Assembly (NCBI GenBank): GCA_024231025.1 | Contig: JAAEQW010000120.1 | Location: 2,324-66,323 of the forward strand | Direction: 5' to 3' | DNA length: 64,000 nt | Origin: Candidatus Omnitrophota bacterium | GTDB lineage: Bacteria > Omnitrophota > Gorgyraeia > Duberdicusellales > 4484-171 | In this document: in pieces, positions 1-64,000 of the stretch | Position numbering within the stretch: the stretch's first letter is position 1 | How the letters are laid out: each line of letters begins with the position of its first letter | Position numbers and translations under genes: made by a program | Notes under the pieces: model-generated | What the model saw: the letters and a program-made list of their open reading frames with translations, nothing else | The model's database searches: none | What the model was told of the DNA's origin: nothing

Positions 1-477
1 ATGAATGTTATGCTCAGCCATGCTCTCTATAAAGCAAACTTTAACAAAGAAGGCCACAAAGTAATAAACTCTATATATAAAATGGCAATAAACGAAAAAG
101 GGCAAATATACCCTACTCTTCCTGAATATTTTAACGGACAAGGCAAGGGGTTGTATCTTTATCTTACCGGATCAGCAAGTTGGTACATCTATACGTTACT
201 TGAAGAAGTGTTAGGCGTTAAATCTAATTTGGGTGATCTTGTTATTGAGCCAAAACTCGGTCCCTGGAATTTTACAACAAGGCAGATAAACACAAGTCTT
301 AATCTAAACGGCAAAAATATAGAAATAACTTTCATTGCTAAGAAAAAAGGAACTTGTGCTTATAAAATTGATAGCGTGGTCTTAAATGAACAGGAAATGA
401 TTTCAGCAAATAATAAATGCCTTATTGAGCAACAGGCATTAACTAAACACTCTCAAATTAAGATTTATCTTCACTAA
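1..477 (+). CDS. 3' fragment (C-terminal 158 aa) of a GH94-like glycoside phosphorylase / (alpha/alpha)6-barrel glycosidase; the 5' end lies outside the window
   Basis: The ORF is open from the window edge to TAA at 475-477. The motif LTGSASWYIYTLLEEVLGV resembles the conserved TGSxSWxY...ILG(I/V) segment near the C-terminus of cellobiose/chitobiose phosphorylase (GH94) family proteins. The family call rests on recalled motifs, not on a search. Confidence 0.45.
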   Translation: MNVMLSHALYKANFNKEGHKVINSIYKMAINEKGQIYPTLPEYFNGQGKGLYLYLTGSASWYIYTLLEEVLGVKSNLGDLVIEPKLGPWNFTTRQINTSLNLNGKNIEITFIAKKKGTCAYKIDSVVLNEQEMISANNKCLIEQQALTKHSQIKIYLH

Positions 478-534
478 CCCTGCATCGCGTAGACACAGAT
501 AAGTTTAAGTGAAACAAGAAAGACCTGACCCCTT

Positions 535-756
535 TTATACTTGCTCAACGCTTTTGATTTCGGGGATTGCTTCTTTTAATCTTTTCTCGATTCCCATCTT
601 TAGAGTATATGTGCTCATTGGGCATCCGCCGCAAGCGCCAGTCAAGCGAACTTTAACTATGCCGTCATCGCTAACGTCTACTAGCTCTACGTCTCCGCCA
701 TCGGCTTGCAGCATCGGTCTAACTTCCTCTAATGTCTTTTCTACTCTTTCACGCAT
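535..756 (-). CDS. NifU-like / Nfu-type Fe-S cluster assembly protein (73 aa)
   Basis: Carries the diagnostic CGGCPMS motif ([16 protein letters not shown]) of the NifU C-terminal/Nfu domain. A strong RBS AGGAGGTG lies 4-5 nt upstream of the ATG (rc of 761-768). The plus-strand ORF 509-775 is its shadow. Confidence 0.85.
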
Positions 757-950
757 GATTCACCTCCTGGTATAATTTTATTTATTGTCAAAATTTCCAA
801 ATTCCAAACATCAAATTACAATAACCAAATACCCAATCTCTCAAACAGTTTCGGTCATTTAGTAATTTGTAATTGGACATTGTTTGCGATTTATAATTTG
901 TGATTTTTCATAATATCTACTGCCTCTAAATTTAACCCTTTATTTAGCTA

Positions 951-980
951 TTGTCAAGAAACTTACCAATCTGGTACAAT
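951..980 (+). promoter_or_regulatory. sigma70-like promoter for the CinA-like gene (-35 TTGTCA 951-956, 18-nt spacer, -10 TACAAT 975-980)
   Basis: Hexamers read directly from the sequence. The -10 ends 7 nt before the ATG at 988 and no Shine-Dalgarno is present (agcctatATG), which implies a leaderless or near-leaderless transcript. Confidence 0.4.
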
Positions 981-987
981 AGCCTAT

Positions 988-1461
988 ATGGATAAGATAA
1001 AAGAGCTGGTGAAAACTTTTCAAAAAAAGAAACTTACTCTATCTGTGGCTGAAAGCTGCTCCGGAGGGTATGTGTCTTATTTGTTAACAAAAGTTTCGGG
1101 GAGTTCTGATTTTTTCAAAGGTGGAGTTATTGTTTACTCGCTGGAGTCTAAAAATAAGTTCTTTAAAATACCCTTTGCTCTATTAAGAAAAACTCAAGGT
1201 GTGTCCGATGAGGTTGCGTCTCTTTTGGCAAAACGAGTCAAGGGACTGCTTAACTCTGATATGGGAGCATCAATCGTTGGTTTTGCCGGACCCAAAGGCC
1301 AAAAAGTTGGCACTATCTATTTATCTGTGAGTTACAAAAAAACAGTAACTAAAAAACTCACGCTTAAAGGCGGTCGAGATTTAATAAGAAAACAAGCCAG
1401 TAGCGCACTAATTAACTTGATCCTGGGAGAAATAAAAAATGCTGACCTTCCTCACCGATAA
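988..1461 (+). CDS. CinA C-terminal domain protein / NMN amidohydrolase PncC-like (157 aa)
   Basis: The LSVAESCSGG motif matches the conserved AESCTGG signature of CinA_C/PncC, and the length is typical of stand-alone CinA_C proteins. Confidence 0.85.
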   Translation: MDKIKELVKTFQKKKLTLSVAESCSGGYVSYLLTKVSGSSDFFKGGVIVYSLESKNKFFKIPFALLRKTQGVSDEVASLLAKRVKGLLNSDMGASIVGFAGPKGQKVGTIYLSVSYKKTVTKKLTLKGGRDLIRKQASSALINLILGEIKNADLPHR

Positions 1462-1661
1462 AAAAATCCAACATAAATCATAAAAATTCCCGCAACAAAA
1501 TAAAATATACCTGTAGCCAAGCGATGGCTTTGCAATGTAGCTGAAATATCAATGACTACCTCTCTGCCCATTGCATCCAAGTAAGCGATAAAGTTGGGGA
1601 AAAAAATGAAAAACACAGCGAAAATTAAAGCAACTACTCCAATTATTCCAATGATAAACAT
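1452..1661 (-). CDS. small integral membrane protein (~69 aa, two predicted TM helices), hypothetical
   Basis: ORF on the minus strand. The internal ATG at 1661 is preceded by GGAGGGAGT (rc of 1662-1670), which lies inside the last codons of the giant gene (stop at 1672-1674). Hydrophobic segments are MFIIGIIGVVALIFAVFFIFF and IFYFVAGIFMIYVGFF. The longer track start at 1721 has no RBS. Confidence 0.4.
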   Translation of the reverse strand: MFIIGIIGVVALIFAVFFIFFPNFIAYLDAMGREVVIDISATLQSHRLATGIFYFVAGIFMIYVGFFYR

Positions 1662-1671
1662 ACTCCCTCCT

Positions 1672-4600
1672 TTATTGAACGGTGATTGTTGGAGAATCGC
1701 CGCTGATTGCTCCATCATCAACCGTTATGGTTACTGTTTGTCCAATGAGCGCGCCAACTGGAATTACAAATTGAAATGCTCCTTCAGCACTACCCATATC
1801 AACCGTTGCATCATCTATGCCGGTAACTGTTCCGCCAAAAGTTACATCGCTTGAATCACTAGGCACTGCGGTCCTGTTTACCGCGTTAGTTCCTGACAAA
1901 TAGCCACAAGCGTTTTTATGGTAAACCACAACTGAAACCGTCTCCCCTGCTAGAGGGGTTAACGTTGCCGGCTGAACTTCATACCAATCCTGACCAGAAA
2001 TCGCCCCGCCTTGATAATCAACAGAAGGCACATCACCGCTAACAGTTGTCATGCCACTAATGTAATTATTGTCCTTGTCTTTAATCCCACCGGTACCGTT
2101 ATCGTCTCCTCTAACATCTAAGTTAAAAGTTCCACCTAAGGTTAACGGGTTAGAAAGGTGCAGCGTTACGTTGTCTTCATACCAACAAACGGTATGGATA
2201 TCGCCTATGCCATTGTAATTATCTTTGTTTTGCGCGTTATCCGAATCGATATCCTCATCAAAGTAAACATGAACGAGGTATGGTGTTTCAGCCACTGCTT
2301 CTAAAACTTCCGGCGGATTAGTATCGCTTGATTGAAAACTAACTGTTATTTCAGCGCTTTTGATTGTTGCATCACCTGCATCCTCTAATTGGAATTTTAC
2401 ATTTTCAACTTGAGAATTTTCTAAAGCAAATTCGCCTATTCCATCAACGAAAGTGATTGAACTAGGGTCAACATAGCTACTGGAATCGTTTGTACTTTCC
2501 GAAAGAATGTTAACGTTCACCGTAGCGTTGTACCCACCAAGCCTTACCCCTGAGGCATCATTACCAGAGTAAGCAGTAAACCTTATCCTTGTTCCGGCTA
2601 CTTGATAACCACTGCTAAACGAAGCGCCAGAATAAACATAAAGTTTATCGACACCTAAAAAGTTAACATTTTCGGCAACATCACCTACGCCACTGACCGA
2701 GAATATAATATTCACTTCTTCCGCTTCGCTGTTTTCTAAGGTGAGTAATATTTCCCCGTTATCTCCACCGGCACCAGTAAATGAATAACTCCCCGCCACA
2801 ACACTACCACCTTTCCTTAAAACCGCACTGCCATTACTATTTTCCTCGCTTACGGTAATGTTTACTATACCGGCATAATCGGTAACAAGATTGCCTTGAT
2901 TATCAATTGCGCTTAGCCAAATTTGACCCTGTTGGTTGGTGCTAACTGCACCTGGCCCCTGACTAACAAGAGCATCAATAGCCGCACCGGTAACAGAAGT
3001 AAGGGCAACATTTAAAGTTCTCTCAGCTGAAGCATTGGTTCCCACCTCAACACTTACTGTAATTGTTTCTGGCTCAAGAGAATCCACGGTAAAATATCCC
3101 ACTCCATTAAACATCGCAACCTCACCTACACCACCGGTCATTCTGTCTCTCACCGAAAGAAGCCAGCTATTTTGCATACGACTAGAGCTTTCAATTACAT
3201 CAACAATAATTGAATCAGCAAAATTAGTTGCGACTATTGTTTCACCTGCATTCTGCCAAGCCGTAAGTTTAACCATTACCGGATCACCCACCGAAGAAGA
3301 AGCTGATCCTACTGCTGTAATGCCGACATGATCAACTCCAGTTGCTGGTGGAGTTTTTGCTGTTAAAATATACGCGTTGGTGTCCTGATTCGGTACTGAA
3401 TCTTCGGCTCTTACCCGAAAATGATATTCGGTATTTGCACTTAAGCCAGTAATGCCATAAGTGCACTCATTATCACTGGCACAATTAACATTAGCTTTGG
3501 TTAAATCAGCTACCGTTGTACCAAGGCTTGAAGTTTCGCCATAGTCAATGTCATAAAGAATCGTTGCATCACTGTCTGTGGCTGCATTCCACTCTAGAGT
3601 AATCGTACCAGCCGCACCAGGAGCATAAGCATGTTTTACACCGGCAAATGTAGGCGCAGCTGTATCTACGGGTAAGGCTCGTGCTGTTTCGCTTGCCTGA
3701 ACTACTCCGTTATCTTCAACGTCTTCGTCATCCGCTGAACGCACCAGAAAATCATAAGTTGTACTAGCCGTCAAACCAGAAACTTGATAAAAGCGCTGAG
3801 CCGTAATTGCATCTGGTGAACTAAAATCAAATGCTCCAGGCGATGCTACCCAATACACATTATAGTGATCAGTAGCCGCATTAGGGTCGCTCCAAACAAG
3901 ATCAACTGTTCCACCGGTACCAGCTATCGGAGTCAAAGAGGTAATCCCCTGGCGGTTTACAGCTATCTGAATTTGCATGCTGTCATAGGCTTCATCATTA
4001 TCGCGGGAACCGTTGCTATTGGTATCATTGTAAAAAATAAGACCGCCTTGATAGGTAACTGCTGATGCTTGCCCGGCTAAAACGGTAACTGCTATTTGAC
4101 GAGTATCGCTAGACTGCCCATCTAAACTAAAAGGCGAAAAATTATTGCTAATGCTGCTACCCGGCATTGCAAACGGCCCAGCGATTAAATCAGTGGCGTC
4201 AATATTAATTTGCATCGTGCTGTCGCTATTATTTTCTATGGTGATATTAACCCCCACCGACGTCTGGTTAGGATCAGCTCCGCCAAGATCAAGTGATTCT
4301 TCCTGAATATTTAAATCTATTCCTGCAGAGCCTGAAGAGCTTACCCCCAATATGATGACAATACCATCAAAAGGTTCACCATCATCGAAAAGTCCATTAC
4401 CGTTAAGATCGCCGTATACTCTCGCGCCTCCTGTGTAAGCGCCTGAAGGTTGGCTAGAAGGCACGCTTACCGTGATCGCTCGGCTAACTGATCCACTCCA
4501 AGGTTCTATGCTGATTGGAACAAATGTTATGTTGTTACTGCTAATCGTATTTACCCCTGAGATAAGATTACTAGGCTCAATTCTCACGACAATTGTTTGC

Positions 4601-7600
4601 GCCATATTATTCATGATGTTGACATTACGCTCAGCGCTAGCGCCGGCATCAACCGTCGCATAATTAAGTGACGCTTCGCCAACCTCTAGATCTCTGTGAC
4701 CTCCACCGCCGGCGGAGCTGACAAAAAGATGAAAGCCAATAGTTTCAAGCGGCTCATCAGTATCTAAGCTACCATTAGAATTAGTATCATTAAACATTGA
4801 CACCATTGTCCCGTACTCTCCGTCAACCGCATTATCAGGAATTACTACCCGCAAACGCCCTATATCGCTGGCACCAACAGCCAAAGAAGAAGGAATGTCA
4901 GCCTCGACGTTAAACCCTGCTACAGCCTCGAAAGATCCCTCACCAGGACCAGTAAACTTATAGAGCTGAATCGTAGTGGTAATAATATTATTTAGAGCTG
5001 TAGTAGCGGTATTCTGTAATGTAAATTCACCCCAAGAAGTGGTTGACCCTGGAGCATAATTCATAAAATCTAAGCCACCATCCCCAGAAATATCTAATCC
5101 TTCGGCACCGAAAAACAAAAAGATTTGCACATTTTCCCAATATTCATCATCATCTCTTATGCCATCATCGTCTTCATCATCATAAAAAGTAATCTCACCG
5201 ACATACTCTCCGGGAGTAACTCCGGTAGAAGGAATGCTAACGCTAGTTGAAATATCAAGCGAACTATTGGCCGCAACAGCATAAGGAGACGCTGGACTAA
5301 GATTAATATTGGAGCTATCAATTTGAGTTATCATATCAGTTGTATTACTCAAATAAGATGATAGTTCAACTTTTATATTAGCTTGGTGTGACGAAAGATT
5401 TTGTAGCGTAATCGTTTTGGTTTCGGTATCTTGACCAACCACAATTTCTTCAAAGTCGAGTTCCGGAGGATGATGAGCACTATCGGATGTTGTAATGTTT
5501 ATGCTCCCTCCAGATGCACCACCAGTTGCGAATGCCTCAACCTCACGAGGAGAATAACTGCTTTCGCTACCATCATTCATTGTGCAAGTCACTGTAATGT
5601 AATAAGGAACACCGGATTGCAAACCACCAATTGTTGTCCGAGTGATTGACGGATCACTGACTATTACAAAATCAGGATAGGTTCTGGAAGAACGACCATA
5701 ATAAATCTTGTACCCATCTACTCCGGAGACATAATCCCAACGAACTATTATTTCGCCAAAATTATAAGTCTGCTCAGTCCAAATGTTATTAGGATAAGGA
5801 ATGTTCGTTCCGGTAAGTTCAAGAAATTCCTCTAAAGTAGTATAACCAAGACCGCCATTAGCATCATAGGCCTTTATTACTGCATAATAAATTTGTCCAT
5901 CGGTAAGATCTGTTAACTGATGCTCTGTGACTTGTCCTACATTTTTGGGTGAGCCTTCACCATTGTAATTGCCCGGTGCCGTGCCATACCATATTTCATA
6001 GTAACTTGCCCAATCAATATAATCCCAACTTACATCCAACGTTCCAGAACCAGCTGAAGCAAGATACGCTTTTGCTTGGAGCATATTGCCAAAATAAATA
6101 TCTCCTAACAACATTCCACGATCATCCTCAGCAGCAATCCGATCTACTGGTTGATAAACCTCATTGGCTGAAATTGTTGTTTCATAAACTGATAGCCCAG
6201 GACCTTGAGGAAACCAAAATTCTCTTCGCTGTCCATCACTAAATTCTAAAACACACTTCGGTGTAAAATAAACTGGACTTGGAAACTCAAAACGCACGCC
6301 TAAATCCTGACCACCAATCGGCGGATCAGGATTAACCATAATATGGACTCCTTGGCTATAGGGACCTCCACTAAAAGGTCTATCGCCCAAGAAACCGCCC
6401 TTATCGTCAAAAGCAGCAATTCGACTGATTGGCGCATTTATTTCACTAGCTGCCACATAAATATCATAAGATGATCGCCCTTCTTCTCCGGTATAAAAAA
6501 ATCGCTTTGCTGTGCCATTATCAAATTCAACTTCAATTTGAGGCTTGAAAAATTCCGACTGAGAAAACTCCAATCTTACATTCAGATCAGCAAACACCAC
6601 CGGCGGATCAGGCATAACCATAATGTTGACACCGTCAGACCCACTATGACTCAATAAAAAATCACCAAGAAACATTCCCCGGTCATCTTCTATTACTACT
6701 CTATGTAAAGGGCCGACCATCTCAGAAGAAGGAATTGTTGCTTCATACATAGAAAGACCAACACCTTGAGGAAACGACAACGCTCTTCGCTGGCCGTCTG
6801 TAAACTCTAAGATTAATTTCGGTACAAAATAAATTGGACTCGGAAAAGACGTTTTTATAATTAAATCCTGCCCGGCAATTGGCGGATTAGGCATAATATC
6901 AATCATTGGGCCACCAACATTCATTGAACCGAATAAGCGTTCGGCAATTAGCGTTCCTTGCTCATCTTTAATTGCTATTCGTTCAATATTTTTGGTTATT
7001 TCCCCACCCGGAATAACCCGCTGATAAATAGTGTCACCAACATCTTGAGGGAATCCATACCCCGTATAACTGCCATCACTGTATTCCACAACTATAATCG
7101 GATGATAATAAGCTGCACTCTCAAGTTCTACCCTAAGATTTAAATCCTGATACGGCATTGGTGGATCAGGATTAACAGTAATCATACCTCCCGTTGGGGC
7201 AGGACCTGACATCTCTAAATTGTCTCTTACTACGCCATAAGGATCCAACAAATCAATACCCACCAAAGGCTTAGTTAAAGGATCAATAAAATCATGAAAT
7301 CTGCTACCCGGTAAATCGCCTTGCATTGTTATTTCTTCAACTACTCCATCCATATAGCGATAACGCAATCTCATTGCCAACGGAGAAACCAACGGAATCT
7401 CTGCGTTAACATCCAACCGCTGACCAACGATCGGCGGATAAGGATTAACTACCAGCCCTTGACCGTCAAAGTTTGTCTGCGCGCCAAACATCCGATCACC
7501 AAGATGCATTCCACCCTCGTCTTCAACATCAATAATTAGCAAGTTCGCATTAAAACGATCCGCACTAAGCATCGCCTTGTATTCTCGCCCCTGACCGGTA

Positions 7601-10600
7601 ACATTCAAAAATTCACGCGCGCCATTGTCGAGACCCGCCACTATTTTCGGCGTGAAGTAAGGCTCATAGTCAAAATGTACAACAATTTCTAAATTACTTC
7701 CGAGTTGCGGCGGATCAGGTATAACATCAATTAGAATTCCCCCCATCATTGGACCACCGGAGCCAAAGAAACGATCGCCTAAGAACATTCCTTTATCGTC
7801 TTGAACTTCAATGCGATGAATCGGACGACGAATATCGGAAGCCGGCAAAGACGTTTCATATCTAGTCTTGCCAGGTGCTTCATGTTGCATATAAATCGGA
7901 AATCTTCCTCCATCATTAAATTCTAGTTCGATTTTTGGCACAAAATAAACTGGACTTGGAAACTCAATTTTTATGTTTAACGGCTGATTTGCAATTGGCG
8001 GATCAGGCATAACATTAATATTTGCCGCAGCACTCATCATTGAACCAGTCGAAAATATTCTATCAACAATAAACATACCTCCACGATCATCTTCAATTGC
8101 TATTCGGTGTAGCGGCCGCATATTTTCAGCGGCTACCACATTTAACTCATACAATCTTGCCCCTGACTCCTGGGAGAACCAAAAATCTTTACGCGTTCCG
8201 TCTTCAAATTCTAAAACTGCTTTAGGCTTGAAATAAACAGGTTCTGGAAACTCAACTTTTATACCTAAATCCTGATGCGGCATTGGCGGATCAGGATTAA
8301 CGATTAAGTTGGCCCCCATTGCGCTACTTGAGCCACCGCCACCAACAAAACGATCAGCAATATGCATACCTCGATCGTCTTCGATAACAACACGCTGCAG
8401 CGGCTCAATAATTTCAACACCACGTAAGGTTATGTAGTAGGCATTATTGCCCGGAGACTGCGGAAAAATTTTCCCATTTCTTGCACCGGATGAAAACTCT
8501 AAAACCACTTTTGGCGTAAATTGAACCGGATAAGGAAAATCAACATGCACAGTCAAGTCCTGGTGCGGCACTGGCATATCCGGTGTCAATTTTATATCGG
8601 CACCATCTACTGGACCAGCGCCAGTGCCAAAAAATCTTTCAGCTAAAATTAATCCGGTTTCATTCTCAACCACCACTCGCTGCAAGTCTTCCTGCATTTG
8701 ATAGGCCGAGGCACTAAACTTATAAACAAATAATCCCGGCTCCTGAGGAAACCTAAATTCTTGACGCGCACCGCTAACAGATTCTAAAATCAATTTGGGT
8801 GTAGTTGGTAGTGGATAAGGGAACTCTACCCTTATCCCCAAAGGTTGATTACGACGCGGCGGATCAGGCATAGTCATAATATTTCCTGTGCCCATTACCG
8901 GTCCTCCTCCAAATGGCTGATCGATTAAAAACATTCCCCGGTCATCCTCAATTACCGCTCGACGAAGCGCACCTTTTATTTGACTACCGTCAATATTCAT
9001 GTAAAAAGTATTTACATTTTTTTGTGGAAAAACAAACTCTTCTCTTCGGCCATCATCATACTCTAGAAATAACTTAACCGCAAAATTAACCATATTAACA
9101 AATTCCAAATTAACATTTATACTGTCTCCGGGAAAAGGATTATGCGGAGTAACTCTAAAATCTCTTACCATTGTTTGCTGAGTTTGATGCATAAATCCGA
9201 CGCTATGCCTTACTGTGCCAAACGGATCAAGTAAATCCAACCCTACCGCTGCTTTCTCTAATTGTCCAATGTGAGCATTAAATCTTCTGCCCGGTAAGCG
9301 TCCATCAAAGGCGTACTCCTTACTGGAACCATCACTATAGATTATGCGCGCTTTTGGCGCTTGTGGAATTAACATTGGAAGCGTAAGCTCTATATCGAGC
9401 GGCTGCCCTTCTATCGGAGGATCAGGCATAATTCTTAAATCAGGTCCGCCGAAATCAGCCCCGCCACCGGATCCACCAAAGAAACGATTACCAATTGGTC
9501 GACCCCGATCATCCTGAACATCAATTGAAACAAGACTTGATTTAACTTTGCTGCCAGGAATAATTACCTTAAAATCTCTCTTTTCGCCAGCAGCAACTAA
9601 AAACTCTCCGTAACCTTCAAATTGCACGCTAACCTGAGGAACAAATGGAATATCCTGCATAAAATGTAAATAAATTTCAAGATCCTTACCAATTTCGCCA
9701 GCGGGTTCAGGATTTATTCCTATGTCTACGCCTCTAGCAACAAACTCTTCTAAATAAGCTACGATTTCTCTGCTTTCGCTAAGCATCTTTCCCTGACCCA
9801 AAGCAAAAACTTTAATAAAATTTGGTACTCCTTTTGGCAAATTAGTAAGCATATAACTTTTTTCAGAAGTTTCCATTGAATTTGCATATCCTCCGGGAGA
9901 ATTACCCCAACTAACGCGATAGCTGTCAGCTCCAGGATAATCACCCCAAATAAGACTAACTGAATCCGGCATTATAATGTCTTGGACATGCAATTCTCTA
10001 CGTAATTGACCGCACACCGATGAGACAATTGGCGAGCGCATAATTTCCTGTTTTCTGGAGTCATAGGCAATAATTTCAAAAGAATATCTTCGGCCCTGCA
10101 TTAATCCCCTTAATTGATGTCGAGATTGACCGCGAATTTCTATTTTCTCCTTTAGATTTTCTCCTTCACCATAAAGTAGCTCATAGAATGATACCCGCGG
10201 CAACCTTTCCCAAAACAGCTCAAAACCATCATTGCCTTGTGGCTTTACATCCAAATACAAACCGGGCATATTGCTTTCTTGCCCAAAATTAATCATTCTT
10301 TGGGTAAGCAACCGCCCTGTGGGATCAAATACGCTTACCGCAATATTATCCAAAGGCGCATCAACAGGAACAACGAATCTACCCATAAACTCCCGTGAAT
10401 ATGGAGATCCAGCCAGAGGAACATCAACAATCTTTCCTGCAAAATCTAAAGCTAAGCGAGGGACAAAAGGAATCTCATTATTAGCCCTAATCATAAGACT
10501 AGCTGTTTCGCCGCTGATTAAATCAGATGTAAGTTCAATATCAAATTCAAGTGAAACGTGACCACCACCGATAAACTCAACCGGCATGCTTACGAAAATA

Positions 10601-13600
10601 TTTCCCTCTTGATCTGATATCTCAACAGTTTCTAATGGGCTTTCTAACCTAGGCAATGTCGCACTGAACATATCACCAGGAATAGCCCCATAAAGCTTTG
10701 GCTCTTGGGAACCTTGGTCAAAAATAAGTTTCAACCGCGGTCTAAAATTTATTATCCCAGGAGCAACGACTTTCACTGTCAATGGCTGACCAATCATTGG
10801 CGGCATCGGCTCAATCATAATTCTGCCTCCTCCCGCATCAGGGCCATGTTGCTGCGGCCAATAATCGCCAATAATATTGCCACGATCATCGTAAACTTCA
10901 ATCACTGCCTCACGTGTAGGTTCCTCAGGAGCATTAAATTCCCCTTGAAACCTATTGCCAGGAATAGCACCTTTGAGATTGATTTTAATATCTTTTTGAT
11001 CGGAAATAAATTTCGCTTCCGGCTTAAAGAAAAGAGCTGCATCTGACTCCACATTAACAACCACTCTATCTTTTGGTCCAAAATCGCCGCCCTCGATCCA
11101 AACCCTTAATCCTCCTGGGGCCGGACCTCCGGCATCTTCAATAATTTCAGCCATACCGGCACCAACTAAATCTCCTCGATCATTATAAACTTCACCAATA
11201 ACCATTCCTGACGAAGCATAATCAGGTATAACAAAGTTTCCCCGATATGAATTGCCGGCTCCCTGCATAACAACATTGAGTTTTCTTCCATCAGCAAAAG
11301 TTAAAGAAGCCTTAAGCTCTCTCTTTATCGGACGGCGAGAATTTAATTGAATTGTGCCTGCCTGCATTCTTCGCAATACACCAGGCATTATATAAACCTC
11401 GGCCCCGCCACGCGCCCTTAAAGATGGCACAATTCTAGTTGGAAATGTATCCAAAACCATACCTTGGTCATCTTTCACAACAAAAACTCCCATACCACTT
11501 GGAACATCTTGGGCTAACTTCAATTCTACTTCAATGCTATTTAGCGGAGGCTTTTGTTTCACGGGCATATTTAAAACCTTACCGGTATTTAACCGCAGTT
11601 GAAGTTGCGGCACGAAATCGATCGTTTCTGAAAATACTGCTTTCGCATTAAATGACGCCCCGCTTACCAGCGGTGTTGGGTTAGTAGTTAAAAATACATC
11701 TGCTCGGTGCGCGCTCTCTGATTCATCCCAAACACCTATCCGACGCCGCACCTCATCAGGTGTTGCCGGATTAAGTATAAGTTGCGCCATGCCTAAAGGA
11801 ACGTCTTTAGGGCAGGCAAATTTTCCTCTGAACTCCCTGCCGCCTCCTGACAAAGCAACCGCAATTTTTTTACCATTGCTAAAGATAAAATCAAGCTTAG
11901 GGGGCTCTTCTAAATCACCTAAAGTATTTAACACAAATTCAACGCCCTCGCCCCTTGTAATTGGATCGGGCATTACCATCAAAGCATAAAAATCATCCTT
12001 GCGCGAAACTTTGAGCCATTCGCTTGATAAACCAATTTCAAAATAAGCATGATCATTCAATTGTCCGCTTGCGACTTCAACCATGCCCCTGCCAATAGGC
12101 GAATCATTATCGATAACATATTGACCATTATAGACTCTGCCATTTTTATTGAGTGCTAACGCAGCTTTTCTCCCATCAGGAAAACTAATTACCGCATTGA
12201 TATCATCTTCTAATCTCTTCAATGGTTCAATTACAACTGCTAAGGCTGCACCTTGGGCAACATGACGAGGCATATCAATCTTAAAATTTCCAGCACCCTC
12301 TGTAATGAGCAACGGCAATGGAACTTCAATTGCTAAAGGCATTGATTCCAATCCTGCATAATTTTTAGCTTTCAACTTAACTAAAATTACAGCTCCTTTC
12401 TCATGCATTTTACTAAGCTCTAAAAAATCAATAGGTTTGTTATAGGCAAATTTTCCTTCCGCATCCGCCATGATATCAGCAACAACCTCTCCATACTCCA
12501 AGTGAACAACTGCATCAGTTGCCGTTAAACCTCGAATTATGAAATGCTGTGGATTAAACTCTAAAAACTCCAAACTTAATGGCAAATCTGTTTGACGTTG
12601 CGGAGGAACAATGCCGACTATCTTCTCAGAGCTTGTGCCGGGATTACCCGATAGATCTTCTCCTCCGTTTAGTTTAAAAACCACTTCGCCCAACGGCGCA
12701 TCTAATGGGACCTGTATCTTCGATTGAAGCTCGCGTTCATTAACTTTTACCAAGTCAAGCTTTTTACTTTCTCCGGCCGGCATTTGCGCAAAAAGCTCAG
12801 GTGCAATTGCCAAGGCTTCGGAAGAAAAAACTTTAATGTTCGACTCAACGCCTAAGACTAAAGGTGAAGGATCAACTTCAATAGAAAAACTTGGCACAAT
12901 ATTATCTTGAGCAGTTAGTGTAAAGCTAGTTGCACCTTGCGTCTGGCTTGATTTATTACCAGCCTCATCTTGGCCCTGTACTTGGATCTCGACCAATGCC
13001 GGCGACAAGCCTTCGGTATCCATACGAGCAATAAACTGTGCGCCTTCGCCTTCAACGCTAAGACCAATTGTTTTTCCATCAACTACGGCAGTTACCGCTG
13101 GATTACCGGCTACAATATCTAAGCCGTTCGTCTGTGAATCAATACTGTTGATTTCAACATATACTGGATTACCGATAATCGCCGGAAGAGGCTTAACCTC
13201 CAAAACAAAAATTGGCGGCCACATATCAGGTGGTGTTATTTCCTTGGTTACTGAACTACTACTACCTATGTAGTCAGTAGCGGTAACGGTTAACATCCCT
13301 TCGGTGAAAGAAAATTTATGACTAAACTCTCCATTTTTGCCAAAATCAACGTTTACACCATTAATCATTAAAGACGCTAATCCACTTTCGCCATCAACTG
13401 CCTTACCCGAAACAACTACCACCTGTTCGTCTTTTAAGTATTCCAATTCACCCACCTCAAGTAACGGTGGATTATTTTCGAGTTCGACAACAATAATCGT
13501 AGATGTTTGGTAAGGATCATCTGCTTTGACTTCGATTTCCTTTGTGCCAGCAGATAAAACCTGCCTGCTCTCAAAAGCACCATCACTATCTACAGCAACG

Positions 13601-16600
13601 GCCTCTTGCGCAACAAAAACTTTCATATTTTCTTTTGCATAAGGAGTAATTGCATGAGCAAAAGGCTTAGACTTATTTCCCCAAAGATCTTGGGCCTCTA
13701 CAACTAAATCTAATGGCTCACAAAGTCCCTGACTAACCTTACCTTTTAAGCTCAATTGCCCATCAATGTAAAGAGGCTCCTCTAAAAGAAGTTGCGGTGG
13801 TTCGATTATCAGATCTAATTTCAATTTGAAAGCCCCATCTTCTGATACATCAACTAACTTATCCAAAACATAAACTCCCTTTATACCTGAGGAATCCTGC
13901 ACTCGACCAGAAACAAAAAGGCTCCTGCTATGATATTGAACCTCCATATCTTTTAACTCTGGGGGTTCTTTATCTTCGGGGATTTCTGTTTTACGCGGAC
14001 CCTCAATTGCTTGATTACCTGCAATATCAACCGCACTCACCGAAACCTCGCGCAAATGCTCTGTTAAAACTGCCTCGTAATTAAAGTCTATCACTTTTTT
14101 TATGTCGTAGATGATCGGTACTCCGTTTATCTCGATGCCTTTTACAGCCACATTATCCCTCACCTTACCGGAAATAATTAATTTACCCTCTCTAACTTCC
14201 CAAATATCAATTGTAATCTCCGGTGCAATAGTATCTTCTAAAGCTAAAATCTCTTTGGTTTCTTTGCCAGAAAGATCGCGCGCAAGGACCTCTATTGATT
14301 GGGTGTTGTTATCGACTACAATTTCATAATAAAAACGTCCGTTACCTTCTAACTCAACTTTCTGTTTAGCAATTAATAAGCTTTCAATTCCAGTATCATC
14401 CTCAACTGAACCAGAGATAATCACCCTGCCACCTTTATCAAAGACTGGTTGAGAAAGATATAGAGTTGGTGGTCTTTCATCAATTAACGGCTCAATTTTT
14501 AAGCGAACCTCTTCTGACTTTTTTCCTCCTACATTAAGCGCAACTAAAATAGCTTCGATTTGGTGTTTGGGTCTTTCTGTTTTAATGACAAATGAACCAT
14601 CACTTGATGCGGTAACTGCTGCATTAGGCAACTTGCCGCTTTCATCAAGCACTTGAGCCTGTGCTTCGGTATTTCCTGAAATTTTTACGCTATCTTTTTC
14701 GTAAATAATTGACGATATTTCCAATAACGGCGGATAAACACTGCTTAATGGAAATACCTGCGGAGTTGATTCGTTACCTTTAGCATCTTTGGCTTCGACA
14801 GTGATAGATTGCACTTCTCTGCTTAGGGCAAGTTCATATTCAAACCCTCCGTCCGAGCCCAAAGAAGCGGCATTCTTATTAATTAAAACTACCGGTGGCG
14901 GTAGGCTAAAATCTAGAGCAGCTTCTATTGTTTCTTTATTGCCCGCGCCGTCAATTGCTTCCAACGACGCTTTGATATTTCTTATCGTAACCGAAGAACT
15001 CACGCTAAAGCGCCCACCTTCAGTGGTTTCTACTTCTCTATCAAAAATGGTAAGTTTAGCTATCCCCAGACCCAAATCATAAACCGTACCCTCAACAGTT
15101 GCCATGAGTTTTTCTTCAACTGAACCAGTTACCTTCGCTATCTTGCCAATGTATTCAATAGGGCTAACACTAACTATTGGAGCAAGATTGTCAGTATATA
15201 CAATATTTGTTATTTCAATTATTGGCTTCCATTTATCTTCAATATTCACGCTTACTTCATTAGCCTTGCTTTGATCTAAATTTTGCCCTTTAACAATCAG
15301 GGGAGCGGCCAACATTCCCTTATCAGGAATTATTTTAACCTGGAATAAACCAGATTCATCACAGAAAACACTTTGCCCGGCTGTTTCAATTTTACCACCG
15401 GCAATAAACTTACCCTTTAGGATAAAGTGGTCTTCTTTATAATCAACTGCTGCATTTTCGATAGCTCCGATGAGAGTTCCAATTTGTGGCTCTACTTTTA
15501 TTTCCAATGGCGGAGATTGATTGTTGCCAATGTCTTGAGCAACAATTGTCAATTTATCCAGTTTGGGTGATGCGCTAGTTTTATAAACGAATTCTCCATT
15601 TTTGGCAAAATTAATCGCACAACCGTTAACAAAAATGGCGCTTACTTCAGTATTGTCAGTTGCTAATCCCTCTACTAAAATATCGGTCCCTTGCTGAGAA
15701 AAATTCATAACCTGAACCACCGGAGGCTGAGCGTCTTTTACTTCTTTTAATTTTTGCTTTGCCTGGGCAAGCAAAGACCGAGCAAGATTTACATCTCCTT
15801 TATCGACCGAAGCCTTTATCCGCTCGACTATTGCTTTAACTTCTCTGATGTCAAAACCTAGATCTCTCTTCCTTTGAAAATGCTTCAAAAACTGCTGCCA
15901 ATCTGCTTTGAATCCAGCGGGTAAGGCAAGTGCGGCCAAGGCCTTCTTGATTTTTTCGTATATCTCCTCTATCCCTTTAACATTGCCATCTTTTTGAGCA
16001 TTCTTTAAACTGCGTAAGTGATCGTAAATTACCCCTAATTCATAGCCCAATGATTTTTTGTATTCAACATCCTTTATTAAATCTTGAATTTTGCGTTCCC
16101 ATTCTAAAGGAACATTTTTTTTAACAACAACCAAAGCACTTTCGATTGCCTCTATAGCGGTTCTTAACTTTAAAAATGACTCTGCCTCTAAGAGCTTAAA
16201 CGCAATTTCAAGCTTGAGTTTTAAATCAACAACATCATAGCCTTCCCTTTCTTTGTTGCTAATCGCCTCACCGGCTGCCTTTAATTTCTTTTCCAAATAA
16301 ATCGGCATCTCTTTAAGGGCAGTATGAAGCTTTTCGTCGGCTTCCTTTAGCAGACTATACGCTTTAGCGTGATTTTTTTCTTGATAATATATGTAGCTTT
16401 GTCGCAATAATTCCTTCACCTCACCAACAGAAAAACCTTTCACTTCTTTAGCTAATACCAACTCCTGCAATTTTTGGTAGTCAGACAAAAAGTCTGAGTC
16501 TGTTTTTTTGCTGACCGAAGCTACTCTCTGCTCTAGGAGAGCAATCAATTTTTCCACTTGGCGAACATTTTTGTCTTGCAAGGCCTCTACGACTTCTCCT

Positions 16601-17502
16601 AATAACAGATAAAGCTCAACTACATCATAGTTTTCTTTTTCTTTAGCTTCTATTTGAGTTCTTAGTTCATCTAATTTTGTAACGTACTTCTCAACATTGT
16701 TAGGTTTCTTTGCTTTCTCAAGATAAACAAATGCTTTTTCGATCAAACCGTCAACGCGCGCATAATCACCCTTTTCCAGCAAAGCAAAAGCTTCCTCGAT
16801 AATGTTTTCTACTTTACTGACCAAATACCCTTGATTCTTCTTTTCCTGAAAAGCAGCAACCAATTCCCTCAAAAATAAACGCAGCTCTTGAGCTGCCTGC
16901 GTCTGGTGATCAGCCTCTTTTTGCACATCACCGCTAAATTCATCATGTGAATCTTCGTCTCTTGAATAAATATCACCCTCTTTTTGTGACGATCCATTTT
17001 CTCCTTGAGAATCGGTGTTGTAAGTCTCTCCTTCGATAAGGATATTTTTCGATTCTTTATCTTGTCCTTTGGTTTGCAGCAAGCCTTCCGTTCCGGTAAT
17101 ACCAACAATCGCAGTAGAAGAGTGAATCTTAAATTCGGACCCTTTCTCTTTAAACGGCGTTACTTTATAGCGCATCGCACCCAAATGTAATTTTAACTCG
17201 CGATTGCTTAATTTTGTTTTGGGGTTTTGCGAAAGGTCTTTGACCTCCATTAGGGAATTCTCACCAAGGCGAAATTCACTTTCATCAGGATAAACAAGTA
17301 AAACGCTTGACTCAAGAAACGTTCTAATCATATCACCGGTAATGAGTTTGGTTTTATTCTTTACCTTTGTCCATTCACCTTGACCGGATTTCTGAACTTG
17401 GACAAGACCGGTACGTTCTTTAATTTCCAAAAACGAATCTCCCGCAGATACCATAAGAGGAAAAGATATGATTATTAAAATAATTAAAATTTTCTTCTTC
17501 AT
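1672..17502 (-). CDS. giant secreted multi-domain surface/adhesin-like protein (~5,276 aa from the MKKK start). It contains a signal peptide, a FecR-like N-domain, an alpha-helical repeat region, Ig-like beta domains, at least 13 tandem ~93-aa PDPP/DDRG modules, FN3 domains, acidic Ca-binding-like loops and C-terminal Ig-like domains.
   Basis: A single uninterrupted 15.8-kb ORF. The start ATG at 17500-17502 has GGAG 5 nt upstream. The track's longer start at 17547 is a GTG with no RBS. The signal peptide is MKKKILIILIIISFPLMVSAG. A FecR-like block reads GLVQVQKSGQGEWTKVKNKTKLITGDMIRTFLESSVLLVYPDESEFRLGENSLMEV. Repeated helical E/K-rich ~45-aa units occupy aa ~215-620. Tandem modules with I/MPDPP...VEFPxPVYFxPK...LEFxDGxR...IEDDRGMFL...FGGGG follow. 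FN3-like blocks include WDYIDWASYYEIWYG and WDYVSGVDGYKIYYG. D-rich loops include DDEDDDGIRDDDEYW, NDTNSNGSLDTDEP and DLNGNGLFDDGEPFDG. Confidence 0.9.
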   Translation of the reverse strand: MKKKILIILIIISFPLMVSAGDSFLEIKERTGLVQVQKSGQGEWTKVKNKTKLITGDMIRTFLESSVLLVYPDESEFRLGENSLMEVKDLSQNPKTKLSNRELKLHLGAMRYKVTPFKEKGSEFKIHSSTAIVGITGTEGLLQTKGQDKESKNILIEGETYNTDSQGENGSSQKEGDIYSRDEDSHDEFSGDVQKEADHQTQAAQELRLFLRELVAAFQEKKNQGYLVSKVENIIEEAFALLEKGDYARVDGLIEKAFVYLEKAKKPNNVEKYVTKLDELRTQIEAKEKENYDVVELYLLLGEVVEALQDKNVRQVEKLIALLEQRVASVSKKTDSDFLSDYQKLQELVLAKEVKGFSVGEVKELLRQSYIYYQEKNHAKAYSLLKEADEKLHTALKEMPIYLEKKLKAAGEAISNKEREGYDVVDLKLKLEIAFKLLEAESFLKLRTAIEAIESALVVVKKNVPLEWERKIQDLIKDVEYKKSLGYELGVIYDHLRSLKNAQKDGNVKGIEEIYEKIKKALAALALPAGFKADWQQFLKHFQRKRDLGFDIREVKAIVERIKASVDKGDVNLARSLLAQAKQKLKEVKDAQPPVVQVMNFSQQGTDILVEGLATDNTEVSAIFVNGCAINFAKNGEFVYKTSASPKLDKLTIVAQDIGNNQSPPLEIKVEPQIGTLIGAIENAAVDYKEDHFILKGKFIAGGKIETAGQSVFCDESGLFQVKIIPDKGMLAAPLIVKGQNLDQSKANEVSVNIEDKWKPIIEITNIVYTDNLAPIVSVSPIEYIGKIAKVTGSVEEKLMATVEGTVYDLGLGIAKLTIFDREVETTEGGRFSVSSSVTIRNIKASLEAIDGAGNKETIEAALDFSLPPPVVLINKNAASLGSDGGFEYELALSREVQSITVEAKDAKGNESTPQVFPLSSVYPPLLEISSIIYEKDSVKISGNTEAQAQVLDESGKLPNAAVTASSDGSFVIKTERPKHQIEAILVALNVGGKKSEEVRLKIEPLIDERPPTLYLSQPVFDKGGRVIISGSVEDDTGIESLLIAKQKVELEGNGRFYYEIVVDNNTQSIEVLARDLSGKETKEILALEDTIAPEITIDIWEVREGKLIISGKVRDNVAVKGIEINGVPIIYDIKKVIDFNYEAVLTEHLREVSVSAVDIAGNQAIEGPRKTEIPEDKEPPELKDMEVQYHSRSLFVSGRVQDSSGIKGVYVLDKLVDVSEDGAFKLKLDLIIEPPQLLLEEPLYIDGQLSLKGKVSQGLCEPLDLVVEAQDLWGNKSKPFAHAITPYAKENMKVFVAQEAVAVDSDGAFESRQVLSAGTKEIEVKADDPYQTSTIIVVELENNPPLLEVGELEYLKDEQVVVVSGKAVDGESGLASLMINGVNVDFGKNGEFSHKFSFTEGMLTVTATDYIGSSSSVTKEITPPDMWPPIFVLEVKPLPAIIGNPVYVEINSIDSQTNGLDIVAGNPAVTAVVDGKTIGLSVEGEGAQFIARMDTEGLSPALVEIQVQGQDEAGNKSSQTQGATSFTLTAQDNIVPSFSIEVDPSPLVLGVESNIKVFSSEALAIAPELFAQMPAGESKKLDLVKVNERELQSKIQVPLDAPLGEVVFKLNGGEDLSGNPGTSSEKIVGIVPPQRQTDLPLSLEFLEFNPQHFIIRGLTATDAVVHLEYGEVVADIMADAEGKFAYNKPIDFLELSKMHEKGAVILVKLKAKNYAGLESMPLAIEVPLPLLITEGAGNFKIDMPRHVAQGAALAVVIEPLKRLEDDINAVISFPDGRKAALALNKNGRVYNGQYVIDNDSPIGRGMVEVASGQLNDHAYFEIGLSSEWLKVSRKDDFYALMVMPDPITRGEGVEFVLNTLGDLEEPPKLDFIFSNGKKIAVALSGGGREFRGKFACPKDVPLGMAQLILNPATPDEVRRRIGVWDESESAHRADVFLTTNPTPLVSGASFNAKAVFSETIDFVPQLQLRLNTGKVLNMPVKQKPPLNSIEVELKLAQDVPSGMGVFVVKDDQGMVLDTFPTRIVPSLRARGGAEVYIMPGVLRRMQAGTIQLNSRRPIKRELKASLTFADGRKLNVVMQGAGNSYRGNFVIPDYASSGMVIGEVYNDRGDLVGAGMAEIIEDAGGPAPGGLRVWIEGGDFGPKDRVVVNVESDAALFFKPEAKFISDQKDIKINLKGAIPGNRFQGEFNAPEEPTREAVIEVYDDRGNIIGDYWPQQHGPDAGGGRIMIEPMPPMIGQPLTVKVVAPGIINFRPRLKLIFDQGSQEPKLYGAIPGDMFSATLPRLESPLETVEISDQEGNIFVSMPVEFIGGGHVSLEFDIELTSDLISGETASLMIRANNEIPFVPRLALDFAGKIVDVPLAGSPYSREFMGRFVVPVDAPLDNIAVSVFDPTGRLLTQRMINFGQESNMPGLYLDVKPQGNDGFELFWERLPRVSFYELLYGEGENLKEKIEIRGQSRHQLRGLMQGRRYSFEIIAYDSRKQEIMRSPIVSSVCGQLRRELHVQDIIMPDSVSLIWGDYPGADSYRVSWGNSPGGYANSMETSEKSYMLTNLPKGVPNFIKVFALGQGKMLSESREIVAYLEEFVARGVDIGINPEPAGEIGKDLEIYLHFMQDIPFVPQVSVQFEGYGEFLVAAGEKRDFKVIIPGSKVKSSLVSIDVQDDRGRPIGNRFFGGSGGGADFGGPDLRIMPDPPIEGQPLDIELTLPMLIPQAPKARIIYSDGSSKEYAFDGRLPGRRFNAHIGQLEKAAVGLDLLDPFGTVRHSVGFMHQTQQTMVRDFRVTPHNPFPGDSINVNLEFVNMVNFAVKLFLEYDDGRREEFVFPQKNVNTFYMNIDGSQIKGALRRAVIEDDRGMFLIDQPFGGGPVMGTGNIMTMPDPPRRNQPLGIRVEFPYPLPTTPKLILESVSGARQEFRFPQEPGLFVYKFSASAYQMQEDLQRVVVENETGLILAERFFGTGAGPVDGADIKLTPDMPVPHQDLTVHVDFPYPVQFTPKVVLEFSSGARNGKIFPQSPGNNAYYITLRGVEIIEPLQRVVIEDDRGMHIADRFVGGGGSSSAMGANLIVNPDPPMPHQDLGIKVEFPEPVYFKPKAVLEFEDGTRKDFWFSQESGARLYELNVVAAENMRPLHRIAIEDDRGGMFIVDRIFSTGSMMSAAANINVMPDPPIANQPLNIKIEFPSPVYFVPKIELEFNDGGRFPIYMQHEAPGKTRYETSLPASDIRRPIHRIEVQDDKGMFLGDRFFGSGGPMMGGILIDVIPDPPQLGSNLEIVVHFDYEPYFTPKIVAGLDNGAREFLNVTGQGREYKAMLSADRFNANLLIIDVEDEGGMHLGDRMFGAQTNFDGQGLVVNPYPPIVGQRLDVNAEIPLVSPLAMRLRYRYMDGVVEEITMQGDLPGSRFHDFIDPLTKPLVGIDLLDPYGVVRDNLEMSGPAPTGGMITVNPDPPMPYQDLNLRVELESAAYYHPIIVVEYSDGSYTGYGFPQDVGDTIYQRVIPGGEITKNIERIAIKDEQGTLIAERLFGSMNVGGPMIDIMPNPPIAGQDLIIKTSFPSPIYFVPKLILEFTDGQRRALSFPQGVGLSMYEATIPSSEMVGPLHRVVIEDDRGMFLGDFLLSHSGSDGVNIMVMPDPPVVFADLNVRLEFSQSEFFKPQIEVEFDNGTAKRFFYTGEEGRSSYDIYVAASEINAPISRIAAFDDKGGFLGDRPFSGGPYSQGVHIMVNPDPPIGGQDLGVRFEFPSPVYFTPKCVLEFSDGQRREFWFPQGPGLSVYETTISANEVYQPVDRIAAEDDRGMLLGDIYFGNMLQAKAYLASAGSGTLDVSWDYIDWASYYEIWYGTAPGNYNGEGSPKNVGQVTEHQLTDLTDGQIYYAVIKAYDANGGLGYTTLEEFLELTGTNIPYPNNIWTEQTYNFGEIIVRWDYVSGVDGYKIYYGRSSRTYPDFVIVSDPSITRTTIGGLQSGVPYYITVTCTMNDGSESSYSPREVEAFATGGASGGSINITTSDSAHHPPELDFEEIVVGQDTETKTITLQNLSSHQANIKVELSSYLSNTTDMITQIDSSNINLSPASPYAVAANSSLDISTSVSIPSTGVTPGEYVGEITFYDDEDDDGIRDDDEYWENVQIFLFFGAEGLDISGDGGLDFMNYAPGSTTSWGEFTLQNTATTALNNIITTTIQLYKFTGPGEGSFEAVAGFNVEADIPSSLAVGASDIGRLRVVIPDNAVDGEYGTMVSMFNDTNSNGSLDTDEPLETIGFHLFVSSAGGGGHRDLEVGEASLNYATVDAGASAERNVNIMNNMAQTIVVRIEPSNLISGVNTISSNNITFVPISIEPWSGSVSRAITVSVPSSQPSGAYTGGARVYGDLNGNGLFDDGEPFDGIVIILGVSSSGSAGIDLNIQEESLDLGGADPNQTSVGVNITIENNSDSTMQINIDATDLIAGPFAMPGSSISNNFSPFSLDGQSSDTRQIAVTVLAGQASAVTYQGGLIFYNDTNSNGSRDNDEAYDSMQIQIAVNRQGITSLTPIAGTGGTVDLVWSDPNAATDHYNVYWVASPGAFDFSSPDAITAQRFYQVSGLTASTTYDFLVRSADDEDVEDNGVVQASETARALPVDTAAPTFAGVKHAYAPGAAGTITLEWNAATDSDATILYDIDYGETSSLGTTVADLTKANVNCASDNECTYGITGLSANTEYHFRVRAEDSVPNQDTNAYILTAKTPPATGVDHVGITAVGSASSSVGDPVMVKLTAWQNAGETIVATNFADSIIVDVIESSSRMQNSWLLSVRDRMTGGVGEVAMFNGVGYFTVDSLEPETITVSVEVGTNASAERTLNVALTSVTGAAIDALVSQGPGAVSTNQQGQIWLSAIDNQGNLVTDYAGIVNITVSEENSNGSAVLRKGGSVVAGSYSFTGAGGDNGEILLTLENSEAEEVNIIFSVSGVGDVAENVNFLGVDKLYVYSGASFSSGYQVAGTRIRFTAYSGNDASGVRLGGYNATVNVNILSESTNDSSSYVDPSSITFVDGIGEFALENSQVENVKFQLEDAGDATIKSAEITVSFQSSDTNPPEVLEAVAETPYLVHVYFDEDIDSDNAQNKDNYNGIGDIHTVCWYEDNVTLHLSNPLTLGGTFNLDVRGDDNGTGGIKDKDNNYISGMTTVSGDVPSVDYQGGAISGQDWYEVQPATLTPLAGETVSVVVYHKNACGYLSGTNAVNRTAVPSDSSDVTFGGTVTGIDDATVDMGSAEGAFQFVIPVGALIGQTVTITVDDGAISGDSPTITVQ
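6150..9800 (-). repeat. intragenic tandem repeat array of at least 13 copies at ~280-bp period (93 aa) inside the giant gene; more degenerate copies extend to ~11400
   Basis: A recurring DNA core, the reverse complement of ATTATGCCTGATCCGCC (encoding IMPDPP), appears at approximately 6321, 6601, 6881, 7161, 7441, 7715, 8000, 8285, 8570, 8860, 9135, 9420 and 9710. The protein copies are highly similar (for example LIVNPDPPMPHQDLGIKVEFPEPVYFKPKAVLEFEDGTRKDFWF versus INVMPDPPIANQPLNIKIEFPSPVYFVPKIELEFNDGGRFPIYM). Confidence 0.85.
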
Positions 17503-17532
17503 CCCGACTCCCTTACTAAAAAAATCGCTCAT

Positions 17533-17568
17533 ATAAAAAATCCCCACAACTTAGTAGCTATGGGGATT
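17533..17568 (-). promoter_or_regulatory. intrinsic-terminator-like hairpin plus U tract in the 5' leader of the giant gene (possible attenuator, or terminator of the upstream HTH gene)
   Basis: The minus-strand RNA reads AAAUCCCCAUAGCUACUAAGUUGUGGGGAUUUUUUAU. A 7-8 bp stem (AUCCCCA/UGGGGAU) with a ~14-nt loop is followed directly by UUUUUU, about 30 nt upstream of the RBS/ATG at 17502. Coordinates are +/-2 nt. Confidence 0.4.
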
Positions 17569-17687
17569 TATTGTAGTGTTTTATTCGGTAACTGACTGCC
17601 ATAGCTCCTAAGACCTTAGACTCTTGAGTTTTGCGCCCTCACCTTTCGATGAGTTTGCCTTTTTCGCAAAAAGAAATAACCTAATTT

Positions 17688-17912
17688 TTAAAGATCTTTT
17701 TGTCTATTTTTTCTTTTGAGTTGCTGTCTTCGTTTAATTCTTTTTTCAACCCAATGTTCAAGCAAATCTCTCTTAAAGCGCCACTGCCCTTTAAGCTTAA
17801 AAGCAGGAATGTCTGTATCTTGAATTAACCGATATATAGTAATCGTGTGCACCCCTAAGTATTTAGCGGCTTCGCTTGCACTCATTATTTGAAGACGTTT
17901 ATACTGGCTCAT
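17688..17912 (-). CDS. small HTH DNA-binding protein, excisionase/MerR-like HTH_17 family (74 aa)
   Basis: The segment SASEAAKYLGVHTITIYRLIQDTDIPAFKLKGQWRFKRDLLEHW is typical of the excisionase-family HTH_17 domain, followed by a basic tail. The RBS AGGGGG lies ~5 nt upstream of the ATG at 17912. The gene is on the same strand as the giant gene and 185 nt upstream of its start. Confidence 0.7.
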   Translation of the reverse strand: MSQYKRLQIMSASEAAKYLGVHTITIYRLIQDTDIPAFKLKGQWRFKRDLLEHWVEKRIKRRQQLKRKNRQKDL

Positions 17913-17987
17913 ATTTCCCCCTAATTTGGGTATAGCATATTTTGTTAAAAATTACCACTTTTTATCAAATATTTTCCATTTTTATGT

Positions 17988-18017
17988 ATTGCTATGCATT
18001 GCTATGAATTGCTATTG
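17988..18017. repeat. three head-to-tail 10-bp direct repeats ATTGCTATGC / ATTGCTATGA / ATTGCTATTG (putative operator/iteron array) in the divergent intergenic region
   Basis: Read directly: ATTGCTATGCATTGCTATGAATTGCTATTG at exact 10-bp (one helical turn) spacing. The array lies 45 bp upstream of the -35 of the plus-strand promoter and ~75 bp upstream of the HTH gene start. Confidence 0.6.
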
Positions 18018-18062
18018 TCATAAAATCAACGATTTTCCTTGAAAAACGGTATTTTTTTAGTG

Positions 18063-18091
18063 TAGACAGCCAAATAAACTACTGTTATAAT
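18063..18091 (+). promoter_or_regulatory. strong sigma70-like promoter for the OMP-lipoprotein-cyclase operon (-35 TAGACA, 17-nt spacer, extended -10 TGTTATAAT)
   Basis: TAGACA at 18063-18068, TG at 18083-18084 and TATAAT at 18086-18091. This gives a 5' UTR of ~32 nt before the ATG at 18130. Confidence 0.5.
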
Positions 18092-18129
18092 TAAGAAGAT
18101 TTTTAAAAACGACCACTATTACTCATAAA

Positions 18130-20481
18130 ATGATTAAAAAAACCTCCACAAGGCTTTTTATTCTACTGTGTTATTTGGGGTGCTGGATTGGCTTTTCTAC
18201 CGCAGCTAAAGAAGCTCCGAGTGAAATTTTCTCTCAAGGAATAGTTAATCTGCAACAAGGAAACTTAAAAAAAGCAAAAAGCCTCTTTGAAAAAGTCACC
18301 AAGCTTGAATTTGGTCACTATCCTTCATATTTCAATATCTCTTTAATATACCTAAATACCGGTGACTACAAAAAATCCATCAAATCTTTAGAAAAAGCCA
18401 AAAAATTTAACCCCTACGACCTACGGGTGGATGCACTTCTTGCAACCAGCTTCATTATGACAAAAAAAACAAAAAACGCTAAAGAGGCGCTATCAACTAT
18501 CATTTCAAAAAAACCTGACGATATAAACTCCCACAAAAAGTTAGGTATTTTGCACTTGCAAGAAGGCAATCTAAAAGAGGCGCTCTCGGAATTTACTACG
18601 ATAAAAAACTTATCCCCCGCAGATCAAGATGTTACCCAACTTTTAGAAACTGCCCAAAACAAGACAAGCAATAAGCTTATTAATTCTTTAAAAAGTAACA
18701 TTGTCACCCGTGAAATAGAATCAATAAAACCGGCAGAAAAATTCGAACTTAGCGAGGTGTCGAAACGAATCGTAAAAAAATTAAAAAAAGAAGAAGAGCA
18801 AACCGCACCCGCACCAACCGTAAAAAAACCAAAAAAGAAACTTCCGTTTAACACAAAAGCGACTTTAACTGAAACTTTCGAGCTCTACGACAGGAGCCCC
18901 CAAGCCAGTAGCCCAATTAATAAATTTCATAGCGCGTCAAATTTGAAATTTCAAGGAAAGATCAAGAAAAAAATAGATTACACCACTCAATTAGAGTGGT
19001 TTTTTAACACTTGGGATCACACAGTTTTAGACTATTATAAGGTGAACTTCAAAGAACGCGATAAATACGAGGTGGACGTCGGTAAATTCTCTGCAAAACA
19101 CTTTCCCAAATTAGTCAGCTACCCTACAGTTAATGACGGATTAAGGATATGGAAGAAATTTAAACGTCCTGATGCTCAAATCAGTGAAACATCCATAACA
19201 GAGACTAGTAATAAACCAATCAATCTAGGTGAACTTTATCGAAAAAATCAAGACTTACGCTGGTTTAAGTCTGCTGAACTTACCTATGTGATCGGGCGCA
19301 CTCTTGCCCCAGTCAATTTAGATCGACGAAAAGAAAAAAATGAAGATACATACGAAACCAGCGGGCAATTTGAGCAATGGACCACAGCTGTGCGTGCTTA
19401 CACAAAAGTTAATTCTTTTTCTGATTTTGGAGTGTCTTTTGCCTTAACCCAAGACAGAGAGCACTCAGCCAATATTAGCTCATCAACTAATCCAATAACT
19501 TCAAAGGCACTTGGCATCGATGGTAATTTTAGCTTGTTAAACGATAAGCTCAGCTTTGACTGGGAAATCGCAAGAAGCGACTATGATGAAAACAGTCTCG
19601 ATCCAACCGATAAACATCTTGAAGATAAAGCTTGGTACGCTAAGTTCACTTATAAGCCACAGAAAGAGTATACTTTCTCCTATGAACATACCGGAGTGGA
19701 AAAAAGTTTTAAAGTAGAAGGAGCTTATCAAACAGAAGATAAACTGAGTCACATTATTAACGCTCAATTTAAGCCATCGGAACCAAAAACTTGGAGCTTA
19801 AAATCGCTCTCATTAAAATTTCAACCTGAAGAAACTAACTTTAGAGGCTATGGAACAAGCAGAAAGAAGTATCGGACCTTTCAACCAGTAGTTGATATCA
19901 AACTTCCTGATGACGCAAAGCTAACTCTGGACTATAAATATTACCGGGAGTATGATAAGTGCGTATGCAGCTCTTATCGCACCCGAAAATTAAAATCAGC
20001 TATTGAATGGGAAGCAAAACCAATAAAAACCACTTTTAAACCATCATATACTTTTGAGCGTAAAGACGACCGCGTTGCTGCTGCTACTGATGAAAACTTA
20101 AAAGAAACCGTCCTGACAATTGAGAATAAATTAATAAAAAACTTAACCGTTAAGGGATCTATTGAGCGCGAAATAAAAACATACGTTGGGGCAACCACTA
20201 AAAGCTACCACCAACATGTTTATAGCGCTGAAGCAAAATATGACATTGTTCCTTCGCGCTTTGACGCAAAATTCAAACTATCGCGAGACAGAAAGGATTC
20301 TTCCGACACAAATGACACCGACATAATTACCCTTACCTGGGAACTTAACTATACGTCTAAGGATCGCGACCATAAGATAGCCTTAAAGATAGAACGCAAA
20401 AATAACACTTACGACCCCTGGTCAGAAACGTCTGCTTACCGGCAGAACTATGCAAAACTGAAGTATACCTATAAGTTCTAA
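18130..20481 (+). CDS. outer-membrane protein with N-terminal TPR repeats and a large C-terminal beta-barrel (783 aa); architecture is like the PgaA/BcsC family of exopolysaccharide export porins
   Basis: Signal peptide MIKKTSTRLFILLCYLGCWIGFSTAA. TPR-like helices at aa 30-200 (LQQGNLKKAKSLFEKV..., YKKSIKSLEKAKKFNP..., LQEGNLKEALSEFTT). A K/P-rich linker follows. About 530 aa of alternating amphipathic beta strands rich in Y/T/K end in the C-terminal aromatic ...KLKYTYKF, typical of OMP barrels. Confidence 0.55.
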   Translation: MIKKTSTRLFILLCYLGCWIGFSTAAKEAPSEIFSQGIVNLQQGNLKKAKSLFEKVTKLEFGHYPSYFNISLIYLNTGDYKKSIKSLEKAKKFNPYDLRVDALLATSFIMTKKTKNAKEALSTIISKKPDDINSHKKLGILHLQEGNLKEALSEFTTIKNLSPADQDVTQLLETAQNKTSNKLINSLKSNIVTREIESIKPAEKFELSEVSKRIVKKLKKEEEQTAPAPTVKKPKKKLPFNTKATLTETFELYDRSPQASSPINKFHSASNLKFQGKIKKKIDYTTQLEWFFNTWDHTVLDYYKVNFKERDKYEVDVGKFSAKHFPKLVSYPTVNDGLRIWKKFKRPDAQISETSITETSNKPINLGELYRKNQDLRWFKSAELTYVIGRTLAPVNLDRRKEKNEDTYETSGQFEQWTTAVRAYTKVNSFSDFGVSFALTQDREHSANISSSTNPITSKALGIDGNFSLLNDKLSFDWEIARSDYDENSLDPTDKHLEDKAWYAKFTYKPQKEYTFSYEHTGVEKSFKVEGAYQTEDKLSHIINAQFKPSEPKTWSLKSLSLKFQPEETNFRGYGTSRKKYRTFQPVVDIKLPDDAKLTLDYKYYREYDKCVCSSYRTRKLKSAIEWEAKPIKTTFKPSYTFERKDDRVAAATDENLKETVLTIENKLIKNLTVKGSIEREIKTYVGATTKSYHQHVYSAEAKYDIVPSRFDAKFKLSRDRKDSSDTNDTDIITLTWELNYTSKDRDHKIALKIERKNNTYDPWSETSAYRQNYAKLKYTYKF

Positions 20482-20506
20482 ATTGTCAATCACGCAAATG
20501 GAGGTA

Positions 20507-21418
20507 ATGATGCGATTAATAATGATTATTGTGGTGATTTTTACAGGTTGTTCAACCATTAACCCAAAAATGCTTGTAAACCCCTACGAACCGCTTTATT
20601 ACCGCGGGACCGACAGCTTTGATAACAAAGATTACACAACCGCTATCGAAGCATACTCTCGTTTTCTTGAAAAATGCCCTGATTCCTCTTTTACCATTCC
20701 GGCAAAACTAAATTTAGCAATGGCATATTACCATCAAGAAAAGTGGCAATTGACTCAAAGCACTTTAAAGGACGTAAAAATAACCGATTCCGCTATCAGC
20801 AAATTTGTCAACGATACATTAGCTACTTGCGAAAAAAAACTAAATCCAAATGGCAGCACAACGAGTGAAAAAACAGAAACACAACCACAAGAAGAAGTAG
20901 TAATTACGATTACTGACGCTTACTTAGATAACGCTGACATGCTTAATTTAACCGGAACCGTATCTAGAGAGGGTAAAATTTATATCGGCCAAATAGCAGC
21001 TGATTTTCAAAAAGATAATACGTTCACCATCATTTCGCGTTGGCGCAAGGGCAAGCCGATTATTATATCCTGGCGTAAAGACGGACTCGAGCAAACTCTA
21101 GATTACTATCCCGACAATGAAGAACCGCAAGCCCCTGATGGCCTTTTTCGACGCAATATGAGCGATAATACCGTTGAATTGGAATGGAACGACAATGATG
21201 AGGGCGATATTAAAGGCTACAAATTATACTATCAATTAAGCGGCAGTGGATCACTTCAGGAAGTGCGTGATATAATTGAAGATACAGACTTCGAAGTGGT
21301 TGGTTTGCAAAATTTAATTGATGGCGCAAATAAAACTTTTCGTTTTTACCTTAGAGCCGTAGATAAAATGAATAATTATTCTGATCCGTCAGACACCCTA
21401 GAGGTAACTTTGCCTTAA
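20507..21418 (+). CDS. lipoprotein with a TPR-like region and a C-terminal fibronectin type III domain (~303 aa)
   Basis: GGAGG at 20500-20504 is followed by ATGATG. The lipobox IFTGCS is present. TPR-like segments are DYTTAIEAYSRFLEKCPDS and LNLAMAYYHQEKW. An FN3-like block reads VELEWNDNDEGDIKGYKLYYQ...FRFYLRAVDKMNNYSDPS. It starts 2 nt after the OMP gene stop. Confidence 0.55.
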   Translation: MMRLIMIIVVIFTGCSTINPKMLVNPYEPLYYRGTDSFDNKDYTTAIEAYSRFLEKCPDSSFTIPAKLNLAMAYYHQEKWQLTQSTLKDVKITDSAISKFVNDTLATCEKKLNPNGSTTSEKTETQPQEEVVITITDAYLDNADMLNLTGTVSREGKIYIGQIAADFQKDNTFTIISRWRKGKPIIISWRKDGLEQTLDYYPDNEEPQAPDGLFRRNMSDNTVELEWNDNDEGDIKGYKLYYQLSGSGSLQEVRDIIEDTDFEVVGLQNLIDGANKTFRFYLRAVDKMNNYSDPSDTLEVTLP

Positions 21419-21419
21419 A

Positions 21420-24005
21420 ATGAAAAAGATTACCATCTGCATATTAATTAGCTTCCTGGTAGCCTTAATTTTAGGAGGACTGTCAATTTTTGCCCCGTAT
21501 CGCCTAATTGAGTCTAAGCTCTACGATGCACGAATGAATTTACGCCCTGCGCCTACTCAAGATAAAAGAATATTGTTTATCGAAATGGACGAACAAGCAA
21601 TAGATGACCTTGGACGCTGGCCATGGCCCCGAGACATAAATGCCCAATTAATTGAAACCTTAAAATCACTTGGAGCAAGGCAGGTTTTATTTGATGTCAC
21701 TTTTTCAAACACATCGCAGTTAGTTATCGATAAAGAAAAAATGAATGAGGTTTTTAAAGAAAAAAATATAATTTCTGACTTCATAGATCAGGTATCCGAT
21801 GGAATAAAATCAGGTGACATAAAAGAAAGAGAAGATATTTTATGGTATTTAACTCAAATCAACGATGGAATTGATGCCTTCAGAGGCAACCTTACCGACA
21901 GCATGCGCTATGCAATTACTGATAAAGATAAAATTCTCGCCTCAGCGCTTTCCAGCGATGATGTTTTTATTGGATATAAATTTGAAGTCATACACAAACC
22001 TCATGACATAGCAAAAGATGAAACCTACGCAACGCTAAAAAAGGAATTCGAAAACTGGATTATCAATAACCCAACAAAATTCTACCGAGATCTTCCTCAC
22101 CAATACAAAAGCATCTCGTCTTTTAGCGAAGAAGAAAAAAATCTTCTTTTTTTCCAACTTAAAATTCGCACCCTACTTAATGAAAATATACAAAGTAGCG
22201 TTGATCAAATAGCAAAAGCACTGAATAGACCAAAAAAAGAAGTGCGTCCCGAATTTAACAGTATAAAGAAAGATCTAGCGGAAGAAAAAATTATTTCTTT
22301 TTTAGAAGAAAATGCTCAAGCAAAATTCACTCAGGTAATATGGACCAGTCAAATCCATGATCGCCAAACAGCTCTGCTTTTTAAAAAAGCTTGGGCAAAT
22401 GTTAAGAAAAAACAACTTTTTATTGAAAAAATTGGACGCCATATAAAAACCGATCAAAAATTTCTAAAAGCAGTTAAACTCGACGTTCCCATCGCCGAAT
22501 TCACTAAAGCAGTTAACGGAGCGGGATTTCTCAATGGCATTGTCGACGATGATGGCGTACTGCGCAGCGTTCCGCTTTTCATAAAGTACGAAAACAAAAT
22601 ATACCCACATATGGCAATAACATCTGTTATAAATTTGCTTAAACCAAAAGAAATCAGTTTTGTTGGCGGAAAATTTTGCCTACTAAAAGGCATTGTCACC
22701 GAGGGCAAGCAAAAAGACCTGCGCATACCAATAGATGCAAAAGCAACTACCCTTATAAATTGGGTCGGTAAATGGCACGATACATTTAGACATGCTTCTT
22801 GCAGCGATGTTTATCGCCTTTACTCTTTACGGGAAAACGCAAAGCATAATGCCAATATCCCTAAAGAAGAATTAACCGCCGAAGCCTTAGGCGCAATCGC
22901 CAAAGAAAACGAACGCCTAGCTGAAAATGAAAAAAAGTTAACCGATAAGGTTGCTGGTTCAATTTGCATAATTGGCCTTACCGCAGCGGGAACTCATGAC
23001 TATAACCCTATACCGCAGGAATCAGCTTATCCCATGCTAGGCACTCATGCTAACATTATAAATTCGATATTAACCGAACAATTTATCACAAAAGCACCCA
23101 AAATTTATGACCTTGCCGTTACTCTCATTTTAGTAATTCTTCTGGGGGTGGTTTTAACACTGCTATCCTCTACGATTGGATTAATTTTTATAATTGCTGT
23201 AATTGCTGTAATTTTTTATTTATCGCTTTTTTTATTTAACCATGGTATCTGGATAAATTTAACATCTCCGATTTTGCTTTCTCTATTTTCGTATCTTGGA
23301 ATCACTAGCTACAAGTTCGCAACTGAAGAAAAAGAAAAACGCTGGATAAAAAAGGCATTCTCGCATTACGTTTCAAAAGAAGTAATAGAGGAAATCATAA
23401 AGGACCCGTCTAAATTAAAACTTGGTGGCCAGAGAAAGGTGCTAACCGTTCTTTTTAGTGATATAAGAAGTTTCACTACATATTCTGAAAAAAGAAAACC
23501 GGAAGAAGTTGTTACAGTGCTAAATGAATACCTCGACGAAATGACAAAAGTTATATTTGCCAATAGCGGAACGCTTGACAAGTATGTTGGTGATGAAATA
23601 ATGGCACTTTTCGGCGCACCACGCTATGAACCGCCTGATTTAAGCGCCGTGCATGCGGTAAAAACCGCCTGCGCCATGCTTGAAAAATTAGCTCTTCTGC
23701 AGGAAAAATGGAAAGCACAAGGCATAGAACCGCTTGATATCGGAATTGGCATAAACACCGGGGAGATGGTCGTTGGGAATATGGGATCAAGCTTGGTTAT
23801 GGACTACACCGTAATCGGTGATGCCGTAAATTTGGGTGCACGCATTGAAGCTTTAACCCGCCAATACAATAATCATATCATTGTTTCAGAATCTACTTAC
23901 GAGTACATAAAAGACATTGTGGATGCTAAACCGCTAGAAGCAATCAAGGTTAAAGGAAAGAACATTCCCGTTATGATATATCAAGTCAATGGAATGAAGA
24001 CTTAA
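21420..24005 (+). CDS. membrane-bound CHASE2 sensor domain / class III adenylate (or guanylate) cyclase (861 aa)
   Basis: An N-terminal TM helix is followed by a ~520-aa periplasmic-type domain (CHASE2-like length and position). A cluster of 3-4 TM helices follows (LAVTLILVILLGVV...IFIIAVIAVIFYLSLFLF...ILLSLFSYLGI). The C-terminal cyclase domain carries VLTVLFSDIRSFTTYSE, YVGDEIMALFGAP and VVGNMGS...YTVIGDAVNLGARIE, which are class III nucleotidyl cyclase signatures. Confidence 0.85.
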   Translation: MKKITICILISFLVALILGGLSIFAPYRLIESKLYDARMNLRPAPTQDKRILFIEMDEQAIDDLGRWPWPRDINAQLIETLKSLGARQVLFDVTFSNTSQLVIDKEKMNEVFKEKNIISDFIDQVSDGIKSGDIKEREDILWYLTQINDGIDAFRGNLTDSMRYAITDKDKILASALSSDDVFIGYKFEVIHKPHDIAKDETYATLKKEFENWIINNPTKFYRDLPHQYKSISSFSEEEKNLLFFQLKIRTLLNENIQSSVDQIAKALNRPKKEVRPEFNSIKKDLAEEKIISFLEENAQAKFTQVIWTSQIHDRQTALLFKKAWANVKKKQLFIEKIGRHIKTDQKFLKAVKLDVPIAEFTKAVNGAGFLNGIVDDDGVLRSVPLFIKYENKIYPHMAITSVINLLKPKEISFVGGKFCLLKGIVTEGKQKDLRIPIDAKATTLINWVGKWHDTFRHASCSDVYRLYSLRENAKHNANIPKEELTAEALGAIAKENERLAENEKKLTDKVAGSICIIGLTAAGTHDYNPIPQESAYPMLGTHANIINSILTEQFITKAPKIYDLAVTLILVILLGVVLTLLSSTIGLIFIIAVIAVIFYLSLFLFNHGIWINLTSPILLSLFSYLGITSYKFATEEKEKRWIKKAFSHYVSKEVIEEIIKDPSKLKLGGQRKVLTVLFSDIRSFTTYSEKRKPEEVVTVLNEYLDEMTKVIFANSGTLDKYVGDEIMALFGAPRYEPPDLSAVHAVKTACAMLEKLALLQEKWKAQGIEPLDIGIGINTGEMVVGNMGSSLVMDYTVIGDAVNLGARIEALTRQYNNHIIVSESTYEYIKDIVDAKPLEAIKVKGKNIPVMIYQVNGMKT

Positions 24006-24091
24006 GCTATAGTCCTCAAAGTGCAATCAAAAGCTTTTACTTTCTTCTTTATGCGAGGGAAATAGCGATGTTTATATCAGCGCGTAACGTA

Positions 24092-24112
24092 GGCCTGGAG
24101 CGAAGCCAGGCC
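24092..24112. terminator. GC-rich perfect hairpin (GGCCTGG-AGCGAAG-CCAGGCC) between convergent genes; possible bidirectional terminator
   Basis: A 7-bp perfect stem with a 7-nt loop in otherwise AT-rich DNA. It sits between the cyclase stop (24005) and the stop of the minus-strand gene at 24153. No clear U tract is present on either strand. Confidence 0.3.
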
Positions 24113-24152
24113 AGGTGATTTACCGCAGCAGAAAATAGAGAGTAAAAGTGTA

Positions 24153-24827
24153 TTAGCAGCCACAATCACCTTTAAAAGTAGGGCTTTTACCGGAAGATAT
24201 CGCATTACCACTTAAATCTTTTACTTCATCCACCTCAACATAACCTTCTTCATCATCATCAAACTCGATCCCAAATTTTAAAATTACTGTGTCCTTGTGA
24301 TATTCTATCGACTCCGGGTGAACTTCCCGCTTATTAGTGATCGCTGTGTAGTTTTCGCAACCTTGCGCACTTTCATCCTCTACTTCTTCGCTAAATTTTA
24401 CTGTGATTAAATTTTTTGCCTCAATCATTATCCCCTCAACAAATGGAGCCAAAACGTCTCGACACACAAAAGAAGCACTCAAATTAGTCGGCGCATTTAC
24501 CCCCTCTATTTCAACAACGAGATTCAAGCCAATTTCCTTTCGACACTTGATAGAAAAAATACCCTTGCCATTTTTAAATTTTAAATTTTTAGGAAAGCTG
24601 CAAGGTTTAGTGTCAGCCTTTGAAGAAAAAGTTACGTTCTTTTTCCCGCTAAACGCAGCATCAACTTCGCCTCGATCATTTAAAGCGTAAGCTAATACAT
24701 TGAGTTCAACACCACAAATAGCTTGGTTTTGTTTTTCTAGAAATAACTGAATGGGTTTAGCTAAAGCTAGCTTAAAAGATAACAAAAATAAAAAAAGAAA
24801 CAGTAGGCACCGTCTATAGGCATGCAT
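24153..24827 (-). CDS. secreted hypothetical protein (224 aa) with signal peptide and Cys-rich C-terminus (..KGDCGC)
   Basis: Signal peptide MHAYRRCLLFLFLFLLSFKLALA. No recognisable catalytic motifs were found. Confidence 0.45.
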   Translation of the reverse strand: MHAYRRCLLFLFLFLLSFKLALAKPIQLFLEKQNQAICGVELNVLAYALNDRGEVDAAFSGKKNVTFSSKADTKPCSFPKNLKFKNGKGIFSIKCRKEIGLNLVVEIEGVNAPTNLSASFVCRDVLAPFVEGIMIEAKNLITVKFSEEVEDESAQGCENYTAITNKREVHPESIEYHKDTVILKFGIEFDDDEEGYVEVDEVKDLSGNAISSGKSPTFKGDCGC

Positions 24828-24832
24828 CTGGC

Positions 24833-25273
24833 TTAAAAAACGAGTCCGCCCCCGGGATTATTTTTTCTGCGCAAGCGACGTGACATTTCAGTCATCATTT
24901 GATAAAGAATCTTTGCAACAATATGCGCAGACTTAGTAAAAAGTTTGTTAAAATCCTGCCTGTTTATCTCCAGAAGAATAGTGTTCTCTGTAGCAATAAT
25001 TGAGGCAGTTCTAACAGCATAATCAAAAAGAGCAACCTCACCAAAAAAATCACCCCCTGCCAACTGTATTATTTCTTCTGCGTTTTTAACAACTTTTACG
25101 GCACCGCTTTTTATGATGTACATGCTCTCGCCCTTGGACCCTTCGGAAAATACTGTCATATCTGGAAGATATATTTTTTTAGTAAAAATCGGCACTAACT
25201 CTTCCAACTCGTCAGGATGTAGCAATTGAAAAACGAACAATCCTTGCAGATCAGCTGAATTTAGTTCTTCCAT
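24833..25273 (-). CDS. stand-alone cyclic-nucleotide-binding (CAP effector-domain) protein, 146 aa, no DNA-binding domain
   Basis: A cNMP-binding beta-roll with phosphate-binding cassette GGDFFGEVALFDYAVRTASIIA. The segment VFSEGSKGESMYIIKSGAVKV is typical of CAP/PKA-R type domains. Confidence 0.8.
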   Translation of the reverse strand: MEELNSADLQGLFVFQLLHPDELEELVPIFTKKIYLPDMTVFSEGSKGESMYIIKSGAVKVVKNAEEIIQLAGGDFFGEVALFDYAVRTASIIATENTILLEINRQDFNKLFTKSAHIVAKILYQMMTEMSRRLRRKNNPGGGLVF

Positions 25274-25443
25274 AAATTATCCTCCAATAAAATTGTAGCT
25301 ATTTAGGGTAATTCCCTAAATTTTATTGGCACTGAGAGTTCCGTCTCGAAGTGCCTAGCACATTAGACATTGCCTGCCCGCCGTATTGGCAGGCGGGTAT
25401 CTTGTATCTTGATAATTATTTCTTTTTACAAGATTTAATAACT

Positions 25444-25896
25444 TTATATAAACAAATTGTCATTTTCAATATTCATACGCCGAATACGCTTACTCATATC
25501 CTGAATAACCTTATATAAGACCTTAACCCCCAGGCGCGGATGCTCTGAAACAAGTGCGCCAAAATCATCACGGATTATTTCAAAAAGCAAACATTCCTCA
25601 ACCGCAACCGCTGAAGCCGTACGCGGCACACGATCAAAAAGAGCAATTTCACCGAAAAAATCACCAGAATAAAGAGCGATGACCTCTCTCGTTTCCGTCT
25701 TAACCTTTCGAGTTATCCTGACCGTTCCTGAATCGATCAAAAACATCCCATTACTTGTTTCATTTTCCGAAAAAATTACGTCTCCAGCACTGAAACGTTT
25801 TTCTTTACAGATTGAAGCAACATTGTCGAGCTCATCTTCGGTTAAGAATTTAAACAAGAATACGCCCTTTAATCTTTCTAATTTGTCAGTAGTCAT
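25444..25896 (-). CDS. second stand-alone cyclic-nucleotide-binding domain protein, 150 aa (paralogue of 24833-25273)
   Basis: Phosphate-binding cassette SGDFFGEIALFDRVPRTASAVA, plus IFSENETSNGMFLIDSGTVRI. Confidence 0.8.
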   Translation of the reverse strand: MTTDKLERLKGVFLFKFLTEDELDNVASICKEKRFSAGDVIFSENETSNGMFLIDSGTVRITRKVKTETREVIALYSGDFFGEIALFDRVPRTASAVAVEECLLFEIIRDDFGALVSEHPRLGVKVLYKVIQDMSKRIRRMNIENDNLFI

Positions 25897-25936
25897 AAGT
25901 TAATTGTATTATTTTCTGCTCGTTATGTCTATACCC

Positions 25937-27157
25937 TCAAGCAAATTTTTTATTCGCTGTTGAATCTGAAATATATACGGCTACAAATGATAAAAGTAAC
26001 CAGAAAAATATTGAAAGCTTTAATGAGTAGAATTGCGTATCAAAAAAAGCACCGATCAAAAAACTTATCAACCCTAAGAATAAACCTAAATATCGAAAAT
26101 CAACTCTTCGTCTCAATTCTTTGTACCCTTTCAAAAGAAGCTCCCATAAAAACCACAGAAAAGTTCCTAAACCAAAAATGCCTGTTTCCGCTAAAATCTG
26201 TAAATAACAGTTGTGGGCATAATAAGCCCCCTCTAAGTTCACCGCGTACTCTTTTACACAATCCATAAATAGCCCTAACCCCCTGCCAAACAATGGGTTG
26301 TGTTTAAACATTAGAATTGCTGCCTTCCAAAGAACAAAACGTTGGGCATCACCTCCGGCATGAAATGTAAGCAGTAATTTCTGTTCAAAAAACGGTAAAT
26401 GACTAGTTACCGCCACAAAGATTGCCGCAAATATTGCTAAAAGCACTCTGCTTTGCTTATCAGCGCTAAAAGCAACCAACAAAATAATTCCCACTAAAAA
26501 CGAAAACCAACCCGCACGCGAATAAGTAAGAAGGAGCCCCCCCATTAACATCAAAGATGCGATAACTACTATAATTTTTACCCAATTTTTTTTACTCCTG
26601 TATAAAACCCCATAATTAATAAAAAACATTGCCGTTAAATAACTGGATAAATTATTTGGATTATAAAAAGTCGCACGAATAGCATTATTCGCAGAACTTA
26701 TGGAAAATCGCCTAATAAAATCAACGCCAACTATTTTTTGATAGAAACCGTCAATACAAATTAAAATCGAAGATGCCAAGAAAAGTTTTAATAGAAAAAT
26801 GACTTTCTTTTTAGTTAAAAATACCTGGGCGAAATAGAACAATAAAACTCCCTCGCCCCATTTAAAAAACCACGCAATAAAACTCTTTGAAGGCATCGGG
26901 CTAATCACCGTTGATACGGCAATTGAGAGGTAAAATATAAGCAAAGAAAGATTAATTTTATTTTGAAAAAAAAGTTTTGTTTTTGAAAGACTAAACCTGG
27001 CAAAAATCGTTCTCACCAAAAAACAAACAAGGATCGCGGTAAAGGAAATCTCAATGATAGCTGATGAGATCGGCAAAAAAAACACCAACACCACAAAAAG
27101 AAAAAAAGCTACCCTTTCCGCTTCTAAAACTATTTTATTCCTTAAGTCGCTATTCAT
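25937..27157 (-). CDS. polytopic membrane protein of the O-antigen ligase / Wzy_C family (406 aa)
   Basis: Ten or more predicted TM helices. The central LLLTYSRAGWFSFLVGIILL segment resembles the Wzy_C/O-antigen ligase conserved loop. Confidence 0.5.
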   Translation of the reverse strand: MNSDLRNKIVLEAERVAFFLFVVLVFFLPISSAIIEISFTAILVCFLVRTIFARFSLSKTKLFFQNKINLSLLIFYLSIAVSTVISPMPSKSFIAWFFKWGEGVLLFYFAQVFLTKKKVIFLLKLFLASSILICIDGFYQKIVGVDFIRRFSISSANNAIRATFYNPNNLSSYLTAMFFINYGVLYRSKKNWVKIIVVIASLMLMGGLLLTYSRAGWFSFLVGIILLVAFSADKQSRVLLAIFAAIFVAVTSHLPFFEQKLLLTFHAGGDAQRFVLWKAAILMFKHNPLFGRGLGLFMDCVKEYAVNLEGAYYAHNCYLQILAETGIFGLGTFLWFLWELLLKGYKELRRRVDFRYLGLFLGLISFLIGAFFDTQFYSLKLSIFFWLLLSFVAVYISDSTANKKFA

Positions 27158-27161
27158 AAAA

Positions 27162-28988
27162 TTATACCCGATCCGAAGAACAATAGTGCGGGACCAATTC
27201 TTTAATTATTTTTACAGTTTTTTCTGCATCCATTTTACCGGCAAGCGATTCAAGCTCTTTTATCTTCATCTGTAGTTTTCTTGAATCAAAATCATTAGGT
27301 TGAGCAATATATATCTTATCGTGCTTGGTTGTTTTATCCTCTTCAGCATTGTGCAGCATCTCTTCATACAATTTTTCGCCCCGACGCAGCCCAATAAACT
27401 CTATCGCGATATCCTCATCCGGCCTTAAGCCCGATAACGTAATTAATTCCTTGGCTAGATCAACTATTTTTATTTGCTCGCCCATATCAAGAATAAAGAT
27501 TTCTCCCCCCTTGCCAATCGCACCAGCCTGAATTACAAGTTGTGCCGCCTCAGACACCGCCATAAAAAATCTTCTAACCTCAGGATCAGTTACGGTAACC
27601 GGTCCACCGCTTTCAATTTGTTTTTTGAATATTGGAACAACTGACCCGCTTGAACCAATAACATTACCAAATCTTACTGCCATGAACTTTGTTTTAGCAG
27701 TTTTTGCTTTAGCTTGAATTTGCATTTCGGCAATACGTTTGGATGCTCCCATAATATTTGTTGGATGCACCGCTTTGTCGCTAGAGATCATAACAAAGCT
27801 TTCTACCTTGTAGTGCTCAGCGGCATACATAAAATTTCTTGTTCCGATAATATTATTCTTTACCGCAGCAATCGGGTTGCTTTCCATAAGCGGTACATGT
27901 TTATGCGCAGCAGAATGAAAAACTATTTTTGGTTTATGTTTTGTGAATGTATGCTTTAGCAAGCCAATGTCTTTAACGTCACCAATTATGGCCTCTATTT
28001 TTAAATCAGGATATTTATTGCGCAGTTCCAGCTCTAAGAAGTAAGTATCGTTTTCATTATAATCATACATTATGAGTTTAGCCGGATTGAACTTGCCTAT
28101 TTGCTTACATAGCTCACTGCCGATAGTTCCACCAGCACCGGTAACTAAAACCACTTTATTCTTTATAAAAGATGTTACTCCTTCGGTTTCGATAGTTACT
28201 GTTTCGCGACCCAAAAGATCAGCCGGGCGAACATCTCTAATTTGCCGAACGGTTACTTCTCCGGTTAATATCTTATGCAATGCAGGAACTATCTTTATTG
28301 CAGTTTCTGTATTTGCGCACTTGGATATGATATCTCTTATTAACTTCCCTCGAGCTGAAGGAATCGCAATAATTATATCGGTCGCTTCATATTTTTTTAC
28401 AATCTCTTCAATATCGGCAATCACACCCAATACTTTTATTCCCTGGATACGCGAATATGTCTTACGCCGATCATCATCAACAAATCCAACCGGTTGATAA
28501 ATTGTGCTTTTAGCGTTAATTAGCTCTCGCACAACCATTTCCCCTGCTGAACCGGCACCCACAATGATTGCTCGGCGCATATTGCAATAACGAGATTGCT
28601 TTATGCTGATCAACACTCTTGGTAAAAACCGCGACGTTGCCATAAGAAAAAGGCAGATAAGGTAATCAATCAGCAACACTGACCGGGTCATCATTTTATG
28701 CTGCGTAAAAAATACTACAACCACCAACAATAAGCTTCCAAGCGTGGTGGCCTTTACAATATTGGTTGCTTCACTAATACTGGCGTACCTAAACGACCAG
28801 CGATACATCCCGCAACAATAAAACATTATAATTCTTATACCGCTTGCCCAAAGTAAAAAAGAAACATACGCCCCAACAAGCACTTCTAAATTCCAATCAA
28901 AGCGAATCATAAAGGCTAAGAATAGCGAGATACTAATCAAAATAATATCAACTATCATCATCACCAATTTTCTTGTAGCTAATAACAT
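27162..28988 (-). CDS. membrane-anchored UDP-sugar 4,6-dehydratase of the CapD/PglF/WbpM family (608 aa)
   Basis: Four N-terminal TM helices, then a Rossmann domain (IIVGAGSAGEMVVREL), then an SDR dehydratase domain (VLVTGAGGTIGSELCKQI ... MISSDKAVHPTNIMGASKRIAE). Confidence 0.85.
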   Translation of the reverse strand: MLLATRKLVMMIVDIILISISLFLAFMIRFDWNLEVLVGAYVSFLLWASGIRIIMFYCCGMYRWSFRYASISEATNIVKATTLGSLLLVVVVFFTQHKMMTRSVLLIDYLICLFLMATSRFLPRVLISIKQSRYCNMRRAIIVGAGSAGEMVVRELINAKSTIYQPVGFVDDDRRKTYSRIQGIKVLGVIADIEEIVKKYEATDIIIAIPSARGKLIRDIISKCANTETAIKIVPALHKILTGEVTVRQIRDVRPADLLGRETVTIETEGVTSFIKNKVVLVTGAGGTIGSELCKQIGKFNPAKLIMYDYNENDTYFLELELRNKYPDLKIEAIIGDVKDIGLLKHTFTKHKPKIVFHSAAHKHVPLMESNPIAAVKNNIIGTRNFMYAAEHYKVESFVMISSDKAVHPTNIMGASKRIAEMQIQAKAKTAKTKFMAVRFGNVIGSSGSVVPIFKKQIESGGPVTVTDPEVRRFFMAVSEAAQLVIQAGAIGKGGEIFILDMGEQIKIVDLAKELITLSGLRPDEDIAIEFIGLRRGEKLYEEMLHNAEEDKTTKHDKIYIAQPNDFDSRKLQMKIKELESLAGKMDAEKTVKIIKELVPHYCSSDRV

Positions 28989-30001
28989 TTTTTCTCTTTC
29001 TCTTTAAAGGTTACCCATAAACTCAATGCCGACAAAACCGCAATTGCACTAAACGAAACTATAATTTTTAATACTGTCGCGGAACGTAAATACACACAGG
29101 CCAAAACCATCAATAAAACAAACACCAAAGAAAGCGCTCCGGTAACTTGACCGTGGCTGTAGCCCAAACCAATTGCTCTTTGATAAAAATGGCTCTTATG
29201 CGCCTTATACCAAGATTCACCTTTAATCGCTCTTCTTATTAAGGTGATCACCGTATCAAAAACAAACACTCCCGAGACAATTACCGTTGGAACCAATAGC
29301 TGTTCATGGGTTATAGCCATAAAAGCTATATAAAATCCTAAAAAATAACTGCCGACATCGCCCATAAATATTTTAGCCGGAGGATAGTTTAAAATAAGAA
29401 ATCCCGCTGTCGGCGCACAGATTGCAATACCGATGGGAATTAGATTTACTTCTTTTGAAATAAAACCAAAAAATACAAAAAAACATCCAACAGCTATTGC
29501 CTGGATCGCAGTTAAGCCATCGATACCGTCCATAAAATTATAAAAATTAGTTAGGCTAACCACCCAAAGAACAATAAAAAACGGCAATAAAAAACTCAAA
29601 TTCACATTAAAACCTAGAATATCAATCGAAGGCAAAATGCCTAAAGCAAAAACTACCGCAGCAGCCACAACTATTTGTAAGATAATTCGAATTAACGCGG
29701 GAATATGCGTGCGATCGCTATACAAACCAATTACGCTAATTGCCACCGCTCCAAGTGTAATTGTTAAATATTTACCGTAAAGAAGAGGGAAATCAAAAAA
29801 ATGCATCCCAAAAACTACCGCCAACGCACCAACAACTATCCCTAAACCACCCCCCTTTGGCGTAGGTCTAAAATGGGAACTTCTTTCGTTGGGCATGTCA
29901 ATTAAACCAAACCTTTTTGATTTTCTTATCAACCATGATCCAACCAATAGGGATAATAACCCACCTAAAAAAACCACAAGTAGGATGCCCATATAACTCA
30001 C
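28979..30001 (-). CDS. polyprenyl-phosphate HexNAc-1-phosphate transferase (WecA/WbpL/MraY superfamily initiating transferase), 340 aa
   Basis: FYNFMDGIDGLTAIQA carries the DGIDGL motif diagnostic of the PNPT family. The protein has ~10 TM helices. Confidence 0.85.
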   Translation of the reverse strand: MSYMGILLVVFLGGLLSLLVGSWLIRKSKRFGLIDMPNERSSHFRPTPKGGGLGIVVGALAVVFGMHFFDFPLLYGKYLTITLGAVAISVIGLYSDRTHIPALIRIILQIVVAAAVVFALGILPSIDILGFNVNLSFLLPFFIVLWVVSLTNFYNFMDGIDGLTAIQAIAVGCFFVFFGFISKEVNLIPIGIAICAPTAGFLILNYPPAKIFMGDVGSYFLGFYIAFMAITHEQLLVPTVIVSGVFVFDTVITLIRRAIKGESWYKAHKSHFYQRAIGLGYSHGQVTGALSLVFVLLMVLACVYLRSATVLKIIVSFSAIAVLSALSLWVTFKEKEKKCY

Positions 30002-30026
30002 TATTATAGTGAAAAAACACTAAATA

Positions 30027-30719
30027 TCAAGTATTGTTGAGATATTTCTCAACAGTGTCTAGCCCTTCGGGGACTCCCATGTCAAAAAATCTTTGACTTG
30101 TGGGAAAGGAGGTAAACTGACAATTTTCAATAAGTTGAGGAAAAATTTCCTCTTCCAATGAGCACATCTTTTTCTTGGGTATTAGGTTGACTATACTTCT
30201 TTTAAAAACAGCTACTCCGGCATTTATATGCGTATTATTGCTGTCATTTTTACCACAACCGATCACTTGATTATTACGACAAGTAATGTTACTTGGTCCT
30301 ACCTTCTTTTTGTTGTCATAGGCAACGACCATTGCATCTTTTTTGCTTTTATGAAAACTCTCTACTAGCTTAAAGTAATCTACTATCGTAATAGTATCAC
30401 CGTTCAGTAAGATAAATTCATCATTTAGTTTACTCTTAGCGTTTCTTAATGCTCCTGCGGTTCCCAATTGATTTTTTTCATAACAATAACTTATTTTTAG
30501 CCCTAATTTCTTACCATCTCCAAAGTGCGATTCAATTTTATCCCCTAAATAACTCACCAGAAGTAAAATATCATTGATTTTTTGTCGTTGCAGAAGAATA
30601 AGAAGATGTTCCAGGAAAGGCTTCCCGCAAACCTTAATCATCGGTTTAGGGGTATTGTCAGTTACGGGATTAAGACGACTACCCCTGCCGCCAGCAAGAA
30701 TTACTGCCTGAATATTCAT
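30027..30719 (-). CDS. short sugar-1-phosphate nucleotidyltransferase (HddC/RmlA-short type), 230 aa
   Basis: N-terminal MNIQAVILAGGRGSRLNPVTDNTPKPMIKVCGKPFLEHLL is the NTP_transferase G-x-G-x-R-L signature. The size fits D-glycero-D-manno-heptose-1-P guanylyltransferase-like enzymes. Confidence 0.7.
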   Translation of the reverse strand: MNIQAVILAGGRGSRLNPVTDNTPKPMIKVCGKPFLEHLLILLQRQKINDILLLVSYLGDKIESHFGDGKKLGLKISYCYEKNQLGTAGALRNAKSKLNDEFILLNGDTITIVDYFKLVESFHKSKKDAMVVAYDNKKKVGPSNITCRNNQVIGCGKNDSNNTHINAGVAVFKRSIVNLIPKKKMCSLEEEIFPQLIENCQFTSFPTSQRFFDMGVPEGLDTVEKYLNNT

Positions 30720-30738
30720 AAAGGGGTCAAATCTGTAT

Positions 30739-31701
30739 TTACAACATAACAGTCTTCATCTCTAAATTATTAACAACACTATCGTATTCCTTATCGTCCT
30801 TTATCTTTCGGTAAGATCTACTAATTGTTTCTGTCGATACTTCCAACTCTTTTGCGATATCAACATTTTGAAAATTTAGTTTTTCTCTACAATAACGCAC
30901 GACAAAACTTCTTACCTTACAATATTCATTTTGCTTGCTGTTGTATTGTTCTAATGTCATTCCAAAACATCTCAAAAACATATTTAATACATCTACTATC
31001 AACTTGGCAGGTAAACCATCCTTTAGCTCCTGCGATGAGATCTCAGATAAATCCTTTCCGAAAATAATTTGCTTGACCCTCTCTTTAAACGTATCGCTAC
31101 CTAAAACAGACGGCCAATTCGACCCTTTTAAGCGTTTTTCAAAGTCCTCTGATGCATTTCCGTGCACACATAGATTATATTCTTTCATCGCTATTTTTTT
31201 ATACTTTCCGAAATAAGATAATGCTTCATCAACACAGAACCAATTAGGCTGTTTTTCTTTACTTCCATGGTAATACTTATGGCTACTCCACTCATATATG
31301 CCTAATTTTCGTTCTAATCCTGCTTTAATTGGGTTACAGTGAATATAGCAAATGCATTCCTTAAAATAATTATCTCCATCAATTAGAATTGACTTATACC
31401 TTCCTTTAAATAATGCACCTTCCAGTTTATGTTTTTTGTTTATTTTTTGGGTATATACACCATTGATATGACGCATAACTCTTGAAATATTTGCCTCAGG
31501 AGTACTTAAAAGCAAGTGATAATGATTTGGCATCAAGCAGTACGAATATATTTTTGCATGAAATAATTTAAAAGCTTCGGAAAGAACCGATAAGAACAAA
31601 TACCGATCACCGTCGTCGATGAAAATATTTTCACGACGGCGACCGCGATTCATTACGTGATAAATAGCATCTTTATATTCTACCCTTAACGGACGTGACA
31701 T
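30739..31701 (-). CDS. IS200-like Y1 (HUH) transposase domain fused to a DnaA C-terminal-like HTH domain (320 aa); likely a domesticated transposase-derived protein
   Basis: The N-terminal 150 aa read AIYHVMNRGRRRENIF...YCLMPNHYHLLLSTPE...YIHCNPIKAGL, which gives the HxH motif and catalytic Tyr region of the IS200/RAYT family. The C-terminal region reads ...NVDIAKELEVSTETISRSYRKIK (a DnaA_C-like helix-turn-helix). Only 19 and 30 nt separate it from neighbouring genes, and no flanking inverted repeats or REP elements were seen. Confidence 0.65.
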   Translation of the reverse strand: MSRPLRVEYKDAIYHVMNRGRRRENIFIDDGDRYLFLSVLSEAFKLFHAKIYSYCLMPNHYHLLLSTPEANISRVMRHINGVYTQKINKKHKLEGALFKGRYKSILIDGDNYFKECICYIHCNPIKAGLERKLGIYEWSSHKYYHGSKEKQPNWFCVDEALSYFGKYKKIAMKEYNLCVHGNASEDFEKRLKGSNWPSVLGSDTFKERVKQIIFGKDLSEISSQELKDGLPAKLIVDVLNMFLRCFGMTLEQYNSKQNEYCKVRSFVVRYCREKLNFQNVDIAKELEVSTETISRSYRKIKDDKEYDSVVNNLEMKTVML

Positions 31702-31731
31702 AAGGAATTATACCTTTGATATTATTCAATG

Positions 31732-32919
31732 TCAAGAATACAGACTTGACCCCTTTTTTTTAAAACGTCTTTCGGTCCTCTCCCAAATTCCTTTTTGCTT
31801 GCCTAGAATTACTTCAAAAAATCCAAACAAAAGAGCTAAATTGAGGTTACAGAAATAAAATGGTATGTACACCAAAAATGGCACTTTTTTGTATTTTGTT
31901 AAACATAATCCACATATAGCTGTAGCATAAAATATTATCTGCAAAAATAAAATATACCTATAAAAATTTTGACCGAGAAGAAAGACATTTATCACCAAAA
32001 GCAAAGCAAGAATAAATGGAGCCAACCACCTCAAGACGCGATGCGACCAGTAAATAAAAGCTCTTATCCCCAAAAGCGGGCTTAAAAGTTCTAATAAATA
32101 TCTAATTGCAATATAGTGACCTGCGCCATCACGAACATGACGCTTAAACTCTCCTTGTGTAGTCGGCGCAACATATTCATACGCAACAGCTTTTTCTTCA
32201 TAAAGACACTTGAATCCTCTCTTCACAATACCCATAGATGTCATGAAATCATCATTGATAGTTCCACAAGGTAAAGATTTAAATAAATTGCGACGGATAG
32301 CATAAATTGCCCCATTAGCCCCAGCAACATAACCTAACCTGCTTTCTAACATTTTTAATTGAGTTTCATAGCGCCAATAAAAGTTTTCCCCCTTACCGCT
32401 AATCACTTCATTCGGATTTCTATAGATAAGCCTTCCGCAAACACAACCAACTGTTTCATCGTTAAAATGCTTAATTAGTTCCTTAACAGACCGCTTATCG
32501 TATTCAGTGTTGGCATCTGAAAATATTACAATTTCTGCATCAATTTTCTCCATAACGCTATTGATTGTTTGTGCCTTACCCTGTCGAGCGCACTCTAGAA
32601 AATGCAGGCAATCAATATCACTCGCTAACCTACTTACTATACGATTTGTGCCATCATTGGATCCATCAGAAGCAACCCAAATGTTTAATTGTTCGCGCGG
32701 ATAGTCAAGCAACAAGGAATTTTCTATCTTCTCCGTGATCACCTCTTCTTCGTTGTGGGCAGCAATCACAATAGCAACACTAGGGAATTGGGAAATTGCG
32801 GCAGGCTTACTGTAAACTACAAACATTTTTACTAAAATTAACAACGAAAAGTAGTAGCCAAAATAGGTGTGCATTAACAATGCTATAAAGAACCAAAAAA
32901 CAACAACAAAAAAGTTCAT
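31732..32919 (-). CDS. membrane-embedded GT2 glycosyltransferase of synthase (processive-like) type, 395 aa
   Basis: N-terminal TM helices, a GT-A domain with a D...D...D pattern (IVIAAHNEEEVI, VASDGSNDGT, VIFSDANTEYD) and an HRVLRW motif at the QxxRW position. The C-terminal region has 3-4 TM helices. Confidence 0.7.
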   Translation of the reverse strand: MNFFVVVFWFFIALLMHTYFGYYFSLLILVKMFVVYSKPAAISQFPSVAIVIAAHNEEEVITEKIENSLLLDYPREQLNIWVASDGSNDGTNRIVSRLASDIDCLHFLECARQGKAQTINSVMEKIDAEIVIFSDANTEYDKRSVKELIKHFNDETVGCVCGRLIYRNPNEVISGKGENFYWRYETQLKMLESRLGYVAGANGAIYAIRRNLFKSLPCGTINDDFMTSMGIVKRGFKCLYEEKAVAYEYVAPTTQGEFKRHVRDGAGHYIAIRYLLELLSPLLGIRAFIYWSHRVLRWLAPFILALLLVINVFLLGQNFYRYILFLQIIFYATAICGLCLTKYKKVPFLVYIPFYFCNLNLALLFGFFEVILGKQKGIWERTERRFKKKGSSLYS

Positions 32920-32927
32920 GACTATTC

Positions 32928-34376
32928 CTATCTATTATTGCAAAAAAGATATTTAAAAAAAATTCGACCAGCTTTTATAGTTTTCCCTAATTCTTTGGGG
33001 GTTCGCAAGATACTAATAGTTTTATACGCTAAATATCGTGGGTTTAAATAATATTTTTTGCGAGCATAATCACAAAAATCTACTAAATCCTGAGCGCTCA
33101 AAGAAGCGGTATTTATGACGCAATTATGCATCCCGTCGACATCAAGCCAATCCCGAAAATCTTTGGCTATAATATGCTCGTTGTCTTTGGCCCATTGATA
33201 GGCCTCGGTGCCAGGGTAAACCATTAAGGGGAAAAACTGTGCCGTATCAGCGTTGATCTTTTTTGCGAATTTAAGAGATTTCATTAAGGTTTCTCTGGTT
33301 TCACCCATATTCCCGGCCATAAAGCAAGAATGCAGTAATATGCCAGCCTTTTTTGCATCCACAACAAAACGTTGCATCTGCTGCAGTGTAGTTCCTTTTT
33401 TAACATTTTTAAGTATATCATCATCGGCACTTTCAAATCCAACGACTATTAAGCGACAACCTGCCTTCTTCATCATAGCCATCGTTTCATATTTCAAATT
33501 TGTCCGACATTCAACTGTCCAAGGAAGCTTTATCCCCTTTTCAATCATCAACTCACAAAATCTCATTGTATGTTTCTGGTCAAAAGAAAAAGTATCATCA
33601 TCAACCAAAACTTCTTGCACTTGAGGCAGCTCTTTCTCTATGTACTCAAATTCAGCAACAATATTTTCTGGAGTTCTCTGCCGCTGCTTACGACCAAACA
33701 TTTTTTCAGGATAAACACAGTAGTTACACTGTCCATAACATCCTCTGCTAGAAAAAATTGAAACAACCGGATATCTACAATGAGCATAAAAATAATTCTC
33801 TATGTTAAGGTGTTTTTTATATACAGCAGAGACAAAAGGAATAGAATCTAAATCCTCAATAAACGGTCTGGCATGGTTATGGATAAACTTTTCACCATCT
33901 CTAAAAGTAGTTCCGGAAATATTTTTTATAGGCTTACCCAACTGCAAACTATCGGCGATCTCAAGCAAAGTCGCATCATATTCACCACAAATCACCCCAT
34001 CTACTCTTTTGTCTAAATTAAGCGATTCTTCAATAAGCGCAGATACATGGGGACCAGCGAGAACAACCACACAATTGTCAAACAAATCTTTAATCTCTCC
34101 AGCAATTTGGACATCATTGTATATACTCGGTGTTGAAGTATATAAAACAGCTATGTCTGGTTTAAAATCACAAGCTATATCATAGCAATCCTGTCTTGAT
34201 AAGCCATCGGCACAAGCATCGATAAGCTTAACGGCATGACCTGAATTTTCAAGTACACCAGCAGCATAAGCATGCCAAATAGGATAATATATCGTACCAC
34301 TTTTAGTTACTGCTGGGCTGCGAGAAAATCGAGAAAACTTTGGTAAAAATGGTGGATTTAGCAGTAATACTTTCAT
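32928..34376 (-). CDS. B12-binding domain radical SAM enzyme (class B rSAM), 482 aa
   Basis: An N-terminal cobalamin-binding Rossmann-like domain and a CxxxCxxC cluster motif (SSRGCYGQCNYC). Confidence 0.8.
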   Translation of the reverse strand: MKVLLLNPPFLPKFSRFSRSPAVTKSGTIYYPIWHAYAAGVLENSGHAVKLIDACADGLSRQDCYDIACDFKPDIAVLYTSTPSIYNDVQIAGEIKDLFDNCVVVLAGPHVSALIEESLNLDKRVDGVICGEYDATLLEIADSLQLGKPIKNISGTTFRDGEKFIHNHARPFIEDLDSIPFVSAVYKKHLNIENYFYAHCRYPVVSIFSSRGCYGQCNYCVYPEKMFGRKQRQRTPENIVAEFEYIEKELPQVQEVLVDDDTFSFDQKHTMRFCELMIEKGIKLPWTVECRTNLKYETMAMMKKAGCRLIVVGFESADDDILKNVKKGTTLQQMQRFVVDAKKAGILLHSCFMAGNMGETRETLMKSLKFAKKINADTAQFFPLMVYPGTEAYQWAKDNEHIIAKDFRDWLDVDGMHNCVINTASLSAQDLVDFCDYARKKYYLNPRYLAYKTISILRTPKELGKTIKAGRIFFKYLFCNNR

Positions 34377-35749
34377 AATTTTTTCCCTTTAAAAAATTTA
34401 TTGTAAATTTTTGTTAATATTTCACGCAATGGCCCCCGTTTTAAATTCTTATAGGCGTAGCCAACGGCTTTAACTAATAATTTATTCTTAAACCTGCTAC
34501 CAACGATCTCACAGAGCGCTTTATTGGCATAGTCATAATCCACCCCTTTTATCTTTGACTTCTTAGGATCCCTGCTTAACTTAGCATAATCGCGTTCAAC
34601 AATTAAATCATTTTCCCGACAATAATCAAAAAGATACGATCCTGGCATAGGTGAATAAAAACTACAGCTAGATATTGTTGCGCTTATTTTTTTCGCCATA
34701 TCAGCAGTTTCTCTTATTTCGTTATTGGTCTCTGTGGGTAGTCCAATCATGAAATTTCCCACGATCCCAATACCATGCCTGTGCAGAATCTCGGCCGATC
34801 TTAAGTTCTGCTCAACAGTAGTTCCTTTGCCAATGAAATCCAATACCCGCTGGCTGCCACTCTCGAACCCTATAATCACCGCTCGAAGCCCTAGCTTTTT
34901 TAATTCTGCCATTTCATTATCCAAAGAACATATGTTATTGGACCTGCCTTGAAGCATGACTTCAACCTTCTTGACTCTAGATAGTCTTTCTAACAACTCA
35001 AACAAAAAATCCTTATGTGCCAAAATGCAATCATCATAAAACATAATTGAGTTAAATTCAAAGTGATTAGCAATATTTTCAACTTCCCTTAAAACCTGCC
35101 CAACGTTTTTCTGACGATATTTCTTGCCATAAAGAATCTGCTCTGCAGGCTGACAAAATTTACAATTATAAACACAACCTCGACTGGTAATAATCGGAAC
35201 CATCGGTGGCTTTACGATGCCGCCATACAGCGAAAAAGAAGTTGAAAGCTTATAATCATAGAGACCAATATCCTCAAAAGGAATATCGTTAATATCAGGT
35301 ATCTGACCACGAACTAATTTCTGAAAACCATCAGGCTCACGAAGCAATTTAGGCAAGGTAATGTCTGCCTCACCAGTAAATACATAATCAAAATTATTAT
35401 TTTTTACAAAATCGTCGGGAGATAGGCTTGGGTGAATACCACCTATTATTACTTTAGCATCTGGCTTAATAGTTTTTATAATCTTTGCTGACTTTTCCAC
35501 AATCGGCACATCGATAGTGCGACAAGTTATGCCATACCATAAAGACGAATCTTTGCTTACTGCTTCGAAAAAGCTTTCATAAGAAGAAAGCTGTCGAAAG
35601 TCTATCAATGAGCAGTCAATCTTATCCTTTTTACATATGGCCGATATTTGGGATACACCATGATTGACCGCGCTTGACCAATATGAATTACCCCACTTGC
35701 CGATTCCATATTCCCCCAAAAATCCCGGATCAATAATAGTAAACTTCAT
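34373..35749 (-). CDS. second B12-binding domain radical SAM enzyme, 458 aa
   Basis: TSRGCVYNCKFC is a CxxxCxxC motif, and an N-terminal B12-binding-like domain is present. There is a 4-nt ATGA-type overlap with the upstream gene. Confidence 0.8.
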   Translation of the reverse strand: MKFTIIDPGFLGEYGIGKWGNSYWSSAVNHGVSQISAICKKDKIDCSLIDFRQLSSYESFFEAVSKDSSLWYGITCRTIDVPIVEKSAKIIKTIKPDAKVIIGGIHPSLSPDDFVKNNNFDYVFTGEADITLPKLLREPDGFQKLVRGQIPDINDIPFEDIGLYDYKLSTSFSLYGGIVKPPMVPIITSRGCVYNCKFCQPAEQILYGKKYRQKNVGQVLREVENIANHFEFNSIMFYDDCILAHKDFLFELLERLSRVKKVEVMLQGRSNNICSLDNEMAELKKLGLRAVIIGFESGSQRVLDFIGKGTTVEQNLRSAEILHRHGIGIVGNFMIGLPTETNNEIRETADMAKKISATISSCSFYSPMPGSYLFDYCRENDLIVERDYAKLSRDPKKSKIKGVDYDYANKALCEIVGSRFKNKLLVKAVGYAYKNLKRGPLREILTKIYNKFFKGKKL

Positions 35750-36846
35750 GAAACATCTCCAATCACAACATTCTTATTCGCTATAGTTTCATAGTAATTT
35801 AATGTATTATCTACCATAATAGTACTAGTAAAATTTTGTCGATAAAAATCGTATGCTTCCCCTATCACTTCTTTCGTCTTATCTTTATTAGAAAACACAT
35901 AGGATATCTCCTCACTCAAAGCCAGACTATCACCCACTGGAAATAAAAATCCAGTAACTCCATGCTTAACTAACTCCGGAATTCCTCCGGCAGTTGAAGC
36001 AATAACAATTTTTTTCGAAGCAAAAGCTTCAACAATCGTAATGCCAAAAGTTTCATTTACAGAAGGCACAACTACAATGTCCATGTTTTGCATTAATTGC
36101 AAAACATCGCCCCGAAACCCTAAAAACTCAACTTTCTCTGACAAACCACTCGCCTCAACTTGACCTAGAAGCTCTTCCCTTAAGGGGCCATCACCAATTA
36201 CAATACACCTATAGTCTATTTCCTTCAAACATTTTAAAGCCTCGACTAAATAACGCTGACCTTTCTCGGGCGACAAGCGACCTACGGTCCCAATAATAAA
36301 TTGCTTTCCACTTCTTTCTTGCCTGGGAATACCCACCACTTCTTTATCGTCGATACCCGAATATATCACTTTAACACGATTTGGCCTCATTTTAGCAACC
36401 TCAACAAAATGATCTTTGTTTTGACTAGAATTAACGATAATTCCGTCGCAAAATCGATGAAGCAGGTGATAAAAAAAAGGGTACACATACATCTGCCATC
36501 TCTTCATCTTTTCATGAATTATAGCATTTAGCAAAGTGCAACAAAGTGGGATCCGGTAAAAAATATTGACTAAAGCAAACAACAAGCTGCATCTTGTTAG
36601 GTAAGTATTTATTACATCTACCTTTTCTCTCTTTAGTATTCTAAAAATACTTTGGAGGCTCTTGAGCGAAGAATAATCTACTATATAACAATTAACTTTG
36701 CTAGCTTTTAGCAAATCGGCCAGCGATCCAGACGACACAACAGTTACAAGCTCATGCTCCCTAACTAACAACTCCTTAACGCAAGAAAAAAATACATTCT
36801 GAGCGCCTCCCATTGTGGCTGAATCTATCGCTAGTAATATTTTCAT
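35746..36846 (-). CDS. GT4-family (GT-B, retaining) glycosyltransferase, 366 aa
   Basis: C-terminal VVPSVNETFGITIVEAFASKKIVIASTAGGIPELV is an E-x7-E type GT1/GT4 motif. Confidence 0.8.
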   Translation of the reverse strand: MKILLAIDSATMGGAQNVFFSCVKELLVREHELVTVVSSGSLADLLKASKVNCYIVDYSSLKSLQSIFRILKREKVDVINTYLTRCSLLFALVNIFYRIPLCCTLLNAIIHEKMKRWQMYVYPFFYHLLHRFCDGIIVNSSQNKDHFVEVAKMRPNRVKVIYSGIDDKEVVGIPRQERSGKQFIIGTVGRLSPEKGQRYLVEALKCLKEIDYRCIVIGDGPLREELLGQVEASGLSEKVEFLGFRGDVLQLMQNMDIVVVPSVNETFGITIVEAFASKKIVIASTAGGIPELVKHGVTGFLFPVGDSLALSEEISYVFSNKDKTKEVIGEAYDFYRQNFTSTIMVDNTLNYYETIANKNVVIGDVS

Positions 36847-36847
36847 A

Positions 36848-37819
36848 TTAGCTTAACAACCCTTGCTTACGATAATGATCCGTAACATTAGATATTGCGT
36901 CTTTAATGTTAAAGGCCGGTTTCCAACCCATATCATTCTGCAATAAGGAAGCAGAGTAAATCTTTCGATTAGTTAGCTCTACAAGCTTAGCCGAATTGAT
37001 CGGCATACTACAATTCGTTAGCTTAGCAGCCCAATCAAGGACAGATACCAACATTTTAACCGGCCAATACGGTAAATGCATTATTGGCCTATCGTCAGCA
37101 ATTTTTTCCTTAATCGCTGCTATAAAATCGTTTAATTTTACAGGAGTATTTATAATATAAATATCACTGGCGACATCAACAGAAAGCAAACTAAAAATCA
37201 ATTCACTAATTTCCTTAACATAAAGATAGTTCAAATAAAATTGACTCCTGTCTCTACCAACAAAACAAAATCTGTTATTTTTAATTTTTGTAAATAAATT
37301 CAATAGGTGCTTTTCGGGATCATCTTCACCAAACACATTAGTTGGTCTTAATGTAATAACTTTTTGCGGATTCTGTTGAGAATATTTTTTAACTATTAAT
37401 TCAGCCTGCAATTTAGTCTTTTCATACGCATTGCCAGGCTGACAAGTCGTTTTCTCGTCAATCACGATATTAGCACTATTACCAATAACTCCAACGCTGC
37501 TTAAATAAATAAGCCTTTTAAGGCTACAGTTTTTTTCACAAGCATCAATTATGTTTTGAGTTCCCTTAACGTTAACTTGATAAAAAAACCGAGGATCATT
37601 TTTGCATCCAGCCATGTGTACAACATAATCAGATTGCTCAATGCCATGGTTAATTAATGATGTGTCAGATATATCTCCCTGCAAATAAACCAAGTTTTTT
37701 TTGCTATCTCTCTTCTGCCTAGTTAAAGCAACAAGACTGTATTCACCCTGACCACAAAGTTTTCTTAACATATGTTTACCGATAAATCCAGTACCACCAG
37801 TAATAAATATTCGTTTCAT
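36848..37819 (-). CDS. NAD(P)-dependent sugar epimerase/dehydratase (extended SDR), 323 aa
   Basis: MKRIFITGGTGFIGKHM is the GxxGxxG motif, and YEKTK is the YxxxK motif. Confidence 0.8.
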   Translation of the reverse strand: MKRIFITGGTGFIGKHMLRKLCGQGEYSLVALTRQKRDSKKNLVYLQGDISDTSLINHGIEQSDYVVHMAGCKNDPRFFYQVNVKGTQNIIDACEKNCSLKRLIYLSSVGVIGNSANIVIDEKTTCQPGNAYEKTKLQAELIVKKYSQQNPQKVITLRPTNVFGEDDPEKHLLNLFTKIKNNRFCFVGRDRSQFYLNYLYVKEISELIFSLLSVDVASDIYIINTPVKLNDFIAAIKEKIADDRPIMHLPYWPVKMLVSVLDWAAKLTNCSMPINSAKLVELTNRKIYSASLLQNDMGWKPAFNIKDAISNVTDHYRKQGLLS

Positions 37820-37837
37820 TGTTGTCCTATTGAAAAA

Positions 37838-39118
37838 TTAAAGTTTTTCGGCTTTAAGGCAATTTTGAAACCACGGGAAAAACATAGGTAAAAGAGCCAG
37901 GCTCATCATAAACCAATAGATAACTGACTTCCAAAACGGAAAAATTACAAGAGATATGATCATGCCAATCAAAATAGCAACACAACCAAAAATGCGTTCG
38001 CGAAACTTATCGCCCATAGTCCTACAGCCTTTGACAAAAAATATTACTCCTGCAATGATAAGAGGCATCAGGCATGGTAAAAACATGAGCAAAACAGTAA
38101 TCCCTGATGCATGCCCCTCCGCTACAGGATGAGGTGAGCGTACGGTGCCCCGTAAAGCCAAACTAGCCGCTTCTCTTATGCCAAAAACTTGGGGCAACGC
38201 ATCTGCTATGTCATTCAGTCGAACAAACAAACTATATTTTATAGTGCCTAGACCAAGATTGTGCGTAAATAATCCAGGAAAGAAGAACGCGTACAAACAC
38301 AAAAAACACACCAGCATGATCGCTGATTTTCCAATCTCACTCCTTTGATCTTTAGACCCTTTGACTAAAACAAAGACGGTAACTATGAAAAAACCAACAA
38401 AAACTATCTTGCCCATAGCAAGAGCGACCATCGCAGAAAGAATTGCCGTACCGCCAACAACTCGATTGTTAGTCTTTGTAAAATGAAGCGGTAGAGCAAA
38501 CAAAAGAAATAAACTAACTAAAGTACCTGAGCGTAAAAGACCCGCTGGTCTAAAAACCCTTACATCATATGCTATTTGAGATAAAGGAGTAAACAAGGTT
38601 GACTGTACATCAGGAGCCCTGGCAACTTCATAGTAATGGCTAGACAATATTTGTGAAAGGCCGCCAACACCGGCGCTTTGCAATATCATCAATGGCACAC
38701 TCAAAAAACAAATAAACATCACCTGTTTATATATGATATCCGGCTTTTGGAAAGCAATCACACCTGCGGCAATAAAAATCATAACGTTTACTAAAAAAAC
38801 GTAACCCATAGAGCACCATGTTGAAGCAAATATTGTTGCAATAGTCTTTAACAATACTACGGTCACCGCAAGTATCAGTGGCCACGCTTTAGAGCGAAAT
38901 GCATAAAGAATAATGAAAAGAGCAGCCACATCATTAAACAAAACTACGATTTGGCCAATATAAAACGGCCTAGCCCACCCATGAGGCCCTATAACAACCG
39001 TCAAAAGAATGCCGGGAAATAGCCACCACATGCATACCTTCTTCAAATCATCTAGAGTAACAGCACCTCCGCCTTTAAATAAGTCTGATATTTTTTTAAT
39101 AAAGTTTTTGGAACCCAT
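37838..39118 (-). CDS. polytopic membrane protein (426 aa), candidate Wzy-type repeat-unit polymerase
   Basis: At least 11 hydrophobic helices and no catalytic motifs recognised. The call rests on position in the glycan operon only. Confidence 0.35.
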   Translation of the reverse strand: MGSKNFIKKISDLFKGGGAVTLDDLKKVCMWWLFPGILLTVVIGPHGWARPFYIGQIVVLFNDVAALFIILYAFRSKAWPLILAVTVVLLKTIATIFASTWCSMGYVFLVNVMIFIAAGVIAFQKPDIIYKQVMFICFLSVPLMILQSAGVGGLSQILSSHYYEVARAPDVQSTLFTPLSQIAYDVRVFRPAGLLRSGTLVSLFLLFALPLHFTKTNNRVVGGTAILSAMVALAMGKIVFVGFFIVTVFVLVKGSKDQRSEIGKSAIMLVCFLCLYAFFFPGLFTHNLGLGTIKYSLFVRLNDIADALPQVFGIREAASLALRGTVRSPHPVAEGHASGITVLLMFLPCLMPLIIAGVIFFVKGCRTMGDKFRERIFGCVAILIGMIISLVIFPFWKSVIYWFMMSLALLPMFFPWFQNCLKAEKL

Positions 39119-39120
39119 AA

Positions 39121-40086
39121 CTAACTTACCCCTTTTTCAATCGGTTTAATACCGTACAATAATTTAATGAAAAAATTAAAAACACCCCAGGCTTTAAGCT
39201 TGTCCTTGGTCCTATACATCTTCTCCTGAGTAAAGATCAAAAACACAAAAGAAATTAGAATATCTCTTGGATTAAAACTTAAATTTAAAAAAGCCGGCAG
39301 CAATCTGAATCCTGCAGCACGTAGATCGCTTTTAAGGCAATTTTTATAGCCTCTCGCTATCCCTTTCAGCGATTTTTTATCAAGTTTATCTTTATACTTA
39401 TCAAGCAGATAAGAAAAATCATGGGCTATTATATGACGTCGAGAGTTGCTAAAATTCGCCTGATGTTTTCTGTAAACCGCCAAAGAATCTTTAGCATAAT
39501 CAAAGTTGCCTAAAAATGAAAGCCGCAGAAAAAGATCATAGTCCGGGGCATATATCATCTTATTATCAAATACTGTATCGAGCTTTTTTAACCCATCTAT
39601 TTTGATGACTGCGGTCTGAAAGCCAACAAAGTTATTTCGACATAAATGCTTAGTAACGCCACCTCGGTAAAAGTTCTTTTTTGGATCATGAACAACATAA
39701 TCAAAGTCTACAATCATATTTTTGGCGATGTAGTTACTATAAACCAAGACTGTATCGTCATTAAAAAGTTGGATCTGCTCGCTCAACTTATTAGGCATCC
39801 ATAGGTCATCACAATCAAGAAAGGCCAGGTATTGACCGGTTGCTTTCTCTACAGCTTTGTTGCGAGCTATGCCAAGAGTATCAAAAATATCAGACTTAAA
39901 ATACTTAATGCGATTATCATAGCTTTTAGCTATTTTAGCACTATCGTCGGTTGACGCATTATCCCAAAAGATTATCTCCCAGTCTTTATATTCTTGCGCA
40001 TAAACACTACCAATAGACTCTTTTAAATATTGAGAACCATTGTGACAATTCATTATTATGCTTACTTTTGCCATCACATTCTCCAC
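39121..40086 (-). CDS. GT2-family glycosyltransferase (GT-A fold), 321 aa
   Basis: VSIIMNCHNGSQYLKESIGSVYAQ...WDNASTDDS...LAFLDCDDLW gives the D, DxD and DCDD motifs of Glycos_transf_2. Confidence 0.85.
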   Translation of the reverse strand: MENVMAKVSIIMNCHNGSQYLKESIGSVYAQEYKDWEIIFWDNASTDDSAKIAKSYDNRIKYFKSDIFDTLGIARNKAVEKATGQYLAFLDCDDLWMPNKLSEQIQLFNDDTVLVYSNYIAKNMIVDFDYVVHDPKKNFYRGGVTKHLCRNNFVGFQTAVIKIDGLKKLDTVFDNKMIYAPDYDLFLRLSFLGNFDYAKDSLAVYRKHQANFSNSRRHIIAHDFSYLLDKYKDKLDKKSLKGIARGYKNCLKSDLRAAGFRLLPAFLNLSFNPRDILISFVFLIFTQEKMYRTKDKLKAWGVFNFFIKLLYGIKPIEKGVS

Positions 40087-41102
40087 TTAATCTCTTCATC
40101 TACTCTATTATCATCAATAAGCTTCCTTATTGTTCTTATTCTAAAATATTTATTGGAATCAAAACCTTCTTGAGTCAGATTAAACTTCCTATAGGCATCA
40201 TAAAGCTCATTCACCCCCATCTCCAGATCCCAAACTGGGTTGAAATCCAAGGTGTTCTTTATTTTTGAAAAATCAACTCTATAGGAGCGCTCATCAGACC
40301 CAGCTGTATTTTTTATTTCAACACGACTACCCACAACAACCTTTTCTACACAGTGAGCTATATCTCTAACTCGATAGTTCTCACTATTGCGACCCACGTT
40401 AAAAGTTTGATTGTGCACCTTATCAACCGGTGCTTGAACAATAGCAAGAAAAGCCCGGCAAAGATCCTCGGCATGAGCTATGGGCCGCCAAGGGCTACCA
40501 TCGCTTAATATGGTAACTTTTCCAGTAATATGCGCCCAGGCTAAAAGGTTATTCACCACAAGATCAAGTCTTAGCTTTGGCGAAAGACCATATGCTGTAG
40601 CATTACGTAAAAACGTAGGATGAAAATTACTATCTGCCAACTTGGCCAACTCAATCTCTGAATCTACCTTGGCCTTGGCATATGCCGTTAAGGGATCCAC
40701 TTCATCCTCCTCAGTAAGTGCCTTATCTCCTGGGGCGATACCGTAAACACTGCATGATGATGAAAAGAGATATCTTGATATGCCGATGCTTTTAGCAAGC
40801 TTGGCAAGGTTTACCGACGAAACACAGTTAATCTTATGAGTAAGGCCAGGATTTAACTCACCCAAAGGATCATTAGAGAGCGCCGCCAAATGAATAACAG
40901 CTTCCACGCCATCTAAATCACAAGCCTCTATGTTATCAACATCCTTGAATATCTGTCTGAAAGGCCTCTCTTGGGCCGGATAAAATTCACACCCTTTATA
41001 GTAGTCGGAATCAACACCAACAACCTCATGGTCCCTATCTTGTAAAAATTTTGCCATGACCGTACCAATATACCCCGTATTTCCTGTAACTAGAATCCTC
41101 AT
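40074..41102 (-). CDS. NAD-dependent sugar epimerase/reductase (GalE-like extended SDR), 342 aa
   Basis: MRILVTGNTGYIGTVM, FSSSCSVYG (matching GalE SSSATVYG) and YAKAK. Confidence 0.75.
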   Translation of the reverse strand: MRILVTGNTGYIGTVMAKFLQDRDHEVVGVDSDYYKGCEFYPAQERPFRQIFKDVDNIEACDLDGVEAVIHLAALSNDPLGELNPGLTHKINCVSSVNLAKLAKSIGISRYLFSSSCSVYGIAPGDKALTEEDEVDPLTAYAKAKVDSEIELAKLADSNFHPTFLRNATAYGLSPKLRLDLVVNNLLAWAHITGKVTILSDGSPWRPIAHAEDLCRAFLAIVQAPVDKVHNQTFNVGRNSENYRVRDIAHCVEKVVVGSRVEIKNTAGSDERSYRVDFSKIKNTLDFNPVWDLEMGVNELYDAYRKFNLTQEGFDSNKYFRIRTIRKLIDDNRVDEEIKWRM

Positions 41103-41121
41103 TTCTTTTATCTCCTTTAAA

Positions 41122-41574
41122 TTACTTATTCTTTATATCCCAGTTATAAGGTATTTTATCAGTACGAGGGTCTAGCCTGTCCATCTCTCCCGAAGTATTA
41201 GGCATTGTGGCACAATTAGCAACAATGGCCGGTTTACCACCAACAGCCAAATGACCATTCCAAACCAATGGAGGTATTTTAACGAGACAGTAGTTCTGAT
41301 CTCCAATAAATAGCTCCATTAGCCCTCCTTTTGTAGCAGAACCATCTCTGTCGTCAAAGAGCACAAGCTTTATCATGCCCTGTATAACCGCATAGTTTAA
41401 AGTCATCTCTTTGTGACTATGCCACCCCTTTATCGCTTTAGGGTATATAGTAGAAAAATAGATCTCTCCAAACTTTTCAAAAATAGGGTCATCATTGCGC
41501 AACATATGATAAATACACCCACGCTCATCCGGTATTTTTCTTAAAGATCTTACAACTACTCCTTCAATACTCAT
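41122..41574 (-). CDS. RmlC-like cupin sugar-nucleotide 3,5-epimerase / 3,4-ketoisomerase family protein, 150 aa
   Basis: Small cupin with GWHSHKE and FSTIYPKAIKGWH, resembling dTDP-4-dehydrorhamnose 3,5-epimerase or the MlghB/FdtA-type small cupins. Confidence 0.55.
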   Translation of the reverse strand: MSIEGVVVRSLRKIPDERGCIYHMLRNDDPIFEKFGEIYFSTIYPKAIKGWHSHKEMTLNYAVIQGMIKLVLFDDRDGSATKGGLMELFIGDQNYCLVKIPPLVWNGHLAVGGKPAIVANCATMPNTSGEMDRLDPRTDKIPYNWDIKNK

Positions 41575-41595
41575 CTCATCCTCCTTTAATATCTC

Positions 41596-42825
41596 TTAAA
41601 TTATCTCTATTTCCGGATAGGGCTTTATGATCTTTAGCCCTTTATCCCTATATTTCTCAATACTTTTTACAATCTCATTAAAATAAGTATATGATGTAAT
41701 CAACAAATAATCAAGCGGCTGTTTGCTGAGCGCGTCTGAAGACGCTACTGGTATGCCAAGCAAAGGAATAAAGCGTTTTTGTTTGTTTATATCTGAGTCG
41801 ATAACGTAGTTAAAAAAATCCTCACCCTGATCGATGGAGCTTATCATGGTGACACCACGTGAACCTGCCCCCCAAGCCCCTATCTTTTTACCCTTGCTCT
41901 TTATCTCGGACAAACACTGCGATATATTCTGCCGCCAATCTTGATAACCCTTGGCAAAAGAATCAACACCGCTATAATCGGTGGCCAACTGATCAAGATC
42001 ATGATCTTGATCATTCGAACAAAAAATACGCAAAAACTCACCCTGGCTGCTCTCTATTTCGGTAACATTTTTCCAACCCAACTTCTTTAAAAAACTAATC
42101 AAATAATCGGATGTAAAATAATATATATGATCATAGTAGAAATCAAAATAAAGGTTATTCTCCATCAAAAAAGACACATTAGGCACTTCAAGAAATAAAG
42201 CCCTCTGATCCTGGGAAACCCTATAACATTTATTAAGCGACTCCAGATAATTTAAAGGATCCGATATATGCTCCAAAACATGTCTCAAAACAAACAGATT
42301 TATACTCTTACCTTCTAATTGCTTTTGTTGAGCTGGATCAAAGTAATCATTATGCACTTCTATATTTTCATATTTTTTTGCCATCTGAAATGTAGGAGAC
42401 GGCTCAAAGCCTACAGCTTGCTTGCAATAACGTGACATTTGTTCAAGAAAGAAACCATCACCACAGCCTATCTCACAAACGCTCTTACCTTTTAAATCCA
42501 TCATCTTTGCTACATCTTCGGCCAGCTGTTTTTGATAGTGCATAGACTGAGTTGAAAAAGACATAGAAGAATAATAGTCTGGATCCTTATAATCATGACT
42601 CTTTGCCTGCGAAGTAAAATAATCACCGTTAAAGACAATGCGACAATCTTGGCACATAACTATATCAAGTCCCGCACTTTGGCAGTTAACCGCTTCTCTC
42701 TGGCTTTTGTACAGACTCTGTGACGAAGCCGGCATCTTCGTTGCTCTAAGCAGCGGCTTAATGCCTCGGGAAGAACAAAAAATACACTTATCTATTTTTT
42801 CCAAGGCGCTATACCTTCTTGCCAA
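41596..42825 (-). CDS. NDP-hexose C-methyltransferase (TylCIII-like: Zn-ribbon + class I SAM MTase + C-terminal domain), 409 aa
   Basis: N-terminal CxxC...CxxC (CIFC...CQDC), SAM motif I VCEIGCGDGFF, and the ~410-aa three-domain layout typical of sugar 3-C-methyltransferases. Confidence 0.65.
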   Translation of the reverse strand: MARRYSALEKIDKCIFCSSRGIKPLLRATKMPASSQSLYKSQREAVNCQSAGLDIVMCQDCRIVFNGDYFTSQAKSHDYKDPDYYSSMSFSTQSMHYQKQLAEDVAKMMDLKGKSVCEIGCGDGFFLEQMSRYCKQAVGFEPSPTFQMAKKYENIEVHNDYFDPAQQKQLEGKSINLFVLRHVLEHISDPLNYLESLNKCYRVSQDQRALFLEVPNVSFLMENNLYFDFYYDHIYYFTSDYLISFLKKLGWKNVTEIESSQGEFLRIFCSNDQDHDLDQLATDYSGVDSFAKGYQDWRQNISQCLSEIKSKGKKIGAWGAGSRGVTMISSIDQGEDFFNYVIDSDINKQKRFIPLLGIPVASSDALSKQPLDYLLITSYTYFNEIVKSIEKYRDKGLKIIKPYPEIEII

Positions 42826-43553
42826 AGACCCTCAAGAACATTTCTGTCTCTTATAGTATCCATACAATGCCAAAAACCTTCATGTTTATGCACCATCAAC
42901 TGCCCATCTTTTGCTAGATTCTCAAGAGGATCCTGTTCCAAAATAGTCTTATCACTCTTAAGATATTTAAATATCTCCGGCTGGAAAACAAAAAAACCAC
43001 CATTTACCCAGCCTTCACCGGTTTGAGACTTTTCTTTAAAATCAACGACCTTCTCGCCATCAAAACTCATACAACCAAACCGTGCCGAAGGCCTTACGGC
43101 AGTCACCGTGGCTATCTTCCCATGTGATTTATGGAACTCTACCAACTTCTCAATATCTACATCGCTAAGACCATCTCCATAAGTAAGCATAAAAGTCTCA
43201 TTAAGCTTACCCTCAAGTCTTCCAAGCCTTCCTCCAGTCATGGATTTTTCTCCGGTATCAACGAGATCTATTTTCCAGTCTTTGATGTTGTTATTTTCAG
43301 CAGTAATTTTACCAGTTTTTAGATCTATATTAAGATTGCTTTGATGATGATAATAATTTATAAAGTATTCCTTTATCATCTCACCCTTGTAGCCAAGAGC
43401 CAAGGTAAACTCCTTATATCCAAACGACCTATATATATTCATAATGTGCCATAAAATAGGTTTACCACCTATCTCTACCATCGGCTTTGGCCTATACTCT
43501 GTTTCCTCTCGCAATCGAGTGCCCATACCTCCGCACAAAACTACAACTTTCAT
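42792..43553 (-). CDS. rfbF: glucose-1-phosphate cytidylyltransferase (CDP-glucose pyrophosphorylase), 253 aa
   Basis: MKVVVLCGGMGTRLREETEYRPKPMVEIGGKPILWHIMNIY is a close match to the RfbF/DdhA N-terminus as recalled. The 253-aa length matches. Confidence 0.8.
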   Translation of the reverse strand: MKVVVLCGGMGTRLREETEYRPKPMVEIGGKPILWHIMNIYRSFGYKEFTLALGYKGEMIKEYFINYYHHQSNLNIDLKTGKITAENNNIKDWKIDLVDTGEKSMTGGRLGRLEGKLNETFMLTYGDGLSDVDIEKLVEFHKSHGKIATVTAVRPSARFGCMSFDGEKVVDFKEKSQTGEGWVNGGFFVFQPEIFKYLKSDKTILEQDPLENLAKDGQLMVHKHEGFWHCMDTIRDRNVLEGLWQEGIAPWKK

Positions 43554-43554
43554 A

Positions 43555-44484
43555 TTAATCCTCCGATATTTTATAGAACTCTACTGTACGCTTCAACCCT
43601 TCTTCTAAACTTATCTGCGGCTGCCAACCAATCTTTTCCTTTATGAGAGAAGTATCCGCATAAAGCTGCATATTCTCACCCTTACGATAAGGATAAGTGC
43701 CCCACAAAGGCGTCCCTTTGCCTGTTATCTTAACAATTTTCTCAACCATCTCTCGGATAGTAACAGCCTGACCTGAACCAACATTAAATATCTTACCCTT
43801 GGCGCTATTTGACAACGCTAGCTGGGCCAAAGCCTGAACTGCATCCTCTACATAACAAAAATCACGAAGCTGCTTCCCCTCAGAGGTTTTAAACTCTTCA
43901 CCATTAAGACAAGCTTTTATTATTTGCGGTAAAAATCGTCGGTCATCCTGACCAGGTCCGTAAACCAGAAAGAATCTCGCAACAACCCCTGGAAAATCTT
44001 CGGTTTTGCTAATCATTTGTATAAAATGAGAGGCGGCTGTTTTTGCAAAAGAATACGGCGATATTGACATTTCACGCATAGCTTCATTCTGCGGTGCCAA
44101 AAGCCCTCCATACTCATCGCTTGAGCCGATCTGAACAAAACCTTTTAATCTGTCCCAATCAATGCTATCTAATAAATTCATCAAACCAATAAGATGAGCC
44201 TCTATCACTCTGCGCCCACCCTTAAAATAATGGGTATGATCTATATAGCCCCCTAAGTTAAACACGTAGTCAAAAGCTCTTGCTTTGAGAGCCTTCGCAA
44301 GAGAAGGCTTATCACATAAATCAGCCGTAATATATTCAACATCCTTAATAGGCTCTGTCTTCTCAGGCAAAGATAAAACGGAAACGTTCTCTGTATCCTT
44401 TAAGCATCTTTTAACCAGATGGCTTCCGATAAATCCCGTACCTCCTATAACCAATATTTTGTCTAAAGCTTTAAAATTTTTCAT
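43555..44484 (-). CDS. NDP-sugar 4,6-dehydratase-like extended SDR (candidate CDP-hexose or GDP-heptose 4,6-dehydratase), 309 aa
   Basis: LVIGGTGFIGSHL, GSSDEYGG (the dehydratase-type S-x-D-E dyad, compare RmlB STDEVYG) and YSFAK. Confidence 0.55.
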   Translation of the reverse strand: MKNFKALDKILVIGGTGFIGSHLVKRCLKDTENVSVLSLPEKTEPIKDVEYITADLCDKPSLAKALKARAFDYVFNLGGYIDHTHYFKGGRRVIEAHLIGLMNLLDSIDWDRLKGFVQIGSSDEYGGLLAPQNEAMREMSISPYSFAKTAASHFIQMISKTEDFPGVVARFFLVYGPGQDDRRFLPQIIKACLNGEEFKTSEGKQLRDFCYVEDAVQALAQLALSNSAKGKIFNVGSGQAVTIREMVEKIVKITGKGTPLWGTYPYRKGENMQLYADTSLIKEKIGWQPQISLEEGLKRTVEFYKISED

Positions 44485-45917
44485 GATAAAAATAACTTAG
44501 AATATGTTACTAATGGCTGACCGATCCCCAATCTTTCTTTCATTTTTATGGAGCCCCCCCTTAAACCTACGCTACCCACCAAATCCCGTAACGAAATATC
44601 TTGATAATCCTTTCGCAAAGATCCTTCAATGCCTTCAATATTTATATACTGCAAATAATCAGAATTTGTGATTTGAATAACTGGCCGCCCAAGCAACAAG
44701 GCCTCTTCCAAAACTGTAGTGCTCATGCCAACAACCGTAATGGCGCCCTCTATGTCTTCTTTTAAACTAACGCCTTTAGACATCTGGATCAAACCTTTTT
44801 TAAGCTGCGCGTTTAACCATCTCTGCTTACTGCGCTTGATCTGTGCGTAGGGATGCAATCTTATTCTTATTTTCATTGGATCTTTAAGCTTTTCAACAAC
44901 TCTTTGCAAAGATGCAATTAAAACATCATTGTCAAAACTGGCAAGAGCACCCGCAAATAAATAATATTTTCCTTTTTTATCTGGATTAGCAACTACATCT
45001 TTCCAATGCGAATATCGATAGCTGCAACCTAAAAAAAACTTGGTATTGGCATAATAAGGCCTTAACAGGCCCATGATATCTTTGTTAAATACGTGCATAA
45101 CATCCGGCAAAGCCAAACCTCCCTCTATTTCCTCAGGGTGAGCAAAATACCACAGCTTACCCGGAGTAATCGCCGCGTGTTGAACCGCATAGCTTTTGGT
45201 TTTATACTTTTTGGCCACCTGCCAGGCTACCCTGGCATAAAAATGCATTTCGTGCACGCAACCTATTTTTTTAATATCGTATTTTTCTACAACTTGGGAC
45301 AACGCATGTTCAAGGTAATAAGCATATAGCCATCGCTGGCTTACTGCCCATTCAAACCACAGAAAGGTCAGCAATATCTTATCAAAAAGATTACCACGAA
45401 CTTGGCCGAAGGCATACGCTCCGCTCTTTACAAGGGCTAATCCGTACAACAGTTTGTGCCCTAATCCTAATTTTTCTATATCTTGTTCATCTTTACCGCA
45501 ATCCTTAGTCCGTCCAAAAACGAAGATACCGTCATCCTCATTGGTATAAACATAGGGAGTATGGTATACTCCATCCGACCCCTGTAAACCACACGTCGAT
45601 GATACCACCAAAATACTATCGTCTACTTTACCGTATACTGCATACTTAAAAGAGCTCGGACTAAAGGCTAGCTTAATCATGCCTTTAACGCCACTATAGA
45701 TTGTTCGGATCAAAAGACCGCAAAATAATCTTGCCTTGTGTTTTTTCCTATACCTCTCATGCCAAAGCATACATAGATCGGGACTCCTTGCACTCAAGGG
45801 AGATGCAAAGACCAATGACAACAATCTAGGAGGGATCACGTTTACCGCCTTGGATACAAATTTAATTGCTAATAATTCAAAATCATCACTAAACATTGCA
45901 CTATTTATTTGTTTCAA
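44481..45917 (-). CDS. GT-B-fold transferase of TagF/KpsC-like (glycerophospho- or capsule-polysaccharide transferase) type, 478 aa
   Basis: C-terminal RIRLHP...ITVVGMSTTVLEEALLLGRPVI resembles the HP catalytic and nucleotide-binding (ITDYSSV-like) motifs of Glyphos_transf/Capsule_synth families. It is a paralogue of 62504-63964. Confidence 0.35.
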   Translation of the reverse strand: MKQINSAMFSDDFELLAIKFVSKAVNVIPPRLLSLVFASPLSARSPDLCMLWHERYRKKHKARLFCGLLIRTIYSGVKGMIKLAFSPSSFKYAVYGKVDDSILVVSSTCGLQGSDGVYHTPYVYTNEDDGIFVFGRTKDCGKDEQDIEKLGLGHKLLYGLALVKSGAYAFGQVRGNLFDKILLTFLWFEWAVSQRWLYAYYLEHALSQVVEKYDIKKIGCVHEMHFYARVAWQVAKKYKTKSYAVQHAAITPGKLWYFAHPEEIEGGLALPDVMHVFNKDIMGLLRPYYANTKFFLGCSYRYSHWKDVVANPDKKGKYYLFAGALASFDNDVLIASLQRVVEKLKDPMKIRIRLHPYAQIKRSKQRWLNAQLKKGLIQMSKGVSLKEDIEGAITVVGMSTTVLEEALLLGRPVIQITNSDYLQYINIEGIEGSLRKDYQDISLRDLVGSVGLRGGSIKMKERLGIGQPLVTYSKLFLS

Positions 45918-46833
45918 AAAATCTTATCAAATTCTGTGTCGCCTCTAACTCCATCTGAATACGTGACTCTTTTGTCAAAGTAGCCACGTGAGGAGTTAAA
46001 ACAATATTCTCGATATCGCAAAGTTTTCCTTTATAAGGCTCTTGCCCAAAAACATCTAAGCCAGCACCAGCCAAATGGCCATCTTTTAAGGCATCGTATA
46101 AAGCATTCTCATCAACAAACTGACCACGGGCAACGTTAATCAGCATTGCGCCTTTCTTCATAGAAGAAATTTCTTTCTTGCCCAAAACAAATGGAGCGTC
46201 TTCTCTGAAGGTAATATGAATACTTACAATGTCACAAGCTAAAAGCAATTGGTCAAGGGCAATAATTTTTACGCCTGCCTGCTTTGCCCAATCAAGATCT
46301 GGCGCAATATCGCATCCATAAACCTTTGCGCCTAAAGATCTTATAAGTTCGGCTGTGCGCCGCCCTATTCTTCCTAAACCAATAATGCCAAATGTCTGTT
46401 CACTTAAAAGATTGCCGGTTTTTTTCTCCCAGCGCCCAGCCTTCAGAGATGCCGTTTGAACTGAAACCCTCTTCAAAAGATCAAAAGCAAATCCAACGGT
46501 CAACTCAGCAACCGGCTGGCTGACAACATCAGGCGTATTGCGCACAGCTATACCCCTTTGTTTAGCTTTATCAAGATCAATATTATCAATTCCAACGCCT
46601 AGGCGCGATATGCACTTTAACTTTGGCATGCTCTCGATGACTTGTGAATTAAACGGTTCAAGGCCAGCTATTGCTCCCTCGCAATCACCACCCATATCCA
46701 TAAGCTCATCGGCTGTTAACCGACGACCAAGCGAGTTTATGCGATAGCTCAAACCGCTTCGATCCAAAAGTTTAAGCGGCTGATCACCGTGTTTAGCAAA
46801 TGTTGATGCCGAAATAAATATCTGTCCCTTCAT
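45901..46833 (-). CDS. D-isomer-specific 2-hydroxyacid dehydrogenase (NAD-binding), 310 aa
   Basis: FGIIGLGRIGRRTAELIRSLGAKVYGCD is the classical GxGxxG(17x)D NAD motif of the D-2-HADH family, and the HVA catalytic-His region is present (LTPHVATLTKES). Confidence 0.85.
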   Translation of the reverse strand: MKGQIFISASTFAKHGDQPLKLLDRSGLSYRINSLGRRLTADELMDMGGDCEGAIAGLEPFNSQVIESMPKLKCISRLGVGIDNIDLDKAKQRGIAVRNTPDVVSQPVAELTVGFAFDLLKRVSVQTASLKAGRWEKKTGNLLSEQTFGIIGLGRIGRRTAELIRSLGAKVYGCDIAPDLDWAKQAGVKIIALDQLLLACDIVSIHITFREDAPFVLGKKEISSMKKGAMLINVARGQFVDENALYDALKDGHLAGAGLDVFGQEPYKGKLCDIENIVLTPHVATLTKESRIQMELEATQNLIRFFETNK

Positions 46834-47618
46834 GCGATCTCTCCTTTAAGTTGTGCTATTTTTTCGTAAAAATCTTTTTGAGTTAAGTCATTTCTTAAAA
46901 TATCCTCTACACTCGCTACATCATCTTCTCGATCTACACCCACTGTTCTCTGGGAGTATATTACTCCTCTTATTGAGTAGCCATGCTCTAAGATGCGTAA
47001 AAAATCGACTGACTCCACCACCTCTTTTGGCGTAGGATCAAGACGAGAAAATTTATGTAAAAATTCTTTAGTAAATGCCGATATGCCTGTTTGACGATAC
47101 ATAGGACATTTATCATCAACTCTAAAGTAAGGTATTGGCGATCTGGAAAAGTACATCACATCATTTTTATTATTGATCACTGCCTTAACAATATCAATAT
47201 CGTCCAAATCTGCCTTATCTTCAATGACTGATAACAGGTTTGTGCAAATCATTGAATCACACTCAAACATGGGCTTTACCAAAACCTCTAAAACCTGCGG
47301 ATCAAACAAGGGTTCATCACCCTGGACTATTACAACAATATCAGCATCCAGATCCATTGCCGCCTCATCAACCCTGTCAGTACAACGTTGGTGAGTATCT
47401 TTTGTCATAACAGCCTTACCACCGGAGTTGTTCACTACGTCAAAAATCTCTTTATCGCAAGTGGCAACATATGTTTGGTCTATCACCTTTGACAAAGATA
47501 CTCTTCTTCTTACATGTTCGATCATCGGCAGATCTAATATTTTTGCCAAAGGTTTACCTGGAAAACGCGAAGCAGCCATCCTGGCTGGTATTATTGCAAC
47601 AACTTTTTTCTTACTCAT
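46830..47618 (-). CDS. CMP-3-deoxy-ulosonic acid cytidylyltransferase (KdsB-like, CTP_transf_3 family), ~262 aa
   Basis: VVAIIPARMAASRFPGKPL matches the KdsB IIPAR..S.R.PGKPL motif. The ATG at 47618 overlaps the stop of the downstream SDR gene (ATGA). Confidence 0.7.
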   Translation of the reverse strand: MSKKKVVAIIPARMAASRFPGKPLAKILDLPMIEHVRRRVSLSKVIDQTYVATCDKEIFDVVNNSGGKAVMTKDTHQRCTDRVDEAAMDLDADIVVIVQGDEPLFDPQVLEVLVKPMFECDSMICTNLLSVIEDKADLDDIDIVKAVINNKNDVMYFSRSPIPYFRVDDKCPMYRQTGISAFTKEFLHKFSRLDPTPKEVVESVDFLRILEHGYSIRGVIYSQRTVGVDREDDVASVEDILRNDLTQKDFYEKIAQLKGEIA

Positions 47619-48364
47619 AATGGCATCACTCCACAATCAACATTTATTGATTGCCCGGTTATGGCTGAGCTTGAGTTTGAAGCTAAAAATAGACAGCTGT
47701 CGGCCACCTCTTTTGCCTGCGGCAAACGCTTTAAACCCGATTGAGATTTAGCAAAACTACTTAAGTAACTTTTAATATTTTTACCTGCCGTTGGTGACAC
47801 CTTACTTTTTAGAGCCTGCAGCAAACCTTTGGTCTCGATATACACCGGGCAAATTGCATTAACCCTTATTCCATCCTTACCCAGCTCCTTTGACAAAGCT
47901 TGAGTCAATCCGGTTACTCCAAATTTAGAAGCGCAATATACAGAGTTATTCGCGCTACCCCGACGACCAGCAAGGCTCGAAATATTTATTATAGCTCCAC
48001 CTTTATTCAAGCTCTGTGCTGCAACCTTACATCCTAAAAAAGTACCTTTTAAGTTAGTATCGATCATGGCATTCCAAAAATCATTAGTTACCTTGCCAAT
48101 CGGTGACCATTTAGAAAAACCTGCGCAGTTAATATAAACATCCAAGCGCTTGGTCCATTTTTTTGCTGACTGGACCACCTTTTGGTGATCACTCTCTTTG
48201 CGTACATCACACTTGATGAAGCGAACATCTTCACCCAACTCTCTTGACAACCCTGTGTCGGTGCGAGCAGCAACAACAACTCGATATCCGGCCTGTGCAA
48301 AGCTGCGAGTTATTTGGGCCCCTATACCCTTATTCCCGCCAGTAATAACTACAGTTTTTTTCAT
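47615..48364 (-). CDS. classical SDR oxidoreductase, 249 aa
   Basis: TGGNKGIG, NISS...YCASK (YxxxK). Confidence 0.85.
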   Translation of the reverse strand: MKKTVVITGGNKGIGAQITRSFAQAGYRVVVAARTDTGLSRELGEDVRFIKCDVRKESDHQKVVQSAKKWTKRLDVYINCAGFSKWSPIGKVTNDFWNAMIDTNLKGTFLGCKVAAQSLNKGGAIINISSLAGRRGSANNSVYCASKFGVTGLTQALSKELGKDGIRVNAICPVYIETKGLLQALKSKVSPTAGKNIKSYLSSFAKSQSGLKRLPQAKEVADSCLFLASNSSSAITGQSINVDCGVMPL

Positions 48365-48378
48365 TTATAAATCCTTTT

Positions 48379-49158
48379 TTAAATGGTCATACTTGAAAAT
48401 CCGCCATCAACAGCAATCTCAGCACCAGTAACAAAGCTTGCCGCATCAGAACATAGCCAAATAACAGCTCCAATAAGCTCTGAGGGCTTCCCGTAACGCT
48501 TCATAGCCGTATGCCCCAAAATCGCTGCTTCTCTTTCTTTTGTGATAAAATTCTTTTTACTCCACTCTGTGGGAAAAAATCCTGGACGAAGAGCATTGAC
48601 TCTAACACCCTTGGTTGCCCATTCACGAGCTATATTTTGCGTAATATTTTTAACACCAGACTTAGCCACTGAATATGCAAAAGCCTTTGATAGTGGCGGC
48701 CCGGCTGATGCTGAAGAAATATTTATAATTGATCCACTGCCATTTTTAAGCATATGCTCTCCAAAAACCTGACAGCCTAAAAAAGTACCGGTTAAATGAA
48801 CTTCTATTATGGAATTCCATTCATCCAGTGGTATATCTAAAAATGGTGTAGGAGCATTAATGCCTGCGCCGTTTATCAAGATATCCACCTTACCAAACTC
48901 TAGGCTTGCCTTATCAAGAACTTGAGCATGCTCTTCTTTTGTAGTAACCCCGCTTACCACTCCAACGACTTTACCACCGTCTTTTTTAATTTCACTGACC
49001 TTTTCATCAACTCTCTTTTTATCATTGTCGACTATCACCACAGATACCCCTGACTTGGCTAAGGCACAGGCCATTGTGCCGCAAAGAAATCCCCCGCCAC
49101 CGGTTATAACTGCAACCTTGTCTTTAACGGTAAAAAGTTCTCCAACATATTCTGACAT
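48379..49158 (-). CDS. classical SDR oxidoreductase, 259 aa
   Basis: VITGGGGFLCGTMA, YSVAK. Confidence 0.85.
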   Translation of the reverse strand: MSEYVGELFTVKDKVAVITGGGGFLCGTMACALAKSGVSVVIVDNDKKRVDEKVSEIKKDGGKVVGVVSGVTTKEEHAQVLDKASLEFGKVDILINGAGINAPTPFLDIPLDEWNSIIEVHLTGTFLGCQVFGEHMLKNGSGSIINISSASAGPPLSKAFAYSVAKSGVKNITQNIAREWATKGVRVNALRPGFFPTEWSKKNFITKEREAAILGHTAMKRYGKPSELIGAVIWLCSDAASFVTGAEIAVDGGFSSMTI

Positions 49159-49171
49159 AATTAAACTCCCC

Positions 49172-49807
49172 TTAATTATTTAACAAAAAATTTTGAACTT
49201 GGGCCATGTTATTAAATATTGGAACATCGTCTCTACCAAATGGTTTCTTGCTATCGCGACCAATAAAGAATGTTTCTGTATCTTGCGCACTCTTTAAATC
49301 CTCAGGTGTATCGCCAATAAAAACCATATCGCCCAGAGAAACGCCTTCTCGCCCTGCAATATCTTTTAAAGTATCAACTTTAACCCAGGGATAGGCATAA
49401 ACATCTTTAAAATACTTGGCAATGCCTCGCTTATTAAGTATGCGCATAAATTCATCTTTTGGATTAACTGTAGCAATATACATCGGAACCTTATCATAAA
49501 AATAATCTAAAAAATCCATTGCCCCATCAACATAGGGGCAAGCTATGATAGATTTTAAAACATAGTCCGAATATTGCGCACACATTTGATCTTCTAGCTG
49601 TTGAGTATATGTTTTATTCAGAATATGCTCAGTTATATATTTAAATTTTGTATACCTTATAGTTGCGTTGTTGGCAAGATGATAGCGCATTATCTCATCT
49701 ATCTTATCAGGATAATTTTTAAAAAGATCTTCGAAAGCCTTATCCTTTATACCAACAGACTCAACCAAAGTACCGTCAAAGTCTAAAGCTATAACCTTAA
49801 ATTGCAT
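49172..49807 (-). CDS. HAD-superfamily phosphatase, 211 aa
   Basis: Motif I IALDFDGTLV (DxDGT) and FIGDTPED (motif IV). Confidence 0.75.
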   Translation of the reverse strand: MQFKVIALDFDGTLVESVGIKDKAFEDLFKNYPDKIDEIMRYHLANNATIRYTKFKYITEHILNKTYTQQLEDQMCAQYSDYVLKSIIACPYVDGAMDFLDYFYDKVPMYIATVNPKDEFMRILNKRGIAKYFKDVYAYPWVKVDTLKDIAGREGVSLGDMVFIGDTPEDLKSAQDTETFFIGRDSKKPFGRDDVPIFNNMAQVQNFLLNN

Positions 49808-49808
49808 A

Positions 49809-50588
49809 TTAACTTACTATTCCTTGCATCTTCTTACCCCACTCTAACAAAATAAAAATATCAGATGCCAAAACCACAAATGTGTACCCTTGATCAAATT
49901 TTTCACAAACACTTTTTTTACAAGGAGTTATATCCTGGGTTCCACACCCCTTGCCAAACTTTTTACAAGCATCAATTACCCGACCGGCTGCTTTTTTAAC
50001 CTTAGCATGCTCAATCTGCCCTGGTATCCCTAATGATCCTGATATATCATAAGGACCGATCATTACTCCATCAATAGCATCAACCGAAAGTATCTTATCA
50101 ATATTATCTACCGCGGTTATTGACTCTATCTGCACGATTAAAAACCCCGACTCATTCCAATCATTAATATACTGGTCAAAATCAAACCCATAACCTTGGG
50201 CACGAGAGATGCCAAATCCACGAATACCCTGTGGCGGATACTGCATCCACGAAGCTATCTCTCTTGCTTGGCTTGCAGTTTCAACCATTGGGACAATAAG
50301 ACCGTCGGCTCCAGAATCAAGCAGACGTTTGATCATCTCCATATTGTGCGTAGCTACTCTCGGCAAGCATAATGAGCCGCCGGATTGGCTTGCAGCAATA
50401 ATCCTCTGGGACTGCTCCTGGCTAATTGTACTATGTTCAATGTCAATTCCTATAAAATCAACACCAATCTTAGCGAACATTTCGGTAACCGATGGGTGGG
50501 CCAGAGACGTCCAAGCCGCAAACATGGTTTTACGACTTCTTAACTTGCCCTTAAGCTCGAATCTCTTCTGATTTAATTTTTTGGTCAT
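49809..50588 (-). CDS. HpcH/HpaI-family class II pyruvate aldolase (2-keto-3-deoxy-sugar-acid aldolase family), 259 aa
   Basis: GVDFIGIDIEH, GADGLIVPMVETA, YPPQGIRGFG and LIVQIES are the conserved HpcH/HpaI blocks. Confidence 0.85.
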   Translation of the reverse strand: MTKKLNQKRFELKGKLRSRKTMFAAWTSLAHPSVTEMFAKIGVDFIGIDIEHSTISQEQSQRIIAASQSGGSLCLPRVATHNMEMIKRLLDSGADGLIVPMVETASQAREIASWMQYPPQGIRGFGISRAQGYGFDFDQYINDWNESGFLIVQIESITAVDNIDKILSVDAIDGVMIGPYDISGSLGIPGQIEHAKVKKAAGRVIDACKKFGKGCGTQDITPCKKSVCEKFDQGYTFVVLASDIFILLEWGKKMQGIVS

Positions 50589-51270
50589 TGTTTACCTCTG
50601 ATTTTGCTGCATCATTTAAAAACATTTGCACCGTCTCTTTAGTATACGGATGCACAATCATCCCCTCAACTAACTTAGGTAACGCAGTTACAATATGAGC
50701 GCCAGCGTGCAACCACTCAATAATATTGAGAACTTCGCGAGTTGAGCCAATTATAATCTTTGCCTTCAGCTGAAAGTCGTCGAGAAGTTTGCGTAATTTT
50801 TTAATCTCTTCGATTGAGCTATAACCCATGTTGTTAACCCGGCCACCGAACAAAGAAACATAAGTAGCTCCTGCCATAGCTGCCACAAAGCATTGTTGCG
50901 CACTCATCATTGCTGTCACATTAACCCGAACGTTATGCATTGTCTCAAGCTCATGCACAACAGCTAAGTTATCCAACTCACCATTGGGGCCATGCACAGT
51001 AATCTTCACATTGATATTCTCGGCAAGAGAAGCAAAATACTTACCTTGAGCGATCATCTCTTTGCGATCGTTGGTTGTAACCTCAATAGAAAGCGGATAA
51101 GGATGAATAAGCTCCGCGATCTGGACTGCCACCTTTTCTACGGCGGCGATACCGCCGCGAACACCATCTTTAAGTAAAATCGTTGGATTAGTGGTAACTC
51201 CTCGAATTACCCCTAACTCATGAAACTTTTTGATGTCCTCTAACTTTCCTGTGTCTAAAAATATTGCCAT
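50551..51270 (-). CDS. transaldolase-family protein of fructose-6-phosphate aldolase / TalC type, 239 aa
   Basis: MAIFLDTGKLEDIKKFHELGVIRGVTTNPTIL matches the FSA/TalC N-terminus (LDTANV...GVTTNPSI) and the ~220-aa size class. Confidence 0.85.
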   Translation of the reverse strand: MAIFLDTGKLEDIKKFHELGVIRGVTTNPTILLKDGVRGGIAAVEKVAVQIAELIHPYPLSIEVTTNDRKEMIAQGKYFASLAENINVKITVHGPNGELDNLAVVHELETMHNVRVNVTAMMSAQQCFVAAMAGATYVSLFGGRVNNMGYSSIEEIKKLRKLLDDFQLKAKIIIGSTREVLNIIEWLHAGAHIVTALPKLVEGMIVHPYTKETVQMFLNDAAKSEVNNDQKIKSEEIRA

Positions 51271-51292
51271 AACAAACCTCCTCTAAAAATTT

Positions 51293-51898
51293 TTACTTCG
51301 CCGATAAAGTAGTCTCCCACTTATTACCCATAACCATTACTCGTGGATCAGAAACAATCATATGCCAAATAATAGCCTGAAAAGCTTCTGCCTGTGGGGT
51401 TAACATATTAGGCTGCGAAGCCGGCATCACAATACAAACATCCGCAACTTTTGGCGTATAACCGCCGGTTCTACCTACAATACCAAAAATCTTTGCCTTT
51501 TGTGATTGAGCGTACTCTAAAGCTTCAACGATATTGGTACTAATATTTTTCTCCTTATTGCCTCCGCCTACAGAAAATACCATAATGCCATCATTAGCGT
51601 TTAGCCTACTTCCCTTAAGCCATCCGCTAAAAATTGTGCTCCATCCTTCATCGTTAGCTCGAGCCGTAAGCTCAGCTACATTATCCACAGGCGAGTAAGC
51701 CTCAAAACCACCAATTTTACGAAAATCGTTTACCGCATGGGCACAGTTAGCTGCACTGCCACCTACGCCGATAAAAAATAGTCGTCCACCTTTTTTGCGT
51801 ATATCCAGCAATAAGGCAATCATCTCTTCCAATTGATCCCTGTCAACCGCGTTCAGGATATCCACGATACTTTTTAAATAATCATTTGCATACGACAT
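51293..51898 (-). CDS. SIS-domain sugar-phosphate isomerase, GmhA (sedoheptulose-7-P isomerase)-like, ~202 aa
   Basis: RLFFIGVGGSAANCAHAVNDF...GIMVFSVGGG are SIS signatures. The start ATG at 51898 has GGAGG 7 nt upstream. The track's longer ORF to 52063 would overlap the upstream gene and lacks an RBS. Confidence 0.7.
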   Translation of the reverse strand: MSYANDYLKSIVDILNAVDRDQLEEMIALLLDIRKKGGRLFFIGVGGSAANCAHAVNDFRKIGGFEAYSPVDNVAELTARANDEGWSTIFSGWLKGSRLNANDGIMVFSVGGGNKEKNISTNIVEALEYAQSQKAKIFGIVGRTGGYTPKVADVCIVMPASQPNMLTPQAEAFQAIIWHMIVSDPRVMVMGNKWETTLSAK

Positions 51899-51911
51899 AG
51901 TATAGCCTCCT

Positions 51912-52859
51912 TCAATTACTACCATTAGCCAACCGCGCCAAGCGATGTTGTGCTGGCCCATCATATAAATAATAGGCTGGTGGCATGCACTTATAGTATT
52001 TTTGTTGCCATGGGCACAATTCATCAACGATAATTTCATCATCGCTTCTCCATGGATAATCAAAAAAACGCGTCACTGTACCATCCGGCAGCATTTTTTC
52101 TACTCGATTGCAACAATATATATACGGATTAATGATCTTGGATGCGCGCAAAATACGAAAATATTGATCAATAATTTCAGGATTCATCTCCTGGAATGAA
52201 GCAATATTAGCAGCTAAACCAATAGGGCTGCCTGATAGCAATTCGCAGTTATCTGCCTGCAATGCAATAACCGAAACTTTTTTATCGCGAAGAGCTAATT
52301 GCATTTGATCTGCATTTTCGACCAAAGCCAACGATACACCTTTATTTGCCTTCAAGATACACGCTATATCTACCGCTAAAACTGGGGTTAAATTAACACA
52401 AATTATCTTAGTAATTTTGTTGCTCGGCAAGCAAGATAACAACATATTTGTCAAATTAGCGAACCCATCGCCAATTATACAAATATTGCCAGATAATTCA
52501 TTTAAACTTATCTTCTCCATCAGAAACGCCAAAGTCAAAGCCTGACGCAACTGATCAAGGTCAAAACATCTCCCCTGTTTTTTTGCAATCGCTTTACCGC
52601 TCTTGCAAATTTCTTGAATAAGATTCTTTTGTCCCCATCGATAATATGGCTTTTGCATCAAATGATGTACAAAATTAATAGAAAAATTATACTTTCTGTT
52701 ACCGCCAAAACCCTTCATTCCAGAAAAATTTCCATCATTAAAAGAAAAATCTTTCAAATAAAACTGCCAGTGAGAAGACCGCCCTTCCTCTAAATTATTC
52801 GCCAAAACTGCCAGTCGTGATATTGCTTCATCATTAAATTTTAATTGATCGGTAATCAC
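51912..52859 (-). CDS. hypothetical protein, 315 aa, possibly a Rossmann/methyltransferase-like fold
   Basis: NICIIGDGFANLTNML resembles a SAM motif I but is not diagnostic. Confidence 0.3.
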   Translation of the reverse strand: MITDQLKFNDEAISRLAVLANNLEEGRSSHWQFYLKDFSFNDGNFSGMKGFGGNRKYNFSINFVHHLMQKPYYRWGQKNLIQEICKSGKAIAKKQGRCFDLDQLRQALTLAFLMEKISLNELSGNICIIGDGFANLTNMLLSCLPSNKITKIICVNLTPVLAVDIACILKANKGVSLALVENADQMQLALRDKKVSVIALQADNCELLSGSPIGLAANIASFQEMNPEIIDQYFRILRASKIINPYIYCCNRVEKMLPDGTVTRFFDYPWRSDDEIIVDELCPWQQKYYKCMPPAYYLYDGPAQHRLARLANGSN

Positions 52860-52874
52860 CGTGGATACCTCCTT

Positions 52875-53888
52875 TTAGCCATTTTTCCTTATAACGATTC
52901 GTGCATAAGAACTTAACAAATTCGTCTGCAAAAACTCCTGAAAAGCCTGCCGAACAGAGTCGTCACCATCAACAATCATATTTTGCACAAATTTCGGCAA
53001 GGTAACATCAGGATTACGCCCCGCAGTGGCTTTAACATTTTCAACATCAAGAATGCCTGGAGTACTAAATTCCAAACATTCAAAGTTATGCCGAGTAAAT
53101 AAATTACGAAAGCCCTTTACGGAAAAAACATTAAGTCTATCCGGAGCAAATAAGTTTTCCGACTTATCCCAAAGTACTTGAAAATCAAAACCAGACGCTA
53201 AAATTGAAGTGATGAAACAAATTCCGCCAGGTTGGAGCATTTGACTCACTTTTTGGAAAAGTAAATTTATATCTGAGGTATGATCGCAAACTTCAAAAAG
53301 TGAAACAACATCAACATCACCTTCAAGCTCAATGCTATCTAGGCCTTTATCAACTATACTAAGATCTTTTTTTTCTGAATTAATTTGCAGAAAAGGGTTT
53401 ATCAATGTTTTCCGATCAAAAACTTGAGATTTCTCTATCGCTTCAATATAGACTTCTTGATCAGTATTTATATCGACATAGTGTTTTTGATTATCTAAAT
53501 ACTCTAAGGTAGAGTCTTCAATCCAAGCGAATCGTGGGTTTACAATCTTATTCTTACGAGTCTTATCCGTAGAGCGAGTGAGCCTTTCGCGCCATAGAAT
53601 GCGTGCCGGCGATTCCCTATAGTAACGAACAATATCGTTATCCGCCGGCCGCGGAGATATGTAAAGCGTACCGCAATTCTCACACTCATTATATTTTAAA
53701 CCGAACTTCTCAAAAGTTGTAGAAACCTGCTGACTTCCGCAGCCGGGACAGGTACATTTATTAAGTTCGCTATTGGTCAAGAAAAAACTCTGGATACTTT
53801 CGGCAGTAAGCTTAACATAGTCGTTAAACATCTCTGCTGGTTTTAGATCAACACCATTATACCGATCAAAAATAACAACACTTTTCAC
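52875..53888 (-). CDS. class I SAM-dependent methyltransferase with N-terminal Cys4 zinc ribbon, 337 aa
   Basis: CPGCG...CENCG, followed by a Rossmann-type methyltransferase core (LQPGGICFITS). Confidence 0.5.
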   Translation of the reverse strand: MKSVVIFDRYNGVDLKPAEMFNDYVKLTAESIQSFFLTNSELNKCTCPGCGSQQVSTTFEKFGLKYNECENCGTLYISPRPADNDIVRYYRESPARILWRERLTRSTDKTRKNKIVNPRFAWIEDSTLEYLDNQKHYVDINTDQEVYIEAIEKSQVFDRKTLINPFLQINSEKKDLSIVDKGLDSIELEGDVDVVSLFEVCDHTSDINLLFQKVSQMLQPGGICFITSILASGFDFQVLWDKSENLFAPDRLNVFSVKGFRNLFTRHNFECLEFSTPGILDVENVKATAGRNPDVTLPKFVQNMIVDGDDSVRQAFQEFLQTNLLSSYARIVIRKNG

Positions 53889-54910
53889 TTATAAACCTCC
53901 TGGTATGTTTGAGAATCAATGTAGGCTTTCTCAATAATCTTCATTACCTTTAATGCATCCTGTGATGAACTAATATCAACTGTTTTATCCTGATCAATGC
54001 AATCTAAGAACTCTTTAACCTCTAAATCCCAAGAGAGATCGCGATCAAAATGAGTGATCTCTTCCTCAGGATTACCCACAGCGTAAGCTTCATCCTCAAA
54101 CTGACGTTTACCCAAGATTAACCGCTCACGGCCATAGCTACCGCTCTTTGAAAGAAGACCCTCTACCGTCGCGTATCCTTCCTCTAAAATCATTTCCAAT
54201 TTAAAAGTATGCTTCCATAAAGTAGCAGAAGAGTGTAGCGAAGCTGTCTGACCGCTTTTGTTTTTCATAATCATGTGAGCGTTGTCTTCGATAGCAAACT
54301 TCCAAAAGGAGTTACTAGTAAAACACTTAACTTGTTCAAAATCATTACAAAAATAAAGAAACAAATCTAGCATGTGAATACCCTGGTCGAGCAAAATTCC
54401 ACCCCCGGAAACACTACGATCATTACGCCAGGAGCTGGGAAAATTTTTGCCACCAGATTTACCATAAACACCTCTGAGAGATACTATATCCCCAAGTCTG
54501 CCACTATTAATAATCGCTCTAGCCTTTATGATTCCTGGATGGAAACGATGATTAAAGCCAAACATTAGCTTTATTTTTTTATTACGCTTTTCGCTTTTTA
54601 TAATATCTTCTATATCTTTTACATCGCGACCAGGCGGTTTTTCGCAAAAAATATGCTTACCGGCATTCATCCCGGCTATACACAACTCAGGCGAAGAAGA
54701 GTTAGGCGTACAAACAAAAACTATGTCTAAAACATCTTTAAAGATATCCTCAGCTTTATCATAAAGCCTGCAACCCGTAATTTTACTACGTATTTGGGAA
54801 TTAACCTCAAAAATGCCAACAAGCTCCAAGCAAGGATTAGCCTCAATAACCTTTCTTCTAATCTCTCCCATATAACCATAACCGATAATCGCTGCTTTCT
54901 TAACTTTCAT
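53885..54910 (-). CDS. Gfo/Idh/MocA-family NAD(P)-dependent sugar oxidoreductase, 341 aa
   Basis: KAAIIGYGYMG...VFVCTPNSSSPELCIAGMNAGKHIFCEKP is the N-terminal Rossmann domain with the EKP motif. Confidence 0.85.
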   Translation of the reverse strand: MKVKKAAIIGYGYMGEIRRKVIEANPCLELVGIFEVNSQIRSKITGCRLYDKAEDIFKDVLDIVFVCTPNSSSPELCIAGMNAGKHIFCEKPPGRDVKDIEDIIKSEKRNKKIKLMFGFNHRFHPGIIKARAIINSGRLGDIVSLRGVYGKSGGKNFPSSWRNDRSVSGGGILLDQGIHMLDLFLYFCNDFEQVKCFTSNSFWKFAIEDNAHMIMKNKSGQTASLHSSATLWKHTFKLEMILEEGYATVEGLLSKSGSYGRERLILGKRQFEDEAYAVGNPEEEITHFDRDLSWDLEVKEFLDCIDQDKTVDISSSQDALKVMKIIEKAYIDSQTYQEVYK

Positions 54911-55448
54911 TCAAAACCACCTCTGTTCTTTTCATCACATAATCAACCAACTTTTTAACCGATTCTGCTGCTGTTTCTTTTTCCGAATCTATTATTAGGT
55001 CCGGCATTGTCGGCGCCTCATAATCCACTCCACCAAAACCGATTAGATCGATTATTTCGCGATCTTTAGCTTTACAATACAAGCCCTTCACATCACGTTG
55101 GGTTACGCAACCTAAGCCAGCGCTAAAATAAATTTCATAAAAATTGGGTGCTAGCTTAGAGCAAGCATCGCTACGGGATACTTTAAACGGCGATATTATA
55201 GGTACCATGATGACATCATAGCTATCTTTATTTTCTTCACAAATTAAAGTAATCAAACGATTATTCTCTTTGATATCTTCCGGAGTAAAGCTCAAATGCT
55301 GGTGATACCTTTCTCGTACCTGATCGCCGTCTACGATAAATGTCATCAGACCTTTCTTTTCTAAAACTTTAGCCGCCTGCACGGCAACGGTTGTTTTGCC
55401 TGAACCGGAAAGCCCCGTAAACCAAAAAATGTTAGAGTTTTTTTTCAT
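54900..55448 (-). CDS. cysC: adenylylsulfate (APS) kinase, 182 aa
   Basis: FWFTGLSGSGKTTVA P-loop and the FIVDGDQVR segment match APS kinase. Confidence 0.9.
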   Translation of the reverse strand: MKKNSNIFWFTGLSGSGKTTVAVQAAKVLEKKGLMTFIVDGDQVRERYHQHLSFTPEDIKENNRLITLICEENKDSYDVIMVPIISPFKVSRSDACSKLAPNFYEIYFSAGLGCVTQRDVKGLYCKAKDREIIDLIGFGGVDYEAPTMPDLIIDSEKETAAESVKKLVDYVMKRTEVVLNES

Positions 55449-57622
55449 ACAAAAATTTCACGTCCTTCTTTAGTATAACCTAAAACCATATCGCTTATCT
55501 CCCCCCTGGTCATCCAAGTTGGCGGACGTACGCCTTGAACGAAACTATCTCTTACTGCTGTTCCTGAAATTGACTTTTTTTGTTCATCAATATGCGTACA
55601 TTGTGCAACATAATTATCGCAGGCTGGGCAAAATTTAATCTCATCAAACATTACAGGAATAATCCCAATATCACCTAAATCATAAAATAGCTGTTGTGAC
55701 GCGGTAGGCGGATAAAATTTACCCACTCCAGTATGGTCACGACCAATAATAAAATGGCTACAGCCAAAGTTTTTTCGGCAAAGAGCAGTGAATACTGCCT
55801 CTCTTGCCCCCGAATAACGAGAATAGGTAGCAAAAGCTCCGATAAACGCCTTATCGGGAGGTAAGAAGCCGCCGTCTAACATAACCTGATACCCCTTAAG
55901 TAAGACATCAGAAGCAAAGTCACCCTTCTTTTTCTCACCGATAACCGGACTCACCAATAAGCCATCACAGTGGGTCCTTTCTAAGGCAATTTTCTGTAAA
56001 GCTTCATGGCCGCGATGAACAACATTACGAGTATGAAACCCCACTACACGACTCCACCCCTTACTATCAAAAATATGGCGCAGCTCTTGAGGCGTAAAGT
56101 TATATATTTTATGAGCACAACGCCTTTTCCTAACCAATGTTACTTCTCCCCCTATGAAACAATCCCCTTTAGCTTTTAAACCAATCACTCCAGGATGGGT
56201 TTGGTCCAATGTGCCAAACCATCTTTTACATACCGATTCAAAAGGAAACTTATAGATATCAGTTATTTTAAGAGTAGCGTAAACCTCCTTATCAACTTTG
56301 TTTGATAAAGCAATCATCTGTCCGGCTGTTAGCCCAACAAGATCTGCACTGTGCTGCTGTAAAACTATCGGTAAGGTCCATATCGCTCCATCAACCAACT
56401 TGTAGGTGTCCAAAACTGAATCGATTTGGATTCGATCCATAAACCCCTCTAAAGGAGAATATGTCCCTACGGCTATTTGCTCGCAATCCATGATCGCCGC
56501 ATCGCTGACTTCCAACATGCGAAAACTATTAACCATTCCCCAATCAGGGTCCTTGTCCCAACGTTGCACTAGTTCTCCTCCGTGAGGCTCAACCAAAAGA
56601 GAGCCTACAGAAGTTGAACTTTGAGTCAAATCCTGCTTTTGGGAGAGATTAAATTGATTAATTAATCTGACCACCATCGAAGCTGCCTGAACAGGGCGCT
56701 TGCCAATGGCGGTTTCCGCCGCTAAAACTAATCCATCCGCACCCATCGCTAGAGAATTAATCACATCATGCACCTCAGCTCGAGTAGGAGTAGCTTTTTC
56801 AATCATTGATTCAAGAAGATTGGTCGCGATATAAACCGGTTTTCCAACCTGATTGGCACGAGAAACGATTTTTTTCTGATAAAAAGGTACCTGTTCTATT
56901 TTAATCTCTCGAGATAGATCCCCTCGATCAATTAAAATAGCATCGGTGACAGAAAGAATATCATCTAAATTCTTATACCCCCGCTGACTCTCTATCTTAG
57001 AAATAATAAAAGCCTTGCCCTGAGTGAGGCGACGCATAGTTTCAACATCTTTCTTAGTATTAGCAAAAGAAAGAGCATAATGTTTAATATCCAGCTTATT
57101 GCCGATTTCAATTGCCTCAATATCCTTTTGTGTAAAAGCTGGTAGCTCTATCTGGCGCAAAGAAGTAACTGCTTTATTACTACCTACCCAGCCACTAGAT
57201 ATCACCCTGGCCCGGATAATACCTGACTCTATAGAAATAACTCTAATTAAGGCTGAATCAAAATCAATACTCAACAAATCACCTTCGGCTAACTGATCAA
57301 TGATAAAAGCCGGATAAAGCGGTATGTTATCTAAGCTATCTGCTCGGCTATTACCCAGCACTATTTTTTGATTGGCTTTTAGAAATTTTTCTTTCACTCC
57401 AATAAAACCAGTTCTTATCTGGGCTCCTTCACTATCAAGGCATATCGAAACGCTGCTGTAACGACGGATAAAATTAACACGATCCTCTATATCATCTAAT
57501 TTAGTATGCGATAAGTTAATACGAAATAAACTTACCCCCACCTCTTCTAGACGAACTATTGTTTTTTCATTAAATGATGCTGGGCCTAATGTGCATAATA
57601 TTTTCTTTTTACTTTTGATCAT
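55445..57622 (-). CDS. in-frame fusion protein: N-terminal pyruvate-kinase barrel domain + C-terminal ATP sulfurylase (sulfate adenylyltransferase), ~725 aa
   Basis: PK part: ILCTLGPAS, RINLSH, ICLDSEGAQIRTG, IISKIESQRG, ILIDRGDLS and YIATNLLESMIEKATPTRAEVHDV...LAAETAIG cover all PK barrel blocks, including the catalytic K/E/D/T positions, with no C-terminal allosteric domain. Sat part: LEVSDAAIMDCEQIAVGTYSPLEGFM, GAIWTLPIV, GFHTRNVVHRGHE and RYSGAREAVF...HFIIGRDHTGVG. The ORF is continuous. The ATG at 57622 was preferred over the TTG at 57658. Confidence 0.85.
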   Translation of the reverse strand: MIKSKKKILCTLGPASFNEKTIVRLEEVGVSLFRINLSHTKLDDIEDRVNFIRRYSSVSICLDSEGAQIRTGFIGVKEKFLKANQKIVLGNSRADSLDNIPLYPAFIIDQLAEGDLLSIDFDSALIRVISIESGIIRARVISSGWVGSNKAVTSLRQIELPAFTQKDIEAIEIGNKLDIKHYALSFANTKKDVETMRRLTQGKAFIISKIESQRGYKNLDDILSVTDAILIDRGDLSREIKIEQVPFYQKKIVSRANQVGKPVYIATNLLESMIEKATPTRAEVHDVINSLAMGADGLVLAAETAIGKRPVQAASMVVRLINQFNLSQKQDLTQSSTSVGSLLVEPHGGELVQRWDKDPDWGMVNSFRMLEVSDAAIMDCEQIAVGTYSPLEGFMDRIQIDSVLDTYKLVDGAIWTLPIVLQQHSADLVGLTAGQMIALSNKVDKEVYATLKITDIYKFPFESVCKRWFGTLDQTHPGVIGLKAKGDCFIGGEVTLVRKRRCAHKIYNFTPQELRHIFDSKGWSRVVGFHTRNVVHRGHEALQKIALERTHCDGLLVSPVIGEKKKGDFASDVLLKGYQVMLDGGFLPPDKAFIGAFATYSRYSGAREAVFTALCRKNFGCSHFIIGRDHTGVGKFYPPTASQQLFYDLGDIGIIPVMFDEIKFCPACDNYVAQCTHIDEQKKSISGTAVRDSFVQGVRPPTWMTRGEISDMVLGYTKEGREIFV

Positions 57623-57638
57623 ATGTAGCCTGCCTTTA

Positions 57639-58838
57639 TTACAATTGTTCTTTACCAAGCACTGGTTGCAAAAATTGCTTCCCAGATATTACACGTAAAT
57701 AATACTTAAAAAATAGTTTAACCCTTAACAGATACCAAATAACATTTGTAATAATAACTTTAAATTTAGATTTTTTCAAATTGTTCCAAATGTACTGAGG
57801 AGAAAAAAATCTTAGCTCAAAACTTAATGGGAGCAAAATCAAAAACGGAACCAAAAATATATCAAAAATACCTATCTTTTTGAGAGAATAACCATAAAAA
57901 ACAAGCCGATTGTTCATAATGCAATTAAGCACGGACTTATCGTGCCAGGATAATTTTTTCTCCCAATTATTAACCAATGCTTTTGCCGACCACCCTTTAT
58001 CCTTATGTTTTGCGGTAGAAAGGGCATCCCCGTGCCACGTTAACCCAGCCCATGTCGATCTTTTTAGGCAATCATTATGAGAAATACCTAGCCATTGACA
58101 CAAACCGTTTAATACCTTGTCGTTTCCCATATCCTCTAATTTAATTGCACAATATTCGTGATTAAGCCTCTCCAAAGCTTCCACATCCGCTAAGATTCTT
58201 CTTATATAGAAATATAAGAATGCTTCGTTGTCTTTTAGCAAATCGAATTTACGCCAATGTAAAATTCCTGATACAAAATTTGCCCGAGGGTCTCTGGTTG
58301 TGCAGATAATCTTACTGGTAGGAAAATCATCCATCAGCAAATCTAAACGATCAAAACCATGTTCATGATGGAAAATAATCTTTTTGCTCTCAATATCCTG
58401 ACCTAATACAATTGCATAAGCCCCGTAAATAGCCACAAAAATAGTTTTCAAATCAAGTCTTCTGTCAACTAATAGTTGGACAAATATTTCTTTGAAGCAA
58501 GAAATATCAATATCAATGGATTTATTGCGTCCATCACCCAGCTTATTCTTTCGCTCAAATAAATCATACCTGGACTTAAACCGTTCAATAAAAAACCCGA
58601 CGAACTCATCAATAAAATCTCTAGAATCAAATTCTCCAGCCTTAACACACACCGATCTGGCCCAAAAATCATGGAATAAAAGCGACCCGTTAAAAGTAGC
58701 AACCTCTGGATGTGAATCAAGTAAACTCTGCAAGAGATCGCTGCCGGTTCTTCCGGTTGTCACTAATATATATACCGGTAAACCCAAAAGCTTTTCCATT
58801 ATTAATGCACTATCCTTTAATTTCTCATCAGTTACCAT
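57639..58838 (-). CDS. PAPS-dependent sulfotransferase with C-terminal membrane anchor, 399 aa
   Basis: The 5'-PSB-like motif YILVTTGRTGSDLLQSLL and the 3'-PB-like motif ICTTRDPRANFVSG are present. A C-terminal hydrophobic stretch reads IFDIFLVPFLILLPLSF. Confidence 0.7.
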   Translation of the reverse strand: MVTDEKLKDSALIMEKLLGLPVYILVTTGRTGSDLLQSLLDSHPEVATFNGSLLFHDFWARSVCVKAGEFDSRDFIDEFVGFFIERFKSRYDLFERKNKLGDGRNKSIDIDISCFKEIFVQLLVDRRLDLKTIFVAIYGAYAIVLGQDIESKKIIFHHEHGFDRLDLLMDDFPTSKIICTTRDPRANFVSGILHWRKFDLLKDNEAFLYFYIRRILADVEALERLNHEYCAIKLEDMGNDKVLNGLCQWLGISHNDCLKRSTWAGLTWHGDALSTAKHKDKGWSAKALVNNWEKKLSWHDKSVLNCIMNNRLVFYGYSLKKIGIFDIFLVPFLILLPLSFELRFFSPQYIWNNLKKSKFKVIITNVIWYLLRVKLFFKYYLRVISGKQFLQPVLGKEQL

Positions 58839-58888
58839 TGTTTACACATCCTTGCCTATTTTTCTAATCATAACAAAATGACAAATGC

Positions 58889-59887
58889 CTACTCATCGTC
58901 AATATTTCCAATTTTGCGATCGCTATCAGCCCATCCCAAAAAAGATGACACATAAACGATATCTAATAGCCTTTTAAAAAGCCTATAGCCTTTTTTAAAC
59001 AACCAAAATCTTAGAATTCTGTTTTTCTTGGCAGCTTGAGCAATAATTTTTAAATATTCTCTACTCTCTGCATCACTTAAAAGACCTTCTTTCTTAGCCA
59101 AATCAACAATACCACCAGCATAATCATATACCCCGTACACTAAACAAGTAACAATAGATTTGCGAAGCTTATCTTTTGCATAAGCCAGATCATTCAACTT
59201 TTTTAAATATTTAATCCAAATATCTACATGCTTAAAGTATAGCGCATCACCAAAGACTAGTTGCCCTTTACCGCCGTAATTAAAAAAAGTTTTCCTCTTC
59301 CAGTATTGCCTTCTAATATCAATAAGGGTAAAACCTTTTTCATCTAAAAATCCATCTACATCTCTAAAAACGGGCTGGTCTGTATACAATTTGAGAAATT
59401 CTACCTCGCACTGTATGCCAAAAGTATGACTCAAGCACTCTTCTGCTCCACCCTTTAGAATAAAAAGCTCCGTTCCCTGGGTATCCAATTTAATAAAATC
59501 AGCGTCTTCTAATACATTCTCGGAAAAGAGCTTATCCAGAGTGGTTATCTTATGCTCCGGAATATCTACAGTACTAATAACTTTAAATCTTTCTACCTGA
59601 GGATAATCTTCCAACACATCAAAATTAGGCCTAAGGCAAGACGACTTTCCGGACTCCTGAGAAACATAATATTTTTGCTTAACCACATTTTCATAAAGAG
59701 CATAATTAAGATACACGACTTGATCGGTCGACTTTAATTTCGTAAACTCTCTATCATCTGGTTCAAACGCAATGACCTTCATCCGCTTCGATATAACATC
59801 CCACTTTGTAGCAATTCCCCCCATAGAACCGACATCAATCAAGATATAGTGTCCCTCCAACAATTCTTCTATTAGTTTTTTCATCAC
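58889..59887 (-). CDS. FkbM-family SAM methyltransferase, 332 aa
   Basis: YILIDVGSMGGIATKW...KVIAFEPDDREF resembles the FkbM (Methyltransf_21) hhDVGAN.G...AFEP core. Confidence 0.55.
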   Translation of the reverse strand: MMKKLIEELLEGHYILIDVGSMGGIATKWDVISKRMKVIAFEPDDREFTKLKSTDQVVYLNYALYENVVKQKYYVSQESGKSSCLRPNFDVLEDYPQVERFKVISTVDIPEHKITTLDKLFSENVLEDADFIKLDTQGTELFILKGGAEECLSHTFGIQCEVEFLKLYTDQPVFRDVDGFLDEKGFTLIDIRRQYWKRKTFFNYGGKGQLVFGDALYFKHVDIWIKYLKKLNDLAYAKDKLRKSIVTCLVYGVYDYAGGIVDLAKKEGLLSDAESREYLKIIAQAAKKNRILRFWLFKKGYRLFKRLLDIVYVSSFLGWADSDRKIGNIDDE

Positions 59888-59915
59888 ATCCTACTTTCTA
59901 ATACTAGTATATAAA

Positions 59916-60677
59916 TTACCAGGCGCTCCATCCACCATCAACATTCAAAACTTCACCTGTAACATAGCTTGAATTATCTGTCGCCAAAAAAAGACAAGCA
60001 TTGGCTACATCACGCGATTTACCCCATTTTTTCTGAGGCGTTCTATCTAATGTAAATTGATAGAGATCATTTTTTTTCTGAAAACTTTCCGTGTAAGACG
60101 TCTCACAAAATCCAGGAGCGATAACGTTAACATTTATATTATAGCTGGCCCACTCTAACGCTAAACATTTTGTTAAAGATATCATGCCCCCTTTTGATGC
60201 ACCGTAAACAGAAAGATCCGGAAGCCCTAAAGTACCTACAATAGAGGCGATATTAACTATTTTACCGCACCCTTTGTTAACCATATGTTTCCCTGCTTCA
60301 CGACAAAAAAAGTATACACTATCTAAATTATTAGCCATTACCCCTTGCCAGTCTTGGGTAGTTGTATCAAGGAATTTCTTTCTAAAACGCATACCGGCAT
60401 TATTTATAAGCACATCTATACAACCAAACTTATCTACGGTTTTTACGATAAAATCTTTTACCGAAACCTCGCAAGACACATCCCCTTGGAACAACAATAT
60501 TTTATCCTCATCTAAGCTAACTTCTTTCTTTAAGGAAGAAAAATCATTTGAGTCGCGAGTAATAAGCGCTAATCTTGCTCCTTGTTCATAAAAAAGTTTT
60601 GCAACCTCTCTTCCTATTCCTTTACCAGCTCCGGTAACAACACAAACCTTATCTTTTAGTAAAAATTGATTTTGCAT
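59916..60677 (-). CDS. classical SDR oxidoreductase, 253 aa
   Basis: VCVVTGAGKGIGREVA, NIAS...YGASK. Confidence 0.85.
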   Translation of the reverse strand: MQNQFLLKDKVCVVTGAGKGIGREVAKLFYEQGARLALITRDSNDFSSLKKEVSLDEDKILLFQGDVSCEVSVKDFIVKTVDKFGCIDVLINNAGMRFRKKFLDTTTQDWQGVMANNLDSVYFFCREAGKHMVNKGCGKIVNIASIVGTLGLPDLSVYGASKGGMISLTKCLALEWASYNINVNVIAPGFCETSYTESFQKKNDLYQFTLDRTPQKKWGKSRDVANACLFLATDNSSYVTGEVLNVDGGWSAW

Positions 60678-60678
60678 T

Positions 60679-61857
60679 TTAACTCCTTATAAGATAATTA
60701 AATGCCTGGGCAACCAGATCATCGGAAACATCACCATAGACCCCGCATTCTCCTATCACCTGCGGCAAAACAAATCGTAACTGACTATTTTTTTTCTTTT
60801 TGTCTTTATAAACATTCCTCACGCATTCATCAATAAGATCTTGTCGCCGAAAATTTATTGCCTTTGAATCAACCCTTGTCGGAAGACCATATTTTTTAAG
60901 TATTGCCTCATGTTCGCGCAAAATATTATCTGACTTGCCAAAATATTTAACAGCAATATACGCCGCACCAATCATCCCAATAGAAACACCCTCTCCATGA
61001 CGATAAGTCTCAGACAAAACATCAGTTGATATCTCTACAGAATGACCCAATGTATGTCCATAATTCAACCTTAATCTTTTCCCTTGCTCTCTTACATCAC
61101 CCGATACATGGTCAAGCTTTATTTCAATGGCACGAGACATAATATACAACAACGCATCCTGTTGGCGACTTAATACTTTTTCTGAGTTAACATCAAGATA
61201 CGCAAAGAGCTCTTTATCCGCAATAACTGCACATTTTATTATTTCTGCCAAGCCTGACCTAAAATCTCGATCGGACAAAGATTTAATAAAATCAAAATCA
61301 ATCACATCAAGCATGGGATGATAATAATTGCCTATAGCATTAATTGTTTTTCTGAAATTTATAGCTACCTTTCCTCCAATAGAGCTGTCAATCATCGCCA
61401 TTAGAGTAGTCGGAATGCTAATAAAATTAACTCCCCTCAGGTAAGTGCTTGCTACAAAACCAACCAAATCACCAATAACTCCGCCACCAAAAGCAATAAT
61501 TGTAGAATCACGCGAAAAGCCCTTTATTTCAAGAAACTCATAAAGGCCAATTGCACTAATGATAGTTTTGTTATGCTTACCCGACTTTAAAAGGTGGGTA
61601 TGCACTTGATATTGAGCACAAGTTAAGGCATCTTGAACCTTACCTTTAACTAAATCTTCAAAATAAGGATCAAAAACAATAAGAACTTTTTTATTCTTTG
61701 TTTTCGAGTTTAGATTCTCTATGAGGCTATCCGGTAACAGATCTCGACCCAGAAGTATATTATAGCAAGAACTGTCCAATTTAACTTCATAATTATTATA
61801 CATCACATTGCTCTTCATTATCTTTCTCCTATACCGCAAAAAGTCCGGTATCAACAA
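60679..61857 (-). CDS. 3-dehydroquinate-synthase-like (DHQS family) sugar-phosphate cyclase/oxidoreductase, 392 aa
   Basis: GGGVIGDLVGFVASTYLRGVNFISIPTTLMAMIDSSIGGKVAINF and LNYGHTLGHSVE match the AroB/sedoheptulose-7-P cyclase metal and NAD binding blocks. The true substrate cannot be decided by eye. Confidence 0.75.
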   Translation of the reverse strand: MLIPDFLRYRRKIMKSNVMYNNYEVKLDSSCYNILLGRDLLPDSLIENLNSKTKNKKVLIVFDPYFEDLVKGKVQDALTCAQYQVHTHLLKSGKHNKTIISAIGLYEFLEIKGFSRDSTIIAFGGGVIGDLVGFVASTYLRGVNFISIPTTLMAMIDSSIGGKVAINFRKTINAIGNYYHPMLDVIDFDFIKSLSDRDFRSGLAEIIKCAVIADKELFAYLDVNSEKVLSRQQDALLYIMSRAIEIKLDHVSGDVREQGKRLRLNYGHTLGHSVEISTDVLSETYRHGEGVSIGMIGAAYIAVKYFGKSDNILREHEAILKKYGLPTRVDSKAINFRRQDLIDECVRNVYKDKKKKNSQLRFVLPQVIGECGVYGDVSDDLVAQAFNYLIRS

Positions 61858-62491
61858 TTAGCTCCGCAATCTTAAAATCTTCAGGGGTATCGATGTCATG
61901 CCCCTCAAAATGGTTAATATTCTTAACGTAAGGTCGAGTTGAAATTCTTTGCCCTGTCTTCTCGAAAACCTCTCTCTTAAACACATACAAACTTGACTGT
62001 TCCGCGACCACCGGATCTATATCCTGAGTGCGCGGGGTTGGCTTATCAAGAGAATAATTCAAAGGCTTACCGTTAAACCAGCAAAACTTGTTTATTGCAT
62101 AAGCGGTAAAGCTTGAGTCGTATTCATCAGAATTAACTCTGCCCAAACAATCAACAATAGTTTCAGGCTTCAAAAAGGGTGATGTAATATGTAAAAGAAC
62201 TACTGTGTCCGCGCTATCCAATTTTAAAAATTCTCTTATCAGGTCTTGAATCGTTGTATTTTGATCATCAAGGGTATCCGGCCGCTTTAAAAATTTATAT
62301 TTTAGCCCAGGCTGAATATGTTCACAAATAGATGGCTCGGAAGCAAAAATTACAACCTCATCAATATCCGAAACTTTGTTTAAAGCACGCACTGTATAGT
62401 TCACCAAAGGCACTCCTCCCAACTCTTTTATATTCTTAGAAGGCAAACGCTGACTGTTAAGCCTCGACGGTATAAACCCCACTGTTCTCAT
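61829..62491 (-). CDS. acylneuraminate/ulosonic-acid cytidylyltransferase (NeuA/PseF-like CTP_transf_3), 220 aa
   Basis: VGFIPSRLNSQRLPSKNI matches the I-P-A-R-x-x-S-x-R-x-P-x-K-N motif of CMP-NeuAc/CMP-Kdo synthetases. Confidence 0.7.
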   Translation of the reverse strand: MRTVGFIPSRLNSQRLPSKNIKELGGVPLVNYTVRALNKVSDIDEVVIFASEPSICEHIQPGLKYKFLKRPDTLDDQNTTIQDLIREFLKLDSADTVVLLHITSPFLKPETIVDCLGRVNSDEYDSSFTAYAINKFCWFNGKPLNYSLDKPTPRTQDIDPVVAEQSSLYVFKREVFEKTGQRISTRPYVKNINHFEGHDIDTPEDFKIAELIVDTGLFAV

Positions 62492-62503
62492 AGCTTGTCC
62501 TCC

Positions 62504-63964
62504 CTATTGCAAAGATTTTCTGATAAAATTATAAAAATTACTACTGTTGTCTTCCTCATATCTAAATCGACTAACATCGATATCTTTTTTCTTGATGCCT
62601 TTGAGCCTGCTTAACATAAAATTTATAGCGTCATAAGACTTATCCTTGCTATTCACATAACAAACAGGAAAGATATCGGGTGATTGATAATTATTAAACA
62701 CTCCAGTCTTAAAATGATTGTACCTATCCCATTTATCATAGAGCAATACCGGTATTCTATTTATCAATGCCTCATCGATAACCGTAGATGAATAGCTTAT
62801 TAACATATCTGAAGCTGAAAGAACATCCTCAAATTTTCCTAATCTGCTTATACTGTACTTACTTGACTCTGGTAAAAATAATTTCATCTCCTCGTCACTT
62901 AAATCAAAGCCGGGATGCACTCTTATGATTAATTTGGTGTTATCCATTTTGTTTATCGCACCAACCACATCAGCTAGCCCCGATAAATATTCATCCACTG
63001 TCTCTAGAAAATAAAATCTTTCAGACCCTATGGGCTTAACTGTCGTAGCGTGGAGAATCACTTGTTCATCCGGCAAAAAACTTAAGTGAGCCTTCTTTGT
63101 AAACTTATCTGTTTCAGTTATATCAGCAAAAATGAGTGGGGCCGTTAACACCTCTTTATTTTTTATCCATTCATACTTGTTCTTGAAATATCGAAAATGC
63201 TCTTGCTGCACAGGAGTGCTCAGAGCTACATGACTATAATCTCCAAGCATAAAACCTCTACACAGATTAAAAATCGATATCTCATGATACTGATTAATTG
63301 GCATAGGATGAGTGCCATGAGAGATAAATAAAGATGGCCTGTCAAGTTTAGGCAGCAACTCAGCGGCAACATACCACAATCCTCTACCAAATGGCGATAT
63401 CAACAGAACAATATTAAATTTCTGAGTCAAAGCTTTAAACTTATAGGACCACTCTACCATCTGACGAAGACGCCCCACAAAAACACTCCTCTTTTGGTCC
63501 ATAACTTGTTTAACGTTAACTCCATTATAGGTAAAGACACTTTCGCATTCGTCATCAAATAATTTTTCTAGACTTTTGGTAACGCCGGCTTGGTCTATTG
63601 AGCTATCCCGACTTTGCACAAAGTTAATATCTATAAAAAAGACACCTGAAAATAATCCCCATATTAACCCACCATATCTCTGATACCACTTCAATCGCTT
63701 ATCATCTTTAAGAATTAAGAAGCTACTATGTGAGTTTTTAAATTTAACCTTATCTACCAATACTTTGAATCCATAGCTTAACGTAGGTAGCACAACCAGA
63801 ACCTTATTGAAAACTTTTAAGTACGCCTTTAATAAATCCAAAGAAAAATTATACATCGCCGACGCGTTCTCTTGCGTTCCGGTAAATCCTTTTTTCGCGC
63901 ACTCTTGGGAGTCCCCAAAATAATGAAATTTGATCTTATGCTTATCCGCGAACTTCTTTACCAA
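62504..63964 (-). CDS. GT-B-fold TagF/KpsC-like transferase (paralogue of 44481-45917), 486 aa; the upstream region runs to the window edge
   Basis: IIRVHP...DMLISYSSTVIDEALINRIPVLLYD resembles the TagF HP and ITDYSS motifs. Confidence 0.35.
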   Translation of the reverse strand: MVKKFADKHKIKFHYFGDSQECAKKGFTGTQENASAMYNFSLDLLKAYLKVFNKVLVVLPTLSYGFKVLVDKVKFKNSHSSFLILKDDKRLKWYQRYGGLIWGLFSGVFFIDINFVQSRDSSIDQAGVTKSLEKLFDDECESVFTYNGVNVKQVMDQKRSVFVGRLRQMVEWSYKFKALTQKFNIVLLISPFGRGLWYVAAELLPKLDRPSLFISHGTHPMPINQYHEISIFNLCRGFMLGDYSHVALSTPVQQEHFRYFKNKYEWIKNKEVLTAPLIFADITETDKFTKKAHLSFLPDEQVILHATTVKPIGSERFYFLETVDEYLSGLADVVGAINKMDNTKLIIRVHPGFDLSDEEMKLFLPESSKYSISRLGKFEDVLSASDMLISYSSTVIDEALINRIPVLLYDKWDRYNHFKTGVFNNYQSPDIFPVCYVNSKDKSYDAINFMLSRLKGIKKKDIDVSRFRYEEDNSSNFYNFIRKSLQ

Positions 63965-64000
63965 CAGCCCCGTAGATATTGCACCAAATATAGAGCCTTT

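Follow-up and report, generated by a model that had tools for sequence, protein, structure and literature searches.

The 64-kb stretch of DNA analyzed here (the window) carries a cassette of 10-12 genes, at positions 44481-54910 of the minus strand, that appears to encode a KdsA-independent pathway. With no PEP-dependent synthase, it would assemble a CMP-activated acidic sugar out of pyruvate and sugar phosphates. This would be a variant route of CMP-ulosonic acid biosynthesis, with a product that is probably larger than C8. Our preferred reading, held with somewhat less than even confidence, is that of a horizontally mobile cassette for de novo synthesis of a CMP-activated sugar related to Kdo but distinct from it, in which the pyruvate aldolase HpcH would act as a C-C extender and not as a one-for-one replacement of KdsA. 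The cassette is widespread and uncharacterized, and a literature search found no description of such a system. Its genes are the following, in cassette order, the NanM-type gene being optional.

53885..54910, minus strand: GFO, GFO/IDH/MocA-family NAD(P) sugar oxidoreductase, first cassette gene (Pfam PF01408/PF22725)
52875..53888, minus strand: MT23, Zn-ribbon and class I SAM methyltransferase, always after GFO (Pfam Methyltransf_23)
51912..52859, minus strand: NanM-type putative sugar O-methyltransferase (NCBIfam TIGR04371, 45.1 bits for a cut-off of 44)
51293..51898, minus strand: SIS, SIS_2 sugar-phosphate aldose-ketose isomerase (Pfam SIS_2; aligns to phosphoheptose isomerases)
50551..51270, minus strand: TAL, subfamily-5-type transaldolase (Pfam TAL_FSA; best solved matches are transaldolases)
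49809..50588, minus strand: HpcH, HpcH/HpaI class II (metal-dependent) pyruvate aldolase (PF03328; HpcH_HpaI E 7.6e-33)
49172..49807, minus strand: HAD, HAD-IA-type phosphatase (Pfam HAD_2/Hydrolase; weak phosphoglycolate-phosphatase similarity)
48379..49158, minus strand: SDR_B, NAD-type classical SDR, like sugar-acid dehydrogenases (mannonate, gluconate-5 and KduD families)
47615..48364, minus strand: SDR_A, NADP-type classical FabG-like SDR (Pfam and NCBIfam; GGNKGIG and VVVAAR motifs)
46830..47636, minus strand: KdsBL, KdsB/KpsU-like cytidylyltransferase (PF02348, CTP_transf_3)
45901..46833, minus strand: HADH, PGDH/2-ketoaldonate-reductase-like D-2-hydroxyacid dehydrogenase (Pfam 2-Hacid_dh(_C))
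44481..45917, minus strand: GT-B-fold protein, no Pfam family

The preliminary description had delimited eight of these genes, from SIS to HADH. All eight are real, stand in a head-to-tail row on the minus strand where they had been placed, and bear names that agree with Pfam and NCBIfam assignments. They form the core of the cassette, but its extent had been drawn too narrowly, since GFO, MT23 and the GT-B gene also belong to it. Over 35 complete loci keep the gene order; they come from many phyla, and among them are an archaeal MAG and others whose labels point to Gram-positive lineages. Of 39 complete related loci, 31-36 have the same set of genes in the same order. This grouping is far beyond chance and, with no KdsA or NeuB in the window, upholds the idea of one conserved cassette for a CMP-activated sugar acid. 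Carriers include MAGs labelled Chloroflexota, Coriobacteriia and Methanomicrobiaceae, in which the Kdo pathway is not expected, a distribution that counts for the preferred reading. Kiloniella laminariae and Halopseudomonas aestusnigri are cultured carriers of a cassette like that of the window. Hereafter, cassettes like that of the window are called type A, and sister cassettes built on a KdsA paralogue (KdsA*) type B; genes are counted over 39 complete type-A and 16 type-B loci.

The scanned ORFs of at least 150 aa across the window contain no DAHP_synth_1 or NeuB domain (in the 5291-aa ORF at 1672-17547, the scan covered only the two terminal pieces of ~1500 aa), and a KdsA-paralogue profile searched against the six-frame window gave a best E-value of only 1.2. 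The absence of a KdsA/NeuB-type synthase, initially noticed in part of the window, thus holds for all 64 kb. A canonical kdsA elsewhere in the genome would not make the cassette ordinary.

HpcH is predicted to be a genuine class II pyruvate aldolase, belonging to a subfamily that is distinct and highly conserved. Among solved structures, YfaU, GarL and HpaI are its closest relatives, and residues H52, R77, E155 and D181, the His/Arg/Glu/Asp catalytic set, are kept in the YfaU and GarL alignments; the assignment to the sugar-acid group of HpcH-type aldolases, and not to citrate lyase beta subunits, is therefore sound. The YfaU/RhmA, GarL and HpaI aldolases share fold, family and catalytic set with the cassette enzyme, but they are catabolic, whereas its subfamily occurs only in glycan biosynthesis loci and, at about 150 bits, stays well short of their equivalog cut-offs (369-441 for the HpaI, GarL and RhmA models). 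Of 2365 homologues, the best 120 share 61% identity or more, and the subfamily has invariant residues of its own (K116, R129, Y133, W144, N145). The gene overlaps TAL by 38 nt. HAD directly follows HpcH in almost every type-A cassette, an adjacency that persists even in two rearranged ones (L027, L059).

TAL had been described as an FSA/TalC transaldolase. It is a transaldolase, but the FSA assignment was rejected: the protein scores 110 bits against Bacillus/Thermotoga/Thermoplasma transaldolases vs. 46 bits against FSA, and the Glu/Lys/Phe positions line up. No other cassette protein is as conserved (62-82% identity). TAL may play an LmbR-like role, transferring a C3 dihydroxyacetone unit to an aldose phosphate. 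SIS is distantly GmhA-like, as first assigned, with a weak gmhA match (44.9 bits for a cut-off of 209). Orthologues of both (72-75% identical for TAL, 53% for the SIS adjoining it) occur in four NDP-sugar loci (L165, L167, L168, L170) beside genes for GHMP kinase, GmhB-like HAD and nucleotidyltransferase, where what they make has to be an aldose phosphate. Since TAL and SIS elsewhere feed NDP-heptose or NDP-octose routes, this two-gene module is probably the source of a higher aldose phosphate here also. Lincomycin biosynthesis (LmbR/LmbN/LmbP/LmbK/LmbO) is the precedent for an octose route using transaldolase and isomerase: LmbR and LmbN are likewise an adjacent transaldolase and GmhA-like isomerase making a higher aldose phosphate. 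The Lmb route, however, leads to an NDP-sugar, whereas the aldose phosphate of the window is proposed to enter an aldolase, phosphatase and CMP-transferase branch; candidate acceptors are E4P, R5P and A5P.

KdsBL is predicted to carry out CMP activation of the sugar acid. It passes PRK13368 (KdsB subfamily; 272 bits, cut-off 255), in line with the early assignment, and falls just under the kdsB equivalog (147.3 vs. 155.2). All 13 of its strong solved matches (E <= 4e-25) are CMP-Kdo synthetases, the best being KpsU of the E. coli capsule (150 bits), whose LEQLR motif reads VDFLR in KdsBL. E. coli KdsB is known to tolerate C8-modified Kdo. HADH is joined to KdsBL by a 4-nt overlap, and the two are always jointly present or jointly absent in type-A loci. 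HADH matches the PGDH model best (214 bits), followed by that of glyoxylate reductase (198 bits), and its best solved match is P. horikoshii PGDH (193 bits). SDR_A has an NADP(H)-type signature and is thus likely a reductase. SDR_B matches PRK08277 (249.8 bits) and KduD (176 bits), and an Asp ending strand beta2 (VVIVD), as read from its sequence, is an NAD-type signature. GFO, which among solved proteins is nearest to sugar C1, C2 and C3 dehydrogenases, has a stop codon overlapping the MT23 start by 4 nt. The N-terminal CxxC...CxxC of MT23 is visible in its sequence; a sequence search of solved structures gave no homologue. NanM-type homologues lie inside 20 of 83 cassettes of both types, and this methyltransferase is a putative accessory tailoring enzyme. 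Finally, the GT-B-fold protein, which resembles NeuC/LegG, is a candidate transferase for the CMP-sugar or, alternatively, an NDP-sugar hydrolase/epimerase-like enzyme.

The Kdo pathway (KdsD/KdsA/KdsC/KdsB; KpsF/KpsU for capsules) likewise starts from a sugar phosphate and ends in a CMP-activated 2-keto sugar acid, and it has in common with the cassette the use of isomerase, phosphatase and KdsB-family cytidylyltransferase. SIS, HAD and the CMP-transferase had accordingly been equated with three Kdo steps. This stands for the KpsU-like CMP-transferase, even with its changed motif and its score under the kdsB cut-off, but not for SIS, which is of SIS_2 type without CBS domains and no KdsD analogue, nor for HAD, which, being of HAD-IA type, was rejected as KdsC- or GmhB-like. 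The cassette further differs by lacking a PEP-dependent synthase and by its additional enzymes TAL, HpcH, GFO, HADH and the SDR pair. In the sialic, Kdn, legionaminic and pseudaminic acid routes (NeuC/NeuB/NeuA), an aldose also gains a C3 unit before CMP activation, and the Kdn route also has a HAD phosphatase. In the cassette, however, the C3 donor would be pyruvate, via metal-dependent HpcH, and not PEP via NeuB; the cytidylyltransferase is of KdsB and not of NeuA type, and the core is devoid of aminotransferase and acetyltransferase.

Type-B cassettes complicate this picture. Their specialized KdsA* carries a YDKDCRS motif, and they also contain the HpcH-SDR-SDR trio. Between the types, HpcH shows 3 type-specific positions, with 41 positions at least 95% conserved in both, and SDR_A and SDR_B show 1 each; type-A and type-B HpcH are predicted to be orthologous and isofunctional. 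The original proposal of HpcH as candidate replacement of KdsA is not supported in its simple form, because the orthologous enzyme coexists with KdsA* and is dispensable there together with both SDRs. Indeed, HpcH and the SDRs behave as one unit: the trio is missing as such in 18 of 60 KdsA*-type loci while KdsA*, KdsBL and GT-B stay, as expected of a tailoring or extension block and not of a backbone synthase. KdsA*-CBS-KdsB-like-GT-B cassettes without HpcH are called B0. Six genes, GFO, MT23, SIS, TAL, HAD and HADH, are complementary to KdsA*(+CBS): GFO and MT23 are each present in 36/39 type-A loci and HAD in 34/39, all three in 0/16 type-B loci; HADH is found in 2/16 type-B loci, and type-B cassettes have neither TAL nor SIS. 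So strict a complementarity points to these six genes, and not to HpcH, as the replacement of KdsA. With TAL and SIS missing, the type-B acceptor cannot be a sugar made by them, although that aldose phosphate could still come from housekeeping enzymes. Replacement of KdsA by HpcH is only one of several fitting readings, and HpcH is probably not a simple stand-in.

From the gene identities, catalytic motifs, synteny, TAL-SIS modularity and trio unity, we infer substrates, step order and product size as follows. With fructose-6-P or sedoheptulose-7-P as donor, TAL would transfer a C3 unit to an aldose phosphate, and SIS would isomerize the ketose phosphate so formed to a higher aldose phosphate of heptose or octose size, as LmbR and LmbN do. 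HpcH would then condense pyruvate with a sugar aldehyde, for which this aldose phosphate is the likeliest candidate, giving a 3-deoxy-2-ulosonate phosphate of 10-11 carbons, from which the adjacent HAD would strip the phosphate, pulling the reversible aldol reaction forward. The NAD-type and NADPH-type SDRs would perform an oxidation/reduction step on the sugar acid, with GFO and the methyltransferases as additional tailoring enzymes. HADH would directly partner KdsBL, probably setting the 2-keto group, before KdsBL makes the CMP-sugar for the candidate GT-B transferase. Conserved order across phyla, the HpcH catalytic residues, the transaldolase character of TAL, the TAL-SIS precedent, the TAL-HpcH overlap and the HpcH-HAD adjacency speak for this scheme. 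So do type-A variants in which GFO-MT23-SIS-TAL-HpcH-HAD are present without SDRs, a minimal locus (L080) with HpcH directly coupled to KdsBL, the proximity of KdsBL to CMP-Kdo synthetases, KdsB tolerance at C8 and the KdsBL-HADH pairing. Against it stand the trio in cassettes already having a Kdo8P-synthase paralogue, its loss as a unit and the six-gene complementarity; moreover, the scheme gives GFO, MT23 and HADH no firm role.

A rival reading, which we consider doubtful, is an oxidative keto-acid route with distal extension. There, TAL and SIS would make an octose-8-P, GFO would oxidize C1 to an aldonate and the PGDH/TkrA-like HADH would oxidize C2 to the 2-ulosonate activated by KdsBL, so that TAL, SIS, GFO and HADH plus HAD would be the true KdsA equivalent. 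At the far end, SDR_B would convert the terminal CH2OH to an aldehyde, HpcH would add pyruvate and SDR_A would reduce the new keto group, yielding an 11-carbon dicarboxylic sugar acid. The perfect complementarity between KdsA*+CBS and the six type-A genes, the trio being common to both types, B0 cassettes working without the trio, its loss as a unit, the constant KdsBL-HADH pair, one SDR of each cofactor type and D-2-HADH matches including GhrB (152 bits) and a probable 2-ketogluconate reductase all fit. Single-step precedents exist by analogy only: KdnB, the Kdo 8-oxidase of the Kdo8N pathway, converts Kdo C8 to an aldehyde, and Epd/PdxB or TkrA-type enzymes interconvert 2-hydroxy and 2-keto sugar acids. 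One locus (L081) translationally couples a KdnB-family Fe-ADH to HpcH, but the window has neither Fe-ADH nor aminotransferase. Since KdsB tolerates C8 substituents, one KdsBL could serve both B and B0. Yet four type-A loci (L005, L041, L043, L044) keep HpcH with neither SDR, and the loci with only GFO-MT23-SIS-TAL-HpcH-HAD as well as L080 lack the needed oxidase or reductase. The conserved TAL-HpcH-HAD adjacency is left without explanation, none of the four type-A loci reached through TAL is without HpcH, the nearest characterized SDR_B relatives oxidize a penultimate secondary alcohol and not a primary one, and an 11-carbon dicarboxylic sugar acid has never been reported.

A Kdo-type C8 route, the preliminary proposal taken literally, is improbable. 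SIS would be an arabinose-5-P isomerase, HpcH would condense arabinose-5-P with pyruvate to Kdo-8-P or an epimer, HAD and KdsBL would act as KdsC and KdsB, and the remaining genes would serve tailoring. This one-to-one logic with KdsD, KdsA, KdsC and KdsB counts for it, KdsBL is about as near KpsU as the type-B enzyme is (150 vs. 126 bits), and arabinose-5-P, also available in LPS-bearing type-B hosts, fits an isofunctional HpcH. However, SIS is a GmhA-type protein unlike KdsD, its module with TAL elsewhere feeds routes of the kind that lead to heptose or octose, arabinose-5-P formation has no use for a dedicated and highly conserved transaldolase, and in type B a KdsA paralogue is present alongside HpcH.

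The alternative of the preliminary description, that SIS and HAD feed NDP-heptose synthesis with the nucleotidyltransferase at 30027-30719 (the aldolase then being unrelated), is highly improbable: although SIS is GmhA-like, orthologous TAL-SIS pairs serve such routes in other genomes and the nucleotidyltransferase has some HddC similarity (116 bits), the latter is 19 kb distant and does not come near the HddC cut-off of 300, neither a GHMP (HddA-type) kinase nor a GmhB-type HAD is encoded in the window, and the HAD-IA phosphatase is syntenic with HpcH in 34/39 loci. SIS, TAL, HpcH and HAD travel together across phyla, and SIS and HAD belong to the cassette, not to an NDP-heptose branch.

To our knowledge, every route so far characterised that leads to a CMP-activated ulosonic acid, whether Kdo, Kdn, sialic, legionaminic, or pseudaminic acid, builds the keto-acid skeleton with a PEP-dependent synthase. 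Instead of such an enzyme, the cassette described here carries a transaldolase and a class II pyruvate aldolase, together with a PGDH-like dehydrogenase. The window belongs to a 132.6-kb Candidatus Omnitrophica MAG contig; from ~64 kb down to 24 kb, nearly all genes are on the minus strand and form one long glycan-biosynthesis operon. Scans with Pfam/NCBIfam-type models recovered, as described, the eight genes that the preliminary description had reported at 45901-51898. They are listed below together with the gene that follows the dehydrogenase; SDR cofactor types were read from sequence by the standard SDR cofactor rules.

Genes of the cassette in the window (positions, strand, assignment)
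44481-45917, minus: GT-B protein, following HADH; no Pfam family, predicted fold
45901-46833, minus: HADH, PGDH-like D-2-hydroxyacid dehydrogenase, closest to short PGDHs and glyoxylate/2-ketoaldonate reductases
46830-47636, minus: KdsBL, KdsB-family cytidylyltransferase (PRK13368, 272 bits, cut-off 255)
47615-48364, minus: SDR_A, classical SDR with NADP-type signature
48379-49158, minus: SDR_B, classical SDR with NAD-type signature (Asp after strand beta2)
49172-49807, minus: HAD, HAD-IA-type phosphatase; only HAD_2/HAD-IA and phosphoglycolate-phosphatase models match
49809-50588, minus: HpcH, HpcH/HpaI aldolase (PF03328, E 7.6e-33)
50551-51270, minus: TAL, TAL_FSA protein, a transaldolase by its scores against solved relatives
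51293-51898, minus: SIS, SIS_2 isomerase of 201 aa, distant GmhA relative without CBS domain

The aldolase has the hallmarks of HpcH/HpaI class II (PF03328 fold, metal-binding Glu and Asp, catalytic Arg and His) and its alignment with YfaU, GarL, and HpaI spans the whole protein. Its residues H52, R77, E155, and D181 match catalytic positions of YfaU and GarL and are conserved in 110 homologues. On all equivalog models it scores 143-156 bits, below cut-offs of 369-441, so that no orthology with HpaI, GarL, or RhmA was found. The subfamily is tight, the best 120 of 2365 matches all being at least 61% identical. Judged by sequence, the protein is a member of the HpcH family that would be the orthologue of no characterised enzyme. 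No citrate-lyase model matches it, and its model scores and the alignment with YfaU and GarL rule out a citrate-lyase beta subunit. For the adjoining gene, first called an FSA/TalC transaldolase, only the transaldolase half of the name holds: the protein scores 110 bits against the Bacillus subtilis transaldolase and 46 bits against FSA, which rules out the latter identity, and the Glu/Lys/Phe positions align. The cytidylyltransferase scores 147.3 bits on the kdsB equivalog (cut-off 155.2), 28.6 bits on the PseF model, and does not match NeuA. Its strong solved matches are all CMP-Kdo synthetases, E. coli KpsU being the best, and the sugar-side LEQLR stretch of KpsU reads VDFLR. On sequence, it would thus be a borderline KdsB. 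Finally, the GT-B fold of the 44481-45917 product is confidently predicted (pLDDT 92), and hhalign (96%) links the protein by remote homology to a family found at the flank of every cassette type.

The reported lack of a KdsA/NeuB-type synthase nearby was borne out, DAHP_synth_1 and NeuB domains occurring in none of the window ORFs scanned (at least 150 aa, the 5291-aa ORF through its two terminal pieces of ~1500 aa). A six-frame search of the window with a profile of the KdsA paralogue discussed below also found nothing (best E-value 1.2). The cassette would function in the manner of a CMP-ulosonic acid pathway; however, unlike the Kdo pathway, it lacks KdsA, a KdsD-type isomerase (one joining SIS to two CBS domains, whereas the cassette isomerase is GmhA-like and CBS-free), and a KdsC-type (HAD-IIIA) phosphatase, since its HAD matches HAD_2/HAD-IA models only. 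It differs from the NeuB/NeuA pathways by the missing NeuB domain and NeuA match. The alternative first proposed, in which SIS and HAD feed NDP-heptose synthesis (GmhA/HddA/GmhB/HddC), does not apply to the window, where neither a GHMP anomeric kinase nor a GmhB-type phosphatase was found. The cassette resembles the LmbR/LmbN pair of lincomycin biosynthesis in its adjoining Schiff-base transaldolase and GmhA-like isomerase, but is without the NDP-sugar branch. No description of this gene set was found in the full-text literature searched, whose coverage leaves out most subscription journals, so that the negative result is no proof.

Loci around HpcH homologues were gathered from three large contigs and 80 species-representative genomes. 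They reveal a fixed order, GFO, Zn-ribbon methyltransferase (MT23), SIS, TAL, HpcH, HAD, SDR_B, SDR_A, KdsBL, and HADH, hereafter type A. The conserved unit is therefore larger than the eight genes first noted. In the 39 complete loci that lack a KdsA paralogue, GFO and MT23 are each present in 36/39, SIS and HAD in 34/39, KdsBL and HADH in 32/39, TAL and SDR_B in 31/39, and SDR_A in 29/39; a simple ORF caller was used, and in GC-rich loci a few of the apparent absences may be calling errors. In these 39 loci, KdsBL and HADH either co-occur or are both missing. TAL and HpcH overlap by 38 nt, and the HpcH-HAD adjacency is retained even in two rearranged cassettes (L027, L059; L numbers designate related loci from other genomes or metagenomes). 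Reduced forms also occur: GFO-MT23-SIS-TAL-HpcH-HAD only (L029, L058, L061, L076), type A without SDRs (L005, L041, L043, L044), and a minimal HpcH-KdsBL-HADH set (L080). According to the labels in record titles, carriers include members of Omnitrophota, Planctomycetes, Chloroflexota, Thermodesulfobacteriota, Elusimicrobia, Marinimicrobia, and Coriobacteriia, as well as a Methanomicrobiaceae archaeon, Kiloniella laminariae, and Halopseudomonas aestusnigri.

Some loci show further linkages. On a Coriobacteriia-labelled contig (L169:10487-12088), a 533-aa protein combines the cassette HAD with a Methyltransf_23 domain, which suggests that dephosphorylation and methylation share an intermediate. 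In L076 (12271-18264), phosphonate genes come after the six-gene block, namely one for a PEP mutase-nucleotidyltransferase fusion and one for an Fe-ADH. In L081 (8850-10768), HpcH shows translational coupling with an Fe-ADH that belongs to the KdnB (Kdo 8-oxidase) family.

The TAL subfamily was sampled in eight genomic contexts. Four are type A (window, L001, L164, L169), and in this small sample no type-A cassette lacked HpcH. In the other four (L165, L167, L168, L170), a GHMP kinase adjoins a TAL of 72-75% identity and its SIS partner, an orthologue at 53%, in most cases with a GmhB-type HAD and a sugar-1-phosphate nucleotidyltransferase; these sister loci, and not the window, thus have the NDP-heptose-type genes. 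TAL-SIS adjacency is therefore kept in two different genomic contexts. In the lincomycin octose pathway, the transaldolase LmbR converts fructose-6-phosphate or sedoheptulose-7-phosphate plus ribose-5-phosphate into octulose-8-phosphate, which is isomerised by LmbN, and LmbP, LmbK, and LmbO complete the route. The sister loci have the same arrangement as this and the GDP-heptose pathway. By this analogy, TAL and SIS would be a portable module making a higher aldose phosphate. Most bacteria need no dedicated transaldolase for sedoheptulose-7-phosphate; for this reason, we lean toward an octose rather than a heptose, even if heptose-7-phosphate made from erythrose-4-phosphate fits the sequence data as well as octulose/octose 8-phosphate.

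Roughly one in three HpcH loci belongs to another type, B, found for instance in Leptospira noguchii, Aquirufa, Flavobacteriaceae, and Legionella and Methylobacter MAGs. Its order is KdsA paralogue, CBS pair, [NanM], HpcH, SDR_B, [PhyH], SDR_A, KdsBL, and a GT-B relative, bracketed genes being optional. By its model score (334 bits vs. a cut-off of 242), the paralogue, KdsA*, is a Kdo8P synthase; it is ~50% identical to solved KDO8PS enzymes, and is 74-82% identical across phyla; it has spread horizontally. Where aligned solved enzymes read DKANRS/DKANRT (canonical KANRS acceptor motif), KdsA* reads YDKDCRS, in 19/19 full-length sequences with the motif region found. It occurs at L050:8631-9512, L057:7781-8659, and 19 further genome loci, and at L084-L163. 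A stand-alone CBS-pair protein always follows it, and two proteins without assigned function (L050_6032 and L050_7311 families) often lie upstream; hhalign found no relation of these to the MT, HAD, or SIS families.

A metagenome scan seeded with KdsA* gave 80 more loci. Among genome and metagenome loci with KdsA* and a downstream KdsBL, the trio of HpcH, SDR_B, and SDR_A is present in 42 and missing in 18. These 18, of the form KdsA*-CBS-KdsBL-GT-B and called B0, are polyphyletic in neighbour-joining trees, and the SDRs are never kept without HpcH, one remnant excepted. Loss of the trio as a unit while KdsA* and KdsBL stay argues that the type-B backbone comes from KdsA* and that the trio is a removable functional unit. 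The KdsA*-CBS-KdsB-like-GT-B cassettes presumably make a Kdo analogue. Among positions conserved in both types, HpcH, SDR_B, SDR_A, and KdsBL each differ between A and B at 1-3 positions only and are hence treated as isofunctional. GFO, MT23, SIS, TAL, and HAD are each found in 0/16 complete type-B loci. The genes complementary to KdsA* would thus be the six type-A-specific ones, these five and HADH (nonetheless in 2/16 type-B loci), and not HpcH.

Several models can be drawn, in every one of which the substrates are those that we infer. In the first, a recast version of the aldolase route of the preliminary description, TAL and SIS would make an aldose phosphate to which HpcH would join pyruvate, giving a 3-deoxy-2-ulosonate phosphate; HAD would remove the phosphate, the SDRs would tailor the product, and KdsBL would activate it. 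This accounts for the TAL-HpcH overlap, for HpcH-HAD adjacency including the rearranged cassettes, and for all three reduced forms, the six-gene block, the SDR-less variants, and the minimal set. It leaves HADH, GFO, and MT23 unexplained, however, and gives no reason for an isofunctional HpcH beside KdsA* in hosts without TAL and SIS. We regard its two halves differently: that HpcH acts on the TAL/SIS aldose phosphate has about even chances, while it is rather unlikely that HpcH makes the CMP-activated keto-acid end, as originally claimed. A hybrid keeps the first half, but the end opposite to the aldol bond would be oxidised to a keto acid and then CMP-activated, and each enzyme would have the same job in types A and B. 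That HADH sets the CMP-activated end has, in our view, somewhat less than an even chance.

A further model predicts the same scaffold as the hybrid, with TAL, SIS, GFO (C1 oxidation), and HADH (2-hydroxy to 2-keto) as the equivalent of KdsA, and with the trio extending the far end by oxidation of the terminal alcohol, addition of pyruvate, and reduction. This model accounts for the complementarity of A and B, for the existence of B0 cassettes, for the pairing of KdsBL with HADH, and for the NAD/NADP pair of SDRs. Its precedents are the oxidation of Kdo at C8 by KdnB, the Fe-ADH that is coupled with HpcH in L081, and the acceptance of C8-modified Kdo by KdsB. On the other hand, it is at odds with the SDR-less variants, and the predicted C11 diacid has never been seen. 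In the most far-reaching reading, types A and B would be convergent routes to one 11-carbon dicarboxylic ulosonic acid, an unprecedented scaffold built as C3 + C5 + C3 by two aldol-type C-C bond formations. The units may be PEP, pentose-5-phosphate, and pyruvate in the sisters, and a transaldolase-derived C3, pentose-5-phosphate, and pyruvate in the window; one end may be made by HpcH and then reduced by the NADPH-type SDR, the other may be the CMP-activated 2-keto acid, obtained via KdsA* (sisters) or by an oxidation ending with the PGDH-like dehydrogenase (window). It is the sole scheme found that gives every conserved enzyme one job in both types, yet we hold this convergence to be improbable. 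Two further readings were considered. HADH and HAD may turn 3-phosphoglycerate into hydroxypyruvate as aldolase donor, but HAD co-varies with SIS and TAL, HADH with KdsBL, and type B lacks both. HpcH might also be a C4 epimerase by retro-aldol and re-aldol, a poor fit with the joint loss of the trio and with HpcH residues that are nearly the same although the substrates would be 3-deoxy in one case and 3-hydroxy in the other. A trio making the acceptor for KdsA* is ruled out chemically, because the aldolase product bears a carboxylate and not an aldehyde.

The cassette is spread over thousands of environmental genomes, and some of the carrier lineages, as labelled, are not expected to have a Kdo pathway. 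This would mean that a class of acidic surface sugars has gone unrecognised and that higher-carbon sugars can be assembled by a new biosynthetic logic. The cassette also singles out a specialised Kdo8P-synthase paralogue (YDKDCRS) and an unannotated GT-B family travelling with these pathways. Cultured carriers in which the sugar might be identified are K. laminariae, H. aestusnigri, L. noguchii serovar Panama, and Aquirufa.

Other genes of the window deserve mention. A 737-aa fusion (55445-57658, minus) joins a pyruvate-kinase catalytic barrel, a PUA_2 domain, and ATP sulfurylase, and is adjoined by an APS kinase and a sulfotransferase (54900-55448, 57639-58838); a 48%-identical homologue, with APS kinase, adjoins the type-A cassette of L022. 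The fusion may link the regeneration of ATP at the expense of PEP, by which pyruvate would be set free locally, to the formation of PAPS for a sulfated glycan. At 59916-62491 (minus), a three-gene module comprises a KduD-like SDR, a 3-dehydroquinate synthase scoring above the cut-off of the aroB equivalog (318.5 vs. 305), and a PseF-like cytidylyltransferase (61829-62491, outside the cassette). It recurs beside type-A and type-B cassettes (L005, L169:1-2663, L072:1679-6748) and suggests a second CMP-activated product via DHQS-type chemistry on a 3-deoxy-ulosonate phosphate. A CDP-hexose branch (40074-44484, minus), separated from the cassette by the GT-B gene, contains a glucose-1-phosphate cytidylyltransferase (360 bits vs. 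a cut-off of 300) and a 4,6-dehydratase-like enzyme, as well as a C-methyltransferase carrying a Methyltransf_14 tail and two epimerase-type enzymes, one RmlC-like and the other an epimerase/reductase; its homologues adjoin cassettes of all three types (L007, L033, L036, L055, L128). Two adjoining B12-binding radical SAM genes of the glycan cluster (32928-35749, minus), with homologues in several related cassettes, may encode C-methylases of the sugar. Within the operon and in the same orientation, between a glycosyltransferase and a nucleotidyltransferase, lies a 320-aa protein (30739-31701, minus) that carries an IS200-like Y1 transposase domain. The operon ends with a cNMP-binding protein (25444-25896). 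Beyond it lie TPR proteins and a CHASE2-adenylate/guanylate cyclase (18130-24005, plus), adjoining a 5291-aa surface-type protein with FecR, Big_6, and fn3 domains (1672-17547, minus).

What the first reader, a model, noticed from the sequence alone, without database searches (positions are those of the whole stretch)
54900..58838. PAPS-generating sulfation module in which ATP sulfurylase is fused to a pyruvate-kinase catalytic barrel
APS kinase (cysC), a sulfotransferase and a 725-aa protein are contiguous and overlapping. The 725-aa protein carries a complete PK barrel, with all catalytic blocks but no allosteric C-domain, fused in frame to a complete ATP sulfurylase. Sulfate activation is thermodynamically uphill and is normally pulled by pyrophosphatase or CysN GTPase. 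A PK domain could regenerate ATP from the ADP made by APS kinase (PEP + ADP -> ATP). This would give a self-contained PEP-driven PAPS factory dedicated to sulfating the glycan. I am not aware of this architecture being described.
Basis: partly seen in the sequence, partly recalled or inferred. Interest (0 to 1): 0.85.

Follow-up and report, generated by a model that had tools for sequence, protein, structure and literature searches.

The report
Pyruvate kinase fused to ATP sulfurylase
A surface-sugar gene cluster of an uncultured Omnitrophota bacterium encodes one protein joining a pyruvate-kinase catalytic barrel to the enzyme that activates sulfate; this fusion is real, occurs in hundreds of bacterial genomes and seems never to have been studied, and it probably uses phosphoenolpyruvate to keep ATP topped up while the cell makes the sulfate donor PAPS.

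Summary
On the minus strand, a sulfotransferase (57639-58838), a 725-aa PK-barrel + PUA_2 + ATP-sulfurylase protein (55445-57622) and an APS kinase (54900-55448, ATGA start/stop overlap) lie inside a ~40-kb Wzy-type glycan locus. It is not an assembly chimera. The identical protein is in NCBI (Omnitrophica MAG). At least 120 full-length homologues share the architecture. 80 of 80 retained reference-genome loci from 15 or more phylum-level lineages, including cultured Methyloversatilis, Mesorhizobium, Ensifer and Sinorhizobium, carry the full-length fusion. About 130-190 clusters at 50% identity span the junction. All canonical PK catalytic residues are invariant or nearly so, and the PK A-domain is as constrained as the sulfurylase domain. 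Other arrangements exist: PK-ATPS-APS kinase triple fusions, and stand-alone signature PK barrels next to APS kinase or in an operon with an ATPS-APSK fusion. This ties the PK barrel to PAPS synthesis. 85% of well-flanked loci carry cysC and/or a sulfotransferase. The best mechanism is PEP + ADP -> ATP recycling that relieves ADP inhibition of APS kinase, as engineered PAPS cascades do. No biochemistry exists and I found no paper describing it. The family also has unexplained invariant substitutions in the PK cation loop and at the sulfate-binding Gln (His). Verdict: new variant of a known kind, interest about 0.6.

The parts
57639..58838 (-). Sulfotransferase (399 aa), first gene of the sulfation module
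   Evidence: PF13469 Sulfotransfer_3 3e-9 (37.9 bits, cutoff 27) and PF00685 8.5e-6. A full-length homologue (38.5% identity) sits directly after a stand-alone PK barrel in L088.
55445..57622 (-). 725-aa bifunctional protein: PK barrel + PUA_2 + ATP sulfurylase
   Evidence: Identical to NCBI protein P0001 (Omnitrophica MAG, 132,610-bp contig). AF2 model mean pLDDT 83.6, pTM 0.71.
56684..57610 (-). Pyruvate-kinase A/B barrel (aa 5-313), no C-terminal allosteric domain
   Evidence: PF00224 1.4e-65. Aligns to E. coli PykF residues 3-332. R34, N36, D63, R70, K209, E211, D235 and E303 are invariant in 120 of 120 fusions; S38 and T267 are in 119 of 120, and K150 in 117 of 120 with the other 3 Arg.
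56591..56683 (-). Variable interdomain linker (aa 314-344)
   Evidence: Mean pairwise identity 30%, 0 invariant columns. pLDDT is below 50 at residues 336-340 and 344-347.
56129..56590 (-). PUA-like N-terminal domain of ATP sulfurylase (aa 345-498)
   Evidence: PF14306 1.4e-35.
55481..56104 (-). ATP-sulfurylase catalytic domain (aa 507-714). HxxH is intact, the RNP loop reads HTRN, the GRD loop reads GRDHTG, and a Cys3His Zn motif is present.
   Evidence: PF01747 5e-68. Best PDB match is 8a8d, 1.9e-80. H530, R532, N533, H536 and H539 are invariant. C665, C668, C675 and H677 are invariant.
54900..55448 (-). APS kinase CysC (182 aa), start overlaps the fusion stop (ATGA)
   Evidence: PF01583 1.1e-35. 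TIGR00455 144.8 bits against a cutoff of 138.7. Overlap read directly. The same fusion->cysC order is the commonest arrangement in related loci.
24153..63964 (-). Co-directional ~40-kb surface-glycan locus that hosts the module. It contains GT2/GT1/GT4 transferases, Wzy_C, a PglF-like dehydratase, two CTP_transf_3, a DHQS-like enzyme, a transaldolase, an HpcH aldolase, SDRs, methyltransferases and two B12-radical-SAM enzymes.

Best explanation
The 725-aa protein is a genuine member of a large, laterally spread and so far uncharacterised family. In this family a C-domain-less but catalytically intact pyruvate kinase is fused to a Sat-type ATP sulfurylase. Together with the translationally coupled APS kinase and the adjacent sulfotransferase it forms a PAPS-supply and sulfation cassette inside a surface-glycan locus. 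Shown: the architecture, its conservation, its gene linkage and its variant arrangements. Inferred: the sulfurylase half makes APS + PPi from ATP + sulfate, CysC makes PAPS + ADP, and the PK half converts that ADP back to ATP with PEP. The net reaction would be ATP + PEP + sulfate -> PAPS + PPi + pyruvate. ADP removal would keep APS kinase out of its dead-end E-ADP-APS complex, so that APS, a tight product inhibitor of the uphill sulfurylase step, is drained efficiently. Loss of the PK C-domain would make this PK insensitive to glycolytic allosteric control. The sulfurylase may supply the oligomerisation that the C-domain normally provides.
For: The architecture and domain scores are solid. 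At least 120 full-length homologues share the three domains. 80 of 80 retained GTDB loci are full length and come from 15 or more phylum-level lineages plus isolates, and two further copies lie on rhizobial chromids. 192 representatives at 50% identity reach E<=1e-30 with a junction-spanning query. The PK catalytic and ligand residues are conserved: eight invariant in 120 of 120, S38 and T267 in 119, K150 in 117 with three Arg. The PK A-domain is as constrained (59.8% mean pairwise identity, 28 invariant columns) as the ATPS catalytic domain (60.6%, 30), while the linker is free to vary at 30%. Rosetta-stone variants exist: PK+PUA_2+ATPS+APS_kinase triple fusions P0147, P0176 and P0182; stand-alone ~335-aa barrels with the family signature directly upstream of APS kinase in L087 and L089; and a barrel in an operon with an ATPS-APSK fusion plus a homologue of this window's sulfotransferase in L088. 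Linkage: cysC lies immediately downstream on the same strand in 28 of 84 loci, plus 5 more where my ORF call overlaps the fusion. 46 of 54 well-flanked loci have cysC and/or a sulfotransferase within 6 kb. [quoted passage not shown]
Against: There is no biochemical or genetic data for any family member. 26 of 54 well-flanked loci have no cysC within 6 kb. These include Methyloversatilis, where a sulfotransferase directly follows the fusion, so the ADP source is not always encoded next door. The cell's housekeeping PK could in principle do the same job, so the selective advantage of a dedicated fused PK is not explained by stoichiometry alone. The family carries invariant departures from canonical PK: K->E65, E->Q68 in the monovalent-cation loop, S237-R238, N268 and A301. 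It also departs from canonical sulfurylase at the sulfate-binding Gln (His530) and at Ala->Thr631, which could signal altered substrates or regulation. PK does not remove PPi, and no pyrophosphatase is present in the window.
Confidence: 0.6

Rival explanations
1. The PK half is catalytically active but does non-canonical chemistry or coupling. It might use a different nucleotide or acceptor (for example APS- or PAP-related nucleotides that mimic ADP). Or it might be mechanistically coupled to the sulfurylase so that PEP consumption drives APS formation in the way CysN GTP hydrolysis drives CysD.
For: The substitutions near the active site are invariant in 120 of 120 or nearly so: E65 and Q68 replace the canonical Lys and Glu of the DTKGPEIR cation loop, with S237-R238, N268 and A301 in addition. 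The fused sulfurylase changes both non-Arg ligands of the APS sulfate, Gln->His530 (120 of 120) and Ala->Thr631 (102 of 120), although these loops are described as strictly conserved in ordinary ATPS (PMC3779200). The fusion is with the sulfurylase rather than with the ADP-producing kinase, and many loci lack an adjacent cysC.
Against: All residues needed for ordinary PEP-to-ADP phosphoryl transfer are retained. The stand-alone signature barrels pair with APS kinase rather than with the sulfurylase. The interdomain linker is variable and modelled with low confidence, which argues against a rigid, mechanically coupled interface. No precedent is known to me.
Confidence: 0.17
2. The PK barrel is mainly a regulatory or structural module, such as a PEP/ADP sensor or an oligomerisation scaffold that replaces other ATPS accessory domains. 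This would parallel the catalytically silent APS-kinase-like domain of fungal ATP sulfurylase that binds PAPS allosterically.
For: There is precedent for inactive or regulatory kinase-like domains fused to ATPS (fungal and yeast enzymes, summarised in PMC3779200). The PK C-domain, which mediates tetramerisation, is missing. Scores against the PK equivalog models are below cutoff (TIGR01064 259.4 against 306.4).
Against: Domains that have lost catalysis usually lose catalytic residues. Here Lys209, Glu211, Asp235, Arg34, Arg70 and Glu303 are invariant in 120 sequences of ~47-62% identity, Thr267 is in 119 and Lys150 in 117, and the A-domain is as conserved as the sulfurylase catalytic domain. 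Stand-alone signature barrels persist as separate genes next to APS kinase.
Confidence: 0.1
3. The module serves sulfur assimilation or dissimilation (general APS/PAPS supply) rather than glycan sulfation, and its location in the glycan locus is incidental.
For: Databases name it simply 'sulfate adenylyltransferase'. The closest solved relative is an assimilatory ATPS from a methanogen (8a8d).
Against: There is no APS/PAPS reductase, sulfite reductase or AprAB next to it in the window. 35 of 54 well-flanked loci have a sulfotransferase within 6 kb, 29 of them within 1.2 kb. The recurrent neighbours are sugar-nucleotide, NeuB, cytidylyltransferase, glycosyltransferase and exporter genes.
Confidence: 0.05
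4. Artefact: an assembly chimera or a read-through of two adjacent genes created by a sequencing error.
For: The window comes from a metagenome-assembled genome.
Against: The same junction occurs in more than 120 proteins from independent assemblies, in finished MAG chromosomes, in isolate genomes (Methyloversatilis universalis FAM5 and EHg5, Mesorhizobium album) and on rhizobial chromids. The reading frame is continuous with no composition break.
Confidence: 0.01

Closest known systems
Bifunctional PAPS synthases: ATP sulfurylase-APS kinase fusions (animal PAPSS1/2; Aquifex aeolicus Sat-CysC, PDB 2gks; fungal ATPS with an APS-kinase-like regulatory domain, PDB 1i2d)
   Same: A Sat-type sulfurylase (PUA_2 + catalytic domain) is fused to another enzyme of the same pathway. 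The purpose is PAPS supply. Triple-fusion relatives of the window protein contain exactly this ATPS-APSK core, and 2gks and 1i2d align to the sulfurylase half.
   Different: None of the described enzymes carries a pyruvate-kinase domain. Here the fused partner is an ATP-regenerating enzyme at the N-terminus, and APS kinase is usually a separate, translationally coupled gene.
CysDN / NodPQ GTPase-coupled sulfate activation
   Same: It is a solution to the unfavourable equilibrium of APS formation by spending an extra high-energy phosphate. NodPQ likewise travels with a sulfotransferase (NodH) to sulfate a glycan (my own knowledge of the pathway).
   Different: The sulfurylase fold is unrelated (CysD against Sat). 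GTP hydrolysis is mechanistically coupled to APS synthesis, whereas PK would act indirectly through ADP/ATP. There are no CysD or CysN domains here.
Engineered in vitro PAPS cascades with PK/PEP ATP regeneration (for example PMC9885120)
   Same: The same three or four activities are combined: sulfurylase, APS kinase, PK with PEP, and a sulfotransferase. The rationale is removal of ADP to avoid the dead-end E-ADP-APS complex of APS kinase.
   Different: These are man-made mixtures of separate enzymes, with pyrophosphatase added. The window encodes a natural covalent version, and no pyrophosphatase is seen nearby.
Canonical pyruvate kinase (E. coli PykF, PDB 1pky/4yng; rabbit muscle PK, PDB 1a49)
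   Same: A/B-domain barrel with about 31% identity. All catalytic and phosphate-binding residues are present. Structural match TMt about 0.61 to PykF over 333 columns.
   Different: There is no C-terminal allosteric/tetramerisation domain. The monovalent-cation loop is D[T/S]EGAQIR instead of DTKGPEIR, which is neither the Glu117 (K+-dependent) nor the Lys117 (K+-independent) type as I recall that literature. Ser->Ala301 and Gln->Asn268 are further changes. It scores below the NCBIfam equivalog cutoff.
Stand-alone Sat-type ATP sulfurylases (M. thermolithotrophicus 8a8d; T. thermophilus 1v47; A. vinosum 4dnx)
   Same: PUA_2 + catalytic domain, HxxH, GRD and GxxKxxD loops, and the Cys3His zinc motif. 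8a8d aligns at E = 1.9e-80 and TMt 0.89.
   Different: The sulfate-binding Gln of QXRN is His in every fusion, and the Ala of GRDHAG is mostly Thr. An N-terminal PK barrel is present.

Membership tests
Pyruvate kinase (PF00224 / TIGR01064) | A-domain TIM barrel with inserted B-domain, matched end to end | tested here: met
   PF00224 1.4e-65, profile positions 3-327 of 328. Foldseek match to PykF over 333 columns.
Pyruvate kinase (PF00224 / TIGR01064) | Catalytic Lys, the two Mg2+-binding acidic residues, the Thr proton-relay residue, and the phosphate-binding Arg/Arg/Lys (PykF K220, E222, D246, T278, R32, R73, K156) | tested here: met
   K209, E211, D235, T267, R34, R70 and K150 align to these residues. 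Across the 120 fusions K209, E211, D235, R34 and R70 are in 120, T267 in 119, and K150 in 117 with three Arg.
Pyruvate kinase (PF00224 / TIGR01064) | Canonical monovalent-cation loop DTKGPEIR (Thr113, Lys114, Glu117 in rabbit numbering) | tested here: not met
   The loop reads D-S-E-G-A-Q-I-R here. Across the family E65 is in 118 of 120 and Q68 in 120 of 120.
Pyruvate kinase (PF00224 / TIGR01064) | C-terminal alpha/beta allosteric domain (PF02887 PK_C) and a score above the equivalog cutoff | tested here: not met
   No PK_C hit. TIGR01064 scores 259.4 bits against a cutoff of 306.4.
Pyruvate kinase (PF00224 / TIGR01064) | PEP + ADP -> pyruvate + ATP activity | not testable with these tools
   Needs an enzyme assay.
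Sat-type ATP sulfurylase (PF14306 + PF01747 / TIGR00339) | PUA-like domain followed by the catalytic domain | tested here: met
   PF14306 1.4e-35 and PF01747 5e-68. 8a8d aligns over residues 342-715.
Sat-type ATP sulfurylase (PF14306 + PF01747 / TIGR00339) | HxxH nucleotide-binding motif, GRD loop, GxxKxxD loop | tested here: met
   H536-R-G-H539 and G627-R-D-H630 are present. K564, K565 and D568 are invariant. The motifs are defined in PMC3779200.
Sat-type ATP sulfurylase (PF14306 + PF01747 / TIGR00339) | QXRN (RNP) loop with the sulfate-binding Gln | tested here: not met
   The loop reads H530-T-R-N, with His in 120 of 120 fusions. All solved ATPS aligned have Gln.
Sat-type ATP sulfurylase (PF14306 + PF01747 / TIGR00339) | Score above the curated NCBIfam cutoff | tested here: not met
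   TIGR00339 scores 309.1 against 322.95. NF003166 scores 367.6 against 387. Both are narrowly below cutoff.
APS kinase CysC (PF01583 / TIGR00455), neighbour gene | P-loop kinase that matches the equivalog model above cutoff | tested here: met
   TIGR00455 scores 144.8 against 138.7, and PF01583 gives 1.1e-35. The P-loop GLSGSGKTT is read.
PAPS-dependent sulfotransferase (PF13469 / PF00685), neighbour gene | Match to a sulfotransferase family above the gathering score | tested here: met
   PF13469 scores 37.9 bits against 27, and PF00685 scores 25.8 against 22. The acceptor substrate is not testable here.
Bifunctional PAPS synthase (ATPS-APSK on one chain) | Sulfurylase and APS kinase domains in one polypeptide | tested here: not met
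   In the window the kinase is a separate 182-aa ORF. Relatives P0147, P0176 and P0182 do meet this feature and carry the PK barrel as well.

The most novel reading that the evidence does not exclude
The PK barrel is not just a co-expressed ATP regenerator. It would be part of a physical PK-sulfurylase-APS kinase machine in which nucleotides are handed over locally, so that PEP cleavage thermodynamically drives sulfate activation. That would be a third, PEP-powered answer to the uphill APS problem, alongside CysN GTPase coupling and pyrophosphatase pull. The family-specific His530 and cation-loop changes would be adaptations to that coupling. The triple-fusion relatives would then be natural single-chain, self-recharging PAPS synthases.
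Probability: 0.15. Interest if true: 0.85.

Novelty: new variant of a known kind. Interest (0 to 1): 0.6.

Why it matters
1. It would add a previously undescribed, widespread form of bacterial PAPS synthase in which an ATP-regenerating enzyme is built into the sulfate-activation machinery. It suggests how Sat-type sulfurylases in mobile glycan-sulfation cassettes work efficiently without CysN.

2. PAPS supply and ADP inhibition are the practical bottlenecks of enzymatic sulfation of heparin, chondroitin and drugs. A natural PK-ATPS(-APSK) chain is a ready-made part for such cascades.

3. It marks glycan sulfation as common in many poorly known phyla (Omnitrophota, CPR, Planctomycetota, Nitrospinota, Chloroflexota). 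It also occurs in tractable isolates (Methyloversatilis, Mesorhizobium, Ensifer), so the idea can be tested directly.

4. It is an annotation hazard. The protein is named either 'sulfate adenylyltransferase' or 'pyruvate kinase'. Automated reconstructions may therefore wrongly credit genomes with glycolytic PK or with assimilatory or dissimilatory Sat.

Tried and rejected
- **Assembly chimera or frameshift:** rejected on comparative grounds.
- **Prior description:** I made eight full-text literature searches with varied wording and spot-read candidate papers. None describes a PK-sulfurylase fusion. Co-mentions are PK/LDH coupling assays or pathway lists. The library lacks most subscription journals, so absence is not proof.
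- **Dedicated NCBIfam model:** none exists. Only generic PK and Sat models hit, all below cutoff.
- **AFDB50 Foldseek:** I wanted to see how UniProt describes such chains, but the library was unavailable.
- **Plasmid records:** the two rhizobial hits carry no usable annotation.
- **PK half as a decayed domain:** rejected because the catalytic residues are conserved and the A-domain is as constrained as the sulfurylase.
- **Universal cysC linkage:** not so. 26 of 54 well-flanked loci lack cysC within 6 kb, and L004 (Brocadiaceae) has a different gene downstream.
- **Gln->His change as specific to covalent fusions:** the split ATPS-APSK partner in L088 has Asn there, so the pattern is not simple.
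- **The recurrent ~650-740-aa neighbour family:** no credible Pfam match.
- **Stand-alone barrel P0252:** it lies on a 2-kb contig and was uninformative.


Full report
**1. What is in the sequence**

The region lies in a long run of co-directional minus-strand genes, and composition is uniform across it (GC 0.36-0.40). ORF listing gives three genes.

- A 399-aa ORF at 57639-58838.
- A 725-aa ORF at 55445-57622. An upstream TTG would extend it to 737 aa.
- A 182-aa ORF at 54900-55448.

Pfam assigns the 725-aa protein three domains: a complete pyruvate-kinase barrel (PF00224, aa 5-313, 1.4e-65, profile 3-327 of 328), the PUA-like domain of ATP sulfurylase (PF14306, aa 345-498) and the sulfurylase catalytic domain (PF01747, aa 507-714, 5e-68). 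There is no PK_C domain.

The downstream ORF is an APS kinase. It matches PF01583 and scores 144.8 bits on TIGR00455, above the cutoff of 138.7. The upstream ORF is a sulfotransferase (PF13469 and PF00685, both above gathering score).

The fusion stop and the cysC start share ATGA. The ATG start of the fusion lies 16 nt after the sulfotransferase stop. That start agrees with the N-termini of the homologues and with the NCBI record.

**2. It is not an artefact, and it is not rare**

- The identical protein is in NCBI, from a Candidatus Omnitrophica MAG (contig of 132,610 bp), named only 'sulfate adenylyltransferase'. The best 120 database homologues (47-62% identity, 98-100% coverage) all carry PF00224 + PF14306 + PF01747.
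- A scan of one genome per GTDB species found 535 tblastn-confirmed stretches. All 80 retained loci encode the full-length fusion.
- Their labels span Omnitrophota, 'Deltaproteobacteria', Planctomycetota, Chloroflexota, Nitrospinota, Verrucomicrobiota, Elusimicrobiota, Saccharibacteria and Parcubacteria, Acidobacteriota, Calditrichota, Actinomycetota, Gemmatimonadota, Bdellovibrionota and Alpha-, Beta- and Gammaproteobacteria.
- They include cultured Methyloversatilis universalis FAM5 and EHg5 and Mesorhizobium album. Two more copies lie on chromid-sized replicons of Sinorhizobium chiapasense and Ensifer adhaerens.
- A junction-spanning query (aa 200-500) against 1.84 billion representatives gave 192 clusters at E<=1e-30. 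Roughly 130 of the top 150 span the junction.
- Identity to the query is about 46-51% whatever the phylum, which points to lateral spread.

**3. Both halves look functional**

Against E. coli PykF, the residues aligning to Arg32, Asn34, Ser36, Asp66, Arg73, Lys156, Lys220, Glu222, Asp246, Thr278 and Glu314 are all present. In an alignment of 120 fusions, eight of them are invariant (R34, N36, D63, R70, K209, E211, D235, E303). S38 and T267 are present in 119 of 120, and K150 in 117 with Arg in the other three.

The PK A-domain is as constrained as the sulfurylase catalytic domain: 59.8% against 60.6% mean pairwise identity, and 28 against 30 invariant columns. The linker is unconstrained at 30%.

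The sulfurylase half keeps HxxH, the GRD and GxxKxxD loops and a Cys3His zinc motif. Its best solved relative is the M. thermolithotrophicus enzyme 8a8d (1.9e-80; TMt 0.89).

An AlphaFold2 model is confident for both halves (mean pLDDT 83.6, pTM 0.71), with a low-confidence linker. No solved chain covers more than half of the model (TMq at most 0.48; sequence search).

**4. Unexplained family signatures**

Every fusion departs from canonical PK at several positions.

- The monovalent-cation loop reads D[T/S]EGAQIR instead of DTKGPEIR.
- RGDLSRE replaces RGDLGVE.
- ATNLL replaces ATQML.
- LAAE replaces LSGE.

In the sulfurylase half, the Gln of the QXRN loop is His in 120 of 120 fusions, and the Ala of GRDHAG is usually Thr. 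[quoted passage not shown] I cannot explain these changes. They keep non-canonical readings alive.

**5. Context**

The window array is a Wzy-type surface-glycan locus. It contains:

- an initiating GT4-family transferase, a PglF/WbpM-like dehydratase and Wzy_C;
- GT1 and GT2 transferases and NDP-sugar enzymes;
- two CMP-sugar-type cytidylyltransferases;
- a DHQ-synthase-like enzyme, a transaldolase, an HpcH/HpaI aldolase, and SIS and HAD proteins;
- SDRs, methyltransferases and two B12-radical-SAM enzymes.

There is no sulfite, APS or PAPS reductase, no CysDN, no second PK and no pyrophosphatase.

Across related loci, cysC sits immediately downstream on the same strand in 28 of 84 loci. Five more are cases where my ORF call overlaps the fusion. 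Among the 54 loci with at least 3 kb on both sides:

| Genes within 6 kb | Loci |
|---|---|
| cysC and a sulfotransferase | 17 |
| cysC only | 11 |
| sulfotransferase only | 18 |
| neither | 8 |

A sulfotransferase lies within 1.2 kb in 29 of these loci. Other recurrent neighbours are epimerases/dehydratases, DegT aminotransferases, NeuB, cytidylyltransferases, glycosyltransferases, ABC exporters, sulfatase-family proteins and TauE/SafE permeases. The family is thus a component of mobile glycan-sulfation cassettes, not of sulfur assimilation.

**6. Rosetta-stone evidence for the role of the PK barrel**

The representative search uncovered other arrangements of the same parts.

- P0147, P0176 and P0182 (904-930 aa) are PK + PUA_2 + ATP-sulfurylase + APS-kinase triple fusions.
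- P0246, P0251 and P0264 (332-338 aa) are stand-alone barrels with the full family signature.
- In L087 and L089 such a barrel is directly followed by an APS kinase, with no sulfurylase between them.
- In L088 the barrel shares an operon with a homologue of this window's sulfotransferase (38.5% identity) and a PUA_2-ATPS-APSK fusion.
- L091 has a stand-alone barrel with a sulfotransferase about 4 kb away, and L090 is too short to judge.
- P0233 adds an N-terminal nucleotide pyrophosphatase/phosphodiesterase domain.

This pattern argues that the barrel works within PAPS synthesis. The PK-APS kinase pairs point specifically to the ADP-producing step.

**7. Mechanism**

Established knowledge: APS formation is strongly unfavourable and is pulled by removal of PPi and APS. 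APS kinase consumes APS but is inhibited through a dead-end enzyme-ADP-APS complex. In a published in vitro cascade, PAPS was 'practically missing' and ADP accumulated unless PK and PEP were added (PMC9885120).

Inference: the fused PK recycles ADP to ATP with PEP. The net reaction would be ATP + PEP + sulfate -> PAPS + PPi + pyruvate. The lack of the C-domain would free it from glycolytic allosteric control.

Shown here: the architecture, its conservation, the linkage and the variant fusions. Not shown: any catalytic activity, any physical complex or any channelling.

Against a simple reading, about half of the loci lack a nearby cysC. In Methyloversatilis a sulfotransferase directly follows the fusion, and the sulfurylase motifs there deviate further (HGRN, GRNH, no zinc motif). 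The signature substitutions also remain unexplained.

I give 0.6 to the ATP-recycling model, 0.17 to non-canonical chemistry or coupling, 0.1 to a regulatory or scaffold role, 0.05 to a general sulfur-metabolism role and 0.01 to an artefact.

**8. Comparison with what is known, and novelty**

It works like a PAPS synthase with a built-in ATP regenerator. The closest known systems are:

- ATPS-APSK bifunctional PAPS synthases;
- the GTPase-coupled CysDN/NodPQ systems;
- engineered PK/PEP-assisted PAPS cascades.

As a member of the PK family it meets the fold and catalytic-residue criteria. It fails the cation-loop, C-domain and equivalog-score criteria. As a Sat it meets the domain and motif criteria except for the QXRN Gln, and it narrowly misses the curated cutoffs.

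Eight literature searches and several spot reads found no description of the fusion. No dedicated NCBIfam model exists.

I therefore rate it a new variant of a known kind. It is real, widespread and apparently uncharacterised. It is of moderate-to-high interest for sulfur biochemistry, glycobiology of uncultured phyla, enzymatic sulfation technology and genome annotation.

Noticed in passing
window 55481-56104 (aa 530 and 631 of the fusion); all of P0001-P0120: Both non-Arg ligands of the APS sulfate group in canonical ATP sulfurylase are replaced family-wide. The QXRN Gln is His in 120 of 120 fusions. The GRDHAG Ala is Thr in 102, Ser in 12 and Ala in 6. The split ATPS-APSK partner in L088 has Asn at the Gln position. 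The meaning is unknown.
   Followed up: partly
L002 10714-12861; L087 4028-6004; L011 8169-10385; also L004, L005, L009, L010: A recurrent ~650-740-aa protein family with no credible Pfam match accompanies the PK/ATPS/APSK module. In L011 it is fused to the C-terminus of an APS kinase. It could be an unrecognised PAPS-using enzyme, such as a new sulfotransferase class.
   Followed up: partly
window 62504-63964 (-): A 486-aa ORF without a Pfam family is homologous (34.5% over 313 aa) to a 657-aa protein that sits two genes after cysC in the Omnitrophota loci L002, L003 and L009. That protein has a weak similarity to UDP-GlcNAc 2-epimerase / GT-B folds.
   Followed up: partly
window 1672-17547 (-): A giant 5,291-aa ORF with FecR, bacterial Ig (Big_6), Glucodextran_B and fibronectin-III hits. 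It is probably a huge surface protein and lies just downstream of the glycan locus.
   Followed up: partly
window 49809-52063 and 60679-62491 (-): An unusual enzyme set surrounds the sulfation module: a DHQ-synthase-like sugar-phosphate cyclase, a transaldolase/FSA, an HpcH/HpaI pyruvate aldolase, SIS and HAD proteins, and two CTP_transf_3 cytidylyltransferases. This suggests a non-standard ulosonic-acid or cyclitol-type sugar. HpcH-type aldolases use pyruvate, which is the PK product, though this aldolase is not a recurrent neighbour in other loci.
   Followed up: no
window 30739-31701 (-): A 320-aa ORF with an IS200-like Y1 transposase domain is embedded, co-directionally, in the middle of the glycan gene array.
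   Followed up: no
window 21420-24005 (+) and 25444-25896 (-): A CHASE2-sensor adenylate/guanylate cyclase and a small cyclic-nucleotide-binding protein flank the end of the glycan locus, next to TPR proteins at 18130-21418. This may be a cNMP regulatory link.
   Followed up: no
P0233 (1151 aa); P0239 (1051 aa): Further PK-barrel fusions turned up in the representative library. P0233 is NPP-type phosphodiesterase/nucleotide pyrophosphatase + PK + PUA_2 + ATPS. P0239 is an unrelated tandem PK + adenylate kinase protein.
   Followed up: no
L043, L068, L074 (Methyloversatilis): In the variant from these cultured Betaproteobacteria the fusion overlaps a downstream sulfotransferase, and no cysC lies within 6 kb. 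The sulfurylase motifs are HGRN and GRNH, and the Cys3His zinc motif is absent. These strains are a good experimental entry point, and they pose the question of whether APS or PAPS is the donor there.
   Followed up: partly
annotations; PMC10839748: Sources name the same family either 'sulfate adenylyltransferase' (NCBI) or 'pyruvate kinase' (JGI). Metabolic reconstructions of MAGs (for example Nitrospinota or Omnitrophota) could therefore mis-score glycolysis or sulfur metabolism.
   Followed up: no

Follow-up and report, generated by a model that had tools for sequence, protein, structure and literature searches.

CMP-activated acidic sugars (Kdo and sialic, pseudaminic and legionaminic acid) shape the recognition of bacteria by hosts, phages and immune systems. 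In the CMP-Kdo and CMP-sialic acid pathways (KdsA/KdsC/KdsB; NeuB/NeuA; Kdn-9-P synthase and phosphatase) a phosphorylated ulosonate precursor arises from a DAHP-synthase-type reaction, the acidic 3-deoxy-2-ulosonate is activated by an enzyme of the CTP_transf_3 family and the unit is transferred from the CMP donor. To our knowledge, all known routes to such sugars involve a PEP-dependent synthase and none draws on DAHP (3-deoxy-D-arabino-heptulosonate 7-phosphate), an intermediate of the shikimate pathway. Related chemistry is found in the 3-dehydroquinate synthase (DHQS) superfamily, whose members EEVS ValA, DDGS and DOIS BtrC, together with VldE, represent a carbocyclic precedent, since nucleotide-activated carbasugars are supplied to GT-B transferases. 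These systems use sedoheptulose-7-P (S7P) or Glc-6-P, GDP instead of CMP and an allylic valienol donor. For S7P cyclases and DOIS a 14-residue active-site fingerprint has been described (Kean et al. 2014, cited in PMC4426668).

The window analysed here, the whole stretch of 64,000 nt, contains a DHQS-family gene (60679-61818, minus strand, 379 aa) next to a putative CMP-sugar synthetase, the CTP_transf_3 cytidylyltransferase CTP_A (61829-62491, minus strand, 220 aa; PF02348). The CTP_A stop is separated by 10 nt from the DHQS-like start, and only 1 nt lies between the DHQS-like stop and the start of a classical SDR ketoreductase (59916-60677, minus strand, 253 aa; adh_short_C2, E=9e-64). This gene is translationally coupled to the DHQS-like gene, within whose 3' end an AAGGAG motif precedes the SDR start. 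On the other side, positions 62504-64000 (minus strand) encode the C-terminal ~490 residues of a 632-aa GT-B-fold protein (100% match to P0121). The upstream ORF of 486 aa (62504-63964) in the sequence-only reading is really the C-terminal part of this protein, cut by the window end. An FkbM-family methyltransferase gene (58889-59887, minus strand; PF05050, TIGR01444) may be an optional accessory. The ORF list confirmed strand and position of both the DHQS-like and the CTP_transf_3 frame, but the true DHQS-like start is the ATG at 61818, with GGAGAAA ahead of it, and not the mechanical ORF start, a TTG at 61857. Exact-sequence look-ups with the 392-aa and 379-aa forms returned no entry; a homology search identified a protein from a Candidatus Omnitrophica MAG (P0001, NCBI) that is 100% identical to the 379-aa form. 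The region 59916-64000 is best explained as a self-contained four-gene cassette of keto-reductase, DHQS-like enzyme, CMP-sugar synthetase and glycosyltransferase. Its product is probably a seven-carbon acidic sugar that has yet to be described, and many uncultivated bacteria carry the same cassette in surface-glycan loci.

The DHQS-like protein matches the Pfam models DHQ_synthase (E=3e-37) and DHQS_C (E=1.9e-35) and exceeds the cut-off of the NCBIfam aroB equivalog TIGR01357 by a narrow margin (318.5 versus 305 bits). Like AroB (EC 4.2.3.4; TIGR01357; PDB 3okf, 1dqs), with which it shares the fold and ~35–38% identity, it keeps the residues that bind DAHP, phosphate and metal. The set considered comprises D144, K150, N160, E192, K195, K234, R248, N252, H255, H259, K340, R128 and H274, of which 11 belong to the DAHP pocket as listed in PMC6262012, where the Asn equivalent to Asn252 is implicated in ring opening and aldol closure. 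All 13, including the phosphate binders, are kept in the DHQS-like protein; among 117 subfamily members, as well as in 65 metagenome loci (among the matches listed), their conservation is 99–100%, and 139 canonical AroB representatives show little or no variation at these positions. The remainder of the list follows PDB 1dqs, and Lys234 and Arg248 are presumably carboxylate contacts. Since all DAHP- and metal-binding residues of AroB are kept, DAHP rather than S7P would be the most likely substrate. A kinship with S7P cyclases or DOIS, as the sequence-only reading had considered, is not borne out by comparison with proteins in the PDB: DHQS reached 199.1 bits, ValA 118.7, BtrC 110.8 and DDGS 99.4, and the top alignments were all DHQS. 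Kdo-8-P and nonulosonate-9-P were rejected as substrates on chemical grounds: in the pyranose, the position beta to the leaving group cannot become a carbonyl. Most loci also lack NeuB.

Although 54 of the 64 canonical AroB columns with at least 85% conservation are kept in the subfamily, several near-invariant AroB residues are replaced. The non-conservative changes are E81K, L140T/M, K159I/V, F165Y, V171N and A277G. Position 81 is Lys in 59 of 60 subfamily members and Glu in 128 of 139 canonical AroB proteins, and position 159 is Ile or Val in 59 of 60 versus Lys in 131 of 139. We take E81, L140, K159, F165 and A277 to be contacts of the cofactor site, with E81, L140 and K159 placed after the A. 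nidulans structure; on this assumption an intact DAHP/metal site is combined with remodelled cofactor contacts. The altered residues track the glycan gene context. Lys81, Tyr165 and His167 also occur in a distant clade (35–36% identity, loci L098–L100), again adjoining genes for an SDR and a KdsB-like protein. Apart from short insertions the protein is AroB-sized, and the subfamily forms a separate score cluster (418 bits versus at most 243 for canonical AroB).

The cassette was followed in a set of 10 close-homologue loci and a metagenome set of 65 loci among the matches listed, about 75 in total from other uncultivated lineages. A metagenome scan gave at least 507 related stretches and a contig scan with the single DHQS-like protein 6 loci; a plasmid tblastn with this protein returned canonical aroB only (at most 36% identity). 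The block shared in the ~75 loci consists of CTP_transf_3, DHQS-like gene and a carbonyl reductase (SDR or aldo-keto reductase, AKR), often with a second cytidylyltransferase. Record names of the 10 close loci include Zambryskibacteria, Deltaproteobacteria, Brocadiaceae, Ignavibacteriae, Sulfurovum and Saganbacteria; named carriers comprise Omnitrophota, Margulisiibacteriota/Saganbacteria, anammox Brocadiaceae, a Sulfurovum MAG and CPR Zambryskibacteria, and the clusters of ten metagenome homologues contained no cultured organism. Among the metagenome matches listed, CTP_A lies directly 5' of the DHQS-like gene in 46 of 52 testable loci and a carbonyl reductase directly 3' in 49 of 51, this being an SDR in 41 of the 51 and an AKR instead in 8. 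The pairing of DHQS-like enzyme and CMP-sugar synthetase, from which the sequence-only reading had started, is thus real and non-random. CTP_A-DHQS-SDR-KdsB-like is the commonest layout (19 of 38 metagenome loci, among the matches listed), and in the Zambryskibacteria cassettes, where CTP_A is missing, the KdsB-like protein is the sole cytidylyltransferase. More distant variants are located beside two FliS genes and within NeuB/DegT nonulosonic-acid clusters. In the loci examined, the regular members of the cassette include neither a HAD phosphatase gene nor one of the DAHP-synthase, KdsA or NeuB type, which fits a central metabolite as substrate and elimination of its phosphate. No NeuB or KdsA match was found among the scanned ORFs of the window operon.

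CTP_A matches PF02348 with E=4.8e-19 (69.5 bits) and stays below all NCBIfam equivalog cut-offs (PseF, 81.9 versus 205.7 bits; KdsB models, at most 48 versus 155–281). It aligns over its full length with CMP-Neu5Ac and CMP-Kdn synthetases (1qwj, 53.8 bits, residues 7–211; 9t4z, 52.3 bits); its PRTQD motif is aligned to PRRQD, and an N-terminal PSR...SKN segment also matches a stretch of 1qwj. Homologues with 58–84% identity are all from metagenomes or MAGs and generically annotated where named. The subfamily includes no characterised member, and the role as CMP-sugar synthetase is putative. The SDR carries the motifs TGAGKGIG, NNAG and S...YGASK and an ITRD segment after β2, and reads as an NADPH-type enzyme. 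Its homologues (59–72% identity) occur in all 10 close loci, and searches against PDB and NCBIfam gave generic FabG, gluconate-5-dehydrogenase and KduD-like matches only. Since an AKR takes its place in 8 loci, the step is presumably a plain carbonyl reduction.

The 632-aa protein has no Pfam match, as is the case for most members of its family. Its AF2 model (pLDDT 91) displays a GT-B fold with two Rossmann domains, and the nearest structures are TagF/TarL and UDP-GlcNAc 2-epimerases. The Tannerella forsythia Pse/Leg transferases (BFO_1060, a nonulosonic-acid transferase family; PMC5420450) and TagF-type GT-B enzymes are alike in their GT-B/TagB-like architecture and a donor that releases CMP. 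The BFO_1060 family HMM matches the C-terminal nucleotide-binding region weakly, with 21.1 bits far below the cut-off of 200. In 7 of the 10 close-clade loci this gene is directly 5' of the CTP_transf_3 gene. Transfer of the CMP-activated unit is the putative role of this protein. FkbM homologues adjoin the cassette in four loci only (L001, L017, L028 and L053), and O-methylation of the unit by this enzyme is possible. A second, KdsB-like cytidylyltransferase is encoded at 46830-47636 (minus strand, 268 aa; NF009905, 272 bits versus a cut-off of 255). In the window it belongs to a second module 13 kb from the cassette, and in many other genomes a gene of this type directly follows the cassette reductase. 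Most cassettes contain two cytidylyltransferase homologues, an observation that is not explained by the ulosonic acid scheme proposed below.

Our leading, though tentative, proposal is that the cassette converts DAHP to a CMP-activated C7 acid for a surface glycan, namely a non-carbocyclic 3,7-dideoxy-hept-2-ulosonic acid. Judged from its residues, the DHQS-like enzyme would bind DAHP, oxidise C5 via its bound nicotinamide and eliminate the 7-phosphate. This opening chemistry is that of AroB, and a phosphatase would not be needed. In the remodelled cofactor site the hydride would be returned to C7, as in NDP-hexose 4,6-dehydratases, giving a 5-keto-7-deoxy acid as substrate for the reductase. 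The conserved synteny and the non-orthologous replacement of SDR by AKR suggest that the NADPH-type reductase then reduces the keto group. By homology to CMP-sialic acid and CMP-Kdo synthetases, the CTP_transf_3 enzyme would couple the tertiary hydroxy-acid centre to CMP, and the adjacent GT-B protein may move the unit to the glycan, with FkbM-type methylation as an option. A true ulosonic acid could then serve as glycosyl donor. Compared with the CMP-Kdo and CMP-sialic acid pathways, the cassette lacks a synthase and a HAD phosphatase of its own, the backbone is C7 instead of C8/C9, and the phosphate is predicted to be lost by NAD(P)-dependent β-elimination, which would leave a terminal deoxy or keto group and be followed by a reductase. 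The RmlB/RmlD pair (NDP-hexose 4,6-dehydratase and 4-ketoreductase) resembles this scheme by analogy only: oxidation next to the leaving group is transient, elimination follows, the hydride is returned two carbons away and a separate reductase sets the stereocentre, but the dehydratase is itself an SDR of unrelated fold, and in the cassette the leaving group is phosphate, not water. We know of no precedent for a hydride return to C7 in the DHQS superfamily, and the changes in the cofactor site could merely reflect a switch from NAD to NADP. The completely kept AroB substrate site, including Asn252, also argues against an ulosonic product. Cyclisation to 3-dehydroquinate is largely spontaneous, which argues for an enzyme that simply makes this compound.

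A carbocyclic product of the same cassette is a possible but less probable solution. The DHQS-like protein would then be a genuine DHQ synthase that uses its cofactor differently, the reductase would turn 3-dehydroquinate, which offers a ketone to the SDR or AKR, into quinate or 3-epi-quinate, and the CTP enzyme would activate the tertiary hydroxy-acid centre at C1. This centre and the anomeric centre of a β-ulosonic acid are isosteric; the GT-B enzyme would then use CMP-quinate or CMP-epi-quinate to install a 'carba-ulosonic acid' on cell-surface glycans or flagellin. Besides the complete DAHP/metal set, the TIGR01357 score above cut-off favours this alternative, and carbocyclic sugars do occur in bacterial LPS (caryose, bradyrhizose). 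Both products have the formula C7H12O6. However, no enzyme is known to displace CMP from a saturated tertiary carbon beside a carboxylate where a ring oxygen is missing, and the pseudo-glycosyltransferases known so far (VldE) depend on an allylic donor; an undescribed transfer chemistry would be required. The signature residues, being specific to the glycan context, hint at more than an AroB duplicate, and the flagellar and nonulosonic-acid genes next to the cassette are a setting in which one would expect true ulosonic acids. In summary, transfer chemistry favours the ulosonic form and active-site conservation the quinate-type carbocycle, and we consider the ulosonic acid more likely. That a surface glycan carries an unusual C7 unit, as already envisaged from the sequence alone, is still the best reading.

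It is rather improbable that the DHQS-like enzyme acts on a CMP-linked or pre-formed ulosonic acid phosphate instead of free DAHP, or as an oxidoreductase on such a sugar, the latter being an option of the sequence-only reading. For instance, CTP_A could form CMP-DAHP first and thereby block cyclisation. The nearly constant position of CTP_A directly 5', and the presence of two cytidylyltransferases in many cassettes, which may indicate two nucleotide-level steps, are consistent with this idea. Evidence against it comes from the unchanged contacts to free DAHP, phosphate binders included, from the AroB-like size, from the Zambryskibacteria cassettes without CTP_A and from the lack of a NeuB or KdsA match among the scanned ORFs of the window operon.

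An ordinary housekeeping aroB that came by chance into a glycan operon is very unlikely. The score above the equivalog cut-off and the name 3-dehydroquinate synthase, given wherever a source names the protein, agree with it, and by classification alone the protein would be the bona fide AroB that the sequence-only reading, on condition that the genome lacks another aroB, regarded as its refutation. Context and signature argue against a housekeeping role. Synteny is fixed in the ~75 loci of other lineages, and aroK, to which AroB genes are commonly linked, was found near the subfamily gene in none of the 65 metagenome loci (among the matches listed); the gene is instead accompanied by ketoreductase and cytidylyltransferase in glycan loci. 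By comparison, 8 of 15 low-identity matches are aroK-linked, and 11 of the 15 have the canonical E81/F165/Q167. Together with the separate score cluster and the glycan-specific signature residues, this upholds the view that more than a captured aroB is present. The least likely explanation is an S7P cyclase (EEVS, DDGS or EVS-like) that forms a C7 cyclitol with the aid of the operon's transaldolase and SIS genes: the DHQS-family fold is compatible with it, and a transaldolase/FSA-like gene (50551-51270) and a GmhA-like gene (51293-52063) are indeed present, yet these lie 8–10 kb from the cassette, match their NCBIfam families weakly (146 versus a cut-off of 246 bits and 45 versus 209), and homologues of the HpcH aldolase, transaldolase/FSA and SIS genes accompany the cassette in 0 of 10 close and 0 of 65 metagenome loci (among the matches listed), so that the S7P theme proposed earlier is not linked to it, while the PDB scores and the invariant Lys234 and Arg248 of the DAHP pocket point to DHQS.

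If the proposed ulosonic acid pathway is correct, a C7 member would be added to the CMP-activated acids, with DAHP diverted via a repurposed AroB. In the literature, searches for a link between dehydroquinate synthase or heptulosonic acid and cytidylyltransferases, CMP or nonulosonic acids revealed nothing relevant, and no characterised homologue was found. The predicted masses are 174.053 Da for the residue and 496.097 for the CMP adduct ([M-H]-), which makes the proposal testable by nucleotide-sugar profiling. The SugarBase preprint contains unassigned CMP-linked species, none at the predicted mass, and DHQS and quinate are absent from its text. Because the genes are named 3-dehydroquinate synthase, the shikimate pathway can look present in a genome where it is perhaps absent. 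The K81/I159/Y165/H167 signature provides a simple sequence test to distinguish the cassette type from canonical AroB.

From ~24 kb onwards all substantial ORFs of the window lie on the minus strand and form one long glycan-biosynthesis operon. According to domain scans it contains GT2 and GT4 enzymes, a WbaP/PglC-type initiating transferase, a Wzy_C protein and NDP-sugar enzymes, together with two B12-radical-SAM proteins and a sulfation set. The sequence-only reading had placed a DHQS-like gene beside a cytidylyltransferase gene within this polysaccharide operon, and both are indeed present: a CTP_transf_3 gene (61829-62491, minus strand, 220 aa) and, on the same strand, a DHQS-family gene encoding 379 aa. 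The real start of the latter is ATG 61818, with an upstream stop 10 nt before it and GGAGAAA preceding it; the protein is identical to one from a Candidatus Omnitrophica MAG. The DHQS stop is followed 1 nt later by the start of an SDR gene, and the ORF upstream of the cytidylyltransferase encodes all but the N-terminal quarter of a 632-aa protein, whose gene is cut by the window end.

Both DHQS Pfam domains are present in the DHQS-like protein. In the comparison with AroB that had been suggested, it passes the aroB equivalog model (318.5 bits, cut-off 305). The solved structures closest to it in sequence all belong to true DHQS, with 199 bits for 3okf versus 119 for the S7P cyclase ValA, 111 for DOIS and 99 for DDGS. 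By general sequence criteria the protein is an AroB, and wherever the source records give such genes any name, it is always '3-dehydroquinate synthase'. Two alignments were inspected, one of 117 close homologues with the AroB proteins of E. coli (from NC_000913) and V. cholerae, the other of 60 of these 117 with 139 canonical AroB representatives from an exhaustive HMMER search of 1.84 billion representatives. In both, all 13 residues binding DAHP, its phosphate and the metal (R128, D144, K150, N160, E192, K195, K234, R248, N252, H255, H259, H274 and K340) are kept at 99-100%. The DAHP pocket of S. aureus and M. tuberculosis DHQS includes 11 of them (PMC6262012). With all 13 kept, DAHP or a nearly identical 3-deoxy-ulosonate phosphate is very probably the substrate, rather than sedoheptulose-7-P. 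A 386-aa DHQS-family representative with 39% identity (P0219) has lost the expected residue at 6 of these 13 positions (D144H, K150R, K234T, R248G, N252Q and K340R) and is presumably a different enzyme.

In the HMMER search the subfamily stands apart at 418 bits, with a few intermediates at 330-260 and the bulk of canonical AroB at or below 243. It keeps 54 of the 64 columns with a conservation of 85% or more in canonical AroB; the non-conservative changes (canonical residue first) are E81K, L140T/M, K159I/V, F165Y, V171N and A277G, and further marks are Q167H and a short insertion with an invariant Glu. In the A. nidulans enzyme Glu81, Leu142 and Lys161 are probably NAD+ contacts. If so, the changes are grouped in the cofactor site and not in the substrate site. 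As judged from the homologues compared, the signature residues track genomic context, not overall identity. A distant clade (L098-L100, 35-36% identity) carries K81/Y165/H167 and adjoins an SDR and a KdsB-like cytidylyltransferase gene, while all 11 low-identity homologues outside that clade with a residue at the column, aroK-linked ones included, carry E81 and F165 and mostly Q167. Intermediate clades of 40-45% identity retain K81 (L018, P0214; L019/L020, P0216; L021, P0217).

Close homologues led to ten distinct loci, in records naming Zambryskibacteria, Deltaproteobacteria, Brocadiaceae, Ignavibacteriae, a Sulfurovum MAG and Saganbacteria among others. In all ten the DHQS-like gene is directly followed by the SDR gene (59-72% identical) and a cytidylyltransferase gene is adjacent; in seven a 632-aa-type protein is encoded directly upstream. 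A metagenome scan yielded at least 507 related stretches, 80 of which were examined (65 with at least 45% identity, 15 with at most 39%). The pairing with a cytidylyltransferase recurs among the 65: the upstream gene is of the same type as the 220-aa cytidylyltransferase (CTP_A) in 46/52 loci, and the commonest layout is CTP_A, DHQS-like, SDR and KdsB-like cytidylyltransferase (19/38). Of 51 testable loci, 41 have the SDR gene and 8 an aldo-keto reductase gene as the next one downstream. None of the 65 has aroK beside the DHQS-like gene; 8 of the 15 matches of at most 39% identity are aroK-linked. Two cytidylyltransferase homologues flank the DHQS-like gene and the reductase in most cassettes (L030, L031, L034-L036, L041-L043 and many others), Zambryskibacteria has the KdsB-like one only, and CTP_A is present twice in L007, L010 and L015.

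In the intermediate clades the triad occurs in more divergent versions, with the same SDR and CTP_transf_3 partners. One adjoins two FliS genes and others lie within NeuB/DegT/HisH-HisF nonulosonic-acid clusters, a context that places the putative product among the sialic-acid-like sugars of flagellins and surfaces. The cluster of L019 also contains glutamine-kinase-like genes; its PPDK-like, GATase and NTP_transf_3 trio resembles Campylobacter phosphoramidate genes.

The 220-aa cytidylyltransferase scores under every curated equivalog cut-off; its alignment with mouse CMP-Neu5Ac synthetase and Prymnesium CMP-Kdn synthetase nevertheless spans the full length. Its closest relatives (58-84% identity) come only from metagenomes or MAGs, and those that have a name bear a generic one. 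Many of them are on contigs equal in length to contigs with DHQS-like matches. The 632-aa protein matches no Pfam model. Its AF2 model (pLDDT 91) has a GT-B fold, with UDP-GlcNAc 2-epimerases, TagF and TarL as nearest structures, and it weakly matches the Tannerella pseudaminic/legionaminic-acid transferase family (PMC5420450). In the SDR the catalytic motifs are the classical ones, and basic residues at the positions usual for NADPH use let us read it as a probable NADPH type. As an unrelated reductase family takes the place of the SDR in some loci, the reaction that follows the DHQS-like enzyme must be a simple carbonyl reduction. The substitute, an aldo-keto reductase (PF00248; 339 aa in L038), directly follows the DHQS-like gene in eight metagenome loci (L038, L047, L054, L059, L062, L063, L065 and L080) and is itself followed by a third type of CTP_transf_3 homologue.

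Residue conservation, synteny, the non-orthologous replacement of the reductase and the family assignments are what the analysis shows. For the pathway we propose that DAHP would be oxidised at C5 and lose its phosphate by beta-elimination, that the reductase would then reduce the keto group formed, and that the acid would be CMP-activated and transferred. This scheme would explain a cassette without phosphatase and without dedicated synthase. The product would be C7H12O6 either way, in one of two isomeric forms. We tentatively prefer 3,7-dideoxy-heptulosonic acid: the remodelled cofactor site would return the hydride to C7, similar to 4,6-dehydratases, giving 5-keto-3,7-dideoxy-heptulosonate for the reductase. 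The ring oxygen needed for a transferable CMP donor and the flagellin and nonulosonic-acid context favour this acid. An exactly AroB-like enzyme would instead give 3-dehydroquinate and hence quinate or epi-quinate, an outcome favoured by a substrate site conserved down to the Asn associated with ring opening and aldol closure; we place this carbocyclic product slightly behind the other, and, if true, it would mean a categorically new kind of system. We rate the cassette as a variant of the known CMP-ulosonic-acid cassettes. Literature searches aimed at a link of a DHQS homologue with a CMP-sugar pathway found none, and homologue and literature searches found no characterised or cultured subfamily member.

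Sedoheptulose-7-P, the theme of the sequence-only reading, is a very improbable substrate in view of the retained DAHP-, phosphate- and metal-binding residues. The FSA/transaldolase-like, SIS and HpcH-aldolase genes match their families weakly and accompany the cassette in none of the ten loci of close homologues and none of the 65 metagenome loci. In the window these genes, FSA/transaldolase-like (50551-51270), SIS (51293-52063) and HpcH/HpaI-type pyruvate aldolase (49809-50588), adjoin a second candidate CMP-acid module (44481-52063; all minus strand). It also holds a HAD phosphatase (49172-49807, minus), a KdsB-subfamily cytidylyltransferase (46830-47636, minus), two SDRs, a 2-hydroxyacid dehydrogenase and a 478-aa protein weakly matching TIGR04326 (LIC13510). 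This module seems to lead to another CMP-activated acid by a route of its own; the acid could be Kdo-like, with the pyruvate aldolase building it in place of KdsA or NeuB. It is conceivable, though unsupported, that the module provides erythrose-4-P and pyruvate from which a DAHP-like precursor is made.

The sulfation set (54900-58838, minus) comprises an APS kinase-sized gene (54900-55448, minus, read by eye), a 737-aa fusion of pyruvate-kinase barrel, PUA_2 and ATP sulfurylase domains (55445-57658, minus), which looks unusual, and a sulfotransferase (57639-58838, minus). Besides the two B12-binding radical-SAM proteins of the window (32928-35749, minus), such proteins and SPASM radical-SAM proteins recur around the cassette in L005, L007, L010, L016 and L017, which may point to C-methylation of the glycan or to another radical modification. 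Between a GT2 gene and a nucleotidyltransferase gene of the operon lies an ORF of 320 aa with an IS200-like Y1 transposase domain (30739-31701, minus). At the operon's distal end, a 5291-aa ORF (1672-17547, minus) with FecR, Big_6 and glucodextranase-B-like segments is adjoined by a region (18130-25896) encoding TPR proteins, a CHASE2-adenylate/guanylate cyclase (21420-24005) and a cNMP-binding protein (25444-25896).
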